From NCBI RefSeq assembly GCF_964188315.1, contig NC_135665.1, positions 66,836,001 to 66,900,000 of the forward strand: 64,000 nucleotides of DNA. Direction: 5' to 3'. The notes below the pieces were generated by a model that was not told the DNA's origin, did no database searches, and worked only from the letters and a program-made list of their open reading frames with translations. This DNA is from Podarcis muralis. Its lineage: Eukaryota. The position numbers were made by a program, and so were the translations under genes. Position 1 is the first letter of the stretch, and each line of letters starts with the position of its first letter. This document shows, piece after piece, positions 1 through 64,000 of this stretch.

Positions 1-456
1 TCAAAGGGCTTCCCCCCTCCCTGTGAGCCCCATGGAGGCAGGGGGCTTGGAGAGTCCTGCCTCTTTGCCCTTGGCCAGCCTTCTGGGGGCACTGAGGGGT
101 GTGACCCCTTGGGAGCCTCTTGCCCCCTGCCTGTCTGCTGCCCTCCATCCTGCAGCTGGCCTCCTCCCCTGGCTCCAGATTGGGGAAGATGGCAGCTGGC
201 AGGAGATAACTGGGGTGTCCTTGGTTGGGTTGCCTGGCAGCTGTCCCAGGGAAACGCTTCTGGCTCCTGGAGGGGGGCTTGGGGGTCTCAACTAGCTGCT
301 CCCTCCAAGAGGCTATGGGGACGTGACATGGATGTCCAGGGCTTCCCTTTTTCCTCTGGTGCTGACGGGGCTCCTGCCCTTCCTCTTCTCTCTCTCTCTC
401 ATTCTGTCTCTCTCTTTCTCCTTTCTTGCTGCTGGACATGGATCTTTCCCCTCCAG

Positions 457-536
457 AGCGCTCCCGGCAGGAGGAGGAGAAAAACAGCCTCCTGGCTACT
501 GAGCTGCGGCTGGTCCTCCACGGCCTCCACAACTGA
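457..536 (+). CDS. TPM2: Tropomyosin beta chain, alternative terminal exon 9c-type (ERSRQEEEKNSLLATELRLVLHGLHN*)
   Basis: Pyrimidine tract plus ctccag acceptor at 455-456. Read in phase 1 (as for other tropomyosin exon 9 variants) it gives 26 aa and TGA at 534-536. The pattern N.LL..EL+L.LH resembles exon 9c of TPM3/TPM1 as recalled. It lies just upstream of exon 9d. Confidence 0.8.
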
Positions 537-1183
537 GCCCCTCAGCTGCCCTTGCCTGCTTCATGGGGGGGGGGGGAGCCCCTCCCCTGCCCCTCCCTTC
601 TCCCCCCTGAGAAGCCCTTTTCTTGGAGCAAGAGGATTTGGGAAGGGGGTCTCCTCTCTTGCGCGCCTTCCTGGAGGATGGGCCTCCCAGAAGAGAGGCG
701 TGGTTCCCAGTCTGAGCTGGAGAAGAGCTCAGCAGAGGCTGGGCAGGGTGGGAGCCCCTTTTGACAAGGGGTGGGGTGAATGGGACAGGATCCTGGCAAG
801 CAGCGTCTCTCCTCTCTGCTTCTCCATCTCTCCTGAACTGCTCCTCTTGCTGCTGCTGCCTTGCTCCTCTTCACGGATCGACACCCTCTTCCAAGGTGTT
901 TGGGGACCGGAGCTGACTGTTCTCCTTAGGAGCAGGTGGTGGTGAAGAGGGCAGGCCTCTGGGCAAGCAGGATGGAGGGGCCACCTCAGCTGCCCTCCAG
1001 GGGCTGGGGTGGGGGGTGGGATCTTGCTGTTGGATGGAGCCGCTGAACTGACGGGGCCTCGCTCTGTGTGTGTGTGTGTGTCTCTCTTTATCTCCTGCCT
1101 CTTTCTCTCCTGGGCTGGGGGGGTGGGCTTCCTTCTGGCGGTGGTGGGGTGTGCCTGGGTGCCTGCCTGCCTTGTGTTTGCAG

Positions 1184-1266
1184 AGAGCTTGGCCAGCGCC
1201 AAGGAGGAGAACGTCGGCATCCACCAGGTCCTGGACCAGACACTGCTGGAACTGAACAACCTCTGA
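1184..1266 (+). CDS. TPM2: Tropomyosin beta chain, terminal exon 9d (ESLASAKEENVGIHQVLDQTLLELNNL*)
   Basis: tttgcag acceptor at 1182-1183; 83-nt phase-1 exon. The peptide is nearly identical to the recalled TPM2 9d C-terminus (ETLASAKEENVEIHQTLDQTLLELNNL). CA9 and ARHGEF39 are neighbours, as at the human TPM2 locus. Confidence 0.95.
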
Positions 1267-1431
1267 GGAGGGTCTGGAGCAGCAGCAGCAGCAGCAGCGG
1301 CCCCCTCCCCCCGCCCCACACTCTTGCCCGGCCAGCACCTCCTGCTGAAGGGAAGCCCCCTTGCCCCCCAGGCCGGTGCTGGCCCCTGTGGGGCTCTGCC
1401 TCTGCACTGCCCCTCACCTGCCTGTCCAGTT

Positions 1432-1437
1432 ATTAAA
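1432..1437 (+). terminator. Probable TPM2 poly(A) signal (ATTAAA)
   Basis: First poly(A) hexamer after the 9d stop, with G/T-rich sequence downstream. Confidence 0.6.
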
Positions 1438-2764
1438 GCAAGTTGAACAGAGGAGGGCTGTGTCTCCTGAGGTCTCTTTTGGGTGGGGCAGGGGGTGGGG
1501 GTCTCTGGACATAGGCCTCATTGTTGTCCTCAGGGGGGAGACTAAGGTACTTGTGGATACTCCCTTGAGGGGTGGGGGAGTGCTAGGGAAGAGCTGTGGC
1601 CCCTCTTATTTTTGGGGTGGTCTGGGCTGACACCTGAGGTGAACCACAACCCCCCTGGGATTAAGGGGTGAGTGCAGCGCCCAGGAGACCCCAGAGGGCA
1701 GCACCTGCCAGTTGCTCCCTAGGGGAGGAGAGCAGCAGCGCCTTCGGTTTGTGGGGCCCCTGGAGGCAGTGCTTTTCTTTGATCTGCTGCCCTGTGGCTC
1801 TGCCACCCTTGCCTCATGGGTGGGCCGGCCCTGGTGGTTGACTCCAAGGAGAAGGCAAGGGGTCTCTGAGAGGGCGTGTGGAGGAGCCAGAATGTAGCCA
1901 TGTAGCTCAGTGTTGTCTGCACTGGCTGGCAGCTGCTCTCTAGGTGGGATGGACCCTGGACTCTTCTGCACCCCAAGCCAGGTGCTCCACAAACAGCTGC
2001 AGCCCACAATGGGGCCTGAGGGGAGGCAGGCTGGCTGGCCAGGCAGGCAGGAGGAGGAGGAGGAGCTGGCTGGGCAAGCCGCCAGCCAGAGGAGATCCCT
2101 GTTGGGGGGCCAAGAGCCCTACAGGACTGGACACAGTCACTGGGGGGGAAATGGAACCAGCACCCACCTTCCATGTTTTGAAGAGGAGGTAGATGCAGAC
2201 CTGGCCCTCAGCGTGTGGGTGGGACACAGAGACACTTCTTAGCCCACCTAATTGTAGGAAGGATGGAGGCTTCCAGGTCTGGCTGCAATGCCTGCTGGGT
2301 GCCCTAGACCCTGGGGCAACCATCCTGCGCCCCTTGGGGTGGGGCTCCTCATGTGCTGGATGAGGCTGCCTTGCCCTTCTGCAGAGCTCTGACGCCCCTG
2401 CTCTGTCTCGTGGCCCCAGGTGTGGGGGTGGCAGGGATTCATTTCTGCCCTGGGGAGCTGCCTAGCAGAGCCTGCCAGGTGCTTTGGATAGGAGGGGAGA
2501 ACTAATGTAAGCTTGAGATCATTCCGCTTCCCAACCTGAGGATGTGAAAGTGGTCAATCCAAAAGGGCTGCACGAGGATCCAGGAAGTTGGAGGCGAGAA
2601 GAGCGGGGGAAAGGGTTTATGTTGACGCCCAATGAGGCGTCACCCCAAAAGGCATTGTGAGGATTCCTCAGGCGGCTGAATGAGCAGCAAAAGGGCAATT
2701 GCAGCTCAGTGAAAATAAGTGTACAGTGATGCACATTGCTGCAAAATAAATACACCTTAAATTT

Positions 2765-3760
2765 CATAGCATTGTAGAATTGGGAGGGACCTCAAGGGTC
2801 ATCTAGCCCAACCCCTTGCAGTGCAGAATAAAACAGCTAAAGAATTCATCAGAGAGTCCGTTTCATTGTGTTAACAGCTCTTGCTCTCAGATGGTTCCTT
2901 CTGGTGTACTGTCAGTCTATAGCCGGTTGAGTTCTGCCCTGCAGAGCAGGAAAACAAGCTTGCTTCATCTTCCTTTTGACCACCTTTAGAGATTTGAAGA
3001 TGGCTCTCATATCTCCTCTCAGTCTCCTCTTTTCCAAGCTAAACATACCCAGCTCCTTCAACTGTTCCTCATAAGGCTTGGTTCCCAGACCCTCTGCACA
3101 CGTTCCAGCTTGTCAACATCCTCCTTAAATTCTGGTGGCCAGAACTGGACACTGTATTCCAGGTGTGGCCTGACCAAGGCAGAGGAGAGAGGGACTATGA
3201 CTTCCCTTGATCTGGACACTAGACTTCTGTTGAGGCAGCCTAGAGTAGCATTTGCTTTTTCTGCTGCTGCATCACACTGTTGGCTCATGTTAAGCTTGTG
3301 GTCCTAAGACCCCTGGATCTTTTTCACATGTCCTACTAATAAGCCAGATGTTCCTCATCTTATATGTGTGCATCTGGTTCTTCCTGCTTAAGTGCAGAAC
3401 TTTACATTTGTCCCTATTGAAATTCATTTTGTTAGCCTGTGCCAAATTCTCCAAGCTGTTGTGCTCATTTTGAATCTTGCTTCTGTCTTCTGTGGCACTG
3501 GCCACCCCTCCGTTTGGTGCCATCTGCAAATTGGATGAGCATCCCCTCAATCCCTTCATCTAAGTCATTTATAGATGTTGGAGGACAAGGGGCCCAGGAC
3601 AGAACCCTGTGACACCCCCACCCGTCACTTTTTTCCAGGATGACGAAGATCCATTAAAGAGTCCTCTTTGGGCTCCAGCCAGCTACAAATCCACCTAACG
3701 TTTACCTCCTTCAGCCCACATTTTACCAGTTTCCTTGCAAGAATATCATGGGGGACTTTG
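2765..3760 (-). mobile_element. CR1 LINE fragment(s): ORF2 C-terminal part and 3' end
   Basis: The minus frame reads SQQCDAAAEKANATLGCLNRSLVSRSREVIVPLSSALVRPHLEYSVQFW, typical of CR1 ORF2. A CR1 3'-end motif lies near 2770-2825. Boundaries are approximate. Confidence 0.85.
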
Positions 3761-3899
3761 TTGAAAGCCTTAGTGCTTTTTTTTATATATATACTCGCCA
3801 TGAAGTTGTTACAGGAAGTGTCAGGCTTTTAACATTTCAAAAAAGATGCCGGTACTGTGTACCCTTGAGCACCTCTCCATCCATCCCCCCAAGCAAGTC

Positions 3900-5130
3900 A
3901 AGATCCGCTCCGTCCCCCGTGTTCCTAGACGGCGCCCCCAGTTTGCCATGGGGGCGGGAGGGGGCGTGCGCTCTCCCCACGGCAAGAGTTCGGCAGCTGC
4001 AACTCCCAGCCCCCCACGCCGAGGGCCCTTCGCCCTCCCCGCCCCGCAGCTGGTGGGCACTGGTGTTCCCCTGGGCTCTGCCGCCGCGTGGCTCCCCTGC
4101 CTGCCCCCCACTCGACTCCAGTTGCCCCGCCCCGCCCGGAGCAACGGACGGGGCGCCCGCCAGCCGCGCCCGGGAACGGCACTGGGGGTCCCCCTCGTCC
4201 CGGATCGGAAGGCGCCCGGGAGCCCCTGAGCTGCCCCCGCGACGCCGCCGCCGCCGCGCCCCCCGGGCCCGAGGAGCAGGAGGAGGAGCCGCCGCCGCCC
4301 TGCCTCCGCGCCCGCCCCCGGCGCCGGCCGGGATGTGATGTCAGGCGGGCGGAAGCGGCGGGGCGGAGGCCCGGCGGGGGGCCGAGGGAGCGGCGGGGGC
4401 GGAAGCAGCGCGTCTTCCTGGGCGCCGGGACCGGCTGGGCTCGCATCGCGGCGGCGGCGACGCCCCCCGTCGGGGCTCGGTGCGCGGCCATGACCCTGGC
4501 CGTCTTCTTCGGCTGCGCCTTCATCGCCTTCGGGCCGGCGCTGGCGCTCTTCCTGCTGACGGTGGTGGCCGAGCCGCTGCGCATCATCATCCTCATCGCA
4601 GGGTCAGTGCCGGGGGGGGGGGAGGAGGACCGGGAAGACCCCTCCCCGCGGGGGCCCGGCCTCTCTCTGGGGAGGGCTCCGGCGGAGGAAGAGGGTGCCC
4701 TGGGTGCGGCCCGGCCCGGTGTCATCCCGGGGGGGGGGGTGACATCGGCGCGCCGCCCCCCGGGACTCCCCCCACCCCCGAGGGCGGCTAGCCCCGCCCC
4801 CGGTGCCCAGTATGTGCTGGAGCAGCTAGCTGCGCCTCGGGCTGCCGGTGGGCTTGGGGGGCGGGGGGCGATGCCTGGGCCCTGGGGCTCCTGGGCCAGC
4901 CCGGGGGGCGCCTGGCTGGGGGGCGCCGGTGACCTTGGCCCTCCTCTCCTCCGGCTGCAGGGCCTTCTTCTGGCTGGCCTCGCTGCTCTTCTCCTCGCTG
5001 GTCTGGTTCATCGCGGCCAAGGCCAGCGACCCGTCCAACGAGGCGCTCCAGAGGGGCCTCCTCATCTTCGGCGTCATCTTCTCGGTGCTGCTGCAGGAGG
5101 CCTTCCGCTTCCTCTACTACAAGCTGCTCA
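3900..5130. promoter_or_regulatory. CpG island / APH1 promoter and exons 1-2
   Basis: Very dense CpG with multiple GGGCGG GC boxes at about 4345-4400, upstream of the ATG at 4490. Confidence 0.85.
4490..4602 (+). CDS. APH1: APH1 exon 1 (MTLAVFFGCAFIAFGPALALFLLTVVAEPLRIIILIAG)
   Basis: GCCATGA start; donor GG|gtcagt. Confidence 0.95.
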
Positions 5131-8100
5131 GGTAGGGGCGCTGGGGGGCACAGCCTTGGGCCAGGAAAGGTCCCTTTGAAGCCGAGTCCTGCGCTGCCAA
5201 GGGGACCCTCCCTCCCAGCAACCCAGCGACAAACCCTGGGGGGGGGGGGGAGAAGCAGTGGTGGAAGCTGCAGGTGGCAAGCGAGGCCCCCCGGGAGTCA
5301 CCTCCCAACCAGCCTGATGCCAGTCCTGGGCAAAATGATGCTGCCCATGACCCCTTACGCCACGTGGATACCACAGATTGTCCAGGTGCCCATTTTTGAC
5401 CCCCAGAAAAGAAGGCCTGGCAGCACCGGGCGAAGCCTCTGCCTGAATGCCTGGACTGCTGTGGCTGCTGCCGGTCAGGGCAGGCAGTGCAGGGCCGGGT
5501 GGGTGGAAGGAGGGACGTGGGGGCACCGGGCAGCTCCCCCTCTTCCTGTCCGTGGTGGGTTGAGCAGCCACAGACAAGGGGGGCTGGTTAGGGGTTCATC
5601 CTGGAGGGAGGCTGGGGGGGCAGGGCTCTCCCCTGCCTCTTCATACTTCCTGGGACCTGTGGCAATGTTATAGATGTCAGTAATCTGAAGGAAACAAAGC
5701 TGCATGAAGCAATGTAGCGCCATGAGAAAATACAGATTAAACTGGTATATGAAGAGGCTTCTCAGAGCAGATTCTTAGGCTGAATATTGGGCCTCCCTGA
5801 GCCTCTCTGCTTGTGCATTGGAACCTCTTCCCTTCCCCGGTCATTTTGGACTGATGCTGAGGGATTCCCACCCAGGCCTGAGGGTCCCGATCCCACAGCC
5901 TCCAGCTGGGCAAGAGCATGGGAAGCCAAACCGGGAGGCAGCAAGACTGTTCTTTGCACTCCTCTTGCGCTGAGGAGGAGCTGCAGTGGAAGTCTGCACC
6001 TTGGACCCTTCCTGCTTCTTCGGCCGTCTTCACTCGGATCTCTTTGGGCTCCGACACATCTCAGCATGCGAAAGGCTGCCTTTCCCCCATAGTCTTGCCT
6101 TCCAAGGTTGCCGTCAGCGCAGTGATCCTTCCTGTTTCCAGCACTAACTTGTTGCACCCTCCCCCGACCCCCATGAGGACTGTGGGGTGGAGGAGACTCC
6201 AGGGCAAAGTGAGATCCCTGGGGCAGAGACGGTGTGGGTTGCCCCACAGTCCACCACAGGGGCTTGGCAGACGCAGCAATGGCTGCTGCGGGGGCAGAGG
6301 AGATACTGGTCTGCCTGTAGCAAGGGGTCTTTCCTGGGCCTTTGGTCCCATTGAGGCCAGTGTGCCTGTCTTGTCTGCAGGACACACCCCCCCATCCACC
6401 TCTGGAGCTCAGAGATTCCCCTCGAAGACTAATCCTGATGAGCGCCACCCGTGAGGAGCCCCATCGGGAGAGATGGTGGGCTGCCCCATGACTGCGAAGG
6501 CCAGCAGGGGGGCTTGCCTTGCCTGGACTCCAATCATCAGCTTGGCTGGGGGTTTCTTCTGTGCAGACTTTATTCTCCTGAAATCAAGTTGAAAATAGAG
6601 GCAGAAAGGAAGGGTGCCCCTCTCATGGCACCAAGACTGCAGGCTCTAGTTGTGATTCCTGCCTTGTGGAGGGGGTCCCTTGGGGGTCCCTTCCAACTCT
6701 GCAGTTCTCGGGTTCTAAGACAGGCCAAAGTGCTTAAGGTGAGAGATGCTGGAGATTTCCAGTACAAAACTCAGGATTCCTTCTCTCCCCTGACCAGGAA
6801 GGCGATTGAGGGGCTGTTGGCCCTGAGTGAAGATGGCTGCTCTCCCATCTCCATCCAGCAGATGGCGTACGGTGCGTTTCTAGAGGGCAGGGAAGAGAAA
6901 TGGGCAAAAGGCAGGCGCTCTCAGCCCAGGGAGGGAGGGAGGAAGAAAGGAGGCCCGAAGGCGGGGGGGGGGGGGTCCCGACTTCTATATCCATGGGAGG
7001 GGCTGCTTGAGCGCACCCCCCCCCGGTCCAGACAATCTGGGGCTGAGCCATCTCCCTTCTGGGAGGGAAAAGAGCAGTCCAGGAAGGGGTGGAGAAGATG
7101 GGGGAGGCTCTGGGAGCATTCCTGGTGAAATGTCTGGGTCTGAGGAGGGGGTGGGGGGTGGGGTCCCACGGTCTGACTCTGCGCACAACGGCTTCTTCCC
7201 CGCAGTGGCCGGCCTGGGCTTTGGCCTCATGAGTGGGGCCTTCTCCATGATCAACCTGCTGGCGGACTCTCTGGGGCCCGGCACGGTGGGCATCCACGGG
7301 GACTCCCAGCTCTACTTCCTGACGTCAGGTAAGGGTCTCCAGAGACTCCCCCCCCCCTTGACCCCTCTGGCCTGCCTCCTCCCTGCCTAACGGATGCTCT
7401 CTCCCGCCTCAGCCTTCATGACGCTGGTGCTGGTCCTTCTGCACACCTTCTGGGGGATCATCTTCTTCCACGGTTGTGAGACCAAGCAGTGGTGGGAAGT
7501 GGGAGCTGTGGTGCTCACCCACCTGATCGTCTCTGGCCTGGTGAGTAGCTGGAGGGCAGAGAGGGGCGCACTTCTCATGCTGCTGCTGGCCAAAAACAGG
7601 GTTCGTTCATTTATTTATTTGCTATAAAGGTGCAGCATAAAACAAACAGTATATTGCATAATAAACAAATCGGGGCAATATTTATTCTTTTATTATAAAG
7701 GAAGGATAAAAGAATAAATGGAATATAAAAGAATGGCATCAATGAAGTCAAGCTACCAAAAACAAATCCTGGGTGATAAAGGGCAGAGAAGGGAGCAGCT
7801 GCCATGGGGGGGGGGGGCAGGGGCTTGGGGCTGAGTGGTGTAGTCTTGACACTGCGCCTGCTCTGTGCCGAGCTCCCTGCCGCCCCCCCCCCCCGCTGCC
7901 AGTGACTGGCAGTGATGTGGGGCTGGGAAGGGGAGAGGGAAAGCACTGCCACCCCCTCCAGCCACCCCACGGGCTGCTATGGGGTGTCTCTTCCACACTC
8001 TCCATTCCAACTCCCTTAAGAAGTAAGAAAATGCATTAATCTAAAACATAAAGGAATAAGTGAAATAATACTGACTTGGGTCTTCCAAATTCCCAACTGT

Positions 8101-10678
8101 TCTTAACTTGCTAGTATTTGGTATTTTAATAGTTGCTTTTTAAAAAAAATGAATCTCCAGAGAAATTGCATTGAATTTGCTGTTATTTAGCTACATTTAA
8201 TTGCCAGCATAAAACAGTCTGTATCTGCCTCTCAAATAGAAAATTCAGCACTGCAAAGTCATGTCCCAGGTAAAAAGAAGAAGAGCCCCCAAAGTTTTTG
8301 TAGTCTTTATGCAAAAGTTAGAAGAACTTCTGGTATAACATTAGTATTACCAGACAGGAGAAGCAAGTTTTACAGGGGAGGGAGGCGTGTGATGGAGAAG
8401 TCTAATTGGAGCTTTGAGTGGAATCTGTAAAGCTGCTCCATGGAGGGAATCAGTCCATGTCCACAGAAAAGGAAATGCTTCGGGGGGAAATGGGAATGGC
8501 ATGAAAGGATGGGGAAGACCATGCTAGTCACTTCATGTTCAGAGGTCAAAGGAGCAGGCAGAGAAGTCTGGTGCATTGGAGAGTGGGAAAGCCAGCTGAG
8601 GAGAAGCAGCTCTCCAAAAGCTCCCTGAGGAATAGATCCTTGAAAGTCCCCAAAAAAAGGACAAACAGAGCCATTTTTACCTTGTACCCAAATGCTTCTC
8701 ATGCGGGGGCCAGTTGAAAATCCCCTGGGAGGGAGTTGCGTCAAGGGGGCACCACCACCGAGAAGGCCCTGCTTCTTGCCCCTGGGCTGCCGCCGCAAGT
8801 CAGGCCAGCCCCGCAGGAGCCCCACAGAAGGAGCTCTTGTCCCAAGCCCTGGGGTCCCAAGGTGCTCCGGGCTCTGGGTGCAACCAGCCAGGCCCAGTTG
8901 CCCACTGGGAGCCAGTGCATGCTTAGGGATCGAGGTGGATGGTGATACATCTCACACCCCCCATGATGCTCCTCTAGGATCTGGGCTTCCCACGCTCTCA
9001 GAGAGGTGCCCCTTTCCACACTCCGGCGTCCGCCATGGTGCATTCATGGAGAAACCCATTCAGGAAGCAGCAGCCAGCTCCCAACTGTGCTGGGGGGGGG
9101 GGGGAGAGAACGGGCTGGCCCCAGACTTGGCCCCCCCCGTTCTGCTCTCCCACCCTTCCCTGCCTCTCCTGTCCCATCTGCCGAAGACCCAGCATAGGCG
9201 CTCCTGGGCACCTTCTGCCCTCACCTGTGCCGAGAGAGCTCTGAGGCGGCTTCCTGAACCCAGCACTTTGGTCATGGGGAGCTCAGGCGCTGTATTGGAG
9301 AGGTGTGTGTGTTGACACCCCCCCCCTTGATCTAGGCCAGCACACCTGAAGCAAGGTGAATGGAGTGTCTGGGTCACCATGAAAGGGGGCCGTGATGGTC
9401 CTCTGAGGGGCCTCCCCCCCCCCCACTGCTGGCAGCCAAAGGGTGAGGCAGGTCTGAGATACTTCTTCCATTCAGTTGTCAGGCCAGCAGAAATCTGAAC
9501 AGGCCAATTCTTAGATGACGGGTAGCAGCAAGTTCTCAAGGACATGCTAAAAATCCTCAAAAGACAAGAAAAGCAGCAGCACATTTGAGAACTATCCTGC
9601 AAAGGAGAGAATGGAGAAGTTTCATTCAGAATGAAACTCAATTCCTCCCCTTCTTCACCTTACATTTAGCAAAAAGAGATTCAAAATCCTAGGTTAGAAT
9701 CAGAGTTGTTGCTGAAAGGGGACCCCAAAGGTCATCTAGCCCAGCCCCCTGCAGTGCAGGAACCAGAGCTAAAGAATCCCTCACAGATGACCACCCAATC
9801 TCTGCTGAAAACCTTCCAAGGCAGGAGATTCCACCACCACCCAAGGGAGCCTTTTGACTACAGTCATAGCTCATACTATGTTTGCTTCATGATACGTTTT
9901 TTCAGGTTGCATCCCGTAGCGACCCGGAAGTACTGGCAAGGGTTACTTCCAGGTTTTGCCGCTCACACATGCGCAGACGCAGCGAATTGCAACCTGCGTG
10001 TGTGCAGACGTGCTGCTGTGGGTTGCGTTCTATTCATGTTGCGAACGGGCCTCCGGAACGGATCCTGTTCGCAACCAGAGGTACCACTGTACATCTGTTG
10101 ATGCAGCCTTGAATAGCATTAATCCTTTTTGCTGCTGCATCACACGGTGGACTCATGTTAAGACCCCTGGATCCTTTTCACATGTTTTGCTGGCAAGCCA
10201 GGTGTCCCTCATTGTGTCCATTTGTGCACTTGGTTCTTCCCGTCTAATTGCAAAACCTGACATTTGTCCCTATGGAAATGCCTTTTGTTAGTTCTTCCTC
10301 CAGAAGCATTCACTTCCCCTCCCTGTTTGTCTGCTGCAATGTGATGTTGTCTCCCTTCCTGCAGACGTTCTGGAACCCGATCTACCTGGGGAGCCTCCTC
10401 CCTGCCTACCTGCTCATGGCAGGTGCTGCCGTCTGGGCCTTCCACGTCTCTGGCGGCTCCAAAGAGAACCTGCGCCACTTCCTCCTGTGTAAGTATGGCC
10501 AGCCACACCCATCGTCACCCTGGCTCCAAGCAGCAACCCACCCAGAGGCCTTTGGCTCTCCCTGGAGGTGGCCCCTCCATCTCCTGGGGCTTGAGGTCCC
10601 AGGCTCTTTGCCTCTGACCCCCCCCTGTCTGTTTCCACAGGCCTGCGGAGTGGGACAGCGCCACCGCCCGGATCCTGA
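4490..10678 (+). CDS. APH1: Gamma-secretase subunit APH-1 family protein, 7 exons, 256 aa (paralog identity unresolved)
   Basis: Exons 4490-4602, 4961-5131, 6798-6871, 7206-7328, 7413-7540, 10365-10488 and 10641-10678 (113+171+74+123+128+124+38 = 771 nt). All introns are GT-AG and the frame is continuous. It keeps the GxxxGxxxG motif (GLGFGLMSG), GPGTVGIHGDS, and the two intramembrane His (LLHTFW, LTHL). Confidence 0.96.
4961..5131 (+). CDS. APH1: APH1 exon 2 (AFFWLASLLFSSLVWF...QEAFRFLYYKLLR)
   Basis: ctgcag acceptor; AG|gtaggg donor; 171 nt. Confidence 0.95.
6798..6871 (+). CDS. APH1: APH1 exon 3 (KAIEGLLALSEDGCSPISIQQMAY)
   Basis: gaccag acceptor; G|gtgcgt donor; 74 nt. Confidence 0.93.
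7206..7328 (+). CDS. APH1: APH1 exon 4 (VAGLGFGLMSGAFSMINLLADSLGPGTVGIHGDSQLYFLTS)
   Basis: cccgcag acceptor; AG|gtaagg donor; 123 nt. Confidence 0.95.
7413..7540 (+). CDS. APH1: APH1 exon 5 (AFMTLVLVLLHTFWGIIFFHGC...LTHLIVSGL)
   Basis: cctcag acceptor; TG|gtgagt donor; 128 nt. Confidence 0.95.
9861..10089. mobile_element. Tc1/mariner-type MITE inserted in a CR1 fragment (APH1 intron 5)
   Basis: Termini TA|CAGTCATAGCTC ... GAGGTACCACTG|TA with TA duplication. CR1 sequence lies on both sides (about 9680-9860 and 10095-10300). Confidence 0.75.
10365..10488 (+). CDS. APH1: APH1 exon 6 (TFWNPIYLGSLLPAYLLMAGAAVWAFHVSGGSKENLRHFLL)
   Basis: cctgcag acceptor; T|gtaagt donor; 124 nt. Confidence 0.94.
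10641..10678 (+). CDS. APH1: APH1 exon 7, coding part (CLRSGTAPPPGS*)
   Basis: tttccacag acceptor; TGA at 10676-10678 in frame; AATAAA at 11157. Confidence 0.8.
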
Positions 10679-11156
10679 GACCCCGCTGGGCTCCCCCGCC
10701 CTGTCCTTTGGAGCCATTTGCTGAGGCAAGGAGGACGCAGCTGCTGTGCCTTTGGGAGTGCTTCTGGGCCCGAGGAGGGGGCCGCTGGACTTGCCCCCGA
10801 AGCCCCTCTTGGGGCGAGTTGCCGTAGAAGGTCTGGGCACAAGGGGCGCTGCAGCAGAGCTCCTGGACCCTGTGAATCTGCAGCAAAAGCCCCCTCCCTC
10901 CAGAGAGGGGTTTCTGGCCAGCTGGTGTTGTTTAAATAGGGGGTGGGCTTTGGGGGTGCTGGGCGAATGACAGGTGCCGGCATAGGGTGTTGGGGGGGTG
11001 AGCATCTGTCTCTGTGGGGTGGGGGTGCAGAGGGAGAGCCAGCTGTGTGGTCTGCTTAGAGAAGAGAGGGGATCGGGGTGGGGGTTACTGGGGAAGGGGG
11101 AGTGCCCCACATGGCCTCTTTCTTTCATGGGGGGCACATCTCTGCACATTTGTACT

Positions 11157-11162
11157 AATAAA
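11157..11162 (+). terminator. APH1 poly(A) signal AATAAA
   Basis: Canonical hexamer about 480 nt after the stop, followed by GT-rich sequence. Confidence 0.8.
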
Positions 11163-11364
11163 AAGGCTGGATGAGGCCCACAGTGTGCGTACCTGTCTGG
11201 GCAGTGGTGGGGTTGATGGTGCTACACTGAGGGAGGGGGGCTTCAGAGAGGGGGCTGCATCTTCTGAGAAATAGGGCTGGGTTGGCTGCTGGTTGCTTCA
11301 GGGGCTCCTCCTGTTCAGATTGTGTTTCTGGGGGCGGCAAGATGTCCTTTGGTGTCCTTCCAGT

Positions 11365-11860
11365 CTGATGAGAAACGGTTGAGGGGGCTGGTTTTGTTTA
11401 GCCTGGAAAAGAGGAGACTGAGAGGAGATAGGAGAGCCATCCTCAAATATCCCAAAAGGGAGCAAGCTTGTTTTCTCCTGCTCTGGAGGGTAAGCTTCAA
11501 ACCAATGGCTTCAAGTTACAAGAAAGGAGATTCCAGCTAAACCTCAGGAGGAACTTTCTGGTGTCTCCCTCTGCAGCAGTGTTTCCCAACCTTTGGCCTC
11601 CAGCTATTTTGGACTACAACTCCCATCTTCCATGGCCACTGGTCTTGCTAGCTAGGGATGATGGGAGTTGTAGTCCAAAAGCAGCTTGAGACCCAAAGTT
11701 GGGAAACGCTGCTCTGGAGGATGTGGATTCCCCTTCCTTGGGGGTTTTTAAGCACAGCTTGGATGGGCACCTGCCATGGATGCTTTAGTTGAAATTCCTT
11801 CATTGCAGAGGGTTGGGCTAGATGCCTCTCAGGGTCCCTTCCAACTCTACAGTTCTATTA
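11365..11860 (+). mobile_element. CR1 LINE 3' fragment, interrupted by a hAT MITE
   Basis: Starts with CR1-like tttagcctggaaaagaggagactgaggagat and ends with the gggtcccttccaactctacagttcta 3' motif. Confidence 0.8.
11577..11711. mobile_element. hAT-type palindromic MITE
   Basis: Terminal inverted repeats CAGTGTTTCCCAAC / GTTGGGAAACGCTG; 8-bp flanks ctctgcag / ctctggag (7 of 8 match, a TSD). Confidence 0.85.
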
Positions 11861-13159
11861 AATGAATAAATACTTTTGGGTAATTGGACCTCAGTTAATC
11901 CAGGGTTTTCAACACTAGTACTAATTGGGCCCTAAAATGCCTCCTGTTTCGTTGTATACTCTGGGACAATTTTTCAATGTGAAGAGCACCCAAATATAGA
12001 AAGAAACACAGTGTCTTTGATAAACTATACAGGTAAGGCCACGTGAACCTCCTCCTCCAACCGTCCTCAAACCTTTCCTTTATGGAAAAAGTTAATATAG
12101 CTCCAAATAACTGCCATGAAGATGCATCCTGAGAGCATTAAGCCTGAGCTCTTTGACTGCCTCTCCCTTTGCTGGGACCTGGGGCTTATCCTGCTTCTGA
12201 CATCATGGTTTGTTTGAGTTTTATACCACCCTTCACTGACGCCCTAAGGATACACCTGCATTCAACCTCAGCCATATCCACAGAAACCCCCGTGGCCAGT
12301 CAACCTCTGCAACTAGCTTCCCATCAGCCTGACACTCCAGCAATGTCAGCCATTAAAGAAAACAGAAATAAATAGAAGAAAAGAGGGGCACTGCTAGTGA
12401 AGGGGTCTTCACCTGATCCATCTCTGTCCTGCTGATCGTTATCCATTCTTGCTTCAACTTGGGAATCAGGAAGTCTGGCCTTTAAATCCATGCCCAGAAC
12501 AGGACTGTGGTGCCTTCACATCAAGCCAGTGTGAAGAGAGCAATCCTGGTGGTGCCAGGCTGAGTCCAGTGCCAGGAGGGCCCTTGCCAGCCCCTGCCAG
12601 CTGGTGCGAAGGGAGGCTGATCCTGCTTGGCTGACTCCTTGTTTCTCCTTCCCATGTCAAGTGGTGAGAAGGACAAAACAGTAACCTAAGTGGAGCCTGG
12701 CTGCTGGATCAGGCCAAGGGCCAGAGTGTTCTGCATCCTGTTCTCACATTATGGGAAACCTGCAAGCAGAACAGGCAGAAAGCCGAAAAGTCCTGCTTGC
12801 AGCTGCCTTTCAGCCACCACACCAGGAACCTCAGCCGAGGGATCTTGACAGGTGGCAAGGACATCTCACCTGTCAATCAGGTGACAGCATGAGGTCATGT
12901 GATTCACAGTCAGCCAGCTTCACCCACCTGCCAGCTTTAGCAAAGGCTGGTCTTGACAAGGAGCCAAAAATGTCCCCTGGCCCTGCTTTACAGAACTGGC
13001 CTGATGGGCCCCTCCCCCCTTCCTGCGGCTCAGCCTCAGGGCCATGCCAGCAGGCGGCTACCCCCTAGGCTACAGGGACGTCTCTTGCCACAGGCCCTCC
13101 CTCCCCCCTGCTAGAAAGGTGCCCACCACCCACTGCCATTGGGCCTGGCACTGCAGCCG

Positions 13160-13323
13160 AGTCCAGAAGCCACTGGGTCTTTGAGCTCCACACTTTCTCC
13201 AGAGACAGTGGCTCTCCGGGGCTCAGGCCGGGACTCTTTCCCAACTCTGCCTTGAAATGCTGGGGGTTCACCTGGAGAACTACTACCTGCAAAGCAGGTG
13301 CTCTACCACTGAGCTACAGCCCT
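13160..13323 (-). mobile_element. tRNA-derived SINE (Squam3-like)
   Basis: The minus strand starts gggctgtagctcagtggtagagcacctgctttgca (tRNA A box) and has a decayed body. It is not a foldable tRNA gene. Confidence 0.7.
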
Positions 13324-14469
13324 TCTCCCACCCCAGCTGGTTTATTGGCCATGGCAATTCAGTCACCAAACTTGTCTCTTGGGCTTCTGATTTCTCTTGA
13401 ACGACTGACATGGCAGCGCCAGTCTGGCAAAGTAGTCTTGATCCATTCCCCCATGGCATCCTGACATTTCCCTTCCTGTATAGTCCTAGAATTGAGGAGT
13501 TGGAAGGACCCAAAGAGTCATCTAGTCCAACCCTCTGCAACCCGCAGTTTCCAGGGAGGCCTCCTTTCTTGTATGTGCACAGCATGGTTGAGGTGTGCTG
13601 TGCTGCCCAAGGCCCTTTTGCCCATCCCTGCCTTGTGTCTTCATGCCCGGATCCAGGGCCACACTTCATTTCCCAGCCGAAGGACACCCCACAGCTAAGT
13701 GGGCATCAGAAGCAGCAGGGCTTGAGCCTCTGGGGGCAGAAGCAGGCCAGGCTGGCTCTGAGGCCTCCCTTCCCCTCTCCCTGAAGCCCTGCTCTTTCAG
13801 GCGGGGTGGGGAGGGGGCTCCCCAGGAAGAGGGTGGGCTGTCCTTCACATCAGGGATGCTTGAGCTTTGGTTCCTGCACTGCAGGGGGTTGGAATGGATG
13901 ACCTCAGGGGTCCCTTCCAAGCCAGCACATCTGTGACTCTCTTTTAAAAAGTGGGCAGAGATGGGAGCATGTGCTTCAAACCTTTTTGTAATGCAAAAAA
14001 GAACTGACACAACAAAGGCCTGGTTCCATTGTGGGTTCTTGTAAAAAGGGGGTGGGTGGCAAGAGGGTCTCAGTTCACAACAAATGCTCTGTGTGCGGCC
14101 TTTGCGACCCAGCAGCTGCCGCAGCGAAGTCCACACCCAGCCAGGCTTCCATCCCATCCAGGCAGACCGGAGTGCTGGTGGGCAAGGAGACCACAGGAAA
14201 GGAACAGAAACGGGAAACAAAATATACCGCATCACATACAAAGGGGAAGAGGAAGAGGAGACCAAAGGAAAATGCGGAAACGCTACGTTTCTCTTCCATC
14301 TCCTCCCCGTACATATTCCTCCTGGTTGTAACATTCCCAGTAAAACCCGGTAAAAACGTTTTCGGGATGAAAAAAGAAAGGTGCCTCAATCAACGGAGAT
14401 GAAGCGTGAATCAGATTGTGAGTGTGAGAGGAAGAGAGGGGGCTGCTCCTGTTGCTCTTGCAGCTGAAC

Positions 14470-14485
14470 TACCCCAGGGGGCGCT
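14470..14485 (+). promoter_or_regulatory. CTCF-like motif
   Basis: accccagggggcgct versus consensus CCACCAGGGGGCGC (12 of 14), in a locally CpG-rich patch. Confidence 0.4.
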
Positions 14486-15332
14486 TCTTGTGCGCAGCAG
14501 AATCTTTAGCGCCTGCCTCCTCCTGACGCCTGTCTCTGCGCCGCTCACTTGTGTGTCGGCCGGAGAACGTCTCCCAGGCTGGGCATCCCTTCACCAGCCA
14601 AGATGCCCACCTGGCACTGCCCTGCAATGGCTCAGAGCAGCAGGCCCAAGTTGCCTCCCTAGCAAGGTGGGAATGGAGAGATGGGTTTCATCCGGCGCTC
14701 AGTCCCAGTCTTCCTCCCATTCAGAACCAACCAGAGCGAAGACAGTTGTTGCCATATTCAGGATGGACAGCAGGAAGGGCTCCTTCTCCAAGGCTAGACA
14801 TCGCTCCCACTAGACGCAGTGTCAGCAAGCCACCTGTGGGGGGCCCTCTGTGGCCACAAGACATGCTGGCTGTGGGCTCCCCGTGGAAGGAGAGGCACCT
14901 GGACTCCTGAGAGCAGCCACAGGGAGGGTCTCTCACCCCAGGGACGTCCTGCACAAGGCCCTTGGGTAGCCACAAGGGGCAACAGGAGGCAGGGCTCAAG
15001 AAGCCTTGGGCCTGACCCAGCAGAGCAGAGCCCCCTCTGGTGGGCCAGATCCAGCCGCCGCTGCCCAGGACTGTGGGAAAAGGGAGAGGGGGCTTGCCGC
15101 TGCTTCACCCAGGAGCCCTTGCCCTTGCCGAGGTCCCTGTGCTGGTGTCCGAGGCGCCTTCCTGCATGCTTCTGCTCAGTCAAGGGGGCAAGTGCCAGGG
15201 CCAAGGCTGTGGGGACACCGTGGGGCTGGGTGCCTGGGTGCCTCCTCCTTGTGGGGTGGGGGCTGGGAGGTGTTCAGACGTGGCAGAGGGAGTCGTGAGA
15301 GGCAGGGGGAGAGACACTGCCAGGGCTTCCTT

Positions 15333-15402
15333 CTAGGCTGCATTCTCCTCCGTGGTGGCTGCTGTGTAGATGATGCTGGACTTGATGGGCTGAGAATCCT
15401 GT
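15333..15402 (-). CDS. CA9: CA9 last exon, coding part ([23 protein letters not shown])
   Basis: cctgcag acceptor; in-frame TAG; cytoplasmic tail with a conserved Tyr. Confidence 0.88.
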
Positions 15403-16267
15403 CTGCAGGGGGGGGGGAATGGGAGGCAAATAGAGGCACATTTAGGGCAGAGTTCTTCCCCCTCTCCCCAGCAGCCAGGTCTCCACTGGACCCCTTTGTG
15501 CCTCAGACTGCCCTTCCATTGGGGCAGGTCACAGACAGAAGCGGGAAAGGGGAGCAGCTCTTGGGACCCTCCCTGAGAAGCGGGAGAGGGGAGAGAGGCC
15601 GAGAAAGGGCTCCCCCCCAGCCAGGTGGGCTCTTGTGGCACCCCTCCCAGAAGCCCCAGATCCAGGAGCTGCCCTGAAGGAGCCTCTGCTGGGCTTTGCG
15701 CCTTCAGCCCCAGGGGCTTGCGATGCCCCTCCCCTCTTACCTGCGGTTCTGGGCCTGGTGCTTCCGGACATAGAGGAAGAAGGCGAGAGCAGTGATGCCA
15801 AAGAGAGCTGCAAAGATGGCGGCCAACACGTCCCCTGTGGAAAGAGAACAACCTGTTGGTTCTGTCCTGGGGAAGGCAGCCAAGGGAGGCCTTGAGGGGA
15901 GTGAGGGAGGTCATGCCCTGTCTGGCTGGAGAAACTGGGCTGGTGGGGGGGAGCCCTTCTGAGGCACCTTCCAGGCTTGCATGAGGGGAGCTGTGACCCG
16001 CACATAAAGGGTGGCAGTGTGAACCACAAAGCCTGCAGGGAAACTGGTGGAGAAGAGCTCTTGCCCCAGAGCCCCCAGCAAGAAGGCAGTCAGGTCACAA
16101 GCTATAGTGGAGCAAGGGGTGGGGCACATACCTGTCTGAAGGGAGGAGCCCACCTGCTGGTCAGCACCTGGAAGCAAAGCAGAAAAGTGAGAGTCAGACG
16201 CCAGGGAGGGGCAGCTGGGGGGCTCCTCTCCCGAGCTACTAACCAGTGATCAATGCCTCAGGTTGCG

Positions 16268-16305
<38 letters not shown>

Positions 16306-16658
16306 AGATGGAGGAGGGGAGACACAAGCCCCTAGTTCTGCTCTTACCTGAACTTGTGGCTGGACTCTGACCTAAAACACACAAGATAGTGAATTGTAGG
16401 AGGAGCTGTGGTTGTTTTCTTTTATATTTATTAGGCGCTTTGCTCACAAAAGTGTCTCAAAAAAGCTTACGGCAGAGTCTAGACACCAAAGCCAACAAGA
16501 ACAAGCCTGCAGAACAGTAAAAACCCCAAAAGCGCCAGTGAAAGGCGTCACCTGCCACACGAAATGGCATAACAGCACTTTTAAAACCCTTAAGTTTCAG
16601 AGCCAAATGCCCAGGTAAAAAGGGAGGGAGGAGCCTGGTGCCAAAAAATAGGTAGAGC

Positions 16659-16694
<36 letters not shown>

Positions 16695-19600
16695 CGGGGG
16701 GAGAGAGAAGACGTGAATTCCTCCCCTCCCAATTTTCACATGTGCCCACCATGGAAGATTTCCCAGAAGCAACCACACAAAAGCCACAGCAACTGTGTAG
16801 CCACAGAGGGAGCTTCACAAGGACCCCACTCCCCCCCAAAAAAACTCTGGGTGGTGCTGAGGCAGTGGCAGAACTTTTGAGGGGTTCATTCACATCTTCT
16901 TTGGCAGGAAGAGGAATGGTTTGACTGTTCCCCAAAGAATAGGAGCAAGAGAAAGAAGGGAGGCAGCAGGGGAGGGGGTTATGTAACACGCCACCCTGTT
17001 CCACATCAGGCCCACAGCCTATAGGTTGCAGCTCAGCCCAGATTTTAGCTCCCTGGGCGCCACAGCCAAAGGAGAGCCCAGACAAGCATCAGGGAGGTGG
17101 CGACAGTGGCCAACCCGGCATGAAGAGCAGGGATTTGGAGAGGGAGCAGAGAAGGAAAGGAGCCTGCTGAGAGAGGAAGGGGCAGCACAGGCACCAGCCA
17201 GAGAGCCATACCTTCTCCAGAGGCTGGTTCAGGGTCTCTCCCTGAGGCACCATCTGGGGTGTGGGGCTGCCCTCCGCCTGCAAGGAGACCAAGAGCGTCA
17301 GACCTGCCCCTCCAGGGGAAGCCCCCAGGCCTGCCCTTCCTCACCCACAGCTGCTTCTGCCCTCAGAAGAGGCAGCCCAAGGGGAAATGCCTGCTGAGCC
17401 TGCCAACTGGAGTATCAAGGCGGGGGAATGTCTCCCCCTCTGGCCTCCACCCCAGGGGAAGCCCAGAAGCAGAGCTGCCAGCCAGACCTCCCCGCCAGGC
17501 CCCCCCCCCAAGGCCTTACCTGCTGCAGATCCTGCACTGTCGCCCCCACCTTCCTCTGCAGGACCATAAGGATCCGGGGCCCTTGGAGATCCCCCCTCAC
17601 CTGCAGGATTGAGCACAAGGAGCTGGTCAGTGTTGTTTTGCGCTTTTGGTCCATGTGCTCACTCAAGCCCCATAGCGAGACCTCTTGGGCCAGGGGAGCC
17701 CAGGTTCAATCTCGATTGGTTGGTGGCATTTACAGAAAGGGCTGGCAGAGAGTCATTCCTGAAACCTGGAGAGCCACTGCTGCTCTCGGAGCATGGGTGT
17801 CCAGGGGTCTGACCCCGTGACCCTCTGCTTCCTATGTCCCTGGGGCAACCACCTCATCCCAGGGAATCTGCAGCCCTGTGGCCCAACTTCACAGCCTCCG
17901 AGAGGAGTGCAAGGGAGTTGCCACAGCTGCGCCTCCAGGGAGCGTGGCTGGATTTGTCATTTGGTGGGGAAAGTAGGGGAGGCGCTGCTCTCCCTGAGCA
18001 GAACTTGCAACAGCAACGCACATCCCATGACAGACACTTTGGTTTCCCCATAATGGTCTGAATCATAGATGCATAGAATTGTAGAGTTGGACGGGACCAC
18101 GAGGGTCATCTAGTCCAACCCCTCTGCAAGGCAGGAATCAAAGAACTTGCAAGTTTGATTTTACTAGCGCCAGGCTCTCACCAACTGAGCTAACCATCAG
18201 CCAACCATTCAGGTTGCCTGAAACTGCCCCCCATAGGTGCCAAGTGTGGAATTTGCTGCCAAGGAGTGTGGTGGAGTCTCCTTCTTTGGAGGTCTTTAAG
18301 CAGAGGCTTGACAACCATATGTCAGGAGTGCTCTGATGGTGTTTCCTGCTTGGCAGGGGGTTGGACTCGATGGCCCTTGTGGTCTATTCCAACTCTAGGA
18401 TTCTATGATTCTAAGTGCCATGCATATCAATGGTTGTCTTTGGAAGGGGGCCATTGTTCTGCACAGCTCTCCTGGGATTGGCGGCTCTGGATGGGCAGGA
18501 AGGCAAAGGAATGGTCCTGGGCTTTGCTCAGCTCCATCAAAGGTTTCCTGCCCAAGCTTGGTGCTGCTGTCTAATATTAAGAGCCCTTTCACCTGTTCAG
18601 TGGCAGGAAGGTCCTCCCTGGCACCGAAGATTCAGGCTCCGTCTGGTATCTCCCCAGCAAAGCCACAGATGCCCTCAAGTGACGTCCATGCCAGGTGGAG
18701 ACGGTGGAGCCCAAAACTCTCCTGTGGCTGCTGAGCAACTGCCTGGCAAACAATCCTATCACTTCCTCCAAAGGACTCCACCTGCCCCCCCCCGGCCAGG
18801 CCCAGCCGTCAGGTGAGGCACACCTTGGCTTGGGAGGGGGAACCTTCCTGTGACGCAGCAGCCCATTCAGGGAAACCAGGAAGGAGGGCAAGTGGCGGCC
18901 CTGGGAGGGAGGCCAGATCAACAGCCTTGCCTGATAACAAGATTGTCCCACGGCCCGAGGAATCAGGGTCAGACTGTGTGTGTTTTTGTGGGTGGGACGG
19001 AGGAGGCTAGGAAGTAGCCAAGGACCAAGGAAGGGAGAAGAGAGGAGAAGAAAGGGCTGTGTCTGTCCCAGAGTCATGGACCTCAGTACACAAGAGACAA
19101 GGCTGCTCAAGATCACCTTGAATGGAAGGACTGATCCTCTGATCCAGAACGAGACCAAGGCAGAAATCAGTGGGCGAGAGGAGCTGCTCAAAACTCTGAG
19201 AATCATAGAACGGTAGAGTTGAAAGGAACCCCAAGGGTCAATTAGTCCAACCCCCTGCAATACAGCTGCTTCCGGTACAGGGAAGACAAAGTAGCAGAAC
19301 AAGGAGGAGAAGGAAAGAGGTCAGGGCAGGGAGCTACTAGAAACAAAGACTAAAGGAGAGATATAAATACTGGTGAGCATCAGGGGATGAAACATCCAGA
19401 GAGAGAAGTGGCCGGACTCTGTGGTGGCAGAGGTGTTTCTGGGGAGGCTCTCCACCTGCCCTGGTCCCTGGCCCTCCTTCAGAGGGGATGGAGAACCAGT
19501 GGCCATCCAGATGTTGCTGGACTCCAGCCCATAAATCATGAGAGTTGCGCCCCAAGACCATCTAGGGAGCCACAGGCTGCCTTGTTGCTGTTCTACAGAG

Positions 19601-21771
19601 TTGGAGGTGTGACCGTCCTGAGGCAGAACTCTCAGCTAAGCCCAGCAACAGGCTCCCTTACCAGGTGGTTGAGCCCCTTCTGGGCTGTGGAGCATCGGGA
19701 AGCTGGCCAGGACACTCCGGCCCTGCAGACTCTGAGGCAAGCGGAAGTTGTCCTGGATCAGCTCGTCCTCATCTCCATGAAGGGTGTCCTCCAGCAGAGA
19801 GATCTGAAATGAGAAGGCACAGGTCATCGAGATGGAACATCGGACAGAAAACAACACTCCCAAGGATCCAAAGACAGACCTACTGTAGAGGGGAGTCCAG
19901 CAAATCACAGAATCATAGAATTGTAGGGTTGGAAGCACTCCCCAGGGTCATCTAGTTCAACGTCCTGCAATGCAGGAATCACAGCTGGATCACCAGACCA
20001 CACACTGTGATAGAGAAGCAAGGCAACATGCAGGGAACCGTCTTCCTACAAGACAACCCCTCTGCATGTTCCTCCACCCAGACAGACCTGATCTGGGGAC
20101 AGCTGAATTGTCTGGTTAAAGATCGTCCAGTTCACCGTCTGGTAACAAGGTGGAGTGGTCAGTGAGCCATTATAGCGGAAGTAGCGACTGAGGTCGTCAG
20201 GAAGGAGCATGGCTACATCAAAGGCAGGAATCCAGGTTTCTTCTCCTGGGAAAGGAAAGGAGGGGAGGGTGGTCTATAGCAAAGGGACCCAGAACATCCG
20301 CTTTGTTAGACGGCCCCAGAGAGTTCCAGTAACAAGTCTGTGTGTGAGAAAACACAATGCACAATCTAACACACCTCATGGGCCTTTTTCCTAAATGGAC
20401 AAACCCTAAACATTGTGGCCTCTCCTCCTTGGGGAGTTGCTCCAGCCCCAAAATATCTCAGGTCCCAAAACATCACGAGGTGCGCCCCCCCAAAAAAGTG
20501 CAAATGCAAAGCAGAACCCCTGCCCAAAGGGGCTGGAGCCCAGGGAGAGGCAGCCCTGACTCCCCATGGCCCAGCACCCACTCTGCACCCATAGAGTCTT
20601 GCAGGAATCTTGATTTCCCTAGACAAGGCAAAGCAAAAGCAGCCCAGCAAGAGCTGACAGGCTGGATGAGCATCTTCTGCCCATGGGCTCCTTGCAGCAC
20701 CCCTTGCTCTTACCTTCCTCATGGACATCATTCAGATGGTCAAGGATGTGCTGATATGGCTCGTTTTCCTCCGACCCAACCTGGAATGGCAGTGGAAAGG
20801 GCTCTTGAGAGCTCTGAGTGGGGCCGTTTGCACCTCTCATGAGCTGGTGCAGGTGGATGTCTCCAACGCAGCCCCCTCCCACTGCCCCAGAGCGCAGGAG
20901 GAGCTGCTCAGACCCCTTGCCCCCTCTTTCTGCCCCCGTCACCTGCAGAAATGCAGCCAGCACAGCCAAGCCTCCGGGCTCGACTTGCGCCTCCTGGATG
21001 GTCTCAAAGTGGGAGCTGTAATAAACCACATGAATCTGGAAGCAGAAAGAGAGAAGAGCCATGAGTCCCTCAAAAGTCCCATCTGGACCTTCTCCAGCAG
21101 CTCAAGAAGTCAGGCAGTGTTTCACTTCATACAGTATGTTTATAGAATGGCATTATGATATTGGTAGCTTTATTTTCCTATATTCCTCCAGGGATGGCCA
21201 TCCTACTTTCAGGATTTCTTCCTGAGGTTCAGAGGCATCTAGCTGGCAGCTTTGGGGCAAAGAATGCCGGATTCAATGGACCATTAGCTGAATTCAGCAA
21301 GTTTTCAGCTGGAAAGTCTATGCAAAATCATCTATGGCTCTGACCGGGTGGAATGCTCAGTCCCAGGAGACTAGGGCCCTGCAGGATTTAACCTTCTTCC
21401 ATCGGGCCTGTAAGACAGAGCTATTCCACCTGGCCTTTAATTTGAATTCAGCCTGATCTTTTATTTCCCTTCTCTTCCCTCCCCCCCCTTTTCTGAAGAT
21501 TACCCACTTTGGGACCCCACAGCTAATTCTCCCCTGGCCACCTCACTGGCCCAAGTAGAACTAATTCAGCCAGCTAGCCCTGGTGACTATCTAATGCTTA
21601 TTGGATGGATTTCCCCCAAATTGATTTTTGAACTTTGAATTTTATTGTTATTCATGTTTTTATACTGTTATTTTATGATGCTTCTATGTTGTATTACAAT
21701 TAAGTGTTTTAAATTTGTTGTTAGCTGCCCTGAGCCCGGTTTCTGAACCAGGAAGGGCGGGGTATAAATAA

Positions 21772-21805
<34 letters not shown>

Positions 21806-24800
21806 TACCTATAAACCCAAAAGGTGAAATCAATGGCTGCTATTTTAAAAAAATAAATACCTGTGCTTACCTGATATTATTATTTGTACTGTCATCATGG
21901 TCATTATTATATGACATCATACACTATTTTTATACTCTTCGATTGCGATACTGCCCTCATTGTTATGGATTAGACTGGACTGGTGAGCTTCCCTCCAAGG
22001 CATTTTTTTTGGGGGGGCTGTAAATATCATAAATCCAGCTGTGCTGCCCCCTCCACCGCCAAACTTTGGGCCCCCAGATCAGCCAAGGGCCTGGGGGGGT
22101 CACCAGCACCCCCTCCTGTCAGGTCTGTGGATCAGGAGGACTGGGGATTCTTATTCGACCTACTCACAAGCCACCTGTCTGCAGGAGACCCTCTCAAAGC
22201 AGCCAAGCAAGAGGCCAGAAGCAGGCGGGAGCCGCGCAAGACTTACCTCCCCAGCATAGCGGTGCCCATCCACTGTGTGCTCAGAGCCGGGCTTCAGGGC
22301 AGACCCCCAGTGCAAGTGCAGCTGGGCAGCCTGGTACGGCTGCGAGAATCCCCCGCCGGTGAGGGTCAAATTCCTGGGCAGGTCGAGGACCACTGCGGGG
22401 GGGGGGGGGGAGTAAAGTGGAGAGACACTCAGGATGAGAGGCTGCTGCTTCCTTCTCCTTCTCTGCATGCTGGAGACAGAGCTTCCCTCCTTGGCATCCT
22501 TTGCACCAAGGGCACCGCTCAGGCAAAACTCACAAGGCGCCTGAGGGCAGAGGGCTCTGGTGCTCAGCTCCTGCTTCTGGCTGGCGAAGGGGAGAGCAGG
22601 ATGCTGGAATGGATGGGTCCTATTGGGCCTGATCTAGCAGGGCTCCTCTTATGCTCTGAAGTGCCTGCTGGGCACCTCATCCACTTCGTCTTCTCACCAA
22701 AGGGAAGCCTAGAAACAAGCAGGACCTGAGGGCAAGTTCAGCCACTCTCTCCCCAGCCATTGGCATTCAGAGGCACTGACTCCTCTGGCAGCGCAGGCAG
22801 AGCACAGTCCTCATGTCTAGTGGACATCAGTAGGTTTCTCTTCCATGAATCCCCCCCCCTTGGGTGGGTGGCCATTACTCTGGGCAAAAGTTGTAAGGAA
22901 AATGGGCGGGGGGGGGCACACAGTGAGTTCCGTCAGCTTTTCTGCCTTCTCTGCAGGCCGCTGCTTGCACTGCACAGGGAAGTCAGTCAGAGGAGGAGAC
23001 CCCCTTCCGACAGCCGGCACAGTTTGGGCAGAAGTGCTGGCACTCGCACGCTGAGGCATCCAGGGATAGGTGTCTGCAGGTGGCATTGCAATGGCAAATG
23101 TATTCCCAGGTGCCCCCCCCCCCGCCACTGGGTGAGGGTCTGCAGCTGGCCTAATTCCACACCCCTGACCCCACACAGACCTTTGCATCCAAGGGATGGG
23201 GTGAGATTAAAAATTCCCCATCTCATTTGGATACTTTGACTTCTTTGCCAAATTGATAGAAAGAGACACCGGTTTCTGGGGTGGGAAACTTGGCGGGAGG
23301 CCCCTTCTCCTGCCTCTTCTTGAGAGCTACAGCTGCTGCTTTTGTGGCAGAGGCAAGACCTTCCGGCAAAGACTTTCTGGGCTGCGCAGCAGAGCTCCTT
23401 GCGCTGCCTCTCTCTCCAGGAAGAGGGAGGAGCTGGAGGCTGGGTCTGTGGCAGGTGCCTCTGGGACTCAGAGAGGCCCCTGAGGACCTTAGCCTAAATG
23501 GCGGGCCTCTTTCTCTTAATTTTCAAATAAAAGCATACAAATACCAACTCACATGTCATGCAGATTTTTGTACAATTCAAGTTTATCCCACCTTAAACTG
23601 GTGGGAAAAGATAGCAGACATTCATATGAGTGATCAACCTGCCCCCCCCCCCAGTCCATGGAAGCCCAACTGAAGGGAGGAGAAGATCAAGAGGCTTCTC
23701 AGAATAGAACCAAGTGAAGGAGGGCCTGTGGGCAAAGGCACAGCTTCAGCAATGAAGGAAGGAAACTCGACTACTGGCCAAGAGCAAGAAGATGTGGGCC
23801 CTTCTCACTTGCCTGAACAATCATGGCTGCTCCTTCCTTCCTTCCTTTTTCTTTCTTTTACAGCAGGCTCTTGTCACTACAGAGCCCTGCTCAGTCTGCA
23901 GCCCACAGGAGTTTCCAGATTCGCCTCTGCTTCCTGCCTATGCAATCGCTTTGCAAGGGCACCTGTGCATTTGCTCAGCTTTGCTCAACTTTCTATTCTT
24001 TTCCACTCCTGTCACCAACAAGGTTTGCAATCTGCCTCATATTTGCATCAGTCAAACATGTTGAAGGCAAAAACTTTGCATTCCTCCATCCAAACCAAAC
24101 TGACCCAGAGTAGACTTTTTTCAGACTTTGCTGGACTCCAGTCCACTCAAAAAATAGGCAGAGAGGAAACCTGCTTTGCTGCACAGCACATTGTGAAAGG
24201 AGATCGTGAGCAGAAAGATGGCATAGCTCAGCAGTAGAGCCATCTACAGTATAGCACAGTGGTACCTCGAGTTACATATGCTTCAGGTTACAAACTCCAC
24301 TAACCTGGAAGAGTTACCTCGAGTTGAGAACTTTGCCCCAGGATGAGAACGGAAATCATGTGCCAGCTGCACAGCAGCAGCAGAAACCCCATTAGTGAAA
24401 GCACTCCTCTAGTTAAGAACAGTTTCAGGTTAAGAACAGACCTCCAGAACGAATTAATTTCGTAACTAGAGGTACCACTGCACTGTGGATCTGCCCCCCC
24501 CCCGTTATAATTCAGAGGGTCTCCCCTCAGAAGGAGCCTCTGTCTCCAGTGACTTCATGTGACGGTGGCAGTGACCCTGGTCCCATCCCTAGAGATGGCC
24601 GAGAGCAAATGCCAGGGAGAGTGGGCAGGGCTTTCTGAGCGAGATGGGCCAAGATCAGCACTTGGTCTTTCTAAGGCCAGAGCAACCTGGCAATGGAAAA
24701 CTTGCCCAATTTGTCCAGGGATCAAATTGCCTTGGCTGCCACATCTGCTGGAGAGAGTCCCAGCTCCTTATCAGTTTGTTCCCCCCACCCCACCCCCTGC

Positions 24801-27800
24801 CAAGAAAGGAGGTGCCCACATCTTCCCAAACACAAGAGTAGCCAACAAGCAGGGAGCTCAGCTGGCAGCAGGTGTTTGTCCTTAGCAGATCACACCCAGA
24901 AGAGCAGGGATCCACTTCCTGCGCCACCGCTGGCTTCAGTGAGCCAGAGTGAAAAGGTTTGGCAAAGAAAAGCGGCTGCTCTTACCCTGCCCCTGCCTAA
25001 CAACCAGCACAATCGGCTTGACGGGACTTTGACTCTTGCCTAACCAGAACACAGCCTGGCTAGGGGAGCAGGCAGAGCCTGGCCCCCTTATCCCCAGTAG
25101 GCACTCGAGAGGCATTTGCCCATTCACAGAGGAAGCACCTTGGCTGCTAAGGGCGTGTCCACATTTGAGCATTACTGAGCTGCTCATCCGCTCTCTCTCT
25201 GGCCACACCCCCACAGATTTGAATCTGCCTACGAGGAGCAACTTTGATCTGCTGCACTCAAGCCAGCAGACACTCGATACCATCTCATTGGCTGACTTCA
25301 TTAAGTACCACTGGGCAGGGAGGTGGAGAGCAGGGCCTTATCTGGTGCATTCCTCGCCCCACCATTTAGACCCCTCAGATTTGCCTGTAGAATCACCAGG
25401 AAACTGCACAGGCAAATTGGGTGAATGTATTAATTGACACAGTAAACTCTGGTCTGAACAAGGCCTCTTTTTCTGAGCCAGGCTAAACAATCCTTCCAAC
25501 ACCCTCACTGGAAAAACTCCTGCTTTGAGAGAACAAATGGCTCTAGGACAGGCATCCCCAACCTTTGGCCCTCCAGATGTTTGGGACTACAATTCCCATC
25601 ATCCCTGCCCACTGGTCCTGTTAGCTAGGGATCATGGGAGCTGTAGGCCAAAACATCTGGAGGGCCGCAGGTTGGGGGTGCCTAGTCTAGGACAAAAGCT
25701 TTGCTGAGGTTACAACACAGTGATGCTGTACACAATATCTCCAATATGCAGTATCTCCAAATCTGGGAGAGTTTTGTACAGGTATTAACCAAATGAAAAA
25801 CAACAAAGACAGAAGATACCTGTCAAAGTCCTCAAATTATTGTGACATCTCTTTATTAGCTGCGGTTGGCAAAATTCTTGCAAGGATCTTAGCAAACCGC
25901 CTCCTAACTATATCTGAGGCTACCCCTTCCTGAATCCCAAAAAGGTTTCCAGTGGATATGATTTTCACTGCTCGACAGCTTCAAGAAAAATGCAGAGAGC
26001 AAAACCAACCCCTGTATATGGCGTTTATTGAGCTGACTAAGGCCTTCGACACTGTAAATCATACTGCCCTGTGGACTTTCCTTCTGAAAATCAGCTAACC
26101 ATATAAATTGTGAAGATCCTTTGGCTCTTCCAAGATAATATGATGGCAACAATCACGGATAACAATGCCTCTCAAAGTCAACCATTCACAGTGGGCTCAG
26201 GCGTTAAACAAGGATGTGTTATCACCCCAACTCTATTATTCCCATTGCCATGATCCTACACATCGTTGAAGGGAAACTCCCCTCTGCTGTAGAAATCATA
26301 TATGGAACAGATGCAAAGCTCTTCAGGCTGAGCAGGCTGAGTAAGGTTACTGTAAGGTTACTGTAACTTCTGCCATAGAGCTTCAGTACACTGATGACAA
26401 TGTAGTGTGTGCACACTCAGAGGATGAGCTCCAAGCAATGGCAGAAGATGTTTTCTGCTATGGGGAACTGGGGCGCTGCCTCCCCCCAGCCCACACCTTG
26501 AGCCTAGTCTTCCTCACCAATCCCCCCCAACCATCACAACTGACATTCTGCTCTCTCTCTCATGTCTTTCTTGGGGTCTGCACTGCCGTGCCCAGACTCC
26601 ATCCCAAGCATGTCTCTGTTCCAGGAAACCCCCCCCCCGCCCAATCATTCAGTCTGTAGAAACACGACACACACACACAAACACACTCACAAACAACGCT
26701 TCTGTTATAAATTCATAGAAAATCACCCGTACATTGGATCTGTACCGTTCCACTTTTATTTTACACCATGAAGGAAGGACTATCAAAGGGGGGAGACTTG
26801 ACACAAGGCAGCCATAATTCCCCAAGCCTGCAGCGAGCCCTACCCAGTTGGCATGCCAACCTTGATGGTTAAGAACTTTACTTCAGGATGAGAACAGAAA
26901 TCGTGCAGCGGCATAGGGAGGCCCCATTAGCTAAAGTGGTGCTTCAGGTTAAGAACAGTTTCAGGTTAAGAATGGACCTCCAGAACCAATTAAGTTCTTA
27001 ACCCAAGGTACCACCGTACATGAATTAGACATCAATCCCATTGAGCTCAATGGCGCTTCCTCCTGCCATGGAAAGGATTGCAGCTCAGCGGTCTTTGCGA
27101 TGGGGAGGATGAGGAGACCAGACCAGGAGTCAGCTCTGCCCACTGGGACCTTCAGCTCCACCCCCCACTGTTGCCCTTCCTGGCACTCCACCAGGACCCA
27201 CAGACAGGGTTTCTGCCTGGGTCCCAGCAGACGTCCCCTCGTGATCTGACGAAACAGACTTACTCCAGGCCCCCCCCCCCCAACTTGCAAAAACACTTTT
27301 GCTCACTCTTCCTGAGGCATTTGTGCCTCCCCTCCCCCCCGCTTTCTGCTCATGCTCAGTCCTCCTTTCTCCCACAATGCCCCTTGAGTCGTCAAAAGGC
27401 CCTTTGTGCGGTTGCTGCATCCACCACAATCATTTTGCCTCTCTTTATTTTCTGTGACCTTTTTGGGTGTGGAAAAGCAGCCACCGCCCCCTGACTGGCT
27501 TTACACCTGCAGCCGATTCCTCTCACTGAGCTTCCTTTACACTTTCGTATTATAAAAGAAGCGAAATGATTCATGAGCTCAGGTATCCTGCCCTCTCCAC
27601 TTCCTGGAGCATGGACTGTTTATGTTTCTCCTCAAATGGCAGCTATTCCAGCCCTACAGTCACCCTACATCCGAGAAGCGCCTTGCAGAAAGTGCCCAGC
27701 CAGCCCTCTCTTCCTTCACAACAGCCTGGGGAGGCAGGATAGTCTGCGTTCAGGGCATGGCCAGGGCGGCCAGAGTACGGGGGGGAGGCCTTTGGGGCAA

Positions 27801-30800
27801 TTCAGCCCCAGTGAGACCTGCCTGCCCCCTCCTTGGGCTCACTTTCTCTATTGCCTACTGGACGAGCATTAAAGACACTTTGCTGGCACTGAGTCTTTAG
27901 GCTCCTCAGGTAAACAGAGACACAACAGAAGAAGCTTTTGAAGGTTGGAGTCTATCAGGTGCAGCTAGAGGCTTGATTCCAAAAAATGTATTCCTGCTTC
28001 TATGCATTCACTAGTTTCTAAGGAGCCTCAACCTCCCTCCCCCCACTGCTGCTTTTGCAAAAAGGTATTATCAGTCATCTGAGTATCTGCAGTAAAACAC
28101 GAGAGCCCCATTCAAAGCTGGGTTTGTCCTTGAGATATTAATCATGCAGAGGAGGAAGGTGGGGATGAACCTGCTTGCCCAACACCCTCCTTCACCTTCC
28201 TGGTTGTCCTCCAAGAGGCAGAGGGTCAAGCCACTTTGAGCAGAGAGACTCCGTGGATCCTGTTGGCTCTTCACGAATTTTAGAGCTCGGGGGGGGGGGA
28301 CCAGGGCTCCAGAGTGCACAGGCAGCCCCCGGGAGTTCAAGAGGCTCCTTGCTGCCTATGGGAGAGTAATGAGGGGGGGAGCCCTCATCCTCCCTCCCCC
28401 ATATGACTCACTTTGAACAGAGGAAGACTTTGCAAATGGGTGGAGCTGATCCTTGAAGAGCTCCAAAAGTCCTTTCTTCTGTGTGGAGGTTACAAGAATA
28501 ATTCTGCTTGGCCCAGCAAAAAAGAGGAGGAGGAGAAGAGGGCTGGAGGAAGGTGGGTAGAAGGGCGAAAGCACAAGACAGCCAGAGGGACTTCCCTACA
28601 TTGGGAGCCCCATACTGCTCACACCATCTGCTCCTTCTTCTGCCTGCCGACCAGTCAGCCAGGCACCCTTGAAACTAGCAGCACAAGAAGGGGCAAGATG
28701 GCAGGAGACACCAAGGCCACTTAGCCTCTGGGATGCTGTTGAATCCAAGCTGCAAGCCTGCTCCTTCCCCGTCTAGGGCAGGCTGCCTCCCCGCCTCTCA
28801 GATGTGAGAACCCAGGACACATAACACCGGTCATTTCCAGAATCAGCTTAAGTTTATTAGCCCTTCTCTGCCTCCAGGCCCTGCTCTAAAACCTCAGCTG
28901 CCTCTCCTGATTCAGATGGAGCAGAGAGATAGAGCTGGGTGTCATCTCCACTCTGACACTCCCAGAAGCTTAATATAGATGTTAAAGTCCACAGGGAACA
29001 AGATGGAGCCCTTTGGGACACCACAGGGCAACTCACATGACACTGAACTGTAGCCTCCCATGACTACCCTGGAAACGGAGCCGGGAGTAAGAGTGGAATC
29101 ACTGAAGCACAGTGTCCCACCTCCCTGAGACACACCAGAAGTATCAAAAGCCACCATCTGCTCTCAAATGTGTCATTTTGGTGCAAGGGACTGAAGGTCT
29201 CTCAGTTCCAGGTGGCCTCGCATGATGCTGATTATTTGGATCCATTCCAGCTCAGACCACTTTGCTGGTCCTGATGGACGACTTATGGCAAAGGATGAAG
29301 GGGGGACAAGGGGCACTCCTGTTGTCTCTCCTTCACCTCTTAGTGGTTTCAATACCCTCAATCACAGCAACTTTCTGCTCAACTGTCTGGACTGGGCTTT
29401 GGCTTCACAAGGTCCCAGTCCTTTCAGGACGAGCCTTTTCAGAATGATGGAGCCTGGGGAGGAGGCATTTGCTCTGCCCCATGCCCCCTAACTTAGGGGT
29501 CCACATCTATGCTTTTCAGCCTCTACATGAACTGCTGGGAGGCTGTCATCCCAAGGCTTGTGGTGCAGCATCCTCAGTATGACATTTGGCTCTGCCTCTT
29601 TCGCCCACCTCCTTATCCCAGGAAGGCTGTGGGTATCCTCAGCTGGTGCAGGGGAACAGCTCTGGGCTAGATCCTGCCTTTTCTATATCCCACATGCAGC
29701 TTGGCTGACAGGTGAAGAAGCACTGTGCATCAGCTTCAGCCCACCTGGAAAGGTCTGACCTAGAAACTGTGACCTACACCGGAGTCACATCCAGGCTTAC
29801 CTACTGCAATATGCTCTGCATGGGGTTGCTCTGAAAGGCAGTTTGGAAACTTCAGCTGGTCCCAAATGTAGCCACTAGAGCAGAGGTGGTTTTAGGGCAG
29901 TGCCACCAATTTTCCCGCACTGGGTGCCAAACTAAGGGGGTGTCACATGTTGCAGGAACCCCCCCCCCCAATCATTCAGTTCGTACAAACACGACACACA
30001 CACACACACCAGCCATACATCAGATCTGTACCGTTCCACTTTTGTTTTACACCATGAAGGAAGGACTAACAAAGGGGGGAGACTTGACACAAGGCAGCCA
30101 TAATTCCCCAAGCCCGCAGCGAGCCCTACCCAGTTGGCATGCCAACCTTGATGGTCCTAGACAGAAGATCATTACACTCACAAAGGACCTGCATATGGAA
30201 GTAGATTCAGGGCAGACTGAAACAAAGGACAGTGACCGACGGCCTCGGTCCAGTATACCTGAAGGAGCGTCTCCACTTCCATCGTTCTGCCCGGACACTG
30301 AGGTCCAGCACCGAGGGCCTTCAGGCGGTTTTCTCGCTATGAGAAGCCAAGTTACAGGGAACCAGGCAGAGGGCCTTCTCGGTGGTGCTGCCCGCCCTGT
30401 GGAATGCCCTCCCACCAGATGTCAAGGAGAAAAATAACTACCAAACTTTTAGAAGACATCTGAAGGCAGCCCTGTTTAGGGAAACTTTTAATGTTTAATA
30501 GGCTATTGTATTTTAGTGTTTTTTTGGAAGCCATCCAGAGTGGCTGGGGAAACCCAGCCAGATGGGCGGGGTATAAATAATAAATTATTATTATTATTAT
30601 TCCCTCAGGGCAGGAAACAGTGAACTCCTCTTTGTCCTCAGGAATGTAATCATGGGGAGGTGACAAGACATTCAGGTTACCACCACAACTCCTCCCTCAA
30701 CCCCTCCTCTTTGTGATGTATCAATGATGTAGTCATGATGTAGTTATGATGTAGTCTTAGGGGTGTAGCATGGGGAATTAGTAGCTAATAAAAGTTGAGG

Positions 30801-33800
30801 TCTCCTTTTGTTCAGGGCTTCCATCTTGTTCTACCTTGTGGCAGGTGGGAGTCCTGTTGCGACAGTCTTCAATAAAGACCAAGCCTACTGGCTGCTGTTT
30901 TGCTCTGGGATTCCTGGCTGGTGTCCTTGTTTTTTTTGTCCAAGGGAGCCCTCAGATTTCTCTGTTAACACACAGCTATGACAAAGTGAATTAAGCAGAA
31001 TGGCTGGTGAAAGATGGGGGCTCCCCAAATTTTGGCCTTGCATTGGGGGCTGCTGAAATTTGAAAGACCAAAGTCCACCTCTGACTAGATCTTTGACGAG
31101 GAAGAGAAGTGGTCAGCTACTGTAACGCCTTCTGCTGTCCTGGCTCTGTCCTGCCTTCTGGTGCATTTCTGAGCCCAATTTAAAGTGATGGCTTTAGCCT
31201 TTAAAGCTGTAAACCGTTTGGGCCCAAGTTATCTAATGGCCTGCCTGCAGCACACACTATCAGCCTTCCCATGGGCTGAAGCCCTCTGCATGCGCCCAAC
31301 TCCTAGCTCAGTGCTGTTGGTGTCCATGAGAGAGAGGACTTTCCCTGTGGTGGCCCCCATGCCTTTGGAACTCCCTGCTGGTGGTTCTGAAGCAGACTCG
31401 GCCGCCCGTTCACCTTTGGGGAGGCGTTGAAGTTTCTCTTATGACCAGCCTGTCCTTGAGAAATGCCCTCTGGCTCAGACTGTGGGTTGCTGAGCTGTGG
31501 AAAATGTTTTAATTGCTTGGCTGAATATCTTTATTGGTTTTTTTATCTTGGGAAAGTAGGGGATGGGGAGGAAATGGAAGTTTTTTCTTTTTGTGTGTGT
31601 TGTTGATCCTTTTGTAAATGTTGACTGTTGCAAGCCCCCTTGGACAGGCGCTTTAAGGAAAGGGCTGAGAAACATTTTAAGTGAATAAACCATTGAATAA
31701 TAAGAAGGGTTGGAGTGCCGCATGACAGCCACAGGTTTGAATCTAGGTTCAGATATGAAGTCCCCTGGGGGGCTTCCCCCTGGCCGGGGGGAGGGGAGCC
31801 ATAACAAGGCAGAACTGGAACATCAACAGAGAAGCAGCTCCACCTGCCAAAGGCTGCCTGGACTTCGCCATAATTGGAAGCTGTGCCAACCTGTGGGGGT
31901 GCCCCTTGCCAGCCTCATGAAAATCCCAAAGGGTTGAGGTGCCTCCCTGCCCGCTGGTGTTTCCTGGGTGTGGCTGGGCATGGGCAGGTAGGGGTCTCAC
32001 CTGTGTGTCCATTGTTCTGGAGGCGGAGCTTCTCCCTGGGAGGCAGGCTGTAGTCAGGCAGCAGGATGGGCTCCAGCTGGGGACTGAAGAGGGCGGCCCC
32101 CGTCTCAATGTTGATGGGGGACTGCATGTGGCCCCCGCAGTGGGGGAAATCAGAGGCCCACTCTGCCTTGTCTGAAAGAGGAGGGCAGGCATCAGGGGAG
32201 GGGAGGGGCTTTTCCTTCTAGCTGCTTGTGGCCCATCTTGGGGGTTGATGAGGTCGACCTTGAAGAAGCCCTTCACCCTCATCCTGACGTTGTTGGGGGA
32301 TAAACTAAGAGGCCATCAAGGACCCCAGAGATGAGAGACGAGAGGCTCAACTTCTCCTGTCTTGCCCTTGTTGCAAAGTGGCTTCCTGGCACCTGCTTCC
32401 CTGCTATCACTCCCCCCCCCCCAAGCTGGGCCCCACACACCTCCGCGCTGAGCCAGGCCTTCAAGGGCACGTGCCAAGGTTGCTCTCCTCCCCAAGGCAA
32501 ACCGGCTGAATCTCAGAAGCAGCCGGTTCCCACAGGGCAAAGTGCCAGCAGAGGCACCTGAGCTTCCTGCTGGGGGAGGAGGGGGCCAAGGAGTGCCAGA
32601 GCCACGGAAGGCGGCTCTGGGGGCCCAGCCTCACGGGAGATGGTGGCACCTGTTCTGTGGCTGCAGAGGACTCCAGGTCCACCGCTGTGCCCGACTGAGC
32701 TGGGGGACCAACAGGACTGACTGGCAAGAGGTCTTTGCCCCCACTCTCATTGAGCCAGACCCAGACCCACCTATGCAGGCCTTGGGGTGGTGCTGATCAG
32801 GCCCAGGGAGAGCAGGGCAGCTGGCTCTGCGTGAGAGGGAGGCAGCAGGGAGCTGGCTAATCATTAAGCCCCACAGCGCCTGTTTTCTGGCCAGAAGCCT
32901 AGAGGAGAGGGAGGGGCAGCCTTCACCGCCAGCCTTTACCTGCATAGCTCCAGTGACTGTTTCCATGGCCGGGAGGAAGACCTGGAAAGAGAAAGGGAAG
33001 CCAGGGATCAGGAAGTCTGAAGGTTCTCCAGCAAGGCTCAACAGCTGCTTTACCGGCTCCCACCCTCCTGGTGAGCCTCTGGTGGAGGGTCAGGCATTAT
33101 CCTGGGAAAGGGTCCTCTACTCCCATCCCATGCAACCCCACTGCATGGCAAAGGTGGGAGAGTGCCAGGAGCCTACCAGGCCCTACCTGGTAAGGCAGCT
33201 TGGCTACCAACCAAGTTACCTTCCTACCTAGGCCAGGTATAATCCTGCTTGCCTCCAAAGGGAGGCCGGGTGGTCCAGAGAAGAGAGGTGAGTGGCTGCT
33301 CCTCCCTCCCTCCCTCCCTGCCTGCCCTTCCCCCTCCCCTGCTCACCTGCACTCCACACCTGGCTCCGTTTCTATGGTAATGGGGAGGCCAGGTCCCCAT
33401 AGCCAGTCAGGCAGCCTCATGTATGGCAGGAGAGGCAAGTGGAAGAATATATGGGAGCCTTTTATGGCTCTTTTCTCATGCTGAAAGTTTTTCACAGACA
33501 TCTTCTCAGTAACTCTTACAACCCTGTAAAGTAGTCCAACAGGATTATTCTTGTCCTGCTGAAGGAACAATGGGAGGGAGAGATTCTTGCGAAAATTCCC
33601 CTCTTGGGTCCACGACTGGGCTGAGATTTCCCCTGGAGGGCTTCTGGGCAAGCACTCAGGCACTGGGGCCCCCTCCCATGAGGCTGTTGGGGCACTTGTC
33701 CCAATAAGCACTTTCAGTTCTTAGTTCAGGGCCCTCTGTTTAGATGGTGGTTCCTTCCTAATCTCCTGCATGACTGCAAAGAAAACTCTGGGCTGTGCCC

Positions 33801-34871
33801 ACTCCCAGATCAAGCAGGGAAGACCCCGCTCTTGGCTCTGCACTATCTGCATCCCCATCTTTTGCCCTTTGGAAATCTGCTGCTCCTGGAGCTCCACATA
33901 CACCCTACTCGCCCTTGACCCACATGTTCCCCACATGCCAAACCCTTAGAAACCAAGAGGAAGGCCAGGTACAAGACTTGAACACAGTTGCCCAGTTTTG
34001 AGAGTCTGTTCTGATCAACAGGTGTGCCCTCTGTTGCAGAGAAAACTGCCTTCTATTCCCTGCACCCCCCAGCTCAGCATTGCCTCCACTGACGAGCAGC
34101 TGGCTCTTTCCCATTCCTACCTGGAGATGACATGGGGGACTGGACCTGGGACAGAGGCTACCCTTAGGCAGATGGATGCAGCTGCCCCTGGAAGCAAAAC
34201 ACCCTGGACTGTCCCTATTGAAACCTCCTGCACACAGCACAGGAGGCTGCCTGATACTGAGTCACATCCTTGGGTCCATCTAGGCCAGTGTTGTCCACAT
34301 TGACTGGCAGCACTGGGTCTCTGGGGTCTCAAGTAGAGAGTCCCTCCAAGCCCTATTCATTGGACTCCTAACCACCCTACTCTGGCCTTTCCCCCACCTG
34401 CATTCAGACTTGGGGATGTAAGAAGGAACAATAACATCATCTGGGAGGTGGCACTGAAACCACCTGAGGCATTTCCTCTAGAAGGAGGGAGGATTAAGCA
34501 AAGCTGAGCACTAGAATGTGCCAAGGACTCCAAAGCAGAAATGAAAATATTATTGCAAAAAGATGATGGGGTTGGGGGATGAGTGGAGGCTCCAGTGGCA
34601 GAAGGGACTGAATCATTTTACTGTGAAAAGATGAAAGCTCTAATAAAATCGACACCTAAAAAGGATGGGTGGGCCAGGTGGGCCTTCAGCCCCCCTCCTT
34701 GGCAGCTACTTTGCTGGAGTGCTTCCTCTGCAACCTCCTGCTCAGAACAACTTCCCCCACCAAATCGTTTTTCATGAATTTCAAAACAGTAACCAATACA
34801 AAAAGGGGAAAAGCAAGTTTCTCAGGCATACAAAAGCTAAATAAATAAAAGTCATTAGGATCTAAGAGCTC

Positions 34872-34905
<34 letters not shown>

Positions 34906-37900
34906 GGTGTAGCAGCAGTAGTAATAATTGCCCCAGCCACTCTGGGCAGCTTCCAACACATATAAAAATATAATAAACATCAAACATTAAAGACATCCAG
35001 ATACAGGGCTGCCATAATACCAAACAAATTATAATACACTATATCATTCACTTCTTTACTTCCTTTGTTACAGGATATGGCTGGTGGGAAACAAACACCT
35101 CTGGTCTATACAAGCCAACTGCACCCTGAACTGGAGGTTCTTCCCTTGCTTCATTATTTGTATATACAATAAAATAATGCCAGATTTCATGGAAATTGTC
35201 AGGTGCTTTTTGTTTTGTCCACATGACACTTAATTGTGTGATAGTGCTTCCCCAGTAAGGCTGTTTGCCAAACTATGTTATCTCACTGGTTCATATCTGG
35301 AGAATTTAAGTTTTCCAGTTTCTGGCTATGGCTGTATGTGCTGCTGGTAAAAGACATGTTACAAGCTCTTTGCTTTTTAACTGTTCAATTTCTTCCATTT
35401 ATAAATTAAGCATAGCTAATGCGGAAGAAAATGGAACACCCTGAGATGTAATTAATGAAATTTCCTGAAAAACATTTTCCCGTTCAGAACAACTTATGCC
35501 ACACATAATAATCCCCTCCTGGCAACCTGGGCCAGGAGTTCATGTGCCTGATGGATAGAGCAGTGCCTGAGGGCTGGGAGTGGGCCAGATTCCTGCAAGT
35601 CCCCCCCCCCCCCGGTGCTGGTTGCACAGACTGTAATGTGCTTCCTCCCTGCCCACCCACCCCAAGGGTGTGCAACCATGCCAGGCCCCTCAGGGGGCCA
35701 GTGTCTCTCTTCCCACAAGCCCCACATGGACGTGGCTGAGCCTGCTAAAGAGACGGGTGCGGGTGTCTTTCAGTGGATCCAAGAGTGCACTGCAGGGGCC
35801 TCTTTAAGCCTTGCTCAGCAGGCCTTAAGCCACCGCGAGGCCCACCGCAGGTTCTAGGGTGAAGCTGCCAGTGCACCCCAAGGTCTCCTGGAACTGCCCC
35901 AAGAAATGCCAGAGATGCCTTGGTTGTGACCAGTCTGCTTCCTCTCATACCAACCAGAGAGGCCATTTACTGCTAACATGAGTAAGTAGGTACAAGGTGG
36001 ATTGTGGGAGGTCTGGGATATCTTGGGCTAAATGCAGGAAACAAAAGCAAAAGGTTTGTGCAGAAACGGCAGCTTAATGTAGTTTTGTTCAGTTTCACTT
36101 TCTGGGGGGACTTTGCTGTTTTGGGCACTCCCCAAAAGCTCAGAGCAAGAGAGGCACTAAATGCCCTTCCTTATGCTCTGCCCAGATTATGGGCTCAGCC
36201 CTTCCCACCAGGTGACCAAGGAGAGGTGGAAGAGATAGAGGTGGCTTGCCCAGGAGGGGGCAGAGACCATTTGCAAGAGCCAGAGTGGTCTCTGGCGATT
36301 CCACCCAAAAGACTCCCACCTCCCATTTCTCGTCCTTGCTCAGCCCCCATTTCCTCTGCCTGGACTCCATCATTCCACCTCCTCCTCCTGCACTGATTCA
36401 GGCAATTCTCCCAACGCTTTGCTGCTTAGTTTAAAAGGATAATTCAGCGGGGAAAGCAGTGGCCTCACCTGAAATGGAATGGCCTTTGAGCTAGGCAAGA
36501 GCAACAGCGTCAAGGATGCTGCTCAGCTCCTCACAAGACAAGCAGCCATTGAGCAGCCCTTAGCACCAGCGTCCCACCAGGCTGGAGCAGGCAGGAGGGG
36601 TGGAAGGAGAAACTCCCAGTGTTGAGGCTTAGAAAAGGGGGTGGGAGTATCATAATCAGACATCAAGTGACTGAAGCAGGAGCTGGGGAGGGGCAGAAGC
36701 AGCACCCCCAGGAGCTCCCCCCGCCCGGCCTAACCAGTGTTTCAGCTCCCAGAGCTCTGCCTGAGAGGAAGCCTATGGATTTCGTCCCATTTGTGGACCT
36801 CGGGTAGGAGCCCATCCCGCCTTCTTGAGAGCTTTCTCCTGAACACGTGTAGCAACACTTACTTAGCCAAGCCCCACCAGCTCCAGTTGCTGGAAGAAAA
36901 TGCCTCTGCGGTTTCCCCCTGAAACCCACAGGATCAGGCTTCCTGATCCCTGGGGTGGAGATGGGAAAGAAAAGCCGGCTTTAAGCCTCCCCCTCCCCTC
37001 GAGGGTGACTCACTGTATGTCGGTGGACCCGTCAGTCGCTGCCGCGCCAATGAAGTGGGATGGGGAGAACCTTTAGTTGATTAACCAACTTAATAAATTG
37101 ACTGAACCTGAAGCTCTCTTGTATTTTGCATTACCTGAAGGCTCTGCATGCCCCCCCCCTTCCAGGGAGCTCACATCGACCCAATTTTTATTTAAAAGCA
37201 GCGTGAGGAGAGTATTGCAAGCGCAAGCCTGCCACAAGCTGCGCCCCCCTCGCTCCAGCCACCAGGACATTAAGGCCAGGAGGATCTTGGGCACAAACTG
37301 CTGCGGGAAGGCGGGGAAATGGCTGTGGGATCGGGTCCCTGACTGAGCCCGCCTGCTCCCCTCCCCGGCTCCCTGTACGCGGCTGGAGGTGGAACAACCA
37401 GACCTGGGCAGAGTAGTCAGGTTCTGCGTTCAGATCTTCCTTCAAGGTCAATTTCCTGATACAGGATTGCCCCAAAACGGCCATCAAAATGTAGCAGCTA
37501 ATCCATACATCAAACAGCTTTAGCCTCCACGGAAAAGAAGCCGAGAACTTTTCAGTCGAGCTCCTCTGGGAGCCTCGGCACAGCCCGGCTGCCTCTTGTC
37601 CGGGGCTCGAGAGAAAGAAGCCTCGGGGGCAGCAGCGCCGGGCAGGGAGGGGAGGGGGCGCCGCGCCGCCTAAGGGCCCCTCCCCCGGGGCCCGACTAAC
37701 TTTGTTCCTTGACTTGAGGATGGCACAAGCAGAAAGCCCAGAAAGCCCCGCGGGAAAGGGAGGGGGCTGCCGGGGGGACGCTGGCCAGTCTTTGCCTATC
37801 CGGCTCCCCAAACTAGACCACCTCCCCCCTCTCTCCCCCAGCCATTGTTCACAGAGGCCTCAGGCCGGGGGCCCGCCGGAGAAGGCGGGAATGGGGGGAG

Positions 37901-38693
37901 ATGCCTCTGGAGGGAGGGAGGCGAGGAGGCTTCCCGGCGGAGAGGCGCGTCGGGGCGCCTCCACAGCTGGAGCGGGACTACCAGGACCCCTCCCACCGAG
38001 ATTCTCTCCCGATCAGGATCCTCCGGACCCCGCAAGCCAAGCCAGCGAAACAGACCAGCATCCGCGCCTCCCCTCGCCCCCTTTTGTTCCCTCCTGGCCG
38101 GCCGCGTTGCTGCGCTGCTCTGGGTGCGGCGTGGGGGCCGCTGGTACCCAGGTGATCAAGCGAGGGCAGGATGGAGTCCTGGGAGGCACTTTCCTTTCCC
38201 GCTGAGAAGCCGAACCGGCTGGGAGGGAGCAGAGAGCGAAGGGCACTCTGAGCATGTTCAGAGGCATCCTCTTCCGCCGGCGCCTGCAGGTCGCGTCGGC
38301 ATTCTCGGCCCCTCCAGGGGCGACCTCCGGCTCCGGCCCCGGGAGTAAAGGCGAGGTTGGAGCCGGAGGACGGCACCAGAGCAGCAGCGGCACGCGTGGC
38401 GGTCCCTGGCGGAGCGGCTCTCCCTTCTCCACGCGCCCTCCATCCCGGGGGGAGATGCACTTGCCCCCGGAGCGGGGCCTCCCTTGTGGGTCCCTTGGAA
38501 GATCGGCGGCTCTACCATGTCTACACGGGGATGGGGGCGGATCTGGGGGCTTCAGCCGCACTGTTGACCCACCTGCCTCCGAGTGGGGCCCCTCCGCGTC
38601 CTCTTCGTGGGCATCGGCGGCGGCCCAGGCGAGCAGGGCGGCCAGCAGGAGGAGGCGGCTGCGGGGCAGCCCTCGCCAGTCCCGGGCGCGCAT
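15333..38693 (-). CDS. CA9: Carbonic anhydrase 9 (membrane-bound alpha-CA), 12 coding exons, 402 aa
   Basis: Exons on the minus strand: 38573-38693, 32940-32981, 32001-32171, 22247-22392, 20943-21035, 20714-20780, 20088-20245, 19662-19803, 17520-17600, 16348-16371, 15741-15834, 15333-15402 (1209 nt, all GT-AG, frame continuous). It has a signal peptide, QSPINI, NNGHT (His64), QLHLHW and EIHVV (three Zn His), GSLTTPPC, a TM helix and a short tail. It sits between TPM2 and a head-to-head ARHGEF39, as human CA9 does. Confidence 0.93.
15741..15834 (-). CDS. CA9: CA9 transmembrane exon 11 ([31 protein letters not shown])
   Basis: Matches the recalled human GDILALVFGLLFAVTSVAFLV segment; canonical splice sites. 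Confidence 0.93.
16270..16304. repeat. (GT)n microsatellite
   Basis: About 17 TG units. Confidence 0.95.
16348..16371 (-). CDS. CA9: CA9 stalk micro-exon 10 (GQSPATSS)
   Basis: gtgttttag acceptor; CAG|gtaaga donor; 24 nt, phase 1-1. Position matches the small pre-TM exon of mammalian CA9. Confidence 0.7.
16660..16694. repeat. (TGAT)n microsatellite
   Basis: About 8 tetranucleotide units. Confidence 0.95.
17520..17600 (-). CDS. CA9: CA9 stalk exon 9 ([27 protein letters not shown])
   Basis: cctgcag acceptor; CAG|gtaagg donor; 81 nt, phase 1-1, open in frame. Called on splice signals only. Confidence 0.65.
18245..18415 (+). mobile_element. CR1 LINE 3' end
   Basis: Ends ttggactcgatggcccttgtggtctattccaactctaggattctatgattcta. 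Same subfamily as 54796-55035. Confidence 0.8.
19662..19803 (-). CDS. CA9: CA9 exon 8 ([47 protein letters not shown])
   Basis: 142 nt; DNFR..Q.L.GR.V.ASF motif. Confidence 0.94.
20088..20245 (-). CDS. CA9: CA9 exon 7 ([53 protein letters not shown])
   Basis: 158 nt; GSLTTPPC motif. Confidence 0.95.
20714..20780 (-). CDS. CA9: CA9 exon 6 ([22 protein letters not shown])
   Basis: 67 nt; AG|gtaaga donor. Confidence 0.93.
20943..21035 (-). CDS. CA9: CA9 exon 5 ([31 protein letters not shown])
   Basis: 93 nt; contains the third Zn His. Confidence 0.95.
21340..21803 (+). mobile_element. L2-type LINE 3' end with (ATT)n tail
   Basis: Ends gctgccctgagccc...gaagggcggggtataaataaa followed by an (ATT)n array at 21772-21803. 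Confidence 0.7.
22247..22392 (-). CDS. CA9: CA9 exon 4 ([10 protein letters not shown]...[26 protein letters not shown])
   Basis: 146 nt; contains the Zn-binding HxH. Confidence 0.95.
24257..24480. mobile_element. Tc1/mariner-type MITE
   Basis: TIRs CAGTGGTACCTC / GAGGTACCACTG with internal caggttaagaac repeats. A right-half copy lies at about 26867-27015. Confidence 0.85.
25549..25684. mobile_element. hAT-type palindromic MITE
   Basis: TIRs CAGGCATCCCCAAC / GTTGGGGGTGCCTA; 8-bp flanks ctctagga / gtctagga. Confidence 0.85.
25870..26450 (+). mobile_element. Degraded RTE-clade LINE reverse transcriptase fragment
   Basis: Frameshifted RT motifs: [48 protein letters not shown]. Confidence 0.85.
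26611..26869 (-). repeat. LTR-like direct repeat, copy 1
   Basis: Highly similar to 29941-30155. On the minus strand it has AATAAA followed by a GT-rich tract and ends in CA. Confidence 0.7.
28920..29880. mobile_element. Old L2 LINE ORF2 fragments (minus, then plus)
   Basis: Minus frame [23 protein letters not shown] (RT GVPQGS motif). Plus-strand SRLxYCN...WKLQLV remnant at about 29770-29880. Confidence 0.65.
29941..30155 (-). repeat. LTR-like direct repeat, copy 2
   Basis: Same start (tgtc..tgtt.cagga) and same end (ccaaccttgatggt) as copy 1. Confidence 0.7.
30240..30600 (+). mobile_element. L2 LINE 3' end with (TTA)n tail
   Basis: Same family as 40270-41180. Ends cccagccagatgggcggggtataaataataaattattatt. 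Confidence 0.85.
30645..30970 (+). mobile_element. Probable solo LTR
   Basis: TGTAAT...TTAACA termini, a TATA-like ctaataaaag, AATAAA at about 30870, and an internal 11-bp ATGATGTAGT triplet. No clear TSD. Confidence 0.5.
31160..31740 (+). mobile_element. Old L2 LINE 3' portion
   Basis: Remnant reads [21 protein letters not shown], followed by a 3' UTR-like T-rich tail. Confidence 0.6.
32001..32171 (-). CDS. CA9: CA9 exon 3 ([22 protein letters not shown]...LRLQNNGHT)
   Basis: 171 nt with canonical splice sites. Confidence 0.95.
32940..32981 (-). CDS. CA9: CA9 exon 2 ([14 protein letters not shown])
   Basis: ctttccag acceptor; CAG|gtaaag donor; carries the HWSY motif that opens the alpha-CA domain. 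Confidence 0.88.
34875..34903. repeat. (CT)n microsatellite
   Basis: About 14 units. Confidence 0.95.
36260..36579 (+). repeat. 320-bp duplicated segment, copy A (CA9 intron 1)
   Basis: About 96% identical by manual alignment (roughly 12 substitutions) to 54614-55177 once a CR1 insert is removed from that copy. Confidence 0.9.
38573..38693 (-). CDS. CA9: CA9 exon 1 (signal peptide [40 protein letters not shown])
   Basis: ATG downstream of a TATA box; hydrophobic signal; CAG|gtgggt donor in phase 1. Confidence 0.85.
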
Positions 38694-38777
38694 CGTCCTC
38701 GCTGCACGCGGCTCCCTCTACGCCTGGCCGAGTGGGACCGGCAGGCGCTCAGGACGGCCGACGGGGCGGGCGCGCCC

Positions 38778-38784
38778 TTTTATA
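38778..38784 (-). promoter_or_regulatory. TATA box (TATAAAA) of CA9
   Basis: The minus strand reads GGCTATAAAAGGGCGCGCCC, 85 nt upstream of the ATG. Confidence 0.75.
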
Positions 38785-38839
38785 GCCAGGACCTGTCGCT
38801 GCTACCGCCGCCTCCTCCGGGGAGCCCCGCGGGCTGAAA

Positions 38840-38853
38840 GCGCCCCCTCCTGG
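38840..38853 (-). promoter_or_regulatory. CTCF-like motif upstream of CA9
   Basis: CCAGGAGGGGGCGC versus consensus CCAGCAGGGGGCGC (13 of 14). Confidence 0.45.
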
Positions 38854-39114
38854 CTCCTGGCTCTGGGGGACTATCTCCCGGCTGAGCCTGGGAGCTCTGC
38901 CCTGCCCTGGTGCCGTTCTTCCCAGCGCTCGCCAGGACACCCTCGGCCATGGTCGCCCCTGAGACGCACCAGCCGGCTTACTCCTCTCAGCTGCTCCTAC
39001 AGAGCCTCTCTTTGTCTTAAAGGCCCCTTCGGAGCTTGGTAGCCACCAGTCTAAATTACCCACAATGACCCAGAGTCTCCAATAGAGCATTGCTCTGCTG
39101 CATTGTGGGGCACC

Positions 39115-39300
39115 AAAGAGATTTAGCTCAGTTGCAGAGCATTTGCCTGCTTGCATGCAGAAGGTTGCAGGTTCAATCCCTGGCTGGCACTATCTCCAGG
39201 TAGGGCAAAGGAAAGGGTTCCTACCTGAAACTCTGGGGAACTGCAGCTGCCAGTCAGAGTAGACAGTAGTGAGCTAGACAGCAGACTCTAATGCTCCTAC
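39115..39300 (+). mobile_element. tRNA-derived SINE (Squam3-like)
   Basis: A box tagctcagttgcagagc and B box ggttcaatccc, followed by a non-tRNA body. Confidence 0.75.
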
Positions 39301-39959
39301 TTTAATGGATGGTTTGGAGCTGCCTGCCTGCCAGAACTAGTGGGGTCATTCAGTGGTGAGGCCCCAGCAGCTGCTGAGGATTCTCAGGTGCACTGATCCT
39401 GTGGGGTGGAGACTCAGCTCCCAAACTGATCTCAGAAGGAGCTGCAACAGCAGGTCTCCCTTCAAGCCTTGGAAATGGTGTAAGAGGGAAGGTGGCCACA
39501 TCCCAATGCAAGAGGGCAGGTGAGAATGTTCACCTGTGAATGCTGCCACACCTCCATATTTTGGAGTGCAAATCATGCAGGATCTCCACCTCTCACTAAC
39601 CAAACAGAGAGTCTTGTTGCAGCTTGAAGACTAACATTTGTTGTGGCATAAGACCCTTTGTTGTGTTCTCTTGCAAAGATTAATACTGCCCACTCCACTC
39701 CCTGGAATTTGTCGTCATATCAATCCTAAAATAAACTTTTGGTTTTCACATACTACACATTATTATTATTATTATTTATTAAACTTGTTAGTAATTTTAT
39801 CTTGTTCAAAACAACTTACCAACCAACCAACCAAAAAAACAAAACACCAAACCCTTAGAAACAAGAGGAAACCAAGAGGAAAGAGAAAACCATTAAAAAT
39901 GTCCCACCCACTTCTAAAAGGCCACAGATACTTAAAAGCTAAAGGCCTGATCATAGAGG

Positions 39960-40262
39960 AAAGTTTTCACCTGGTATCTAACAACATGTAACAAAGGTGC
40001 CAGGCAAACCTCCCTAGGAGGAATATTCCACAAATGGGAGCCACTGCAGAAGGTTCATTCACGTGTTGCCACCCTCCAGACCTTGCATAGAGGAGGCAGA
40101 CAAAGAAGGGCTCTGATGATGATTGCAGGGTCTGGGTGGGTTCATATGGGGAAGGGCCGTCCTTGATGTATTGTGCTCCTGAGCTGCTTACGGCTTTACA
40201 GGTCAAAACCAGCACTTTGCATTGGTCCCAGAAACTAATTGGCAACCAGTGCAGTCAGGCCA
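39960..40262 (-). mobile_element. L2-type LINE 3' fragment
   Basis: Minus strand reads LHWLPISFWDQCKVLVLTCKAV. Same family as the BovB host element at 51280-53060. Confidence 0.75.
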
Positions 40263-40268
40263 CGATTG

Positions 40269-40269
<1 letters not shown>

Positions 40270-40300
<31 letters not shown>

Positions 40301-41180
40301 TATTAATAATAATAATTTATAGCCTGCCCATCTGGCTGGATTGCCCCAACCACTCTGGTTGGCTTTCAACACATAAAAACAATGATAAAATGTCAAACAT
40401 TAAGAACTTCCAGATACAGGGATGCCTTCAGATGTCTTCTAAATGTTGTGTAGTTCTTTATCTCCTTGAAATCTGATGGGAGGCCATTCCACAGGAAAGG
40501 TGTCATTGCTGAGAAGGTCTTCTGCCTGGTTCCCTGTAACTTCATTTCTCTCAGTGAGGGAACTGCCAGAAGATCATCAGAGCTGGACCTCAGTGTCTGG
40601 GCTGGAAGATGGGGTGGAGACACTCGTTCAAGTATACAGGGCTGAGGCCATTTAGGGATTTAAAGGTCAGCTTCAACATGTTGAACTGTGCTCAGAAAAG
40701 TCCTGTGGGGCAGTGAAGATCCTTTAGAACCAGTGTTATATGGTCTCGGCGGCCGCCCCCAGTCACCAGTCTAGCTGCCACATTCTGGATTAATTGTAGT
40801 TTCCAAGTCACCTTCAAAGGGAGCCCCACATAGAGCGCATTGCAGTAGTCCAAGCGGGAGATAACCAGAGCATGCACCACTCTGGTGAGACAGTCTGCAG
40901 GCAGGTAGGGTCTCATCCTGCGTACCAGATGGAGCTGGGAGACAGCTGCCCTGGACACAGAATTGACCTGCACCTCCATGGACAGTTGTGAGTCCAAAAT
41001 GACCCCCAGGCTGCACACCTGGTACTTCAAGGACACAGTTATACCATTCAGGACCAGGGAGTCCCCTGCCCCTCAGAAACAGTCTTCTGTCTTGCTGGGA
41101 TTCAACTTCATTCCGTTAGGCGCCATCCATCCTCCAACCGCCTCCAGACACTCACACAGACTTTCACTGGTTCTGATTTA
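40270..41180 (-). mobile_element. L2 LINE, 5'-truncated, with (TAA)n tail
   Basis: Minus frame LGVILDSQLSM...HALVISRLDYCNALYVGLPLK..KLQLIQNVAARL..DHIT.VL..LH. Microsatellite tail at 40270-40320. Confidence 0.9.
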
Positions 41181-41199
41181 AATGAGAGATAGATTAACC

Positions 41200-41650
41200 T
41201 GCCTCAGTGAGCAACCTGGCCACTTACTTCTGCCCCACCTGACAGTTGGTCATCCAACATGTGCTTAAAAACCTCCAAGAAAGGAGAGTCCACAATCTCC
41301 TGAGGGAGTCTGTTCCACTGTTGAACAGCTATTACCATCAGAAAGTTTTTCCTGATGTTTAGTTGGAACCTCCTTTCTTGTACCTTGAATCCATTGGTGA
41401 GTTATACCCTCCAGAACAGCAGAAAACAAACTCATTCCAACTCATTCCCCGTGACAGCCCTTCAGATATTTGAAGATGGCTGTTGTGTCTCCTCTTTTCA
41501 AGGCTAAACATACCCAACTCTTTAAGCTGCTCCTTATAATGCTTGGTTTCTAGACACTTTATCATCTTGGTTGCCCTCCTCTGCACACCTTCCAGTTTGT
41601 CAATATCCTTCTTAAAATGTGCTGCTCAGAACTGGACACAGGACTCCAGT
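41200..41650 (-). mobile_element. CR1 LINE fragment
   Basis: Minus frame [12 protein letters not shown]...[13 protein letters not shown]. Confidence 0.85.
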
Positions 41651-41689
41651 ACTGTTACTCATTTATGAACAAGTAAAAAAGCACACACC

Positions 41690-41890
41690 CAGTTTCCATG
41701 CGCTCTGTCACTTGTCACAGTCCTCCGTGTGCCAGTAGCAATTTACTCATGCTGGTCACATGACCAGGAAAGCTGTCTATGGACAAACGCCAGCTCCCTC
41801 AGCCTGAAAAGCGAGATGAGCACTGCACCCCATAGTTGCCTTTGACTGGACTTAACTGTCCAGTGGTCTATTATCTTTACCTTTTACCTT
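41690..41890 (+). mobile_element. Sauria SINE fragment
   Basis: cacatgaccaggaaagctgtctatggacaaacgcc body with an (ACCTTT)-type tail. Confidence 0.75.
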
Positions 41891-42289
41891 TGGGGACTCC
41901 ACTGTTTGCTTCTCTCCATTTGGAGTACTGTCCATTTACTCCTACTCACTGGCAGAGGAATAGGGGGGCAGGGGGAGTGCACCGACACCAGCACCATCAG
42001 GGAGGGAGGTACCATCGCAGCAGCCCCCCGGACATGTGCTGCGCACCCCCACACACACCGCGCCTGGTGTCACGGCCCCACAGGCAGCACCTTGTCCCCA
42101 GGACGCACACTCTGCCCCCAGTGCCGGGGCATGCAGCTTCACCACTGTTCCCACTCTCTTCTTTCTGCAACTTAACGAATTCCTGATCTACAAGGGGACC
42201 TCCTTGCCTCTTAGTCCATGGCTGCTAAGCTTACCGTACTCACAAGTCTTTGGCTTGTTGAAAGTTTTTTTTAAGTTTTTAAGTTTTTT

Positions 42290-42535
42290 TAAAGTCCAAG
42301 TGCACCATGTCAGCCAGGTCACTTTTATCTTTATGCTTGTTGACACTCCCAAATAACCCAAATAGATTAATGGAACAGGACTTTCCCTTGCAGAAGCCAT
42401 GCTGGCTTTGCTTCAGTAGGGCTTGTTCTTCTATGTGCTTAGTTATTTTATCCTTAACAATACTTTCTACCAATTTTCTCAAGTTATACATTAAGCTGAG
42501 CAGCCTGTAGTTTCCAGGATCACCCCTGAAGTCCA
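42290..42535 (-). mobile_element. CR1 ORF2 RT fragment
   Basis: GNYRLLSL...KLVESIVKDKI...QSQHGFCKGKSC...VHLDFKK. Confidence 0.85.
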
Positions 42536-42629
42536 TCACCACCCCACTCCTTTCAGCAGCATTTCAAGGCCTAGAAGAGAGGCTCAGAAAGCCCTGGGGA
42601 CAAAGATAACCACTTTAGCAAAGAAAATA

Positions 42630-42861
42630 CCGTATTTTTCGCTCTATAAGACACACCAGACCATAAGACGCACCTAGTTTTTGGAGGAGGAAAGCAAGAA
42701 AAAAATATTCTGAATCCCAGAAGCCAGAATAGCAGCGATCCCTCTTGCTGTTCTGGCTTCTGGGATAGCTGCACAACCTGCATTCGCTCCATAAGACGCA
42801 CACACATTTCCCCTTACTTTTTAGGAGGGAAAAAGTGAGTCTTATAGAGCAAAAAATTTGG
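42630..42861. mobile_element. Tigger/pogo-type MITE
   Basis: TA|CCGTATTTTTCGCTCTATAAGAC ... GTCTTATAGAGCAAAAAATTTGG|TA. Confidence 0.85.
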
Positions 42862-44109
42862 TAGATTATAAGCACAGAAAATAGGGAGCTAAGCAAGCAA
42901 TGATGCAGTTACTGGGACATTGAGCTTGTTTGGCAATGCAAGAGGTGGTTGCCTGCAGTTCCAGGACATGCTGCAGACAGAAGAGTGACCAGAGTGGTTC
43001 TTGGTCAGAAGGAACCACATCAGAAAGCAAAGGTCCTATCCTGGCTGGGAAGGGGAACAGAGCCCCCTCCTCATATTCCATGGCTTACTCAGGAGTCTTT
43101 GGTGAGGTACCCAGGAGCACATGTGATTGGCATAACCCATCCATCCACATGCTTGCCATTTTCACACAAACTGCAGAAGCATGGGTGTAGTGGGGTGGGG
43201 GTGGGTGAGAGCAGAGCCCTGGGCGCATGATTTTTACAGGATGGAAGCCAGACCCGCCCCCCCCCAAGGATCACTCCCCTGCCCTGCCTGCTGCCGGGGG
43301 TCTCTGAGCCCTGGAGCCTGGCTTGCCCTTGCCACCACATCCCCAGCCACCCTGTATGAGTGGCTAGGACCCCCGCTTGGCTCCAGGGCCCAGGGCTGAG
43401 CTGGTGCATGGGCTCCGTCAACCCTCCACACCTGTTTGCACATGCCTAGCAGCATGGGCAGCGAGGGCTGGCCTGGTGGCTTCTGTTGGCCTGGCGGCTT
43501 CTGTTGGCCTGGCGCTCCCTGGGTGCCAAATAAGGATGCAACACCCAGAAGGGTCACACTTTTTAGGAAACTACCATTCCACTGATCCCAGTGGTAAAAG
43601 ATGCTTTTGAGCAAGGGAATTTAGTATTTTCTGAAATGGTTCAAATAAAATGACACAAAATGTCAAAGCCTGTCACATTGAAAATATTTTCATTAGGCTA
43701 ATAGGCTATCTTGCAAAAATTACTTAATTTTGTTCATCCTCAGCATTGCCATGCAGTTAAAAGCCTCTGAGGTCGGTTGATGGTTAAGAAAAGCTACTGA
43801 TCAAAGGAGAAAACAGAGGAGGAGGAGACCCAACACTTGCTGCTGCCTCTGACCCCACAGGGACAAACAGCAAAATGATCCTGAATGCCTGAAGTGACTT
43901 TAATGATTTCTTGTACACCACTTAAAGGTTTTGTTACAATTAAACAGCATATACATTTTGTATAATAGATAAAAATAAATCAAAGGTTACTACATATTTT
44001 ATTGGATCCATGTGTCTGTATTATGCAATGCTTGTTTGCCACTTGTCCCCCCCCCCCTTAATGACATTTCGTTATCTGTTCAGTACCTGTACCTGCCATA
44101 GGTATATCT

Positions 44110-44295
44110 GGGTGAGGGGCAATAAACGGTGACTGAATCCTGACAAGGCAGAGGTGTTGTGGACTGGCGGCTCTCAGGCCCTGGAACTGGGTGCAAAGCG
44201 TGTCCTGGAAAGGGCTGCGCTCCCTTTGAAAGAGCAGGTGGGGAGCCTGGGGCTTCTCTTTGACCCACATTTATCATTGGAGGCCTGGGTGGCAT
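44110..44295 (+). mobile_element. L2 ORF2 fragment
   Basis: LNPDKAEVLW...LPLKEQVGSLGLLFDPHLSLEAWV. Confidence 0.75.
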
Positions 44296-44822
44296 CAGTA
44301 ACACATGGCTCTGCCAGCTGCAACCATCCCTGGGCAGAGAGAAATTGGAACGCTAAATAAATAAATCTGCACTGCCAATATATTTATTTTTAATCATGGT
44401 TTCTTTTCCTTCAGAAAACGGATGCAACCTTGATCCTATGAAGAGGGAAGGGCTGGTCAATAAGGCAGGACAAAGATCAGTACAAAGCAAAGGTGAGATG
44501 GGCTGGAAACCAGGAAGGAGGGCAGAAAAGACCTGCTTCTGCTCCTTGGGAAGGAATGCCCATCAAATTTGTGGGGGCCCAGCCCCCTCAAACATTTTAT
44601 TGTGGGGGCCAAAGCCCTCACAGCCCATAGGAGTTGGCTCCTATGAGATGAACAAATATAGGATGGGGGACACCAGCCTTCCTAGTAGTGAGAAGGATCA
44701 AGAAGTCTAGACCACAAGCTGAAGAAGAGTCAGCAGTGTGATGCAGCAGCAAATAAAGTTAATGCTGTTCTAGGCTGCATCAACAGAAGTATAGTATTCC
44801 ATTCAAGAGAAGTCATGGTACC

Positions 44823-45385
44823 TGTGATGGCCTCAGAGGCTGAACCGGAGGAACCCCAGCCTGCACAGGAGTCCCCGCCTCCAGGGCCGGCTGAACTGGG
44901 GCAGGGCCTTGGATCTGAAGCACCTGCACCTGTGCTGGATCCTCAGGAGCAGGCACCAGGTGAATCCACTCTGGCTCCGGAGGTGGTTGAGGACACAGTG
45001 CCTACAGGTGCGCCTCTCCCAGCCCTGTCAGGGGAAGGTGAGTCTCCCCCTGGGTCCAGTAACCCTCCAGCCTCTCCTGAGCTGCAGAGACTCAGGGCAG
45101 AGAGGCGGAGGGAACTGGTTTCTCCCAGGAGGAGTGCTCGCCTTAAGGCCAGGAGAGGCGGGTCTCCGGGGGGCGGGGACCGCCCCTGGCCTCAGAAAAG
45201 ATAAAGGTGAGTCAGCCCGGTCTCAGGTTGCGGGAGCAACGTCGTTGAAGAGCTGTTTCGGCCAGCACCCTGTCCTGTTCCTCGAGAGTTCCTGTCCTTG
45301 CCCGGCTCCTCGCTGTGGACCCCACTTCGCCTGTGGAGGACTGTCTGCCGACCCTCGACTCGCCCCACGGTAACCTCCCCCTGGG
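44823..45385 (+). mobile_element. LTR-like insertion with a 129-codon low-complexity ORF
   Basis: Begins TGTGATGG exactly inside CR1 and has a TATA-like GATAAAG. The 3' end and TSD are ambiguous. Confidence 0.5.
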
Positions 45386-45526
45386 ACCATTCTGCTTTGC
45401 TCAGACTGCATTCTGAGTCCTGTGTAATGTTCTGGGAGCCACAATTTAAGGAGGATATTGACAAGCTGGAACATGTACAGAGGAGGGCAACCAAGATGAT
45501 CAAGGGTCTGAAAACCAAGCCTTATG

Positions 45527-46359
45527 TTCTTTCTCCTTTGGGGGACGTGCCCAAGGATTAAGGCTTTCTGGGAGACGATATATAATGAATTGAAAAAGGT
45601 ATTTAAATATTAAATATACCTTCTTGAAGAAACCAGAGGCCTTTCTCCTGGGCATAGTTGACCAATCGGTGTTAAAGAAGGATAGAACTTTCTTTATGTA
45701 CGCTACAACAGCAGCAAGAATACTTATTGCAAAGTATTGGAAGACACAAGATATACCCACTCTGGAAGAATGGCAGATGAAGGTGATGGATTACATGGAG
45801 TTGGCGGAAATGACTGGCAGGATCCGAGACCAGGAAGAAGAGTCAGCGGAAGAAGACTGGAAGAAATTTAAAGACTATCTACAGAGATATTGTAAAATTA
45901 ATGAATGTTAGAATGATGTTGGATTGAAATTAAGTGGTTTCTAGCTGTAATGGTATAAAATAATATGAAAAAATGGTTTTTTATAAGTAAAAATTCAAGG
46001 TTATAATGATTTAAGATTAAAGATCAGGGTAAAATAAAGAGGGAAAGAAACTGCTGAACTAATAAATAGAACTGGAATACAAAAAAGGGAGGTATGAGGA
46101 GGTCCAGGAAACAAGTAAATGAAAAATAAATGATGAAAAGATTGACTGTTTTAACTGTTTTTATTTGTATTTTTTTATAAGATATTTATTAAAGTTTTCC
46201 ATTTTATACAAACAAAAAGAAAAACGTAAAAAGAAAAAATATTAAAAACGCATACATTTCACAACTTATTTTTTTTATTTGTATTTTTTCTTTTTTCTTT
46301 TTCTATTTTGTAATATTGTAAAAACCCTAATAAAAAATTTATATATAAAAAAAGAAACC
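45527..46359 (+). mobile_element. 5'-truncated LINE-1 (ORF2 C-terminus, 3' UTR and A-tail)
   Basis: Reads WGTCPRIKAFWETIYNELKK...KKPEAFLLGIV...AARILIAKYWK..IPTLEEW...WKKFKDYL. AATAAA and A-rich tail; 13-bp TSD ACCAAGCCTTATG at 45514-45526 and 46360-46372. Confidence 0.92.
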
Positions 46360-46594
46360 ACCAAGCCTTATGAGGAGTGGTTGAGGGAGCTGGGTATGTT
46401 TAGCCTGGAGAAGAGGAGACTGAGGAGATATGATAGACATCTCCAAATATCTCAAGGGCAGTCACAGGGAAGATGCAGCAAGCTTTCTTTCTTCTGCTCT
46501 GCAGTGTAGGACTTGATCAGCTAGAGCCTGATGAAACACCAGGATGAACTTTTTGACAGAAAGAGCTATCTCAGTCAACCTAGCAGTTGGAAAG

Positions 46595-46765
46595 CATACC
46601 AGGTGCTGCTGCGGCCGTCACGGTGTCCCGTTGGCCAGAAGCGGTTTAGTCCTGCTGGCCACATGACCCGGAAAGCTGCCTGTGGACAAACGCCATGGTC
46701 GCAACTCCAGTCGCCTTTGCCTGGCCTTAACTGTCCAGGGGTCCTTTACCTTTACCTTTTACCTA
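46595..46765 (+). mobile_element. Sauria SINE fragment
   Basis: cacatgacccggaaagctgcctgtggacaaacgcc body with an (ACCTTT)n tail. Confidence 0.8.
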
Positions 46766-46959
46766 TTAGACAGTGGACCAGTCTCCCTCAGGAGGTGATG
46801 GACTCTCCTTCACGGGAGGTTTTTAAGCAGAGATGGCCATCTGAAAGAAATTCTTCGGCTGAGATTCCTGCATTGCAGGCTGTTAGACTCGGGTCCCATC
46901 AAACTCTACAGTGCTATGATTCTATGAATACATTTATGATTAAAAAAGAAAGAAAGAAG

Positions 46960-47720
46960 AACAATTGCCGGGCAATCCTATGGGGGGCGGAGAAGGGGAG
47001 GCATCTACTGTGTACCAAGAGCCCTTCGGGCGACCCCCGAGTCCGCCCCCCGAGTCCAGCCCCGCCCGCCTGCCCGAGGAGGCGCCCGGAAGGGGCCGGG
47101 CCAGCTGGCCGTTTGAACGCTTGGCGGGCGCCGCTGGACGGAGCAAGGTAGGGGAGCGGCGGCGCCGCAGGCAGGGGGCTTCCTCGGACCCCCTTGGCTC
47201 CGCTGAGGGACCCCCCGCCCCGCCCGGCTCTCCCGCTGCCTCGGGGGCTTCCCACCCGCAAGCCACCCGCCCGCCACGCGCGGGGACTCTTCTGCCTTAC
47301 ACGGAGCCGCCATGCGGACTCCGCTTATAGTCGGACTTGCTTCCGAGTAGACCTGAGTCGGCTGGACTCTCGGGGAGCCTCTGCTCTCGGGGTCCCCGGA
47401 AGGAGCGAAGCGGCCCCATTTCCGAAGGGCTGCGGGGGACCCCGGGGAAGCCTGCCCAGCCCGGGCAAGAGCGGGGCTCGCTGGCGTTTGCCCCCCACCT
47501 TCCTCCAAGGAGCTCCAGGTCCTGTCCTCGCCCTGCCCCCCCCACCTCCCCATTTTATCAGCGAGGTTCGTGGCTGACTTTGGAGCAAGGCCCTCCCGGT
47601 TCCACGTTGCCGCTTTCGGGGCTGCTTTGTGCCTTCCGACCGGGTGGGGGAAGCTGCTGCCCGGGCCTCGTGCAAGGCTGGTGCGCTTCCTCTGAACTCA
47701 AGGCAGGGACCCTCACACGC
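46960..47720. promoter_or_regulatory. CpG island: ARHGEF39 promoter and probable non-coding exon 1 (donor after 47147)
   Basis: Dense CpG; TTTGAA at 47112-47117; TTGGCGGG at 47121-47128; AAG|gtaggg donor. A matching acceptor at 48670-48671 lies 11 nt before the ATG. Confidence 0.75.
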
Positions 47721-48049
47721 CTGCATTTCTCCCCAGCCCATGTTCTTTCCCCTCTTATTCTGTATTATGCCATGTTCATTGGTAGCGCTTTGAAGAATAA
47801 TGGACTGTGATTCCATTCGCTGTGTGCTTGCGTCTGACCTGTGTGCCAAAGGGCTGCACACTGGCTTGTGTTGATTCTGGATAGTGCCTGGTGAAGAACC
47901 AAAGATCAGGTACTTGCCTAAGAGTCCTGCTGAACTAAGCTAAAGGCCCCTCTTGTTCTCATAGGGGCTGCCAGGGGCCTCATGAGAAGCCTGCAAGCAA
48001 GGCAGCAACTGTGCCTCTGACCATGGAGGGGCAACACAGTCATCAAGGA

Positions 48050-48240
48050 TAGTATCCACAGAAAGTCCAGCTCTCCTCCAGGAATTTGTCTAATCCTCTT
48101 TTGAATCTATTAAAGTTGCTGTCCATCACGGCCTCCTGTGAGAGCCAGTTCCATAGTGTAACTATGTGCCATGTGATGAAGTTCTTTTTGTGTGTCCTGA
48201 GGCTTCCAGCAGCCTGCTTCAATGGATGGCCCCAAATTGT
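48050..48240 (-). mobile_element. CR1 3' fragment
   Basis: Minus strand reads TLWNWLSQEAVM..NFNRFKRGLDKFLEE. Confidence 0.7.
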
Positions 48241-48682
48241 AATACGGGAGCTTTGTCCCTGACTCCTACTCTCGACCTTGTGCAGGCTTAAGGTCAGGGA
48301 AGGAGGAAGAGCTGGGGAGCAAGCTGGAAGGCTGGAGGTGGTAGAGCTCTGACAATGCCAGGTGCTGAGAATTGCAGGTGAGGGGAGTACTGCTGTTGTG
48401 CTCATGTCCTGCTTGTGGGTTTTGCAGGTTCTTCTTATGTTCTCCATCCCTTGCATTATCTTTTAACTTCTATCATGCCCCGCCCACTTTTACTTACCTT
48501 TTCTCTAAACTAGAAAGTCCCTAATGTTGCAGCATTTCCTCTTAGGAGAGAGTTCATACACAGACATCGTTCTCATATCTGAAGCTTTATTCCCAGTCCT
48601 TTTCCTAATGATCCTTAGTATGGGCTGGCTGGAGCAACTTTCTTTTCAAGGCTTCTCTTTTTCTCCCCAAGAGAAACACACA

Positions 48683-48820
48683 ATGACCAGCACCCTTGGG
48701 AGCAGCTGCCACCCGGTGGAAGAGCAGAGAGCCCGGTGGGAGAGGAAGCGCTGTCGGACGGCTAAGGAACTGGTGGAAACAGAGCAGCAGTACCTGGAGC
48801 AGCTGGGCTTGGTAGCCACG
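48683..48820 (+). CDS. ARHGEF39: ARHGEF39 coding exon 1
   Basis: MTSTLGSSCHPVEEQRARWERKR...GLVAT; donor gtgaga. Confidence 0.93.
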
Positions 48821-51800
48821 GTGAGAAGCTGGGCTGCAGGGCCCTGGACCTTTCTCTGAGCTCAGATACTGTGCAGGACTAAGGGTGCCATTCTGCTCCC
48901 AGCTCTTTCTTGAAGGAGCAAGCTGACCCGGCTTCCTGGCTCGCTTTTTTCAGTGGTGTGCTGCTTTTTCTTTGTTGCTGTTAGCAGCCAAATGGTGCAG
49001 GGAGAGAGCAGAAAGGAGAAGGCAGATTCTCACCACCCTCAAGCCCTGAGCACTGCAGCCTTCTCTTGGCGCTGGCAGGGCTCCTAAGAACATAAGCAGA
49101 GCACTGCAGCTGCAGCTGGATCAGGCCCAAGTGGGCCCACCTAGTCCAGCCCCTTCTCATAGTGACCAACCAAATGGGAAATCCGTTAGCAGGATCAGGG
49201 TGCAACAGCCATGCTCTCCCAACTTCGGAGTCCCAGCAACTGATATTGTTTAGAGACAAACTGCCCACGACAGTGGAGGTGGAATGTAGCCACTGCAGTT
49301 AGTCACCATCAATGGGGCTGGGTGATATATATTATCCAAAACCAGTTTAATGTCCATATCATGATAATGGTTTCATAATTTTTGACTTGGCGATATATTG
49401 TGAACCATAATGCAAAAATCACAATGTGGGGAAAACTGTGAAGGCAGCCAATGCCTCTACATAGTTCCATCCTTATTTCAGACATTGTGATATAGCAGTA
49501 TGAAGAAGGGTTTCCTTTTTTCTAGCTTTGAGTCTTCCAACACTCCGCTTCATTGGTTGGCCATACAATAATGTATTGAAATGGTTTTGTGGGCCTTTGT
49601 TTCTAGCAGTTGGCTCTTCAAATTCTCTTTCTTTCGTATCCCCCCCCCCCTTTGCATCCCTGATTGTCTGCTTGCATTTCTTTGGCCCAAGTTGACTTTC
49701 CTTTTTGTTGTCCTTGTTTGGACAGGCCTTCCATTTTCTGAAGGAGGCCTTTCTGCCCTCTACTGTGTTCTAACTGAACTGCTATTGCTGTGGCTTTGAA
49801 CGACCCACAAGCATTCTGGGTAAATCTGGCCACCATCATTTTCTTGTTCAACTTCCTTCTTACCAGACTCCTCGCTTTTGAATTCCAATGTAAAGGTGCC
49901 ATACTTTCTTGACAATTGCCCACTTAACGTTGGGCAGCACTCTGCCTGATGTCACTGGTTGGTTCAACAGCACATGTCACACCAAGCTATGGGCCCCACT
50001 TTAAGATGTAGTTCAGCATGGTCACCCCTCTGGTCAGTCACATCACCAACTGCTGTAGGATGCCGTCATTTACAGTATGTAGCAATGTTCCCCCTTGATT
50101 GTGACCTGAACATGCATATATCCAGTCAAGGGTTAGGTTAGTTAGAAAAGTCTTTGTATCTGGGGAGGAGTAACTGCTTTGCATGTCTCTTGTTAGTACT
50201 TTGTGGCCATCCTGAAGGCCAAAGGGACCTTGAAGCCAGCGGATCAGGAGGCTATCTTCGGGTGCCTGGAGTCCATCTGCTCTGCCAGCCGGTAAGGGAC
50301 CCTCCGCGGGAGCCTTTGTCGATGGGTGGGGTAGCATGGGTCTGTTGGGTGGTGGCAGTGGGCTCTGAGAGTTCCTCTAACTTCCTGCTCTGTATCCTGT
50401 CTGGTTCTGTAGCCCACATTTTCCAAACCTCAGTACACTGAGACACCTCCTGACTGTTTAATATGGGTGGGGGTAAATGGGAGCTGGGTTTAGGGGTTAG
50501 CTTTATGATGGAGGCGATTGCACCCTCTTAAATTTTCAGATTACATTTCAATCAGACTAAACAGACACTTGGAAGTCCTCTTTGCAAGAACCACAATGCT
50601 GCCTCTCAACCTGATATGTGTGGACTAGAGTAGGCTCTCAAATGACAGACATGGATCTGTAAAGGAAATTGGGGGAGTCAGCTGTCTCCTCAGATATTTG
50701 GGACAACCGCTGCCCCTGGCCGGATTTTGGCCTTTGGGACAACATCTTAGCTAGGCCTGTGCGATGTACCAATACATAGTTCAAATCCGGTTTGAAGCTC
50801 ACATTGCAATATTTGACCCAGCAGTTCGCTCTGAACAGCCTTCAAAATTCCAGGGGGCAATATAATTGTGAAAAATTTGAGAAGTCAGCCTCAGCACCTC
50901 CCCTTAACTGCAGTGTTGGTACTTTAAGAAACAGCACTGCCTTCTTTCTTTCTTTCTTTCTTTCTTTCCTTCCTTCCTTCCTTCCTTCCTTCCTTCCTTC
51001 CTTCCTTCCTTCCTTCCTTCCTTCTCCTGGTCACTTCTTCTGCTCCCTCCCATCCTACCCAGCCCAGGCGCCTCGATTGTGCACATTGTTGGGAAGGACA
51101 ACCTGGTGCTCTAAGAAAGAGCATGGAGATCATGCAGCAAAAAGCTTCCCTCCCGCCACAGCCCAGCCACCCCTCCTTATTTCAGACATCATGAGATACC
51201 AGTATATCAGATGGTTAGCTGCTGATATAGCCTGATGTTGAAAACCAGATATCGCCCAGCCCTAATTTTAGCACTGTGCAAAACTCACATGTGAACAATG
51301 TGCTGAAAATATTCCATATGAACCTACCCAGATCCTGAGATCATCCACTGAGTGTACCTCCTTGTGCGCCTCCTCCATGAGAGGTCCAGAGGGTGGCAAC
51401 ACAAAAACGGGTCTTTTCTGCAGTGGCTCCCCATTTGTGGAATGCTCTCCCCAGGGAGGTTCGGCTGGCACCTTCATTATACACCTTTAGGCGCCATATC
51501 TGGTTTTAAAATTTTAAAATATGATGCTGTTAAGGTGCTACATTCAATATGCCAGCAAATTTGGAAAACTCAGCAGTGGCCAGAGGATTGGAGAAGATCA
51601 GTCTACATCCCAATCCCAAAGAAGGGAAGTGCCAAAGAATGCTCCAACTACCGCACAATTGCACTCATTTCACAAGCTAGCAAGGTTATGCTTAAAATTC
51701 TACAAGGCAGGCTTAAGCAGTATGTGGACCGAGAACTCCCAGAAGTGCAAGCTGGATTTAGAAGAGGCAGAGGAACCAGAGACCAAATTGCAAACATGCG

Positions 51801-54800
51801 CTGGATTTTGGAGAAAGCTAGAGAGTTCCAGAAAGACATCTACTTCTGCTTCATTGACTATGCAAAAGCCTTTGACTGTGTCGACCACAGCAAACTATGG
51901 CAAGTTCTTAAAGAAATGGGAGTGCCTGATCACCTCATCTGTCTCCTGAGAAATCTCTATGTGGGACAAGAAGCTACAGTTAGAACTGGATATGGAACAA
52001 CTGGTTGGTTCAAAATTAGGAAAGGAGTATGGCAAGGCTGTATATTGTCTCCCTGCTTATTTAACTTATATGCAGAATTCATCATGCGAAAGGCTGGGCT
52101 GGATGAATCCCAAGCCGGAATTAAGATCGCCGGAAGAAAAATCAACAACCTCAGATATGCAGATGACACAACCTTGATGGCAGAAAGTGAGGAGGAATTA
52201 AAGAACCGTTTAATGAGGGTGAAAGAGGAGAGCGCAAAATAAGGTCTGAAGCACAACATCAAAAAAACGAAGATCATGGCCACTGGTCCCATCACCTCCT
52301 GGCAAATAGAAGGGGAAGAAATGGAGGCAGTGAGAGATTTTACTTTCTTGGGCTCCATGATCACTGCAGATGGTGACAGCAGTCACGAAATTAAAAGATG
52401 CCTGCTCTTTGGGAGAAAGGCGATGGCAAACCTAGACAGCGTCTTAAAAAGCAGAGACATCACCTTACCAACTAAGGTCCATATAGTTAAAGCCATGGTT
52501 TTCCTAGTAGTGATGTATGGAAGTGAGAGCTGGACCATCAAGAAGGCTGATCGCCAAAGAATTGATGCTTTTGAATTATGGTGCTGGAGGAGACTCTTGA
52601 GATTCCCATGGACTGCCTGAGTGCTCACTGGAAGGACAGATCCTGAAGCTGAGGCTCCAATACTTTCGCCACCTCATGAGAAGAGAAGATTCCCTGGAAA
52701 AGACCCTGATGTTGAGAAAGATGGAGGGCACAAGGAGAAGGGGAAGACAGAGGATGAGATGGTTGGATAGTGTTCTCGAAGCTACAAACATGAGTCTGAC
52801 CAAACTGCGGGAGGCAGTGGAAGACAGGAGTCCCTGGCATGCTCTGGTCCAGGGGGTCACGAAGAGTTGGGCACAACTAAACGACTAAACAACAACAAAA
52901 GGGTGCCAGGTGAAAAACGTCCCTCTTCAGCCAGGCCTTTGACTGATTGACACCTGATGCTCTTTTAAATGTGGAAACAGGGATTGTTGGTTTGGTTTTG
53001 CTCATATTTTTATTATGTATTTGTGTTTTTATGTTGTGAATTGCCCTGACACCTACAGCTGAATAGTATTCCTTCGGGCAGGAGGAAGCTTTGTCCTGTG
53101 TTGAGATATCAAACCCGACCCCCCCTTGGGGCAGAACAGAGCCCACCTCTGAATCCCTGTGAGCTCCCCTCCGAGGCAGGATATCTCCTTCAAGGCAGGA
53201 TATGCCACTAACCACAAGTGTCGTGGGTAGTCCCGCACCCACCTCTCATATAGCCCCTTATGGAAGCTGGGGAGGGGGGAGCAAGGGGGAGCGCCAGTGT
53301 GAGGCAATACGGGTAAAGTGGCATTGCCCCCCACAAACTTCCCGCTTTGCACCCAGGACTCTGCTTTTCCATCTGGAGGGAGGCCGCTTGGGGCTTGGCC
53401 TGGAGGGTTTCTGCCACCAGCTGGTTCTCTACGTCTGCTATGCTGAAAACCTGGGAAAGGCCCAGAGCACCTTGGAGGTACCTGTTTCCTCTTTCTGTCC
53501 CTGTCACACCCTTTGAGCAGGAATCTTGCAGGGAGCTGCTCTGGGCACACAGCCCCCCCCCCCGGCCTGGAGCCTTTTCCTGCCCTTTGCTGATCAAGCC
53601 GTGTCCGTGATGTTTTAGCTGTGATTCCTGCCTTGCAGGGGGCGGGGCTAGATGCCTCTCGGAGCCCCTCCCATCTCTACAATTCTGTGCTGACCTGGGG
53701 TGGGGAGTGGGTGGCAGGTCAGCTAGTGACTCCTGCTTCTCCTCTCTTGCCCTTCCAGAGGCAGGTGCGGAAGAACAAACCCTTTTCCCGCTTCAAGAAG
53801 CTCCAGGAGTCCCGGCCAGAGTTTGGGGGCCTTTGCCTGGAACAGCTGCTCCCGCTGCCCCTCCAGAGGCTCTCTCGGTAGGTGGAGGCTGTGCTCATCG
53901 CATCTGGGAGGGGCTGCTCAGCTGGCCCCACTGGGGCTCCACAGCCTGGCTGCACCCCCTCAGCCCCAAGGAGGAGGCTGCTGGAGGGCTGAGCCGGAAG
54001 GCGTGCCCCTGCCCCTCCTTCCCCACCCCACCTGACAGTGCACCCTCTCTTTGGCAGGTACAGGCACTTGCTGAAGGATTTGGTAGGAAATACCCACCCA
54101 GAAAGCTCTGACTTTAAGCAGCTGACAGGTAGGATATTAACTTTTCTGTGAGCAGCCTGGGGGACTTGCTGGAGGACGGGGGGAGGGGAATCAAGTAAAG
54201 AATATTAACTCCCTTGAGCCACAGAGGCTCCAAACTACTTCCCCTGGGTGTGGGTGGGTGCCTTGTCTCAGGTGATGTTGTGGTCCTTGCAGGCGTTCTG
54301 AAGTCTGTCTCTGAGGCATATCACCGAGTCCAGGAAATATCTCGTTGCCGTGACAATGCCAACCAGATGCGCCGGGTTCAGAAGCTGCTTAAGGGACAGA
54401 AGACCCGGATTCTGGCTCCAGGTGGGTCCTCTGCTTTGGTAACAGGAGACAAAGCGGCAGCGCAGGCAGCAAAGAAGCCACCCTTCAGCTGGGTAAACCA
54501 CCCATCTTTGCTCCTCAAACGTGGCCCTGCAGGACGCTTTGGGTTCATGCTTGTGTTGCTCTGGGATGCAGCTGACGGGCAGCTCCTGGGGCTGGACATT
54601 TCTGGCAACTGGAGCAGAGATCATTTGCTAGAGCCAGAGTGGTCTCTGGCGATTCCACCCCAAAGACTCCCACCTCCCATTTCTCGTCCTTGCTCAGCCC
54701 CCATTTCTTCTGCCTGGACCCCATCATTCCACCTCCTCCTCCTGCACTGATTCAGGCAATTCTCCCAATGCTTTGCTGCTTAGTTTAAAAGGATAGAATA

Positions 54801-57238
54801 GAATAGAATCATAGAGTTGGAATAGACCACAAGGGCCATCGAGTCCAACCCCCTGCGAAGCAGGAAACACCATCAGAGCACTCCTGACATATGGTTGTCA
54901 AGCCTCTGCTTAAAGACCTCCAAAGACGTAGACTCCACCACACTCCTTGGCAGCAAATTCCACTGTCGAAGAGCTCTTACTGTCAGGAAGTTTAGGTGGA
55001 ATCTTCTTTCTTGTAGGTTGGATCCATTGCTCCGTGATAATTCAGTGGGGAGAGCAGTGGCCTCACCTGAAATGGAATGGCCTTTGAGCTAGGCAAGAGC
55101 AACAGCATCAAGGATGCTGCTCAGCTCCTCACAAGACAAGCAGCCATGGAGCAGCCCTTAGCAACAGAGTCCCACCATCAGCACAAGGAGGGGGGCAGTG
55201 CATTGGGCATAAAGCGCAGGTTGCATTGGGTGGTCCACAGGGCGTCATGGGGGGCGCTGAAGGGCAGCATTGGAGCTGCAGGGTGGCACAGGAGTTGGTT
55301 CCTGGTACTGGCGCTGCAAGGCAACACAGCCAATGTCCGGTTGCTATACCGCTGAGGACAGAGGAGCTCCCCGTGGATTTGCAGGTTTGGGATGCTCCTC
55401 AATCCAGCATTGCTTGGGAAGCTTCAGGCAGCTGTGACTCCTGCATTTCAGGGGCTGGACTAGATGACCCTCTGGTCGCCTTCCAACGCCACAGTCCTAG
55501 GATTCCATGTTAGGGATGCTGGCAAATCCTACTCTATGGGTGACTCACATGCCAGCCTCAGAAGGCAAGATTCTTTTGGGCGTTTATTAGTTGTGACTTA
55601 CAAACCTTCGCTTTGGTTCTCTTATCATGAAAGGGCTTTCCAGGCTGGCAGTGAGGCATCTGCGGCCACATCCTGCGTGCACAGGGCTGCTCTGCCCCCT
55701 TGTTGCTCCCACCTCCAGGCTTTATCCACCCCAGTGCATAGGGGTGGGTGGGCTTGCCCCTTTCCCTTGTCCTTCCTCTCCCTGTTCTCTGTGGCTAAGG
55801 ACCTCCTGGTCAGTTTTGTCACAGATGAAAAGCTGGAGGGAAACCCAAGAGACAGGGAAAGATACTCAGGCGAAGGGTCACCAGGTCCCTGCAAGGGCCA
55901 GTCGGGAGTGAGAAGCCCTTATGCCGCCCTGGAAGGGCTGGTGTGCAAGTCAACCTGTGCTCTGGCTATTGTTGGTTTTGCCTTTGTGTCCCACCTTTTC
56001 TCCAAGGAATACAAGGCGACATACGTGGTTCTCCCTGTCCCCCTTTTATCCTCGCAACCACCCTGTGAAGTAGGGGAGCCTGGTAATCTCAGCAGATTCC
56101 TCCGGTGTGACAGTAGCAAACCTCCTCCATGCTGGGGAGAAAGAGGGCAGAGTCTCATCAAGACAGCCATGCACTGATGGCTGAAAAGGTCATGAGAGCA
56201 GCTTACAGGCCCAACAGGGTCCCGGCCTGTCAGGGAGCCTTTTGTCTGATGGGAGCTTTTGTCTCAGTGGGTCTGGGGAGGTTGCCTGACTCCAGCAGTC
56301 CCAACACCCCAATTGGCCTCTGTGGCCCCACATTTTGTCACAGGGCGCTGGTTTCTCCGGGAAGGCTGGCTATCGGTGGTGCCCCCCAAGGGGGAGGAGC
56401 TGCAGCGCCGGATGTTCTTCCTCTTCTCCGACATCTTGCTGGTGACCAAGCCCTGCCACCCGCTCCACCCCTGGAACGCACACAAGTTTGCCTGCCAGGC
56501 CGTCCTCCCTCTCAGGCAAGGCACGGTGCAGAAAGTCTTCGGTCACACGCAGAGCCAAGGGGGGCTGCTCAGTGTAAGTTCTTCCCAAACCCAGCAAATT
56601 CTGCCTTGGTGTAGGAAGTCCTTGTCCCGACCACCTCACTTGGGGGGTCCACACTTGGCCTGCTGGGTAAATCCTGTGGCAGCAGCATCAGGGCAGGTGC
56701 AAGGGGCAGAGAGGCAACAAGCTGGCTGAAGCAAGTCTGCTGTAACAACAACGGGGAGCTGCTGGGGTGTGTTTGCGTGCGCACACAGGAACAAACACCC
56801 AAAGGTCCAAGAAATGGGTGGGGATGGGGGGCTGCTGCTCTGCCACAAAGGGACAGGCAGTGCTTTTCTGGGCTTCTGGCAGGCCTCCAAGCACCCCCCG
56901 TCATGGGCTGCCTTGAGATGGAAGTCCTGGACCACCTTTACCTGGGCCATTTCTGTGGCCCAACCTCCTGCCTTAGCCCAAGAGCTTGCCATCTCCCAGC
57001 AATGCTTCCCTTCTTCCAGGTCTCCTTCCCCCACAGGACGTTGCTGCTGATGTCGTGTAATCAGGAGGACTTTCATGAATGGCACCAGACCCTGTTGACT
57101 GCTGTCAGGTAGGCTACACCCCGCCCCTCTGCTGACTGTGGAGACGTTGCTCGGCTTGTGTTTTTTGAGATCCAGAACTCACCTCCTTCCCTTTCCACTT
57201 ACAGGCAGCTGCAGATGGACTCCCCTCTTGCTGAATAG
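48683..57238 (+). CDS. ARHGEF39: Rho guanine nucleotide exchange factor 39 (DH-PH), 9 coding exons, 341 aa
   Basis: Exons 48683-48820, 50197-50291, 53357-53477, 53759-53877, 54058-54128, 54293-54421, 56344-56573, 57020-57108 and 57205-57238 (1026 nt, GT-AG, frame continuous). Motifs PVEEQRARWERKR..TAKEL.ETE..Y.EQLGLVATYF, ESRPEFGGL.L..LLPLPLQRL and RWFLR.GWL..VPP match the recalled human ARHGEF39. Confidence 0.96.
49500..50100 (-). mobile_element. Old CR1 ORF2 fragment
   Basis: Degenerate CR1-like coding remnant (..WNSKARSLVRRKL..). Boundaries are approximate. Confidence 0.5.
50197..50291 (+). CDS. ARHGEF39: ARHGEF39 coding exon 2
   Basis: YFVAILKAKGTLKPADQEAIFGCLESICSAS; donor gtaagg. Confidence 0.93.
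50941..51023. repeat. Compound (TTTC)n(TTCC)n microsatellite
   Basis: Seen directly in the sequence. Confidence 0.95.
51497..52901 (+). mobile_element. RTE-BovB LINE, 5'-truncated (about 1.4 kb), inserted in an older L2-type element
   Basis: RT frame IPIPKKGSAKECSNYRTIALIS...AGFRRGRGTRDQIAN...FIDYAKAFDCVDH...GCILSPCLFNLY...LRYADD. TAA at 52240-52242; (CAA)n tail; flanks ggcgcca / ggtgcca. Confidence 0.95.
53357..53477 (+). CDS. ARHGEF39: ARHGEF39 coding exon 3
   Basis: TLLFHLEGGRLGLGLEGFCHQL...AQSTLE. Confidence 0.92.
53759..53877 (+). CDS. ARHGEF39: ARHGEF39 coding exon 4
   Basis: RQVRKNKPFSRFKKLQESRPEFGGLCLEQLLPLPLQRLS. Confidence 0.94.
54058..54128 (+). CDS. ARHGEF39: ARHGEF39 coding exon 5
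   Basis: YRHLLKDLVGNTHPESSDFKQLT. Confidence 0.92.
54293..54421 (+). CDS. ARHGEF39: ARHGEF39 coding exon 6
   Basis: VLKSVSEAYHRVQEI...MRRVQKLLKGQKTRILAP. Confidence 0.92.
54614..55177 (+). repeat. 320-bp duplicated segment, copy B (ARHGEF39 intron 6), interrupted by CR1
   Basis: Colinear with 36260-36579 on both sides of the 54796-55035 insert. Confidence 0.9.
54796..55035 (-). mobile_element. CR1 3' end with (TTCTA)n tail
   Basis: 240-bp insert flanked by GATA duplication (54792-54795 and 55036-55039). The empty site is visible in copy A. Confidence 0.9.
56344..56573 (+). CDS. ARHGEF39: ARHGEF39 coding exon 7 (PH domain)
   Basis: RWFLREGWLSVVPP...RMFFLFSDILLVTKP...VFGH...GGLLS. Confidence 0.95.
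57020..57108 (+). CDS. ARHGEF39: ARHGEF39 coding exon 8
   Basis: VSFPHRTLLLMSCNQEDFHEWHQTLLTAV. Confidence 0.93.
57205..57238 (+). CDS. ARHGEF39: ARHGEF39 last coding exon (RQLQMDSPLAE*)
   Basis: Long pyrimidine tract plus acag acceptor; in-frame TAG. Confidence 0.8.
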
Positions 57239-58607
57239 AGGACCTGCACAGGGCCCCTTCCTGCTGGGGCCAGACAAGCCAGGACCAGGCCAGTGGGTGC
57301 CAACGGCTGTGCGGATTACATAGAAACCACTGGTTACCAAAGCCACCATTGCCCTTCTTTGGAAGCCGCGGCCCAAGGCCCAACCTGACCTAGCACTGGC
57401 CCATCCTTGCTTTTGCTTCCCCTTGACTCTACCTGGAGACCTGCAAGATGTCCAGAATTGGCCTGTTCATTGGAGCTGCTACCTGCAAGGCCACTCTGCC
57501 TATTCAGGCTGCAGAGGCACCTGAGCCTTAAGCATAGTCAGGTGGAGGAGCAAAATGTCCATCTGGCTTGAGCTGCATCAGCAGTCTCACTCCAAGATGG
57601 CTGGGAACAAAAGGTGCAAGTTTCCCTTGGCTTGAACAAGCTTTGAACTTTTAAAATCTGCATTTTACCTTCATGACTGTATAAAACATGACAATCCTTT
57701 TAGAATTCTTAACACTAGACTGCTTCTGGGGCCAAAAAACCCCGTGGGTCCGTTTGGCAAGATGAAGATGGTGAAGGCATGATGCCTCGGAGTGGTGTAT
57801 CCTGTGCAGCTGCTGCTCCCTGTTTATTCTCTACTACTAAGAAACAAAATCCCTTGAAGAATCTGATGTACACTGTGGTCTCCGCAAAGTGATTAAAGTC
57901 TGTGATGTCAGCAAGCACTGTGATGTCTTAAGCCAGGGGTGAGGAACCTGCGTCCCTCAGCAAGGCAGAAAAGGGGAGACCCCAAGAGACAAAGGTTCTT
58001 CACGCCGGCCTTAAGCAACTTTAGTAAGTTCCTGTTCTTAAGGATGCCCTCCGCTTCTCTGCCAAGGGATAGCTGTGTGGACCTGGGATTGGACACAATG
58101 CAGCCCAAGGTTTCTCAGGAGATGGGAAGCTGCCCCTCCTCTCTCTACTTGCCCAAGTAAAATGCATCTCCATAAGGCAACAGCTTCCGCAAAGAATTGG
58201 CTTGTCAAGTTTAACTGAAGTATGTTCTACTCACTCCTGACACTTATAATTGCAATTATAACCATTTTTACATTGCCATCACAAAATATATTTTGAGATT
58301 ATGGTTTTTGTGTTACCAGTGTTCAAGTTTTGTGTAGCTTTAATATACTTTCTTTGAGATTTTGGTGTATTAAAACCTATCTTTTAACCTCAGCTGGAAA
58401 TGTAGCAATGTGAGTTGTTTAAAATGTCATAGAATCATATAACTGTAGATTTGGAAGGGACCCCAAAAGTCATCTAGTCCAACCCCCTGCAATGTAGGAA
58501 TCCGAGTTACCGAGTCCCTGGCAGATGGTCACCCAATCTCTGCTTTAAAACCTCCAAGGAAGGACAGAGCCTAACTTCACGAGGGAATCTGTGCCACTGT
58601 CGAACAG

Positions 58608-58850
58608 AAGAGTTTGGATTTGGATTTGATATCCCGCCTTTCGCTCCCTTTAAGGAGTCTCAAAGCGGCTAACATTCTCCTTTCCCTTCCTCCCCCACAA
58701 CAAACACTCTGTGAGGTGAGTGGGGCTGAGAGACTTCAAAGAAGTGTGACTTGCCCAAGGTCACCCAGCAGCTGCATGTGGAGGAGCGGAGACGCGAACC
58801 CGGTTCCCCAGATTACGAGACTACCGCTCTTAACCACTACACCACACTGG
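58608..58850 (-). mobile_element. tRNA-derived SINE (MIR-like core, L2-type tail), nested in a CR1 3' fragment
   Basis: The minus strand starts ccagtgtggtgtagtggttaagagcgg (A box), then gggttcgcgtctcc (B box) and gtgaccttgggcaagtcac (core). CR1 sequence lies at about 58430-58607 and 58851-58905. Confidence 0.8.
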
Positions 58851-58951
58851 TTCTCTTACTGTCTTACTCTCTTACACAGCTCTTACTGTCAGCAAGCTCT
58901 TTCTGATGTTGGGGCAAAATAAATGAAAAAGCAAAGAGATGTACTTCTTTT

Positions 58952-58957
58952 AATAAA
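58952..58957 (+). terminator. Candidate ARHGEF39 poly(A) signal, overlapping a minus-strand ATTAAA (58949-58954)
   Basis: The element CTTTTAATAAAAG reads as a poly(A) hexamer on both strands. Other candidates exist (e.g. ATTAAA near 57893). Confidence 0.4.
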
Positions 58958-59082
58958 AGACTTTTAATGAGGGGAGATCTGGGATTTACAGAAATGATCC
59001 AGTGGAAGTTACTAGTTAAATGCAAAGGTTGGTTTTCAAACAGTGGCTCCAGTTGCTAGGCGGCGCTTTTGTGTTCCTAAAG

Positions 59083-59215
59083 CAGCCTTCCTCAAGCTTG
59101 TGTCCCCAGATGTTGCACTATAACTCCCAGCGTCCCTGACCACTGGTTCTGCTAAAGAGTGATTATGGCAGTTGTGGTTCAACAACATCTGGGGACACAA
59201 GTTTGAGAATGGCTG
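59083..59215. mobile_element. hAT-type palindromic MITE
   Basis: TIRs CAGCCTTCCTCAA / TTGAGAATGGCTG; flanks tcctaaag / tcttaaat. Confidence 0.75.
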
Positions 59216-59601
59216 TCTTAAATTGCAAGAGCACGCCAGCATAAGGTTTTCTCCCTCCCCAACTTAGCCACCTAGTCCTAGTAAGTCACCTGCTCCTGGC
59301 TCCGCTGGTGCAACTGCAGGCCAGATATGTCACCAAGCGCCATCACTCGGCTGCAAGCAGCACAAAGAGAATTCAGAGGAACCAAGGCATTTGCCAGACG
59401 GCTGCTGTCGTTTTTCTGTGTGCATGAAGGTAAGAGAGCTTCTCTTTTTTCAAGTTTCCAGTCCCACGAGAAAACTAGTAACCTGCATAGCAAAGTAGAT
59501 GAAAGCAGGGAGGTGGTCTCCTCTCCCCAACATCAAGGTGAGGTCGTAGGCAGGCTTCCAAGTGACAGGAGAAGGGGAGGAAGTGGTGTCTGTCCTTCTG
59601 C

Positions 59602-59886
59602 CTACACTGCCGTGCCCTCAGATGGGTGCCCCTGGAGTGGAGCTTCCGCCGCCCTCAGGGCATCCTCCCGGAAGCCCTTCAGCAGCTGATTCACCAGCGT
59701 CTTCTCGCTGTCGCGCTTTGGGCGCAGGAGGGGCGGGAACGGGTTCCCCTTGTACTCAATGACGGCCATCTCAGCACGGTCCAGGTTCTCCCGGTTGGGG
59801 ATCCGCAGCAGGCGTGTGTAGTTGCTGGAGTGTGCCTGGAAGCGAGGAGCCAGCACCTTGAAGAGCTTGTGCAGGAGGTCCTTCTC
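59602..59886 (-). CDS. MRPL17: MRPL17 exon 3
   Basis: cccag acceptor; TAG at 59602-59604. Confidence 0.95.
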
Positions 59887-60876
59887 CTGGGGTGGGGGAG
59901 GCAAAAGAGGGGGGCTCAGTGGGGGCAGAGTTGGCAGGAGACCCTCCCCCCCAGAAGGGATGCAGCCTCACCGTCAACCAGAAGTCGGCCATGCGCATTG
60001 CTTGGGGGTCCGTGTCCCCGCGCTTGGCATAGTTGATCAGCTGAAGGGAGGAGAGAGAGAGAGGAGAGGATGTCAAGGTCAGAACAGCCGACTAGATCCG
60101 GCCAAAGGGGGTTCATGTAGTGCAGCCTCCTGTTCTCACAGTGGCAAACCAGGTGCCCCCAATGGGAAACCTGCAAGCAGTATTCGATCGCAACAGCAAC
60201 GCTCCCCTCACGTGGTTTCCAGCAGCACCCGGTATTCACAAGCATTGCTGCCTCCAGCTGTGGAGGAACAGCAGAGCCATCCCGGCTAGGAGCTATCGGG
60301 GACTTTGTCCAGTCCTTTTAAAGCCATTCAGGCCATCACTGCCTCCTGTGGCAGGGAGTTCCAAGGTTGAACGATGTACACCTGCCCTGAATCTCCCAAC
60401 ATGCAGCTTCACTGGACGCCCACAAGTTGGACTGTTATGAGAAAGGGAGGGACGCTGCCCCTTCTTCATAGGCAAGTCCCTCCACCCCCTTGACCCTTTA
60501 GCCCTTTCCTAACTCGGCAATAACCGCGCCAGAGGTTTCATTTTGCTAACGGTCCCCAGGAAGGGCTTTGCTTTTTCACGGCCGCGCGCACGCGGAGGGC
60601 ATTTCACGGTCATTTCTCTGCTGCGCGCCCGCCCGCCGCCTGGACGCGTGTCTACGAGGCTCTCGCGTTCCGACGTGCCCCGCTCCCGCCCGCCCCTCTC
60701 ACGTGTTCGGCGTAGAAGCGCATCTCGTCGGCGCGCCCGCGAGGGGCCTCGATCCGCTCGTGGCGCACCAGGGCCGTGACGAGGTTCCGCAGCAGGTCGA
60801 GGCGCGAGCGGGGCCCCAGGCCGAGGCGCCGGTAGACGCGCCCATGCTTGATCCACGCCGACGCCGAGAGACGCAT
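59602..60876 (-). CDS. MRPL17: Mitochondrial large ribosomal subunit protein bL17m, 3 exons, 175 aa
   Basis: Exons 60703-60876, 59972-60040 and 59602-59886 (174+69+285 nt). [55 protein letters not shown]|EKDL and [22 protein letters not shown] match the recalled MRPL17. Confidence 0.97.
59972..60040 (-). CDS. MRPL17: MRPL17 exon 2 ([23 protein letters not shown])
   Basis: ttcag acceptor; gtgagg donor. Confidence 0.95.
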
Positions 60877-61120
60877 CGCGGAGCCACCGAGCGCGCCCAC
60901 GCCGGAAGCGCCCTCGGTCACGTGGCCCGCGGAGAGAGGGAGGCGGACCTCGCCCGCCTCGCTGTCATTGGCCGGTGTTCCCGGCGGCGGAAGTCCCGCC
61001 CCGTGACGTCAGGGCTCGAGGCCGCCGGTCCGGCAGGTTCGGCGAGGCGGGGCGGCGAGAGGAAGAGGCGGGGCGGCCTCCTGCTCGGCCTCGCTTTGAG
61101 GAGTCTGCTGGTCAAGGAGG
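60500..61120. promoter_or_regulatory. CpG island / MRPL17 promoter with ETS-GABP, CRE, E-box and CCAAT motifs
   Basis: CCGGAAG near 60902-60908, CACGTG at 60919-60924, ATTGG at 60967-60971, CGGAAGT at 60988-60994, TGACGTCA at 61004-61011. Confidence 0.8.
60703..60876 (-). CDS. MRPL17: MRPL17 exon 1
   Basis: GCGATGC start; CAC|gtgaga donor. Confidence 0.95.
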
Positions 61121-61234
61121 CGGGCAAAGGCATGAGAATCCCCGACCAGTTGCGGTGCAGGAACTCGGTTCTGAAGCCCCCGGTGCAATGCCTCTTCCAC
61201 TCCAGACCAAATCCTGGCTATGCCCATGCCAGAA

Positions 61235-61642
61235 AGCAGAGACATCGCCTTGCCAACAAAGGTCCGTCTAGTTCAAGCTCTGGTTTTCCCAGTACTGATG
61301 TATGGAAGTGAGAGCTGGACCATAAAGAAGGCTGATCGCCGGAGAATGGATGCTTTTGAGTTATGGTGCTGGAGGAGACTCTGGAGAGTCCCATGGACTG
61401 CAAGAAGATCAAACCGATCCATTCTGAAGGAAATCAGCCCTGAGTGCCCACTGGAAGGACAGATCGTGAAGCTGAGGCTCCAAGACTTTGGCCACCTCAT
61501 GAGAAGAGAAGACTCCCTGGAAAAGACCCTGATGCTGGGAAAGATGGGGGGCACAAGGAGAAGGGGGCGACAGAGGACGAGATGGTGGGACAGTGTTCTC
61601 GAAGCTACAAACATGAGTCTGACCAAACTGCAGGAGGCAGTG
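61235..61642 (+). mobile_element. BovB LINE 3' fragment, fused to a CR1 3' tail (about 61643-61688)
   Basis: Reads LPTKVRLVQALVFPVLMYGSESWTIKKADRRRMDAFELWCWRR...KTLMLGKMGG.RRRGRQR.RW.DSV.EATNMSL.KL.E. Confidence 0.9.
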
Positions 61643-62072
61643 GGGGTTGGACTAGGTGATCCCGGGGGTCCCTTCCAACTCTACAATTGATGCAGTGTTT
61701 CTGTGAATGTGTGAGAGAAGACTATAGACGTGTTGTAAGAAAAAAATAATCTCATTTCTGGGGTCCCGTATAGAGCCCCTTGGGAAGGTCTATATGGGTT
61801 TGAGAGAAGAAGCAGAGGCCAACCAGAATATATGGAAGCAAAGCTATATAGAATGTATAGACTTAAATTATCATCTTATTTCTTGTGTAAATAATAAACT
61901 TTATTGTTTTACCTGTACCCGGTTATTTGACTTATATACGTACTATGTAGATCACGGAAGGGCATCATGCAATGTGTGTGGGGGAAACACCATTTGACAG
62001 CTTTTATGAATGAGCCCTCATTCACTGAATGGAGTGGATTGACATTGTGAATTGGTGTTATTCATTATAGAT

Positions 62073-62088
62073 ACAGTAGATGGCGCTG
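62073..62088 (+). promoter_or_regulatory. CTCF motif
   Basis: acagtagatggcgctg versus the canonical CCAGTAGATGGCGCTG. Confidence 0.55.
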
Positions 62089-62375
62089 TGTAGCTGTCAG
62101 AGCTCTTTCGCTGCTGGGAAAGGATAAAGTAACTTTATACATAAGTATCATTTATTATACCTATTTTCATTCGGCTGAAGAGAATTTCTTATAACGGACA
62201 CACAGCTCCTGCAGGAAACACCGTCCTGGGGAATGAGGAGGTTCTGGAACGTTGCCTTGGTTGGAGAGTTCTAGGTTGGCTGTGCTCACAATAGGTTACC
62301 AAGGGCGCTGGGTAGAGGAAAGATGCAGCTGGAACCTGGGCAGTACAGAGGGATGGACGCCTGCTGGCACTGACC

Positions 62376-62897
62376 ATGGCTGGTGGGTACCAGCTTTGGG
62401 CACCCTGGTCTCCTCTTGATGAGTCCCTGCAATGGCTGAGGGGTGCCCGGTCTGTTGGCACCAAGCACCCCTTCCGAAGTGGGCAGAGCCCAGCAGCAGC
62501 TGACCTGGAAGTGCAGCTTTGCTTCCAGGGACTTAGCCTGGTGTTAGAGCCTGGTGCAAAGACGGGGGCAGGGCAGCCGCGACCTCCTGGAGCCGCAGGA
62601 GAGACAAGGGGGCGCTCCAGCAGTGTGCACAGGCCACAGGTCGTGCGCCTCTCAGGGCTTGACTCTGTCTTTGGACACCTCGTGACAGCACAGCCCCCAC
62701 GCTGGACTGGCTCTCTCAGGGTTTCTGAGCCCTCGGCCTTCAGTCAAGTCATAAGTCCCCGCCAGCGCTGGCCCCGTGGACTCCAGGAGCCACAAGTGCG
62801 CGTGGCTATGGCCATGTGCCGACAGATGCTGCGAGCCATCCTTCTTCTCTATGCTGTCTACAAGAAATGTGCTTTTGCCCTGCAGCATTCCCGCTGA
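62376..62897 (+). CDS. FANCD2OS: FANCD2 opposite strand protein-like, intronless ORF, 173 aa
   Basis: ACCATGG Kozak. MAGGYQLWAPWSPLDESLQWLR, KHPF, DLEVQLCFQ, RLSGLDSVFG..VTAQPP.WTG and MCRQMLRAILLLYAVYKKCAFALQHS follow the recalled human FANCD2OS end to end. AATAAA at 63246-63251. Ortholog versus paralog is not resolved. Confidence 0.88.
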   Translation: MAGGYQLWAPWSPLDESLQWLRGARSVGTKHPFRSGQSPAAADLEVQLCFQGLSLVLEPGAKTGAGQPRPPGAAGETRGRSSSVHRPQVVRLSGLDSVFGHLVTAQPPRWTGSLRVSEPSAFSQVISPRQRWPRGLQEPQVRVAMAMCRQMLRAILLLYAVYKKCAFALQHSR

Positions 62898-64000
62898 GAA
62901 ACTTTCCTGACTAAGAAGGGTCATGGCTACGTGGCGCCTTAGCAGATCCCTGTACATGTGCCCCAGCAGGCTGGCCTATTTCCTTACTCCCCAAAGAACC
63001 AGCAGCCTCTATTTCTCAGTCATGTTCCTCCCATTGAGAGACAAAACTTAGTTACCAGTGTCAGACTATAAGGTGTCAGTCCATGGAGGGACACACTTCT
63101 CAGTTTGCAGAGTCCACCATATGGCCTTTGATCCCCTACAAAGAAGAACGGACAAAGGGTTCTGTAGAAACTCTGAAGCTATCACCCTTGCAATATGAGT
63201 GGCTCTTCAATGGAAGGAGCAGGTCAGATACCAGAAGAGTATAAAAATAAATAGTTCGAGAGCAGTGGAACTTGGATCTAACTTGAATTTTCCCTCTTCC
63301 TCATTGATTTATGATATTCAGAGACATGTAGGTTAAATATAATTTGTACATCCTTAGGAGTAAAGGAGATTATTTCCCCCAAAGCTGCCAACCTCTTGTT
63401 TTCAACGTGCTAAATGGAGCCTGTAGGGAAAATATTTTAAAATGGAAGCGGAAACCTATTTGTGAAGCAGAGAGACTTTAAATTTTCAGCACTGGAGAAA
63501 CATTCTGCTCTACTGAATGAAAATGAAAAACAATTGTAAAATTAGTTCAAATATTCATTAGCCAACAAAGGATAATATGTGGAACTGAAGACCACACAGC
63601 CATGTTTGTGGATTGTCAGGTGGAGGAGTTTGTAGAGCATATATAGATAGATAGATATAACCTTTGGCTACGAAAACTCATCTGCCAACCTTCCTCAGCT
63701 AATCAAGTGCAGAAATATTTTGATGGTGAATTATCCCCTGTGTCATCTGCCAGTTTTGCCAACTCAGTCTTCCTCTAGATAATTTATGTATAACTAGAAG
63801 CACTAGACCGTCCCCCAGTCACCCCCACACAACACAGCAAGGATGGAATAACAAAAGCCCCACAAATGGAGGCCTAAGGTTGTGGCTCAGGTGGGCCTTG
63901 ATTGACCAGTGGCACTCACAAGCCCCTCCAATCAGTCAGAGAGAGGTGCTTGAGCCCTTTTGAAAGTTGGCAGGGGGGTACCACCTGGAGCTATTCCCCC

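What the first reader, a model, noticed from the sequence alone, without database searches (positions are those of the whole stretch)
4490..10678. Candidate third vertebrate APH1 ohnolog between TPM2 and CA9, where mammals have none
Seen in sequence: an intact 7-exon APH1 gene with a CpG-island promoter, GxxxG motif and both intramembrane His, lying between the TPM2 3' end and the CA9 3' end. Established (from memory): humans have APH1B in the TLN2-TPM1-APH1B-CA12 block (15q22) and APH1A next to CA14 with TPM3 nearby (1q21), while TLN1-TPM2-CA9 (9p13) has no APH1. Rodent Aph1c is a tandem Aph1b copy and is unrelated to this. The protein is a mosaic against the recalled human paralogs. It is B-like at the N-terminus (MT.AVFFGCAFIAFGPALAL..EPLRII; SSLVWF; GLGFG.MSG; DSLGPGTVG). 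It is A-like in LQ.GLLIFG..SVLLQE and in the 74-nt exon 3 (EGL..LSEDG.SPISI.QMAY). Its C-tail (CLRSGTAPPPGS) resembles neither. Inference: this is the whole-genome-duplication sister of APH1A and APH1B, kept in sauropsids and lost in mammals. That would mean an additional class of gamma-secretase complex, and databases may mislabel it APH1A or APH1B.
Basis: partly seen in the sequence, partly recalled or inferred. Interest (0 to 1): 0.85.

Follow-up and report, generated by a model that had tools for sequence, protein, structure and literature searches.

The report
Third ancient APH1 gene in lizard
This wall-lizard gene is an intact, expressed copy of APH1, a scaffold subunit of the gamma-secretase protease, and it belongs to a third ancient vertebrate APH1 lineage that sharks, fishes (zebrafish included), some amphibians, reptiles and birds keep, that was not found in mammals, and that databases label inconsistently as APH1A or APH1B.

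Summary
A 7-exon, 256-aa APH1 gene lies at 4490-10678 (+), behind a CpG island. All splice sites are GT-AG. It sits between a tropomyosin 3' end (exon 9d) and a convergent CA9-like gene.

RNA-seq confirms every junction. The protein is identical to Podarcis muralis RefSeq "Aph-1b-like". It keeps G122/G126/G130, H171 and H197, folds like human APH1A/B (TM 0.87/0.85), and is under purifying selection (dN/dS 0.04-0.16).

ML trees put it outside the well-supported APH1A and APH1B clades. It falls in a third group ("X") with members from chimaera, skate, bichir, sturgeon, gar, teleosts, coelacanth, lungfish, caecilian, salamanders, turtles, crocodilians, birds and squamates. No mammal appeared in X. 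Zebrafish Q4V8Q7 is an X member. The TPM–APH1X–CA9 order recurs in three lizards, a penguin and milkfish.

Caveats:
- X monophyly is only moderate (84/40 and 63/87).
- One alternative topology is not rejected (AU p=0.11).

- The lineage is far wider than sauropsids.
- Squamates, birds and crocodilians seem to lack true APH1B, so this lizard has A + X, not three genes.

The gene is annotated but misnamed. I found no paper describing the lineage. The scan had not noted it before.

The parts
3751..5000 (.). CpG island spanning the presumed promoter, exon 1 and the start of intron 1
   Evidence: GC 0.67-0.82 and CpG observed/expected 0.77-0.89 in 500-nt windows. The transcription start site was not mapped.
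4490..4602 (+). APH1X exon 1, coding part (ATG at 4490)
   Evidence: GT donor at 4603. RNA-seq loose ends at 4960 spell the last 30 nt of this exon.
4961..5131 (+). APH1X exon 2 (171 nt)
   Evidence: AG/GT sites. Junction to 6798 has 98 and 52 reads. Matches human APH1A residues 39-94.
6798..6871 (+). APH1X exon 3 (74 nt)
   Evidence: AG/GT sites. Junction to 7206 has 132 and 61 reads.
7206..7328 (+). APH1X exon 4, holding GxxxGxxxG (G122, G126, G130)
   Evidence: RNA reads carry G at 7268, giving Ala141 instead of the assembly's Ser141.
7413..7540 (+). APH1X exon 5, holding His171 and His197
   Evidence: The 84-nt intron 4 and the 2824-nt intron 5 are both spliced out in RNA.
10365..10488 (+). 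APH1X exon 6
   Evidence: junction to 10641 has 183 and 104 reads.
10641..10678 (+). APH1X exon 7, coding part, ending in TGA; tail LRSGTAPPPGS
10679..11180 (+). Presumed 3' UTR, with AATAAA at 11157-11162
   Evidence: Signal located. RNA depth continues to the end of the stretch laid, 10699. The poly(A) site itself was not mapped.
1183..1266 (+). Last coding exon (9d type) of the upstream tropomyosin gene, TPM2 by inference
   Evidence: The peptide ESLASAKEENVGIHQVLDQTLLELNNL followed by a stop. The same exon lies upstream of the orthologous APH1 gene in Zootoca, Hemicordylus, penguin and milkfish.
457..536 (+). Tropomyosin exon 9c-like segment
Evidence: An open frame at 366-533 reads ...ERSRQEEEKNSLLATELRLVLHGLHN.
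20049..20273 (-). Open frame holding a CA9-like exon (..[22 protein letters not shown]..)
   Evidence: 71 bits to human CA9 against 62 for CA12/CA14.
20622..21101 (-). Open frame holding a CA9-like exon
   Evidence: The best PDB matches are all CA9.
22163..22633 (-). Open frame holding the CA exon with the QLHLHWG zinc-site motif
31918..32217 (-). Open frame holding the CA exon with the QSPINIE motif (start of the catalytic domain)
   Evidence: By alignment to the Zootoca locus, where a 468-aa carbonic anhydrase is annotated, the 3' end of this gene falls near 15.3 kb.

Best explanation
This is a functional gene for an APH1 subunit of gamma-secretase. APH1 is the seven-helix scaffold that first binds nicastrin and then recruits presenilin and PEN2.

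The gene is not the ortholog of mammalian APH1A or APH1B. It belongs to a third paralog group, here called APH1X, that arose before the radiation of jawed vertebrates. The most likely origin is the early vertebrate genome duplications, with the neighbouring tropomyosin and membrane carbonic-anhydrase genes copied as part of the same block: APH1A with a CA gene, APH1B in the HERC1 region, APH1X with TPM2 and CA9.

APH1X was found in cartilaginous fishes, ray-finned fishes including zebrafish, coelacanth, lungfish, caecilians, salamanders and all sauropsid groups sampled. It was not found in mammals. In squamates, birds and crocodilians true APH1B seems to be absent, so APH1X is probably their only non-A APH1.

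What is shown: gene structure, transcription and splicing, sequence constraint, retained key residues, predicted fold, tree position and local synteny.

What is inferred: assembly into active gamma-secretase, any functional difference from A- or B-containing complexes, the whole-genome-duplication mechanism, and the gene losses.
For: Gene and expression:
- Intact 7-exon CDS with canonical splice sites.
- All five junctions inside the laid stretch have 52-183 stranded reads per run in two raw-read RNA-seq runs. The exon 1-2 junction is seen as loose ends.
- Protein identical to RefSeq XP_028604638.2.

Family and function:
- Pfam Aph-1, 305.8 bits.
- AlphaFold model with pLDDT 86.8 matches human APH1A chain 5a63_C (TM 0.87/0.91) and APH1B chain 8oqz_C (TM 0.85/0.91).
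- G122, G126, G130, H171 and H197 are kept. Q83, E84 and R87 are invariant across 50 homologs. PMC2713549 reports that H171 and H197 are needed for complex assembly.
- dN/dS is 0.0035/0.085 against Zootoca and 0.069/0.42 against Hemicordylus, with identical exon lengths.

Phylogeny:
- A (100/100) and B (98/99) exclude the gene. X is recovered as one group at 84/40, and A+B as sisters at 89/82.
- A second taxon set gives A 97/90, B 95/99 and X 63/87. Zebrafish Q4V8Q7, lungfish and sturgeon fall in X, and zebrafish Aph1b falls in B.
- The AU test rejects coelacanth-plus-tetrapod X joined with B (p=0.008).
- All three types were found in coelacanth, caecilian (Geotrypetes) and turtles. Among cartilaginous fishes the three types are spread over species: Callorhinchus has X and B, Heptranchias has A and B, and Amblyraja has X.

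Synteny:
- Tropomyosin 9d exon, then APH1X, then a convergent CA9-like gene, in the window, Zootoca, Hemicordylus and penguin and milkfish.
- P. muralis APH1A lies on another chromosome next to a carbonic-anhydrase gene. Milkfish APH1B lies next to a HERC1-like gene.
- PMC6354393 treats APH1 as a family of a 1R/2R paralogon whose second member is chicken chromosome Z.
Against: Tree support is uneven:
- Monophyly of X is only moderately supported (84/40 and 63/87).
- The single hagfish sequence joins X in one tree.
- Four of the six residues that mark X (K58, A59, R95, A121) are shared with hagfish. They are therefore probably ancestral states rather than shared novelties.
- A tree in which coelacanth-plus-tetrapod X is sister to all APH1A is not rejected (AU p=0.109).

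Absences are indirect. 'No mammalian X' and 'no squamate, bird or crocodilian B' rest on what was missing from the 120 best rows of protein-database searches, not on inspection of the genomic intervals.

No biochemical evidence shows that this protein enters a gamma-secretase complex.

The human gene maps were recalled from memory, not tested.
Confidence: 0.85

Rival explanations
1. The gene is simply the lizard ortholog of mammalian APH1B, as RefSeq's names suggest, moved from the TPM1-CA12 region to TPM2-CA9.
For: RefSeq names it 'Aph-1b' or 'Aph-1b-like'. The N-terminus and the GLGFG motif look B-like. No separate squamate APH1B was found.
Against: The APH1B clade (98/99 and 95/99) excludes it. 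The AU test rejects joining it with B (p=0.008). Turtles, caecilians, coelacanth, chimaera, bichir, milkfish and zebrafish have both a true B and an X. The TPM-APH1-CA9 position is shared with a teleost. The gene scores higher against human APH1A than against APH1B.
Confidence: 0.03
2. The 'third group' is not one ortholog group. Slowly evolving, ancestral-looking APH1 copies from different lineages are lumped together. For example, tetrapod X could be sister to APH1A while fish X is something else, so this would not be a single conserved ohnolog.
For: X monophyly is weak (84/40 and 63/87). The hagfish sequence falls inside or beside X. The residues that mark X are mostly shared with hagfish. 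The AU test does not reject coelacanth-plus-tetrapod X joined with A (p=0.109).
Against: The unconstrained ML tree recovers X as one group in both taxon sets. The same tropomyosin-APH1-CA9 order and orientation occurs in milkfish, penguin and three lizard families. Within X the branching follows the species tree: cartilaginous fishes, ray-finned fishes, then coelacanth, lungfish and tetrapods. Coelacanth, caecilian and turtles each have exactly one copy of A, B and X.
Confidence: 0.1
3. The gene is a decaying or non-functional duplicate, or an annotation artefact, with no role in gamma-secretase.
For: There is no biochemical data for this protein. The cytoplasmic tail is poorly conserved.
Against: The frame is intact and the exon structure is conserved in three lizard families. 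dN/dS is 0.04-0.16. Spliced, strand-specific RNA is abundant: mean depth in the bins that hold exons was about 35-150 with about 12% of each run read. All tested functional residues are kept. The protein is 65-89% identical across the X members aligned, from cartilaginous fishes to lizards. The fold prediction is confident.
Confidence: 0.02

Closest known systems
Human APH1A (gamma-secretase subunit, PDB 5a63 chain C)
   Same: Pfam Aph-1 family, about 63% identity, same seven-helix fold (TM 0.87/0.91). Same GxxxGxxxG motif, His171/His197 and Q83/E84/R87. Also followed by a convergent membrane carbonic-anhydrase gene in lizards.
   Different: It falls outside the APH1A clade (100/100). The same species has a separate 265-aa APH1A on another chromosome. 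It is shorter (256 aa) and lacks the long A-type C-terminal tail. It has K58, A59, R95, A121, M134 and S232 where A has other residues.
Human APH1B (PDB 8oqy/8oqz chain C)
   Same: Same family and fold (TM 0.85/0.91), about 59% identity, similar length, and a B-like N-terminus and GLGFG motif.
   Different: It falls outside the APH1B clade (98/99), and the AU test rejects union with B. True B orthologs coexist with X in turtles, caecilians, coelacanth, chimaera and fishes. The genomic neighbourhood differs: TPM2-CA9 rather than the HERC1 region.
Rodent Aph1c
   Same: It is also called a 'third' APH1 gene.
   Different: Mouse Aph1c nests among the placental-mammal APH1B sequences in the tree and is a recent rodent copy (PMC2713549). 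It has nothing to do with this ancient lineage.
Zebrafish Q4V8Q7 / NP_001025300 (named 'APH-1A' or 'Aph-1b-like')
   Same: It is a member of the same X group: it groups with the other teleost X sequences at 100/97 and has the X-typical short length of 253 aa.
   Different: It shares about 65% identity with the lizard protein (where it is the 25th row of the alignment). Its 21.5-kb gene had no called neighbours within 10 kb, so local synteny was not seen for zebrafish itself.

Membership tests
APH-1 family (Pfam PF06105), gamma-secretase scaffold subunit | Full-length match to the Aph-1 profile above the curated cut-off | tested here: met
   305.8 bits against a cut-off of 25.6, covering residues 2-238.
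APH-1 family (Pfam PF06105), gamma-secretase scaffold subunit | Seven-helix membrane fold of solved APH1 chains | tested here: met
   AlphaFold model (pLDDT 86.8, pTM 0.84) matches 5a63_C at TM 0.87/0.91 and 8oqz_C at TM 0.85/0.91. The next-best hit has an E-value of 0.056.
APH-1 family (Pfam PF06105), gamma-secretase scaffold subunit | Conserved GxxxGxxxG in TM4, polar His171 and His197, and Q83/E84/R87 in TM3 | tested here: met
   All are present. Their functional roles are taken from PMC2713549.
APH-1 family (Pfam PF06105), gamma-secretase scaffold subunit | Assembles with nicastrin, presenilin and PEN2 into an active protease | not testable with these tools
   This needs co-immunoprecipitation or rescue in Aph1-null cells.
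APH1A ortholog group | Falls inside the clade that holds mammalian APH1A | tested here: not met
   The A clade (100/100 and 97/90) excludes it. A looser sister relation of tetrapod X to all of A is not rejected (AU p=0.109).
APH1A ortholog group | Is the only A-like gene of the genome, at the APH1A locus | tested here: not met
   P. muralis has a separate 265-aa APH1A on a 43-Mb chromosome, next to a carbonic-anhydrase gene.
APH1B ortholog group | Falls inside the clade that holds mammalian APH1B | tested here: not met
   The B clade (98/99 and 95/99) excludes it. The AU test rejects union with B at p=0.008.
Third gnathostome APH1 paralog group (APH1X) | Members in cartilaginous fishes, ray-finned fishes and the coelacanth/lungfish/tetrapod lineage, alongside A and B in the same species | tested here: met
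   X and B coexist in Callorhinchus, Latimeria, Geotrypetes, turtles, Erpetoichthys, Chanos and Danio. A, B and X all occur in Latimeria, Geotrypetes and turtles.
Third gnathostome APH1 paralog group (APH1X) | Conserved position between a tropomyosin 3' end and a convergent CA9-like gene | tested here: met
   Seen in the window, Zootoca, Hemicordylus, penguin and milkfish. Not visible for gar or zebrafish, where the 10-kb flanks held no called gene.
Third gnathostome APH1 paralog group (APH1X) | Strongly supported monophyly | tested here: inconclusive
   Recovered in both ML trees, but only at 84/40 and 63/87. The hagfish position is unstable.
Third gnathostome APH1 paralog group (APH1X) | Origin by whole-genome duplication (ohnolog) and absence from mammals | not testable with these tools
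   Consistent with paired APH1-CA neighbours in two loci and with the paralogon of PMC6354393. No mammalian X appeared among the 120 best hits.

The most novel reading that the evidence does not exclude
Reciprocal paralog loss. Mammals lost APH1X. Squamates, birds and crocodilians lost true APH1B and run gamma-secretase on APH1A plus APH1X alone. Turtles, tuatara, caecilians, coelacanth, cartilaginous fishes and many ray-finned fishes keep three types. APH1X complexes would then form a distinct class of gamma-secretase with their own substrate or processivity profile. 'APH1B' or 'APH1A' results from chicken, lizard and zebrafish would not be transferable by name: zebrafish Q4V8Q7, unnoticed in the zebrafish Alzheimer reviews I read, would be an X gene able to mask aph1b loss.
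Probability: 0.4. Interest if true: 0.65.

Novelty: new member of a known kind. Interest (0 to 1): 0.5.

Why it matters
Gamma-secretase heterogeneity (PSEN1 or PSEN2 combined with APH1A or APH1B) shapes amyloid-beta profiles and drug side-effects. The field counts two APH1 genes, plus a rodent copy.

A third, equally old and slowly evolving APH1 in most non-mammalian vertebrates has three consequences:
- **Orthology by name is unreliable.** The same bird protein cluster is called APH-1A, Aph-1b and Aph-1b-like. The zebrafish member is named APH-1A or Aph-1b-like.
- **Zebrafish knock-downs may be buffered.** The two zebrafish Alzheimer reviews I read list only aph1b or aph1. An uncharacterised paralog could compensate for aph1b loss.
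- **Natural comparisons become possible.** Lineages that apparently run on A+X (lizards, birds) can be compared with lineages on A+B (mammals) to ask what the APH1 subunit contributes.

This is gene-family bookkeeping rather than a new mechanism. The gene is already in RefSeq, so the surprise is moderate.

Tried and rejected
Work-around for the query. The spliced protein had no reference at first. I searched with an open frame that contains exon 1. Later I found the identical stored protein P0421.

Steps that gave nothing:
- P0152 (Callorhinchus X) is not on record for a genomic look-up.
- Gar X, turtle B and zebrafish X span 21-22 kb and had no called neighbours within 10 kb, so they add nothing on synteny.
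- The locus next to P. muralis APH1A holds only the 3' exons of the carbonic-anhydrase gene. I could not show from sequence that it is CA14.
- Notes of this scan held nothing on APH1 or carbonic anhydrase in this genome.
- Eight literature searches found no paper that describes a third non-rodent APH1. Only PMC6354393 uses the family as a paralogon marker, and its figure is not readable here.
- Rfam and tRNA scans of the window and of the intron-5 repeat found nothing.

A test that did not come out as hoped. The AU test of coelacanth-plus-tetrapod X joined with APH1A was not significant (p=0.109), so that alternative is not excluded by sequence alone.

Readings rejected: relocated APH1B, sauropsid-specific duplicate, and pseudogene. 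See the rival explanations.

Full report
**Observation**

Reading 4000-11200 and splicing the seven proposed exons gives a 771-nt frame of 256 codons. The exons are 4490-4602, 4961-5131, 6798-6871, 7206-7328, 7413-7540, 10365-10488 and 10641-10678. Every intron begins GT and ends AG.

The start codon lies in a CpG island at about 3751-5000, with GC 0.67-0.82 and CpG observed/expected 0.77-0.89. Exon 2 alone matches human APH1A and APH1B residues 39-94.

The spliced protein is identical over all 256 residues to RefSeq XP_028604638.2, 'gamma-secretase subunit Aph-1b-like' of Podarcis muralis. The window therefore comes from that wall lizard or a near-identical genome, and NCBI's pipeline called the same model.

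**Transcription**

Two stranded raw-read RNA-seq runs of the same species were laid on 4700-10699. They show junctions 5131>6798, 6871>7206, 7328>7413, 7540>10365 and 10488>10641, with 52-183 reads each and almost no intronic depth. Loose ends at 4960 spell the last 30 nt of exon 1. All six introns are therefore supported.

The reads differ from the assembly at five coding positions. Four are synonymous. One changes Ser141 to Ala141, the residue that Zootoca, Lacerta agilis, P. lilfordi, P. raffonei and an earlier P. muralis RefSeq version have.

**Protein**

- It matches Pfam Aph-1 at 305.8 bits.
- It scores 341.6 bits against human APH1A and 291.3 bits against human APH1B.
- G122, G126, G130, H171 and H197 are kept. 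Q83, E84 and R87 are invariant in a 50-sequence alignment. PMC2713549 reports that H171 and H197 are needed for assembly with nicastrin and presenilin.
- An AlphaFold model (pLDDT 86.8) superposes on 5a63 chain C (TM 0.87/0.91) and on 8oqz chain C (TM 0.85/0.91).
- Against Zootoca, dN/dS is 0.0035/0.085. Against the cordylid Hemicordylus it is 0.069/0.42. All seven exon lengths are identical in both.

Function as a gamma-secretase scaffold is inferred from these points. It was not shown.

**Neighbours**

Upstream on the + strand an open frame ends with the tropomyosin exon 9d peptide ...AKEENVGIHQVLDQTLLELNNL. Calling it TPM2 rests on my memory of the four human 9d exons and on the CA9 linkage.

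Downstream on the - strand, alpha-carbonic-anhydrase exons at 20-32 kb score best against human CA9: 71 bits against 62 for CA12/CA14. By alignment with the annotated Zootoca locus, the 3' end of that gene lies near 15.3 kb.

**Relatives**

Three database searches and one search of cluster representatives gave three kinds of vertebrate APH1.

- **This gene's kind (X, 249-264 aa).** Found in squamates, alligator, birds, turtles, salamanders, a caecilian, coelacanth, lungfish, bichir, sturgeon, bowfin, gar, teleosts, skate and chimaera.
- **The B kind (about 258 aa).** Found in mammals including platypus and a marsupial, turtles, tuatara, caecilians, coelacanth, sharks, chimaera and ray-finned fishes.
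- **The A kind (about 265 aa).** Found in mammals, lizards, alligator, turtle, cuckoo, newt, caecilian, frogs, coelacanth and a shark, plus very divergent bowfin and conger copies.

Two absences stand out. No mammal or frog appeared among X in the 120 best rows. No squamate, bird or crocodilian appeared among B, although their A and X proteins, which score lower, were listed.

Names are inconsistent. One 90%-identity bird cluster carries 'APH-1A', 'Aph-1b' and 'Aph-1b-like'. Zebrafish Q4V8Q7 is 'APH-1A' or 'Aph-1b-like'.

**Trees**

A careful ML tree of 70 proteins (LG+C20+F+G4 by PMSF), with Trichoplax and unnamed distant homologs as outgroup, gives:

| Group | Support (ultrafast bootstrap / SH-aLRT) |
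|---|---|
| A | 100/100 |
| B | 98/99 |
| A+B as sisters | 89/82 |
| X as one group | 84/40 |

Within X, the cartilaginous-fish, ray-finned-fish and coelacanth-plus-tetrapod subclades are each starred.

A second set of 67 proteins dropped the long branches and added zebrafish, lungfish and sturgeon. It gives A 97/90, B 95/99 and X 63/87, with the hagfish beside X. Zebrafish Q4V8Q7 is in X and zebrafish Aph1b is in B.

The AU test gave two results. Holding coelacanth-plus-tetrapod X together with B is rejected (p=0.008). Holding it together with A as a sister group is not rejected (p=0.109).

The six residues that mark X are K58, A59, R95, A121, M134 and S232. Four of them are shared with hagfish, so X looks like the conservative copy. 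That explains its weak stem.

**Synteny**

The order tropomyosin 9d exon, then APH1X, then a convergent CA9-like gene recurs in:
- Zootoca;
- Hemicordylus and Humboldt penguin;
- milkfish.

P. muralis and P. lilfordi APH1A sit on another chromosome, followed by a convergent carbonic-anhydrase gene. Milkfish APH1B lies next to a 4873-aa HERC1-like gene.

PMC6354393 lists APH1 among families that define a 1R/2R paralogon. In that paralogon the member that maps to human 9/8/5/18 is a single chromosome, Z, in chicken. Its figure could not be read.

**Reading**

The gene is a functional APH1 of a third, pre-gnathostome paralog group. It is best explained as an ohnolog duplicated together with its tropomyosin and carbonic-anhydrase neighbours.

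- The lineage is nearly pan-vertebrate outside mammals.
- This lizard probably has A + X rather than three genes.
- Monophyly of X rests on moderate tree support plus synteny.

**Novelty**

The gene is annotated in RefSeq. I found no paper that names or studies the lineage. The two zebrafish Alzheimer reviews I read list only aph1b or aph1. I rate it a new member of a known kind, of moderate interest.

Noticed in passing
window 9900-10100 (intron 5 of the APH1 gene); similar pieces near 3223-3435, 11365-11556, 41238-41649, 44646-44824 and 46360-46567: An interspersed repeat with very high RNA depth on both strands and many loose ends, so it is transcribed from many other copies. It is not a tRNA gene and matches no Rfam family.
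   Followed up: partly
window 7268: The assembly has TCT (Ser141). All RNA-seq reads of two runs carry GCT (Ala141), the residue of other lacertids and of an earlier RefSeq version. This is an individual variant or an assembly difference.
   Followed up: yes
window 6387-6870: In one RNA contig set (run X9, a more divergent sample) the last ~410 nt of intron 2 are contiguous with exon 3 and spliced on to exons 4 and 5. This is either a retained intron or an alternative first exon.
   Followed up: no
window 62376-62894 (+): A single open frame encodes a full-length FANCD2OS protein (Pfam PF15124, 261.6 bits), about 30 kb beyond the carbonic-anhydrase gene. I did not check whether this is its usual neighbourhood or a retrocopy.
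   Followed up: no
window 51352-52239 (+): A reverse-transcriptase open frame (Pfam RVT_1, 114 bits), probably a LINE fragment.
   Followed up: no
   Followed up: partly
proteins P0408 (Amia) and P0289 (Conger): Ray-finned-fish APH1A copies sit on very long branches (1.3 and 2.2 changes per site), whereas X and B of the same fishes are conservative. APH1A seems to evolve fast in these ray-finned fishes.
   Followed up: no
trees: The stem of placental-mammal APH1B is long (0.31-0.33), whereas platypus APH1B has a terminal branch of 0.013. APH1B may have accelerated in therian mammals, which lack APH1X.
   Followed up: no
bird X genes: Many bird APH1X genes sit on scaffolds of 75-88 Mb. Together with PMC6354393 this suggests Z linkage, and hence a sex difference in gene dose. 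This is an inference and was not checked.
   Followed up: no
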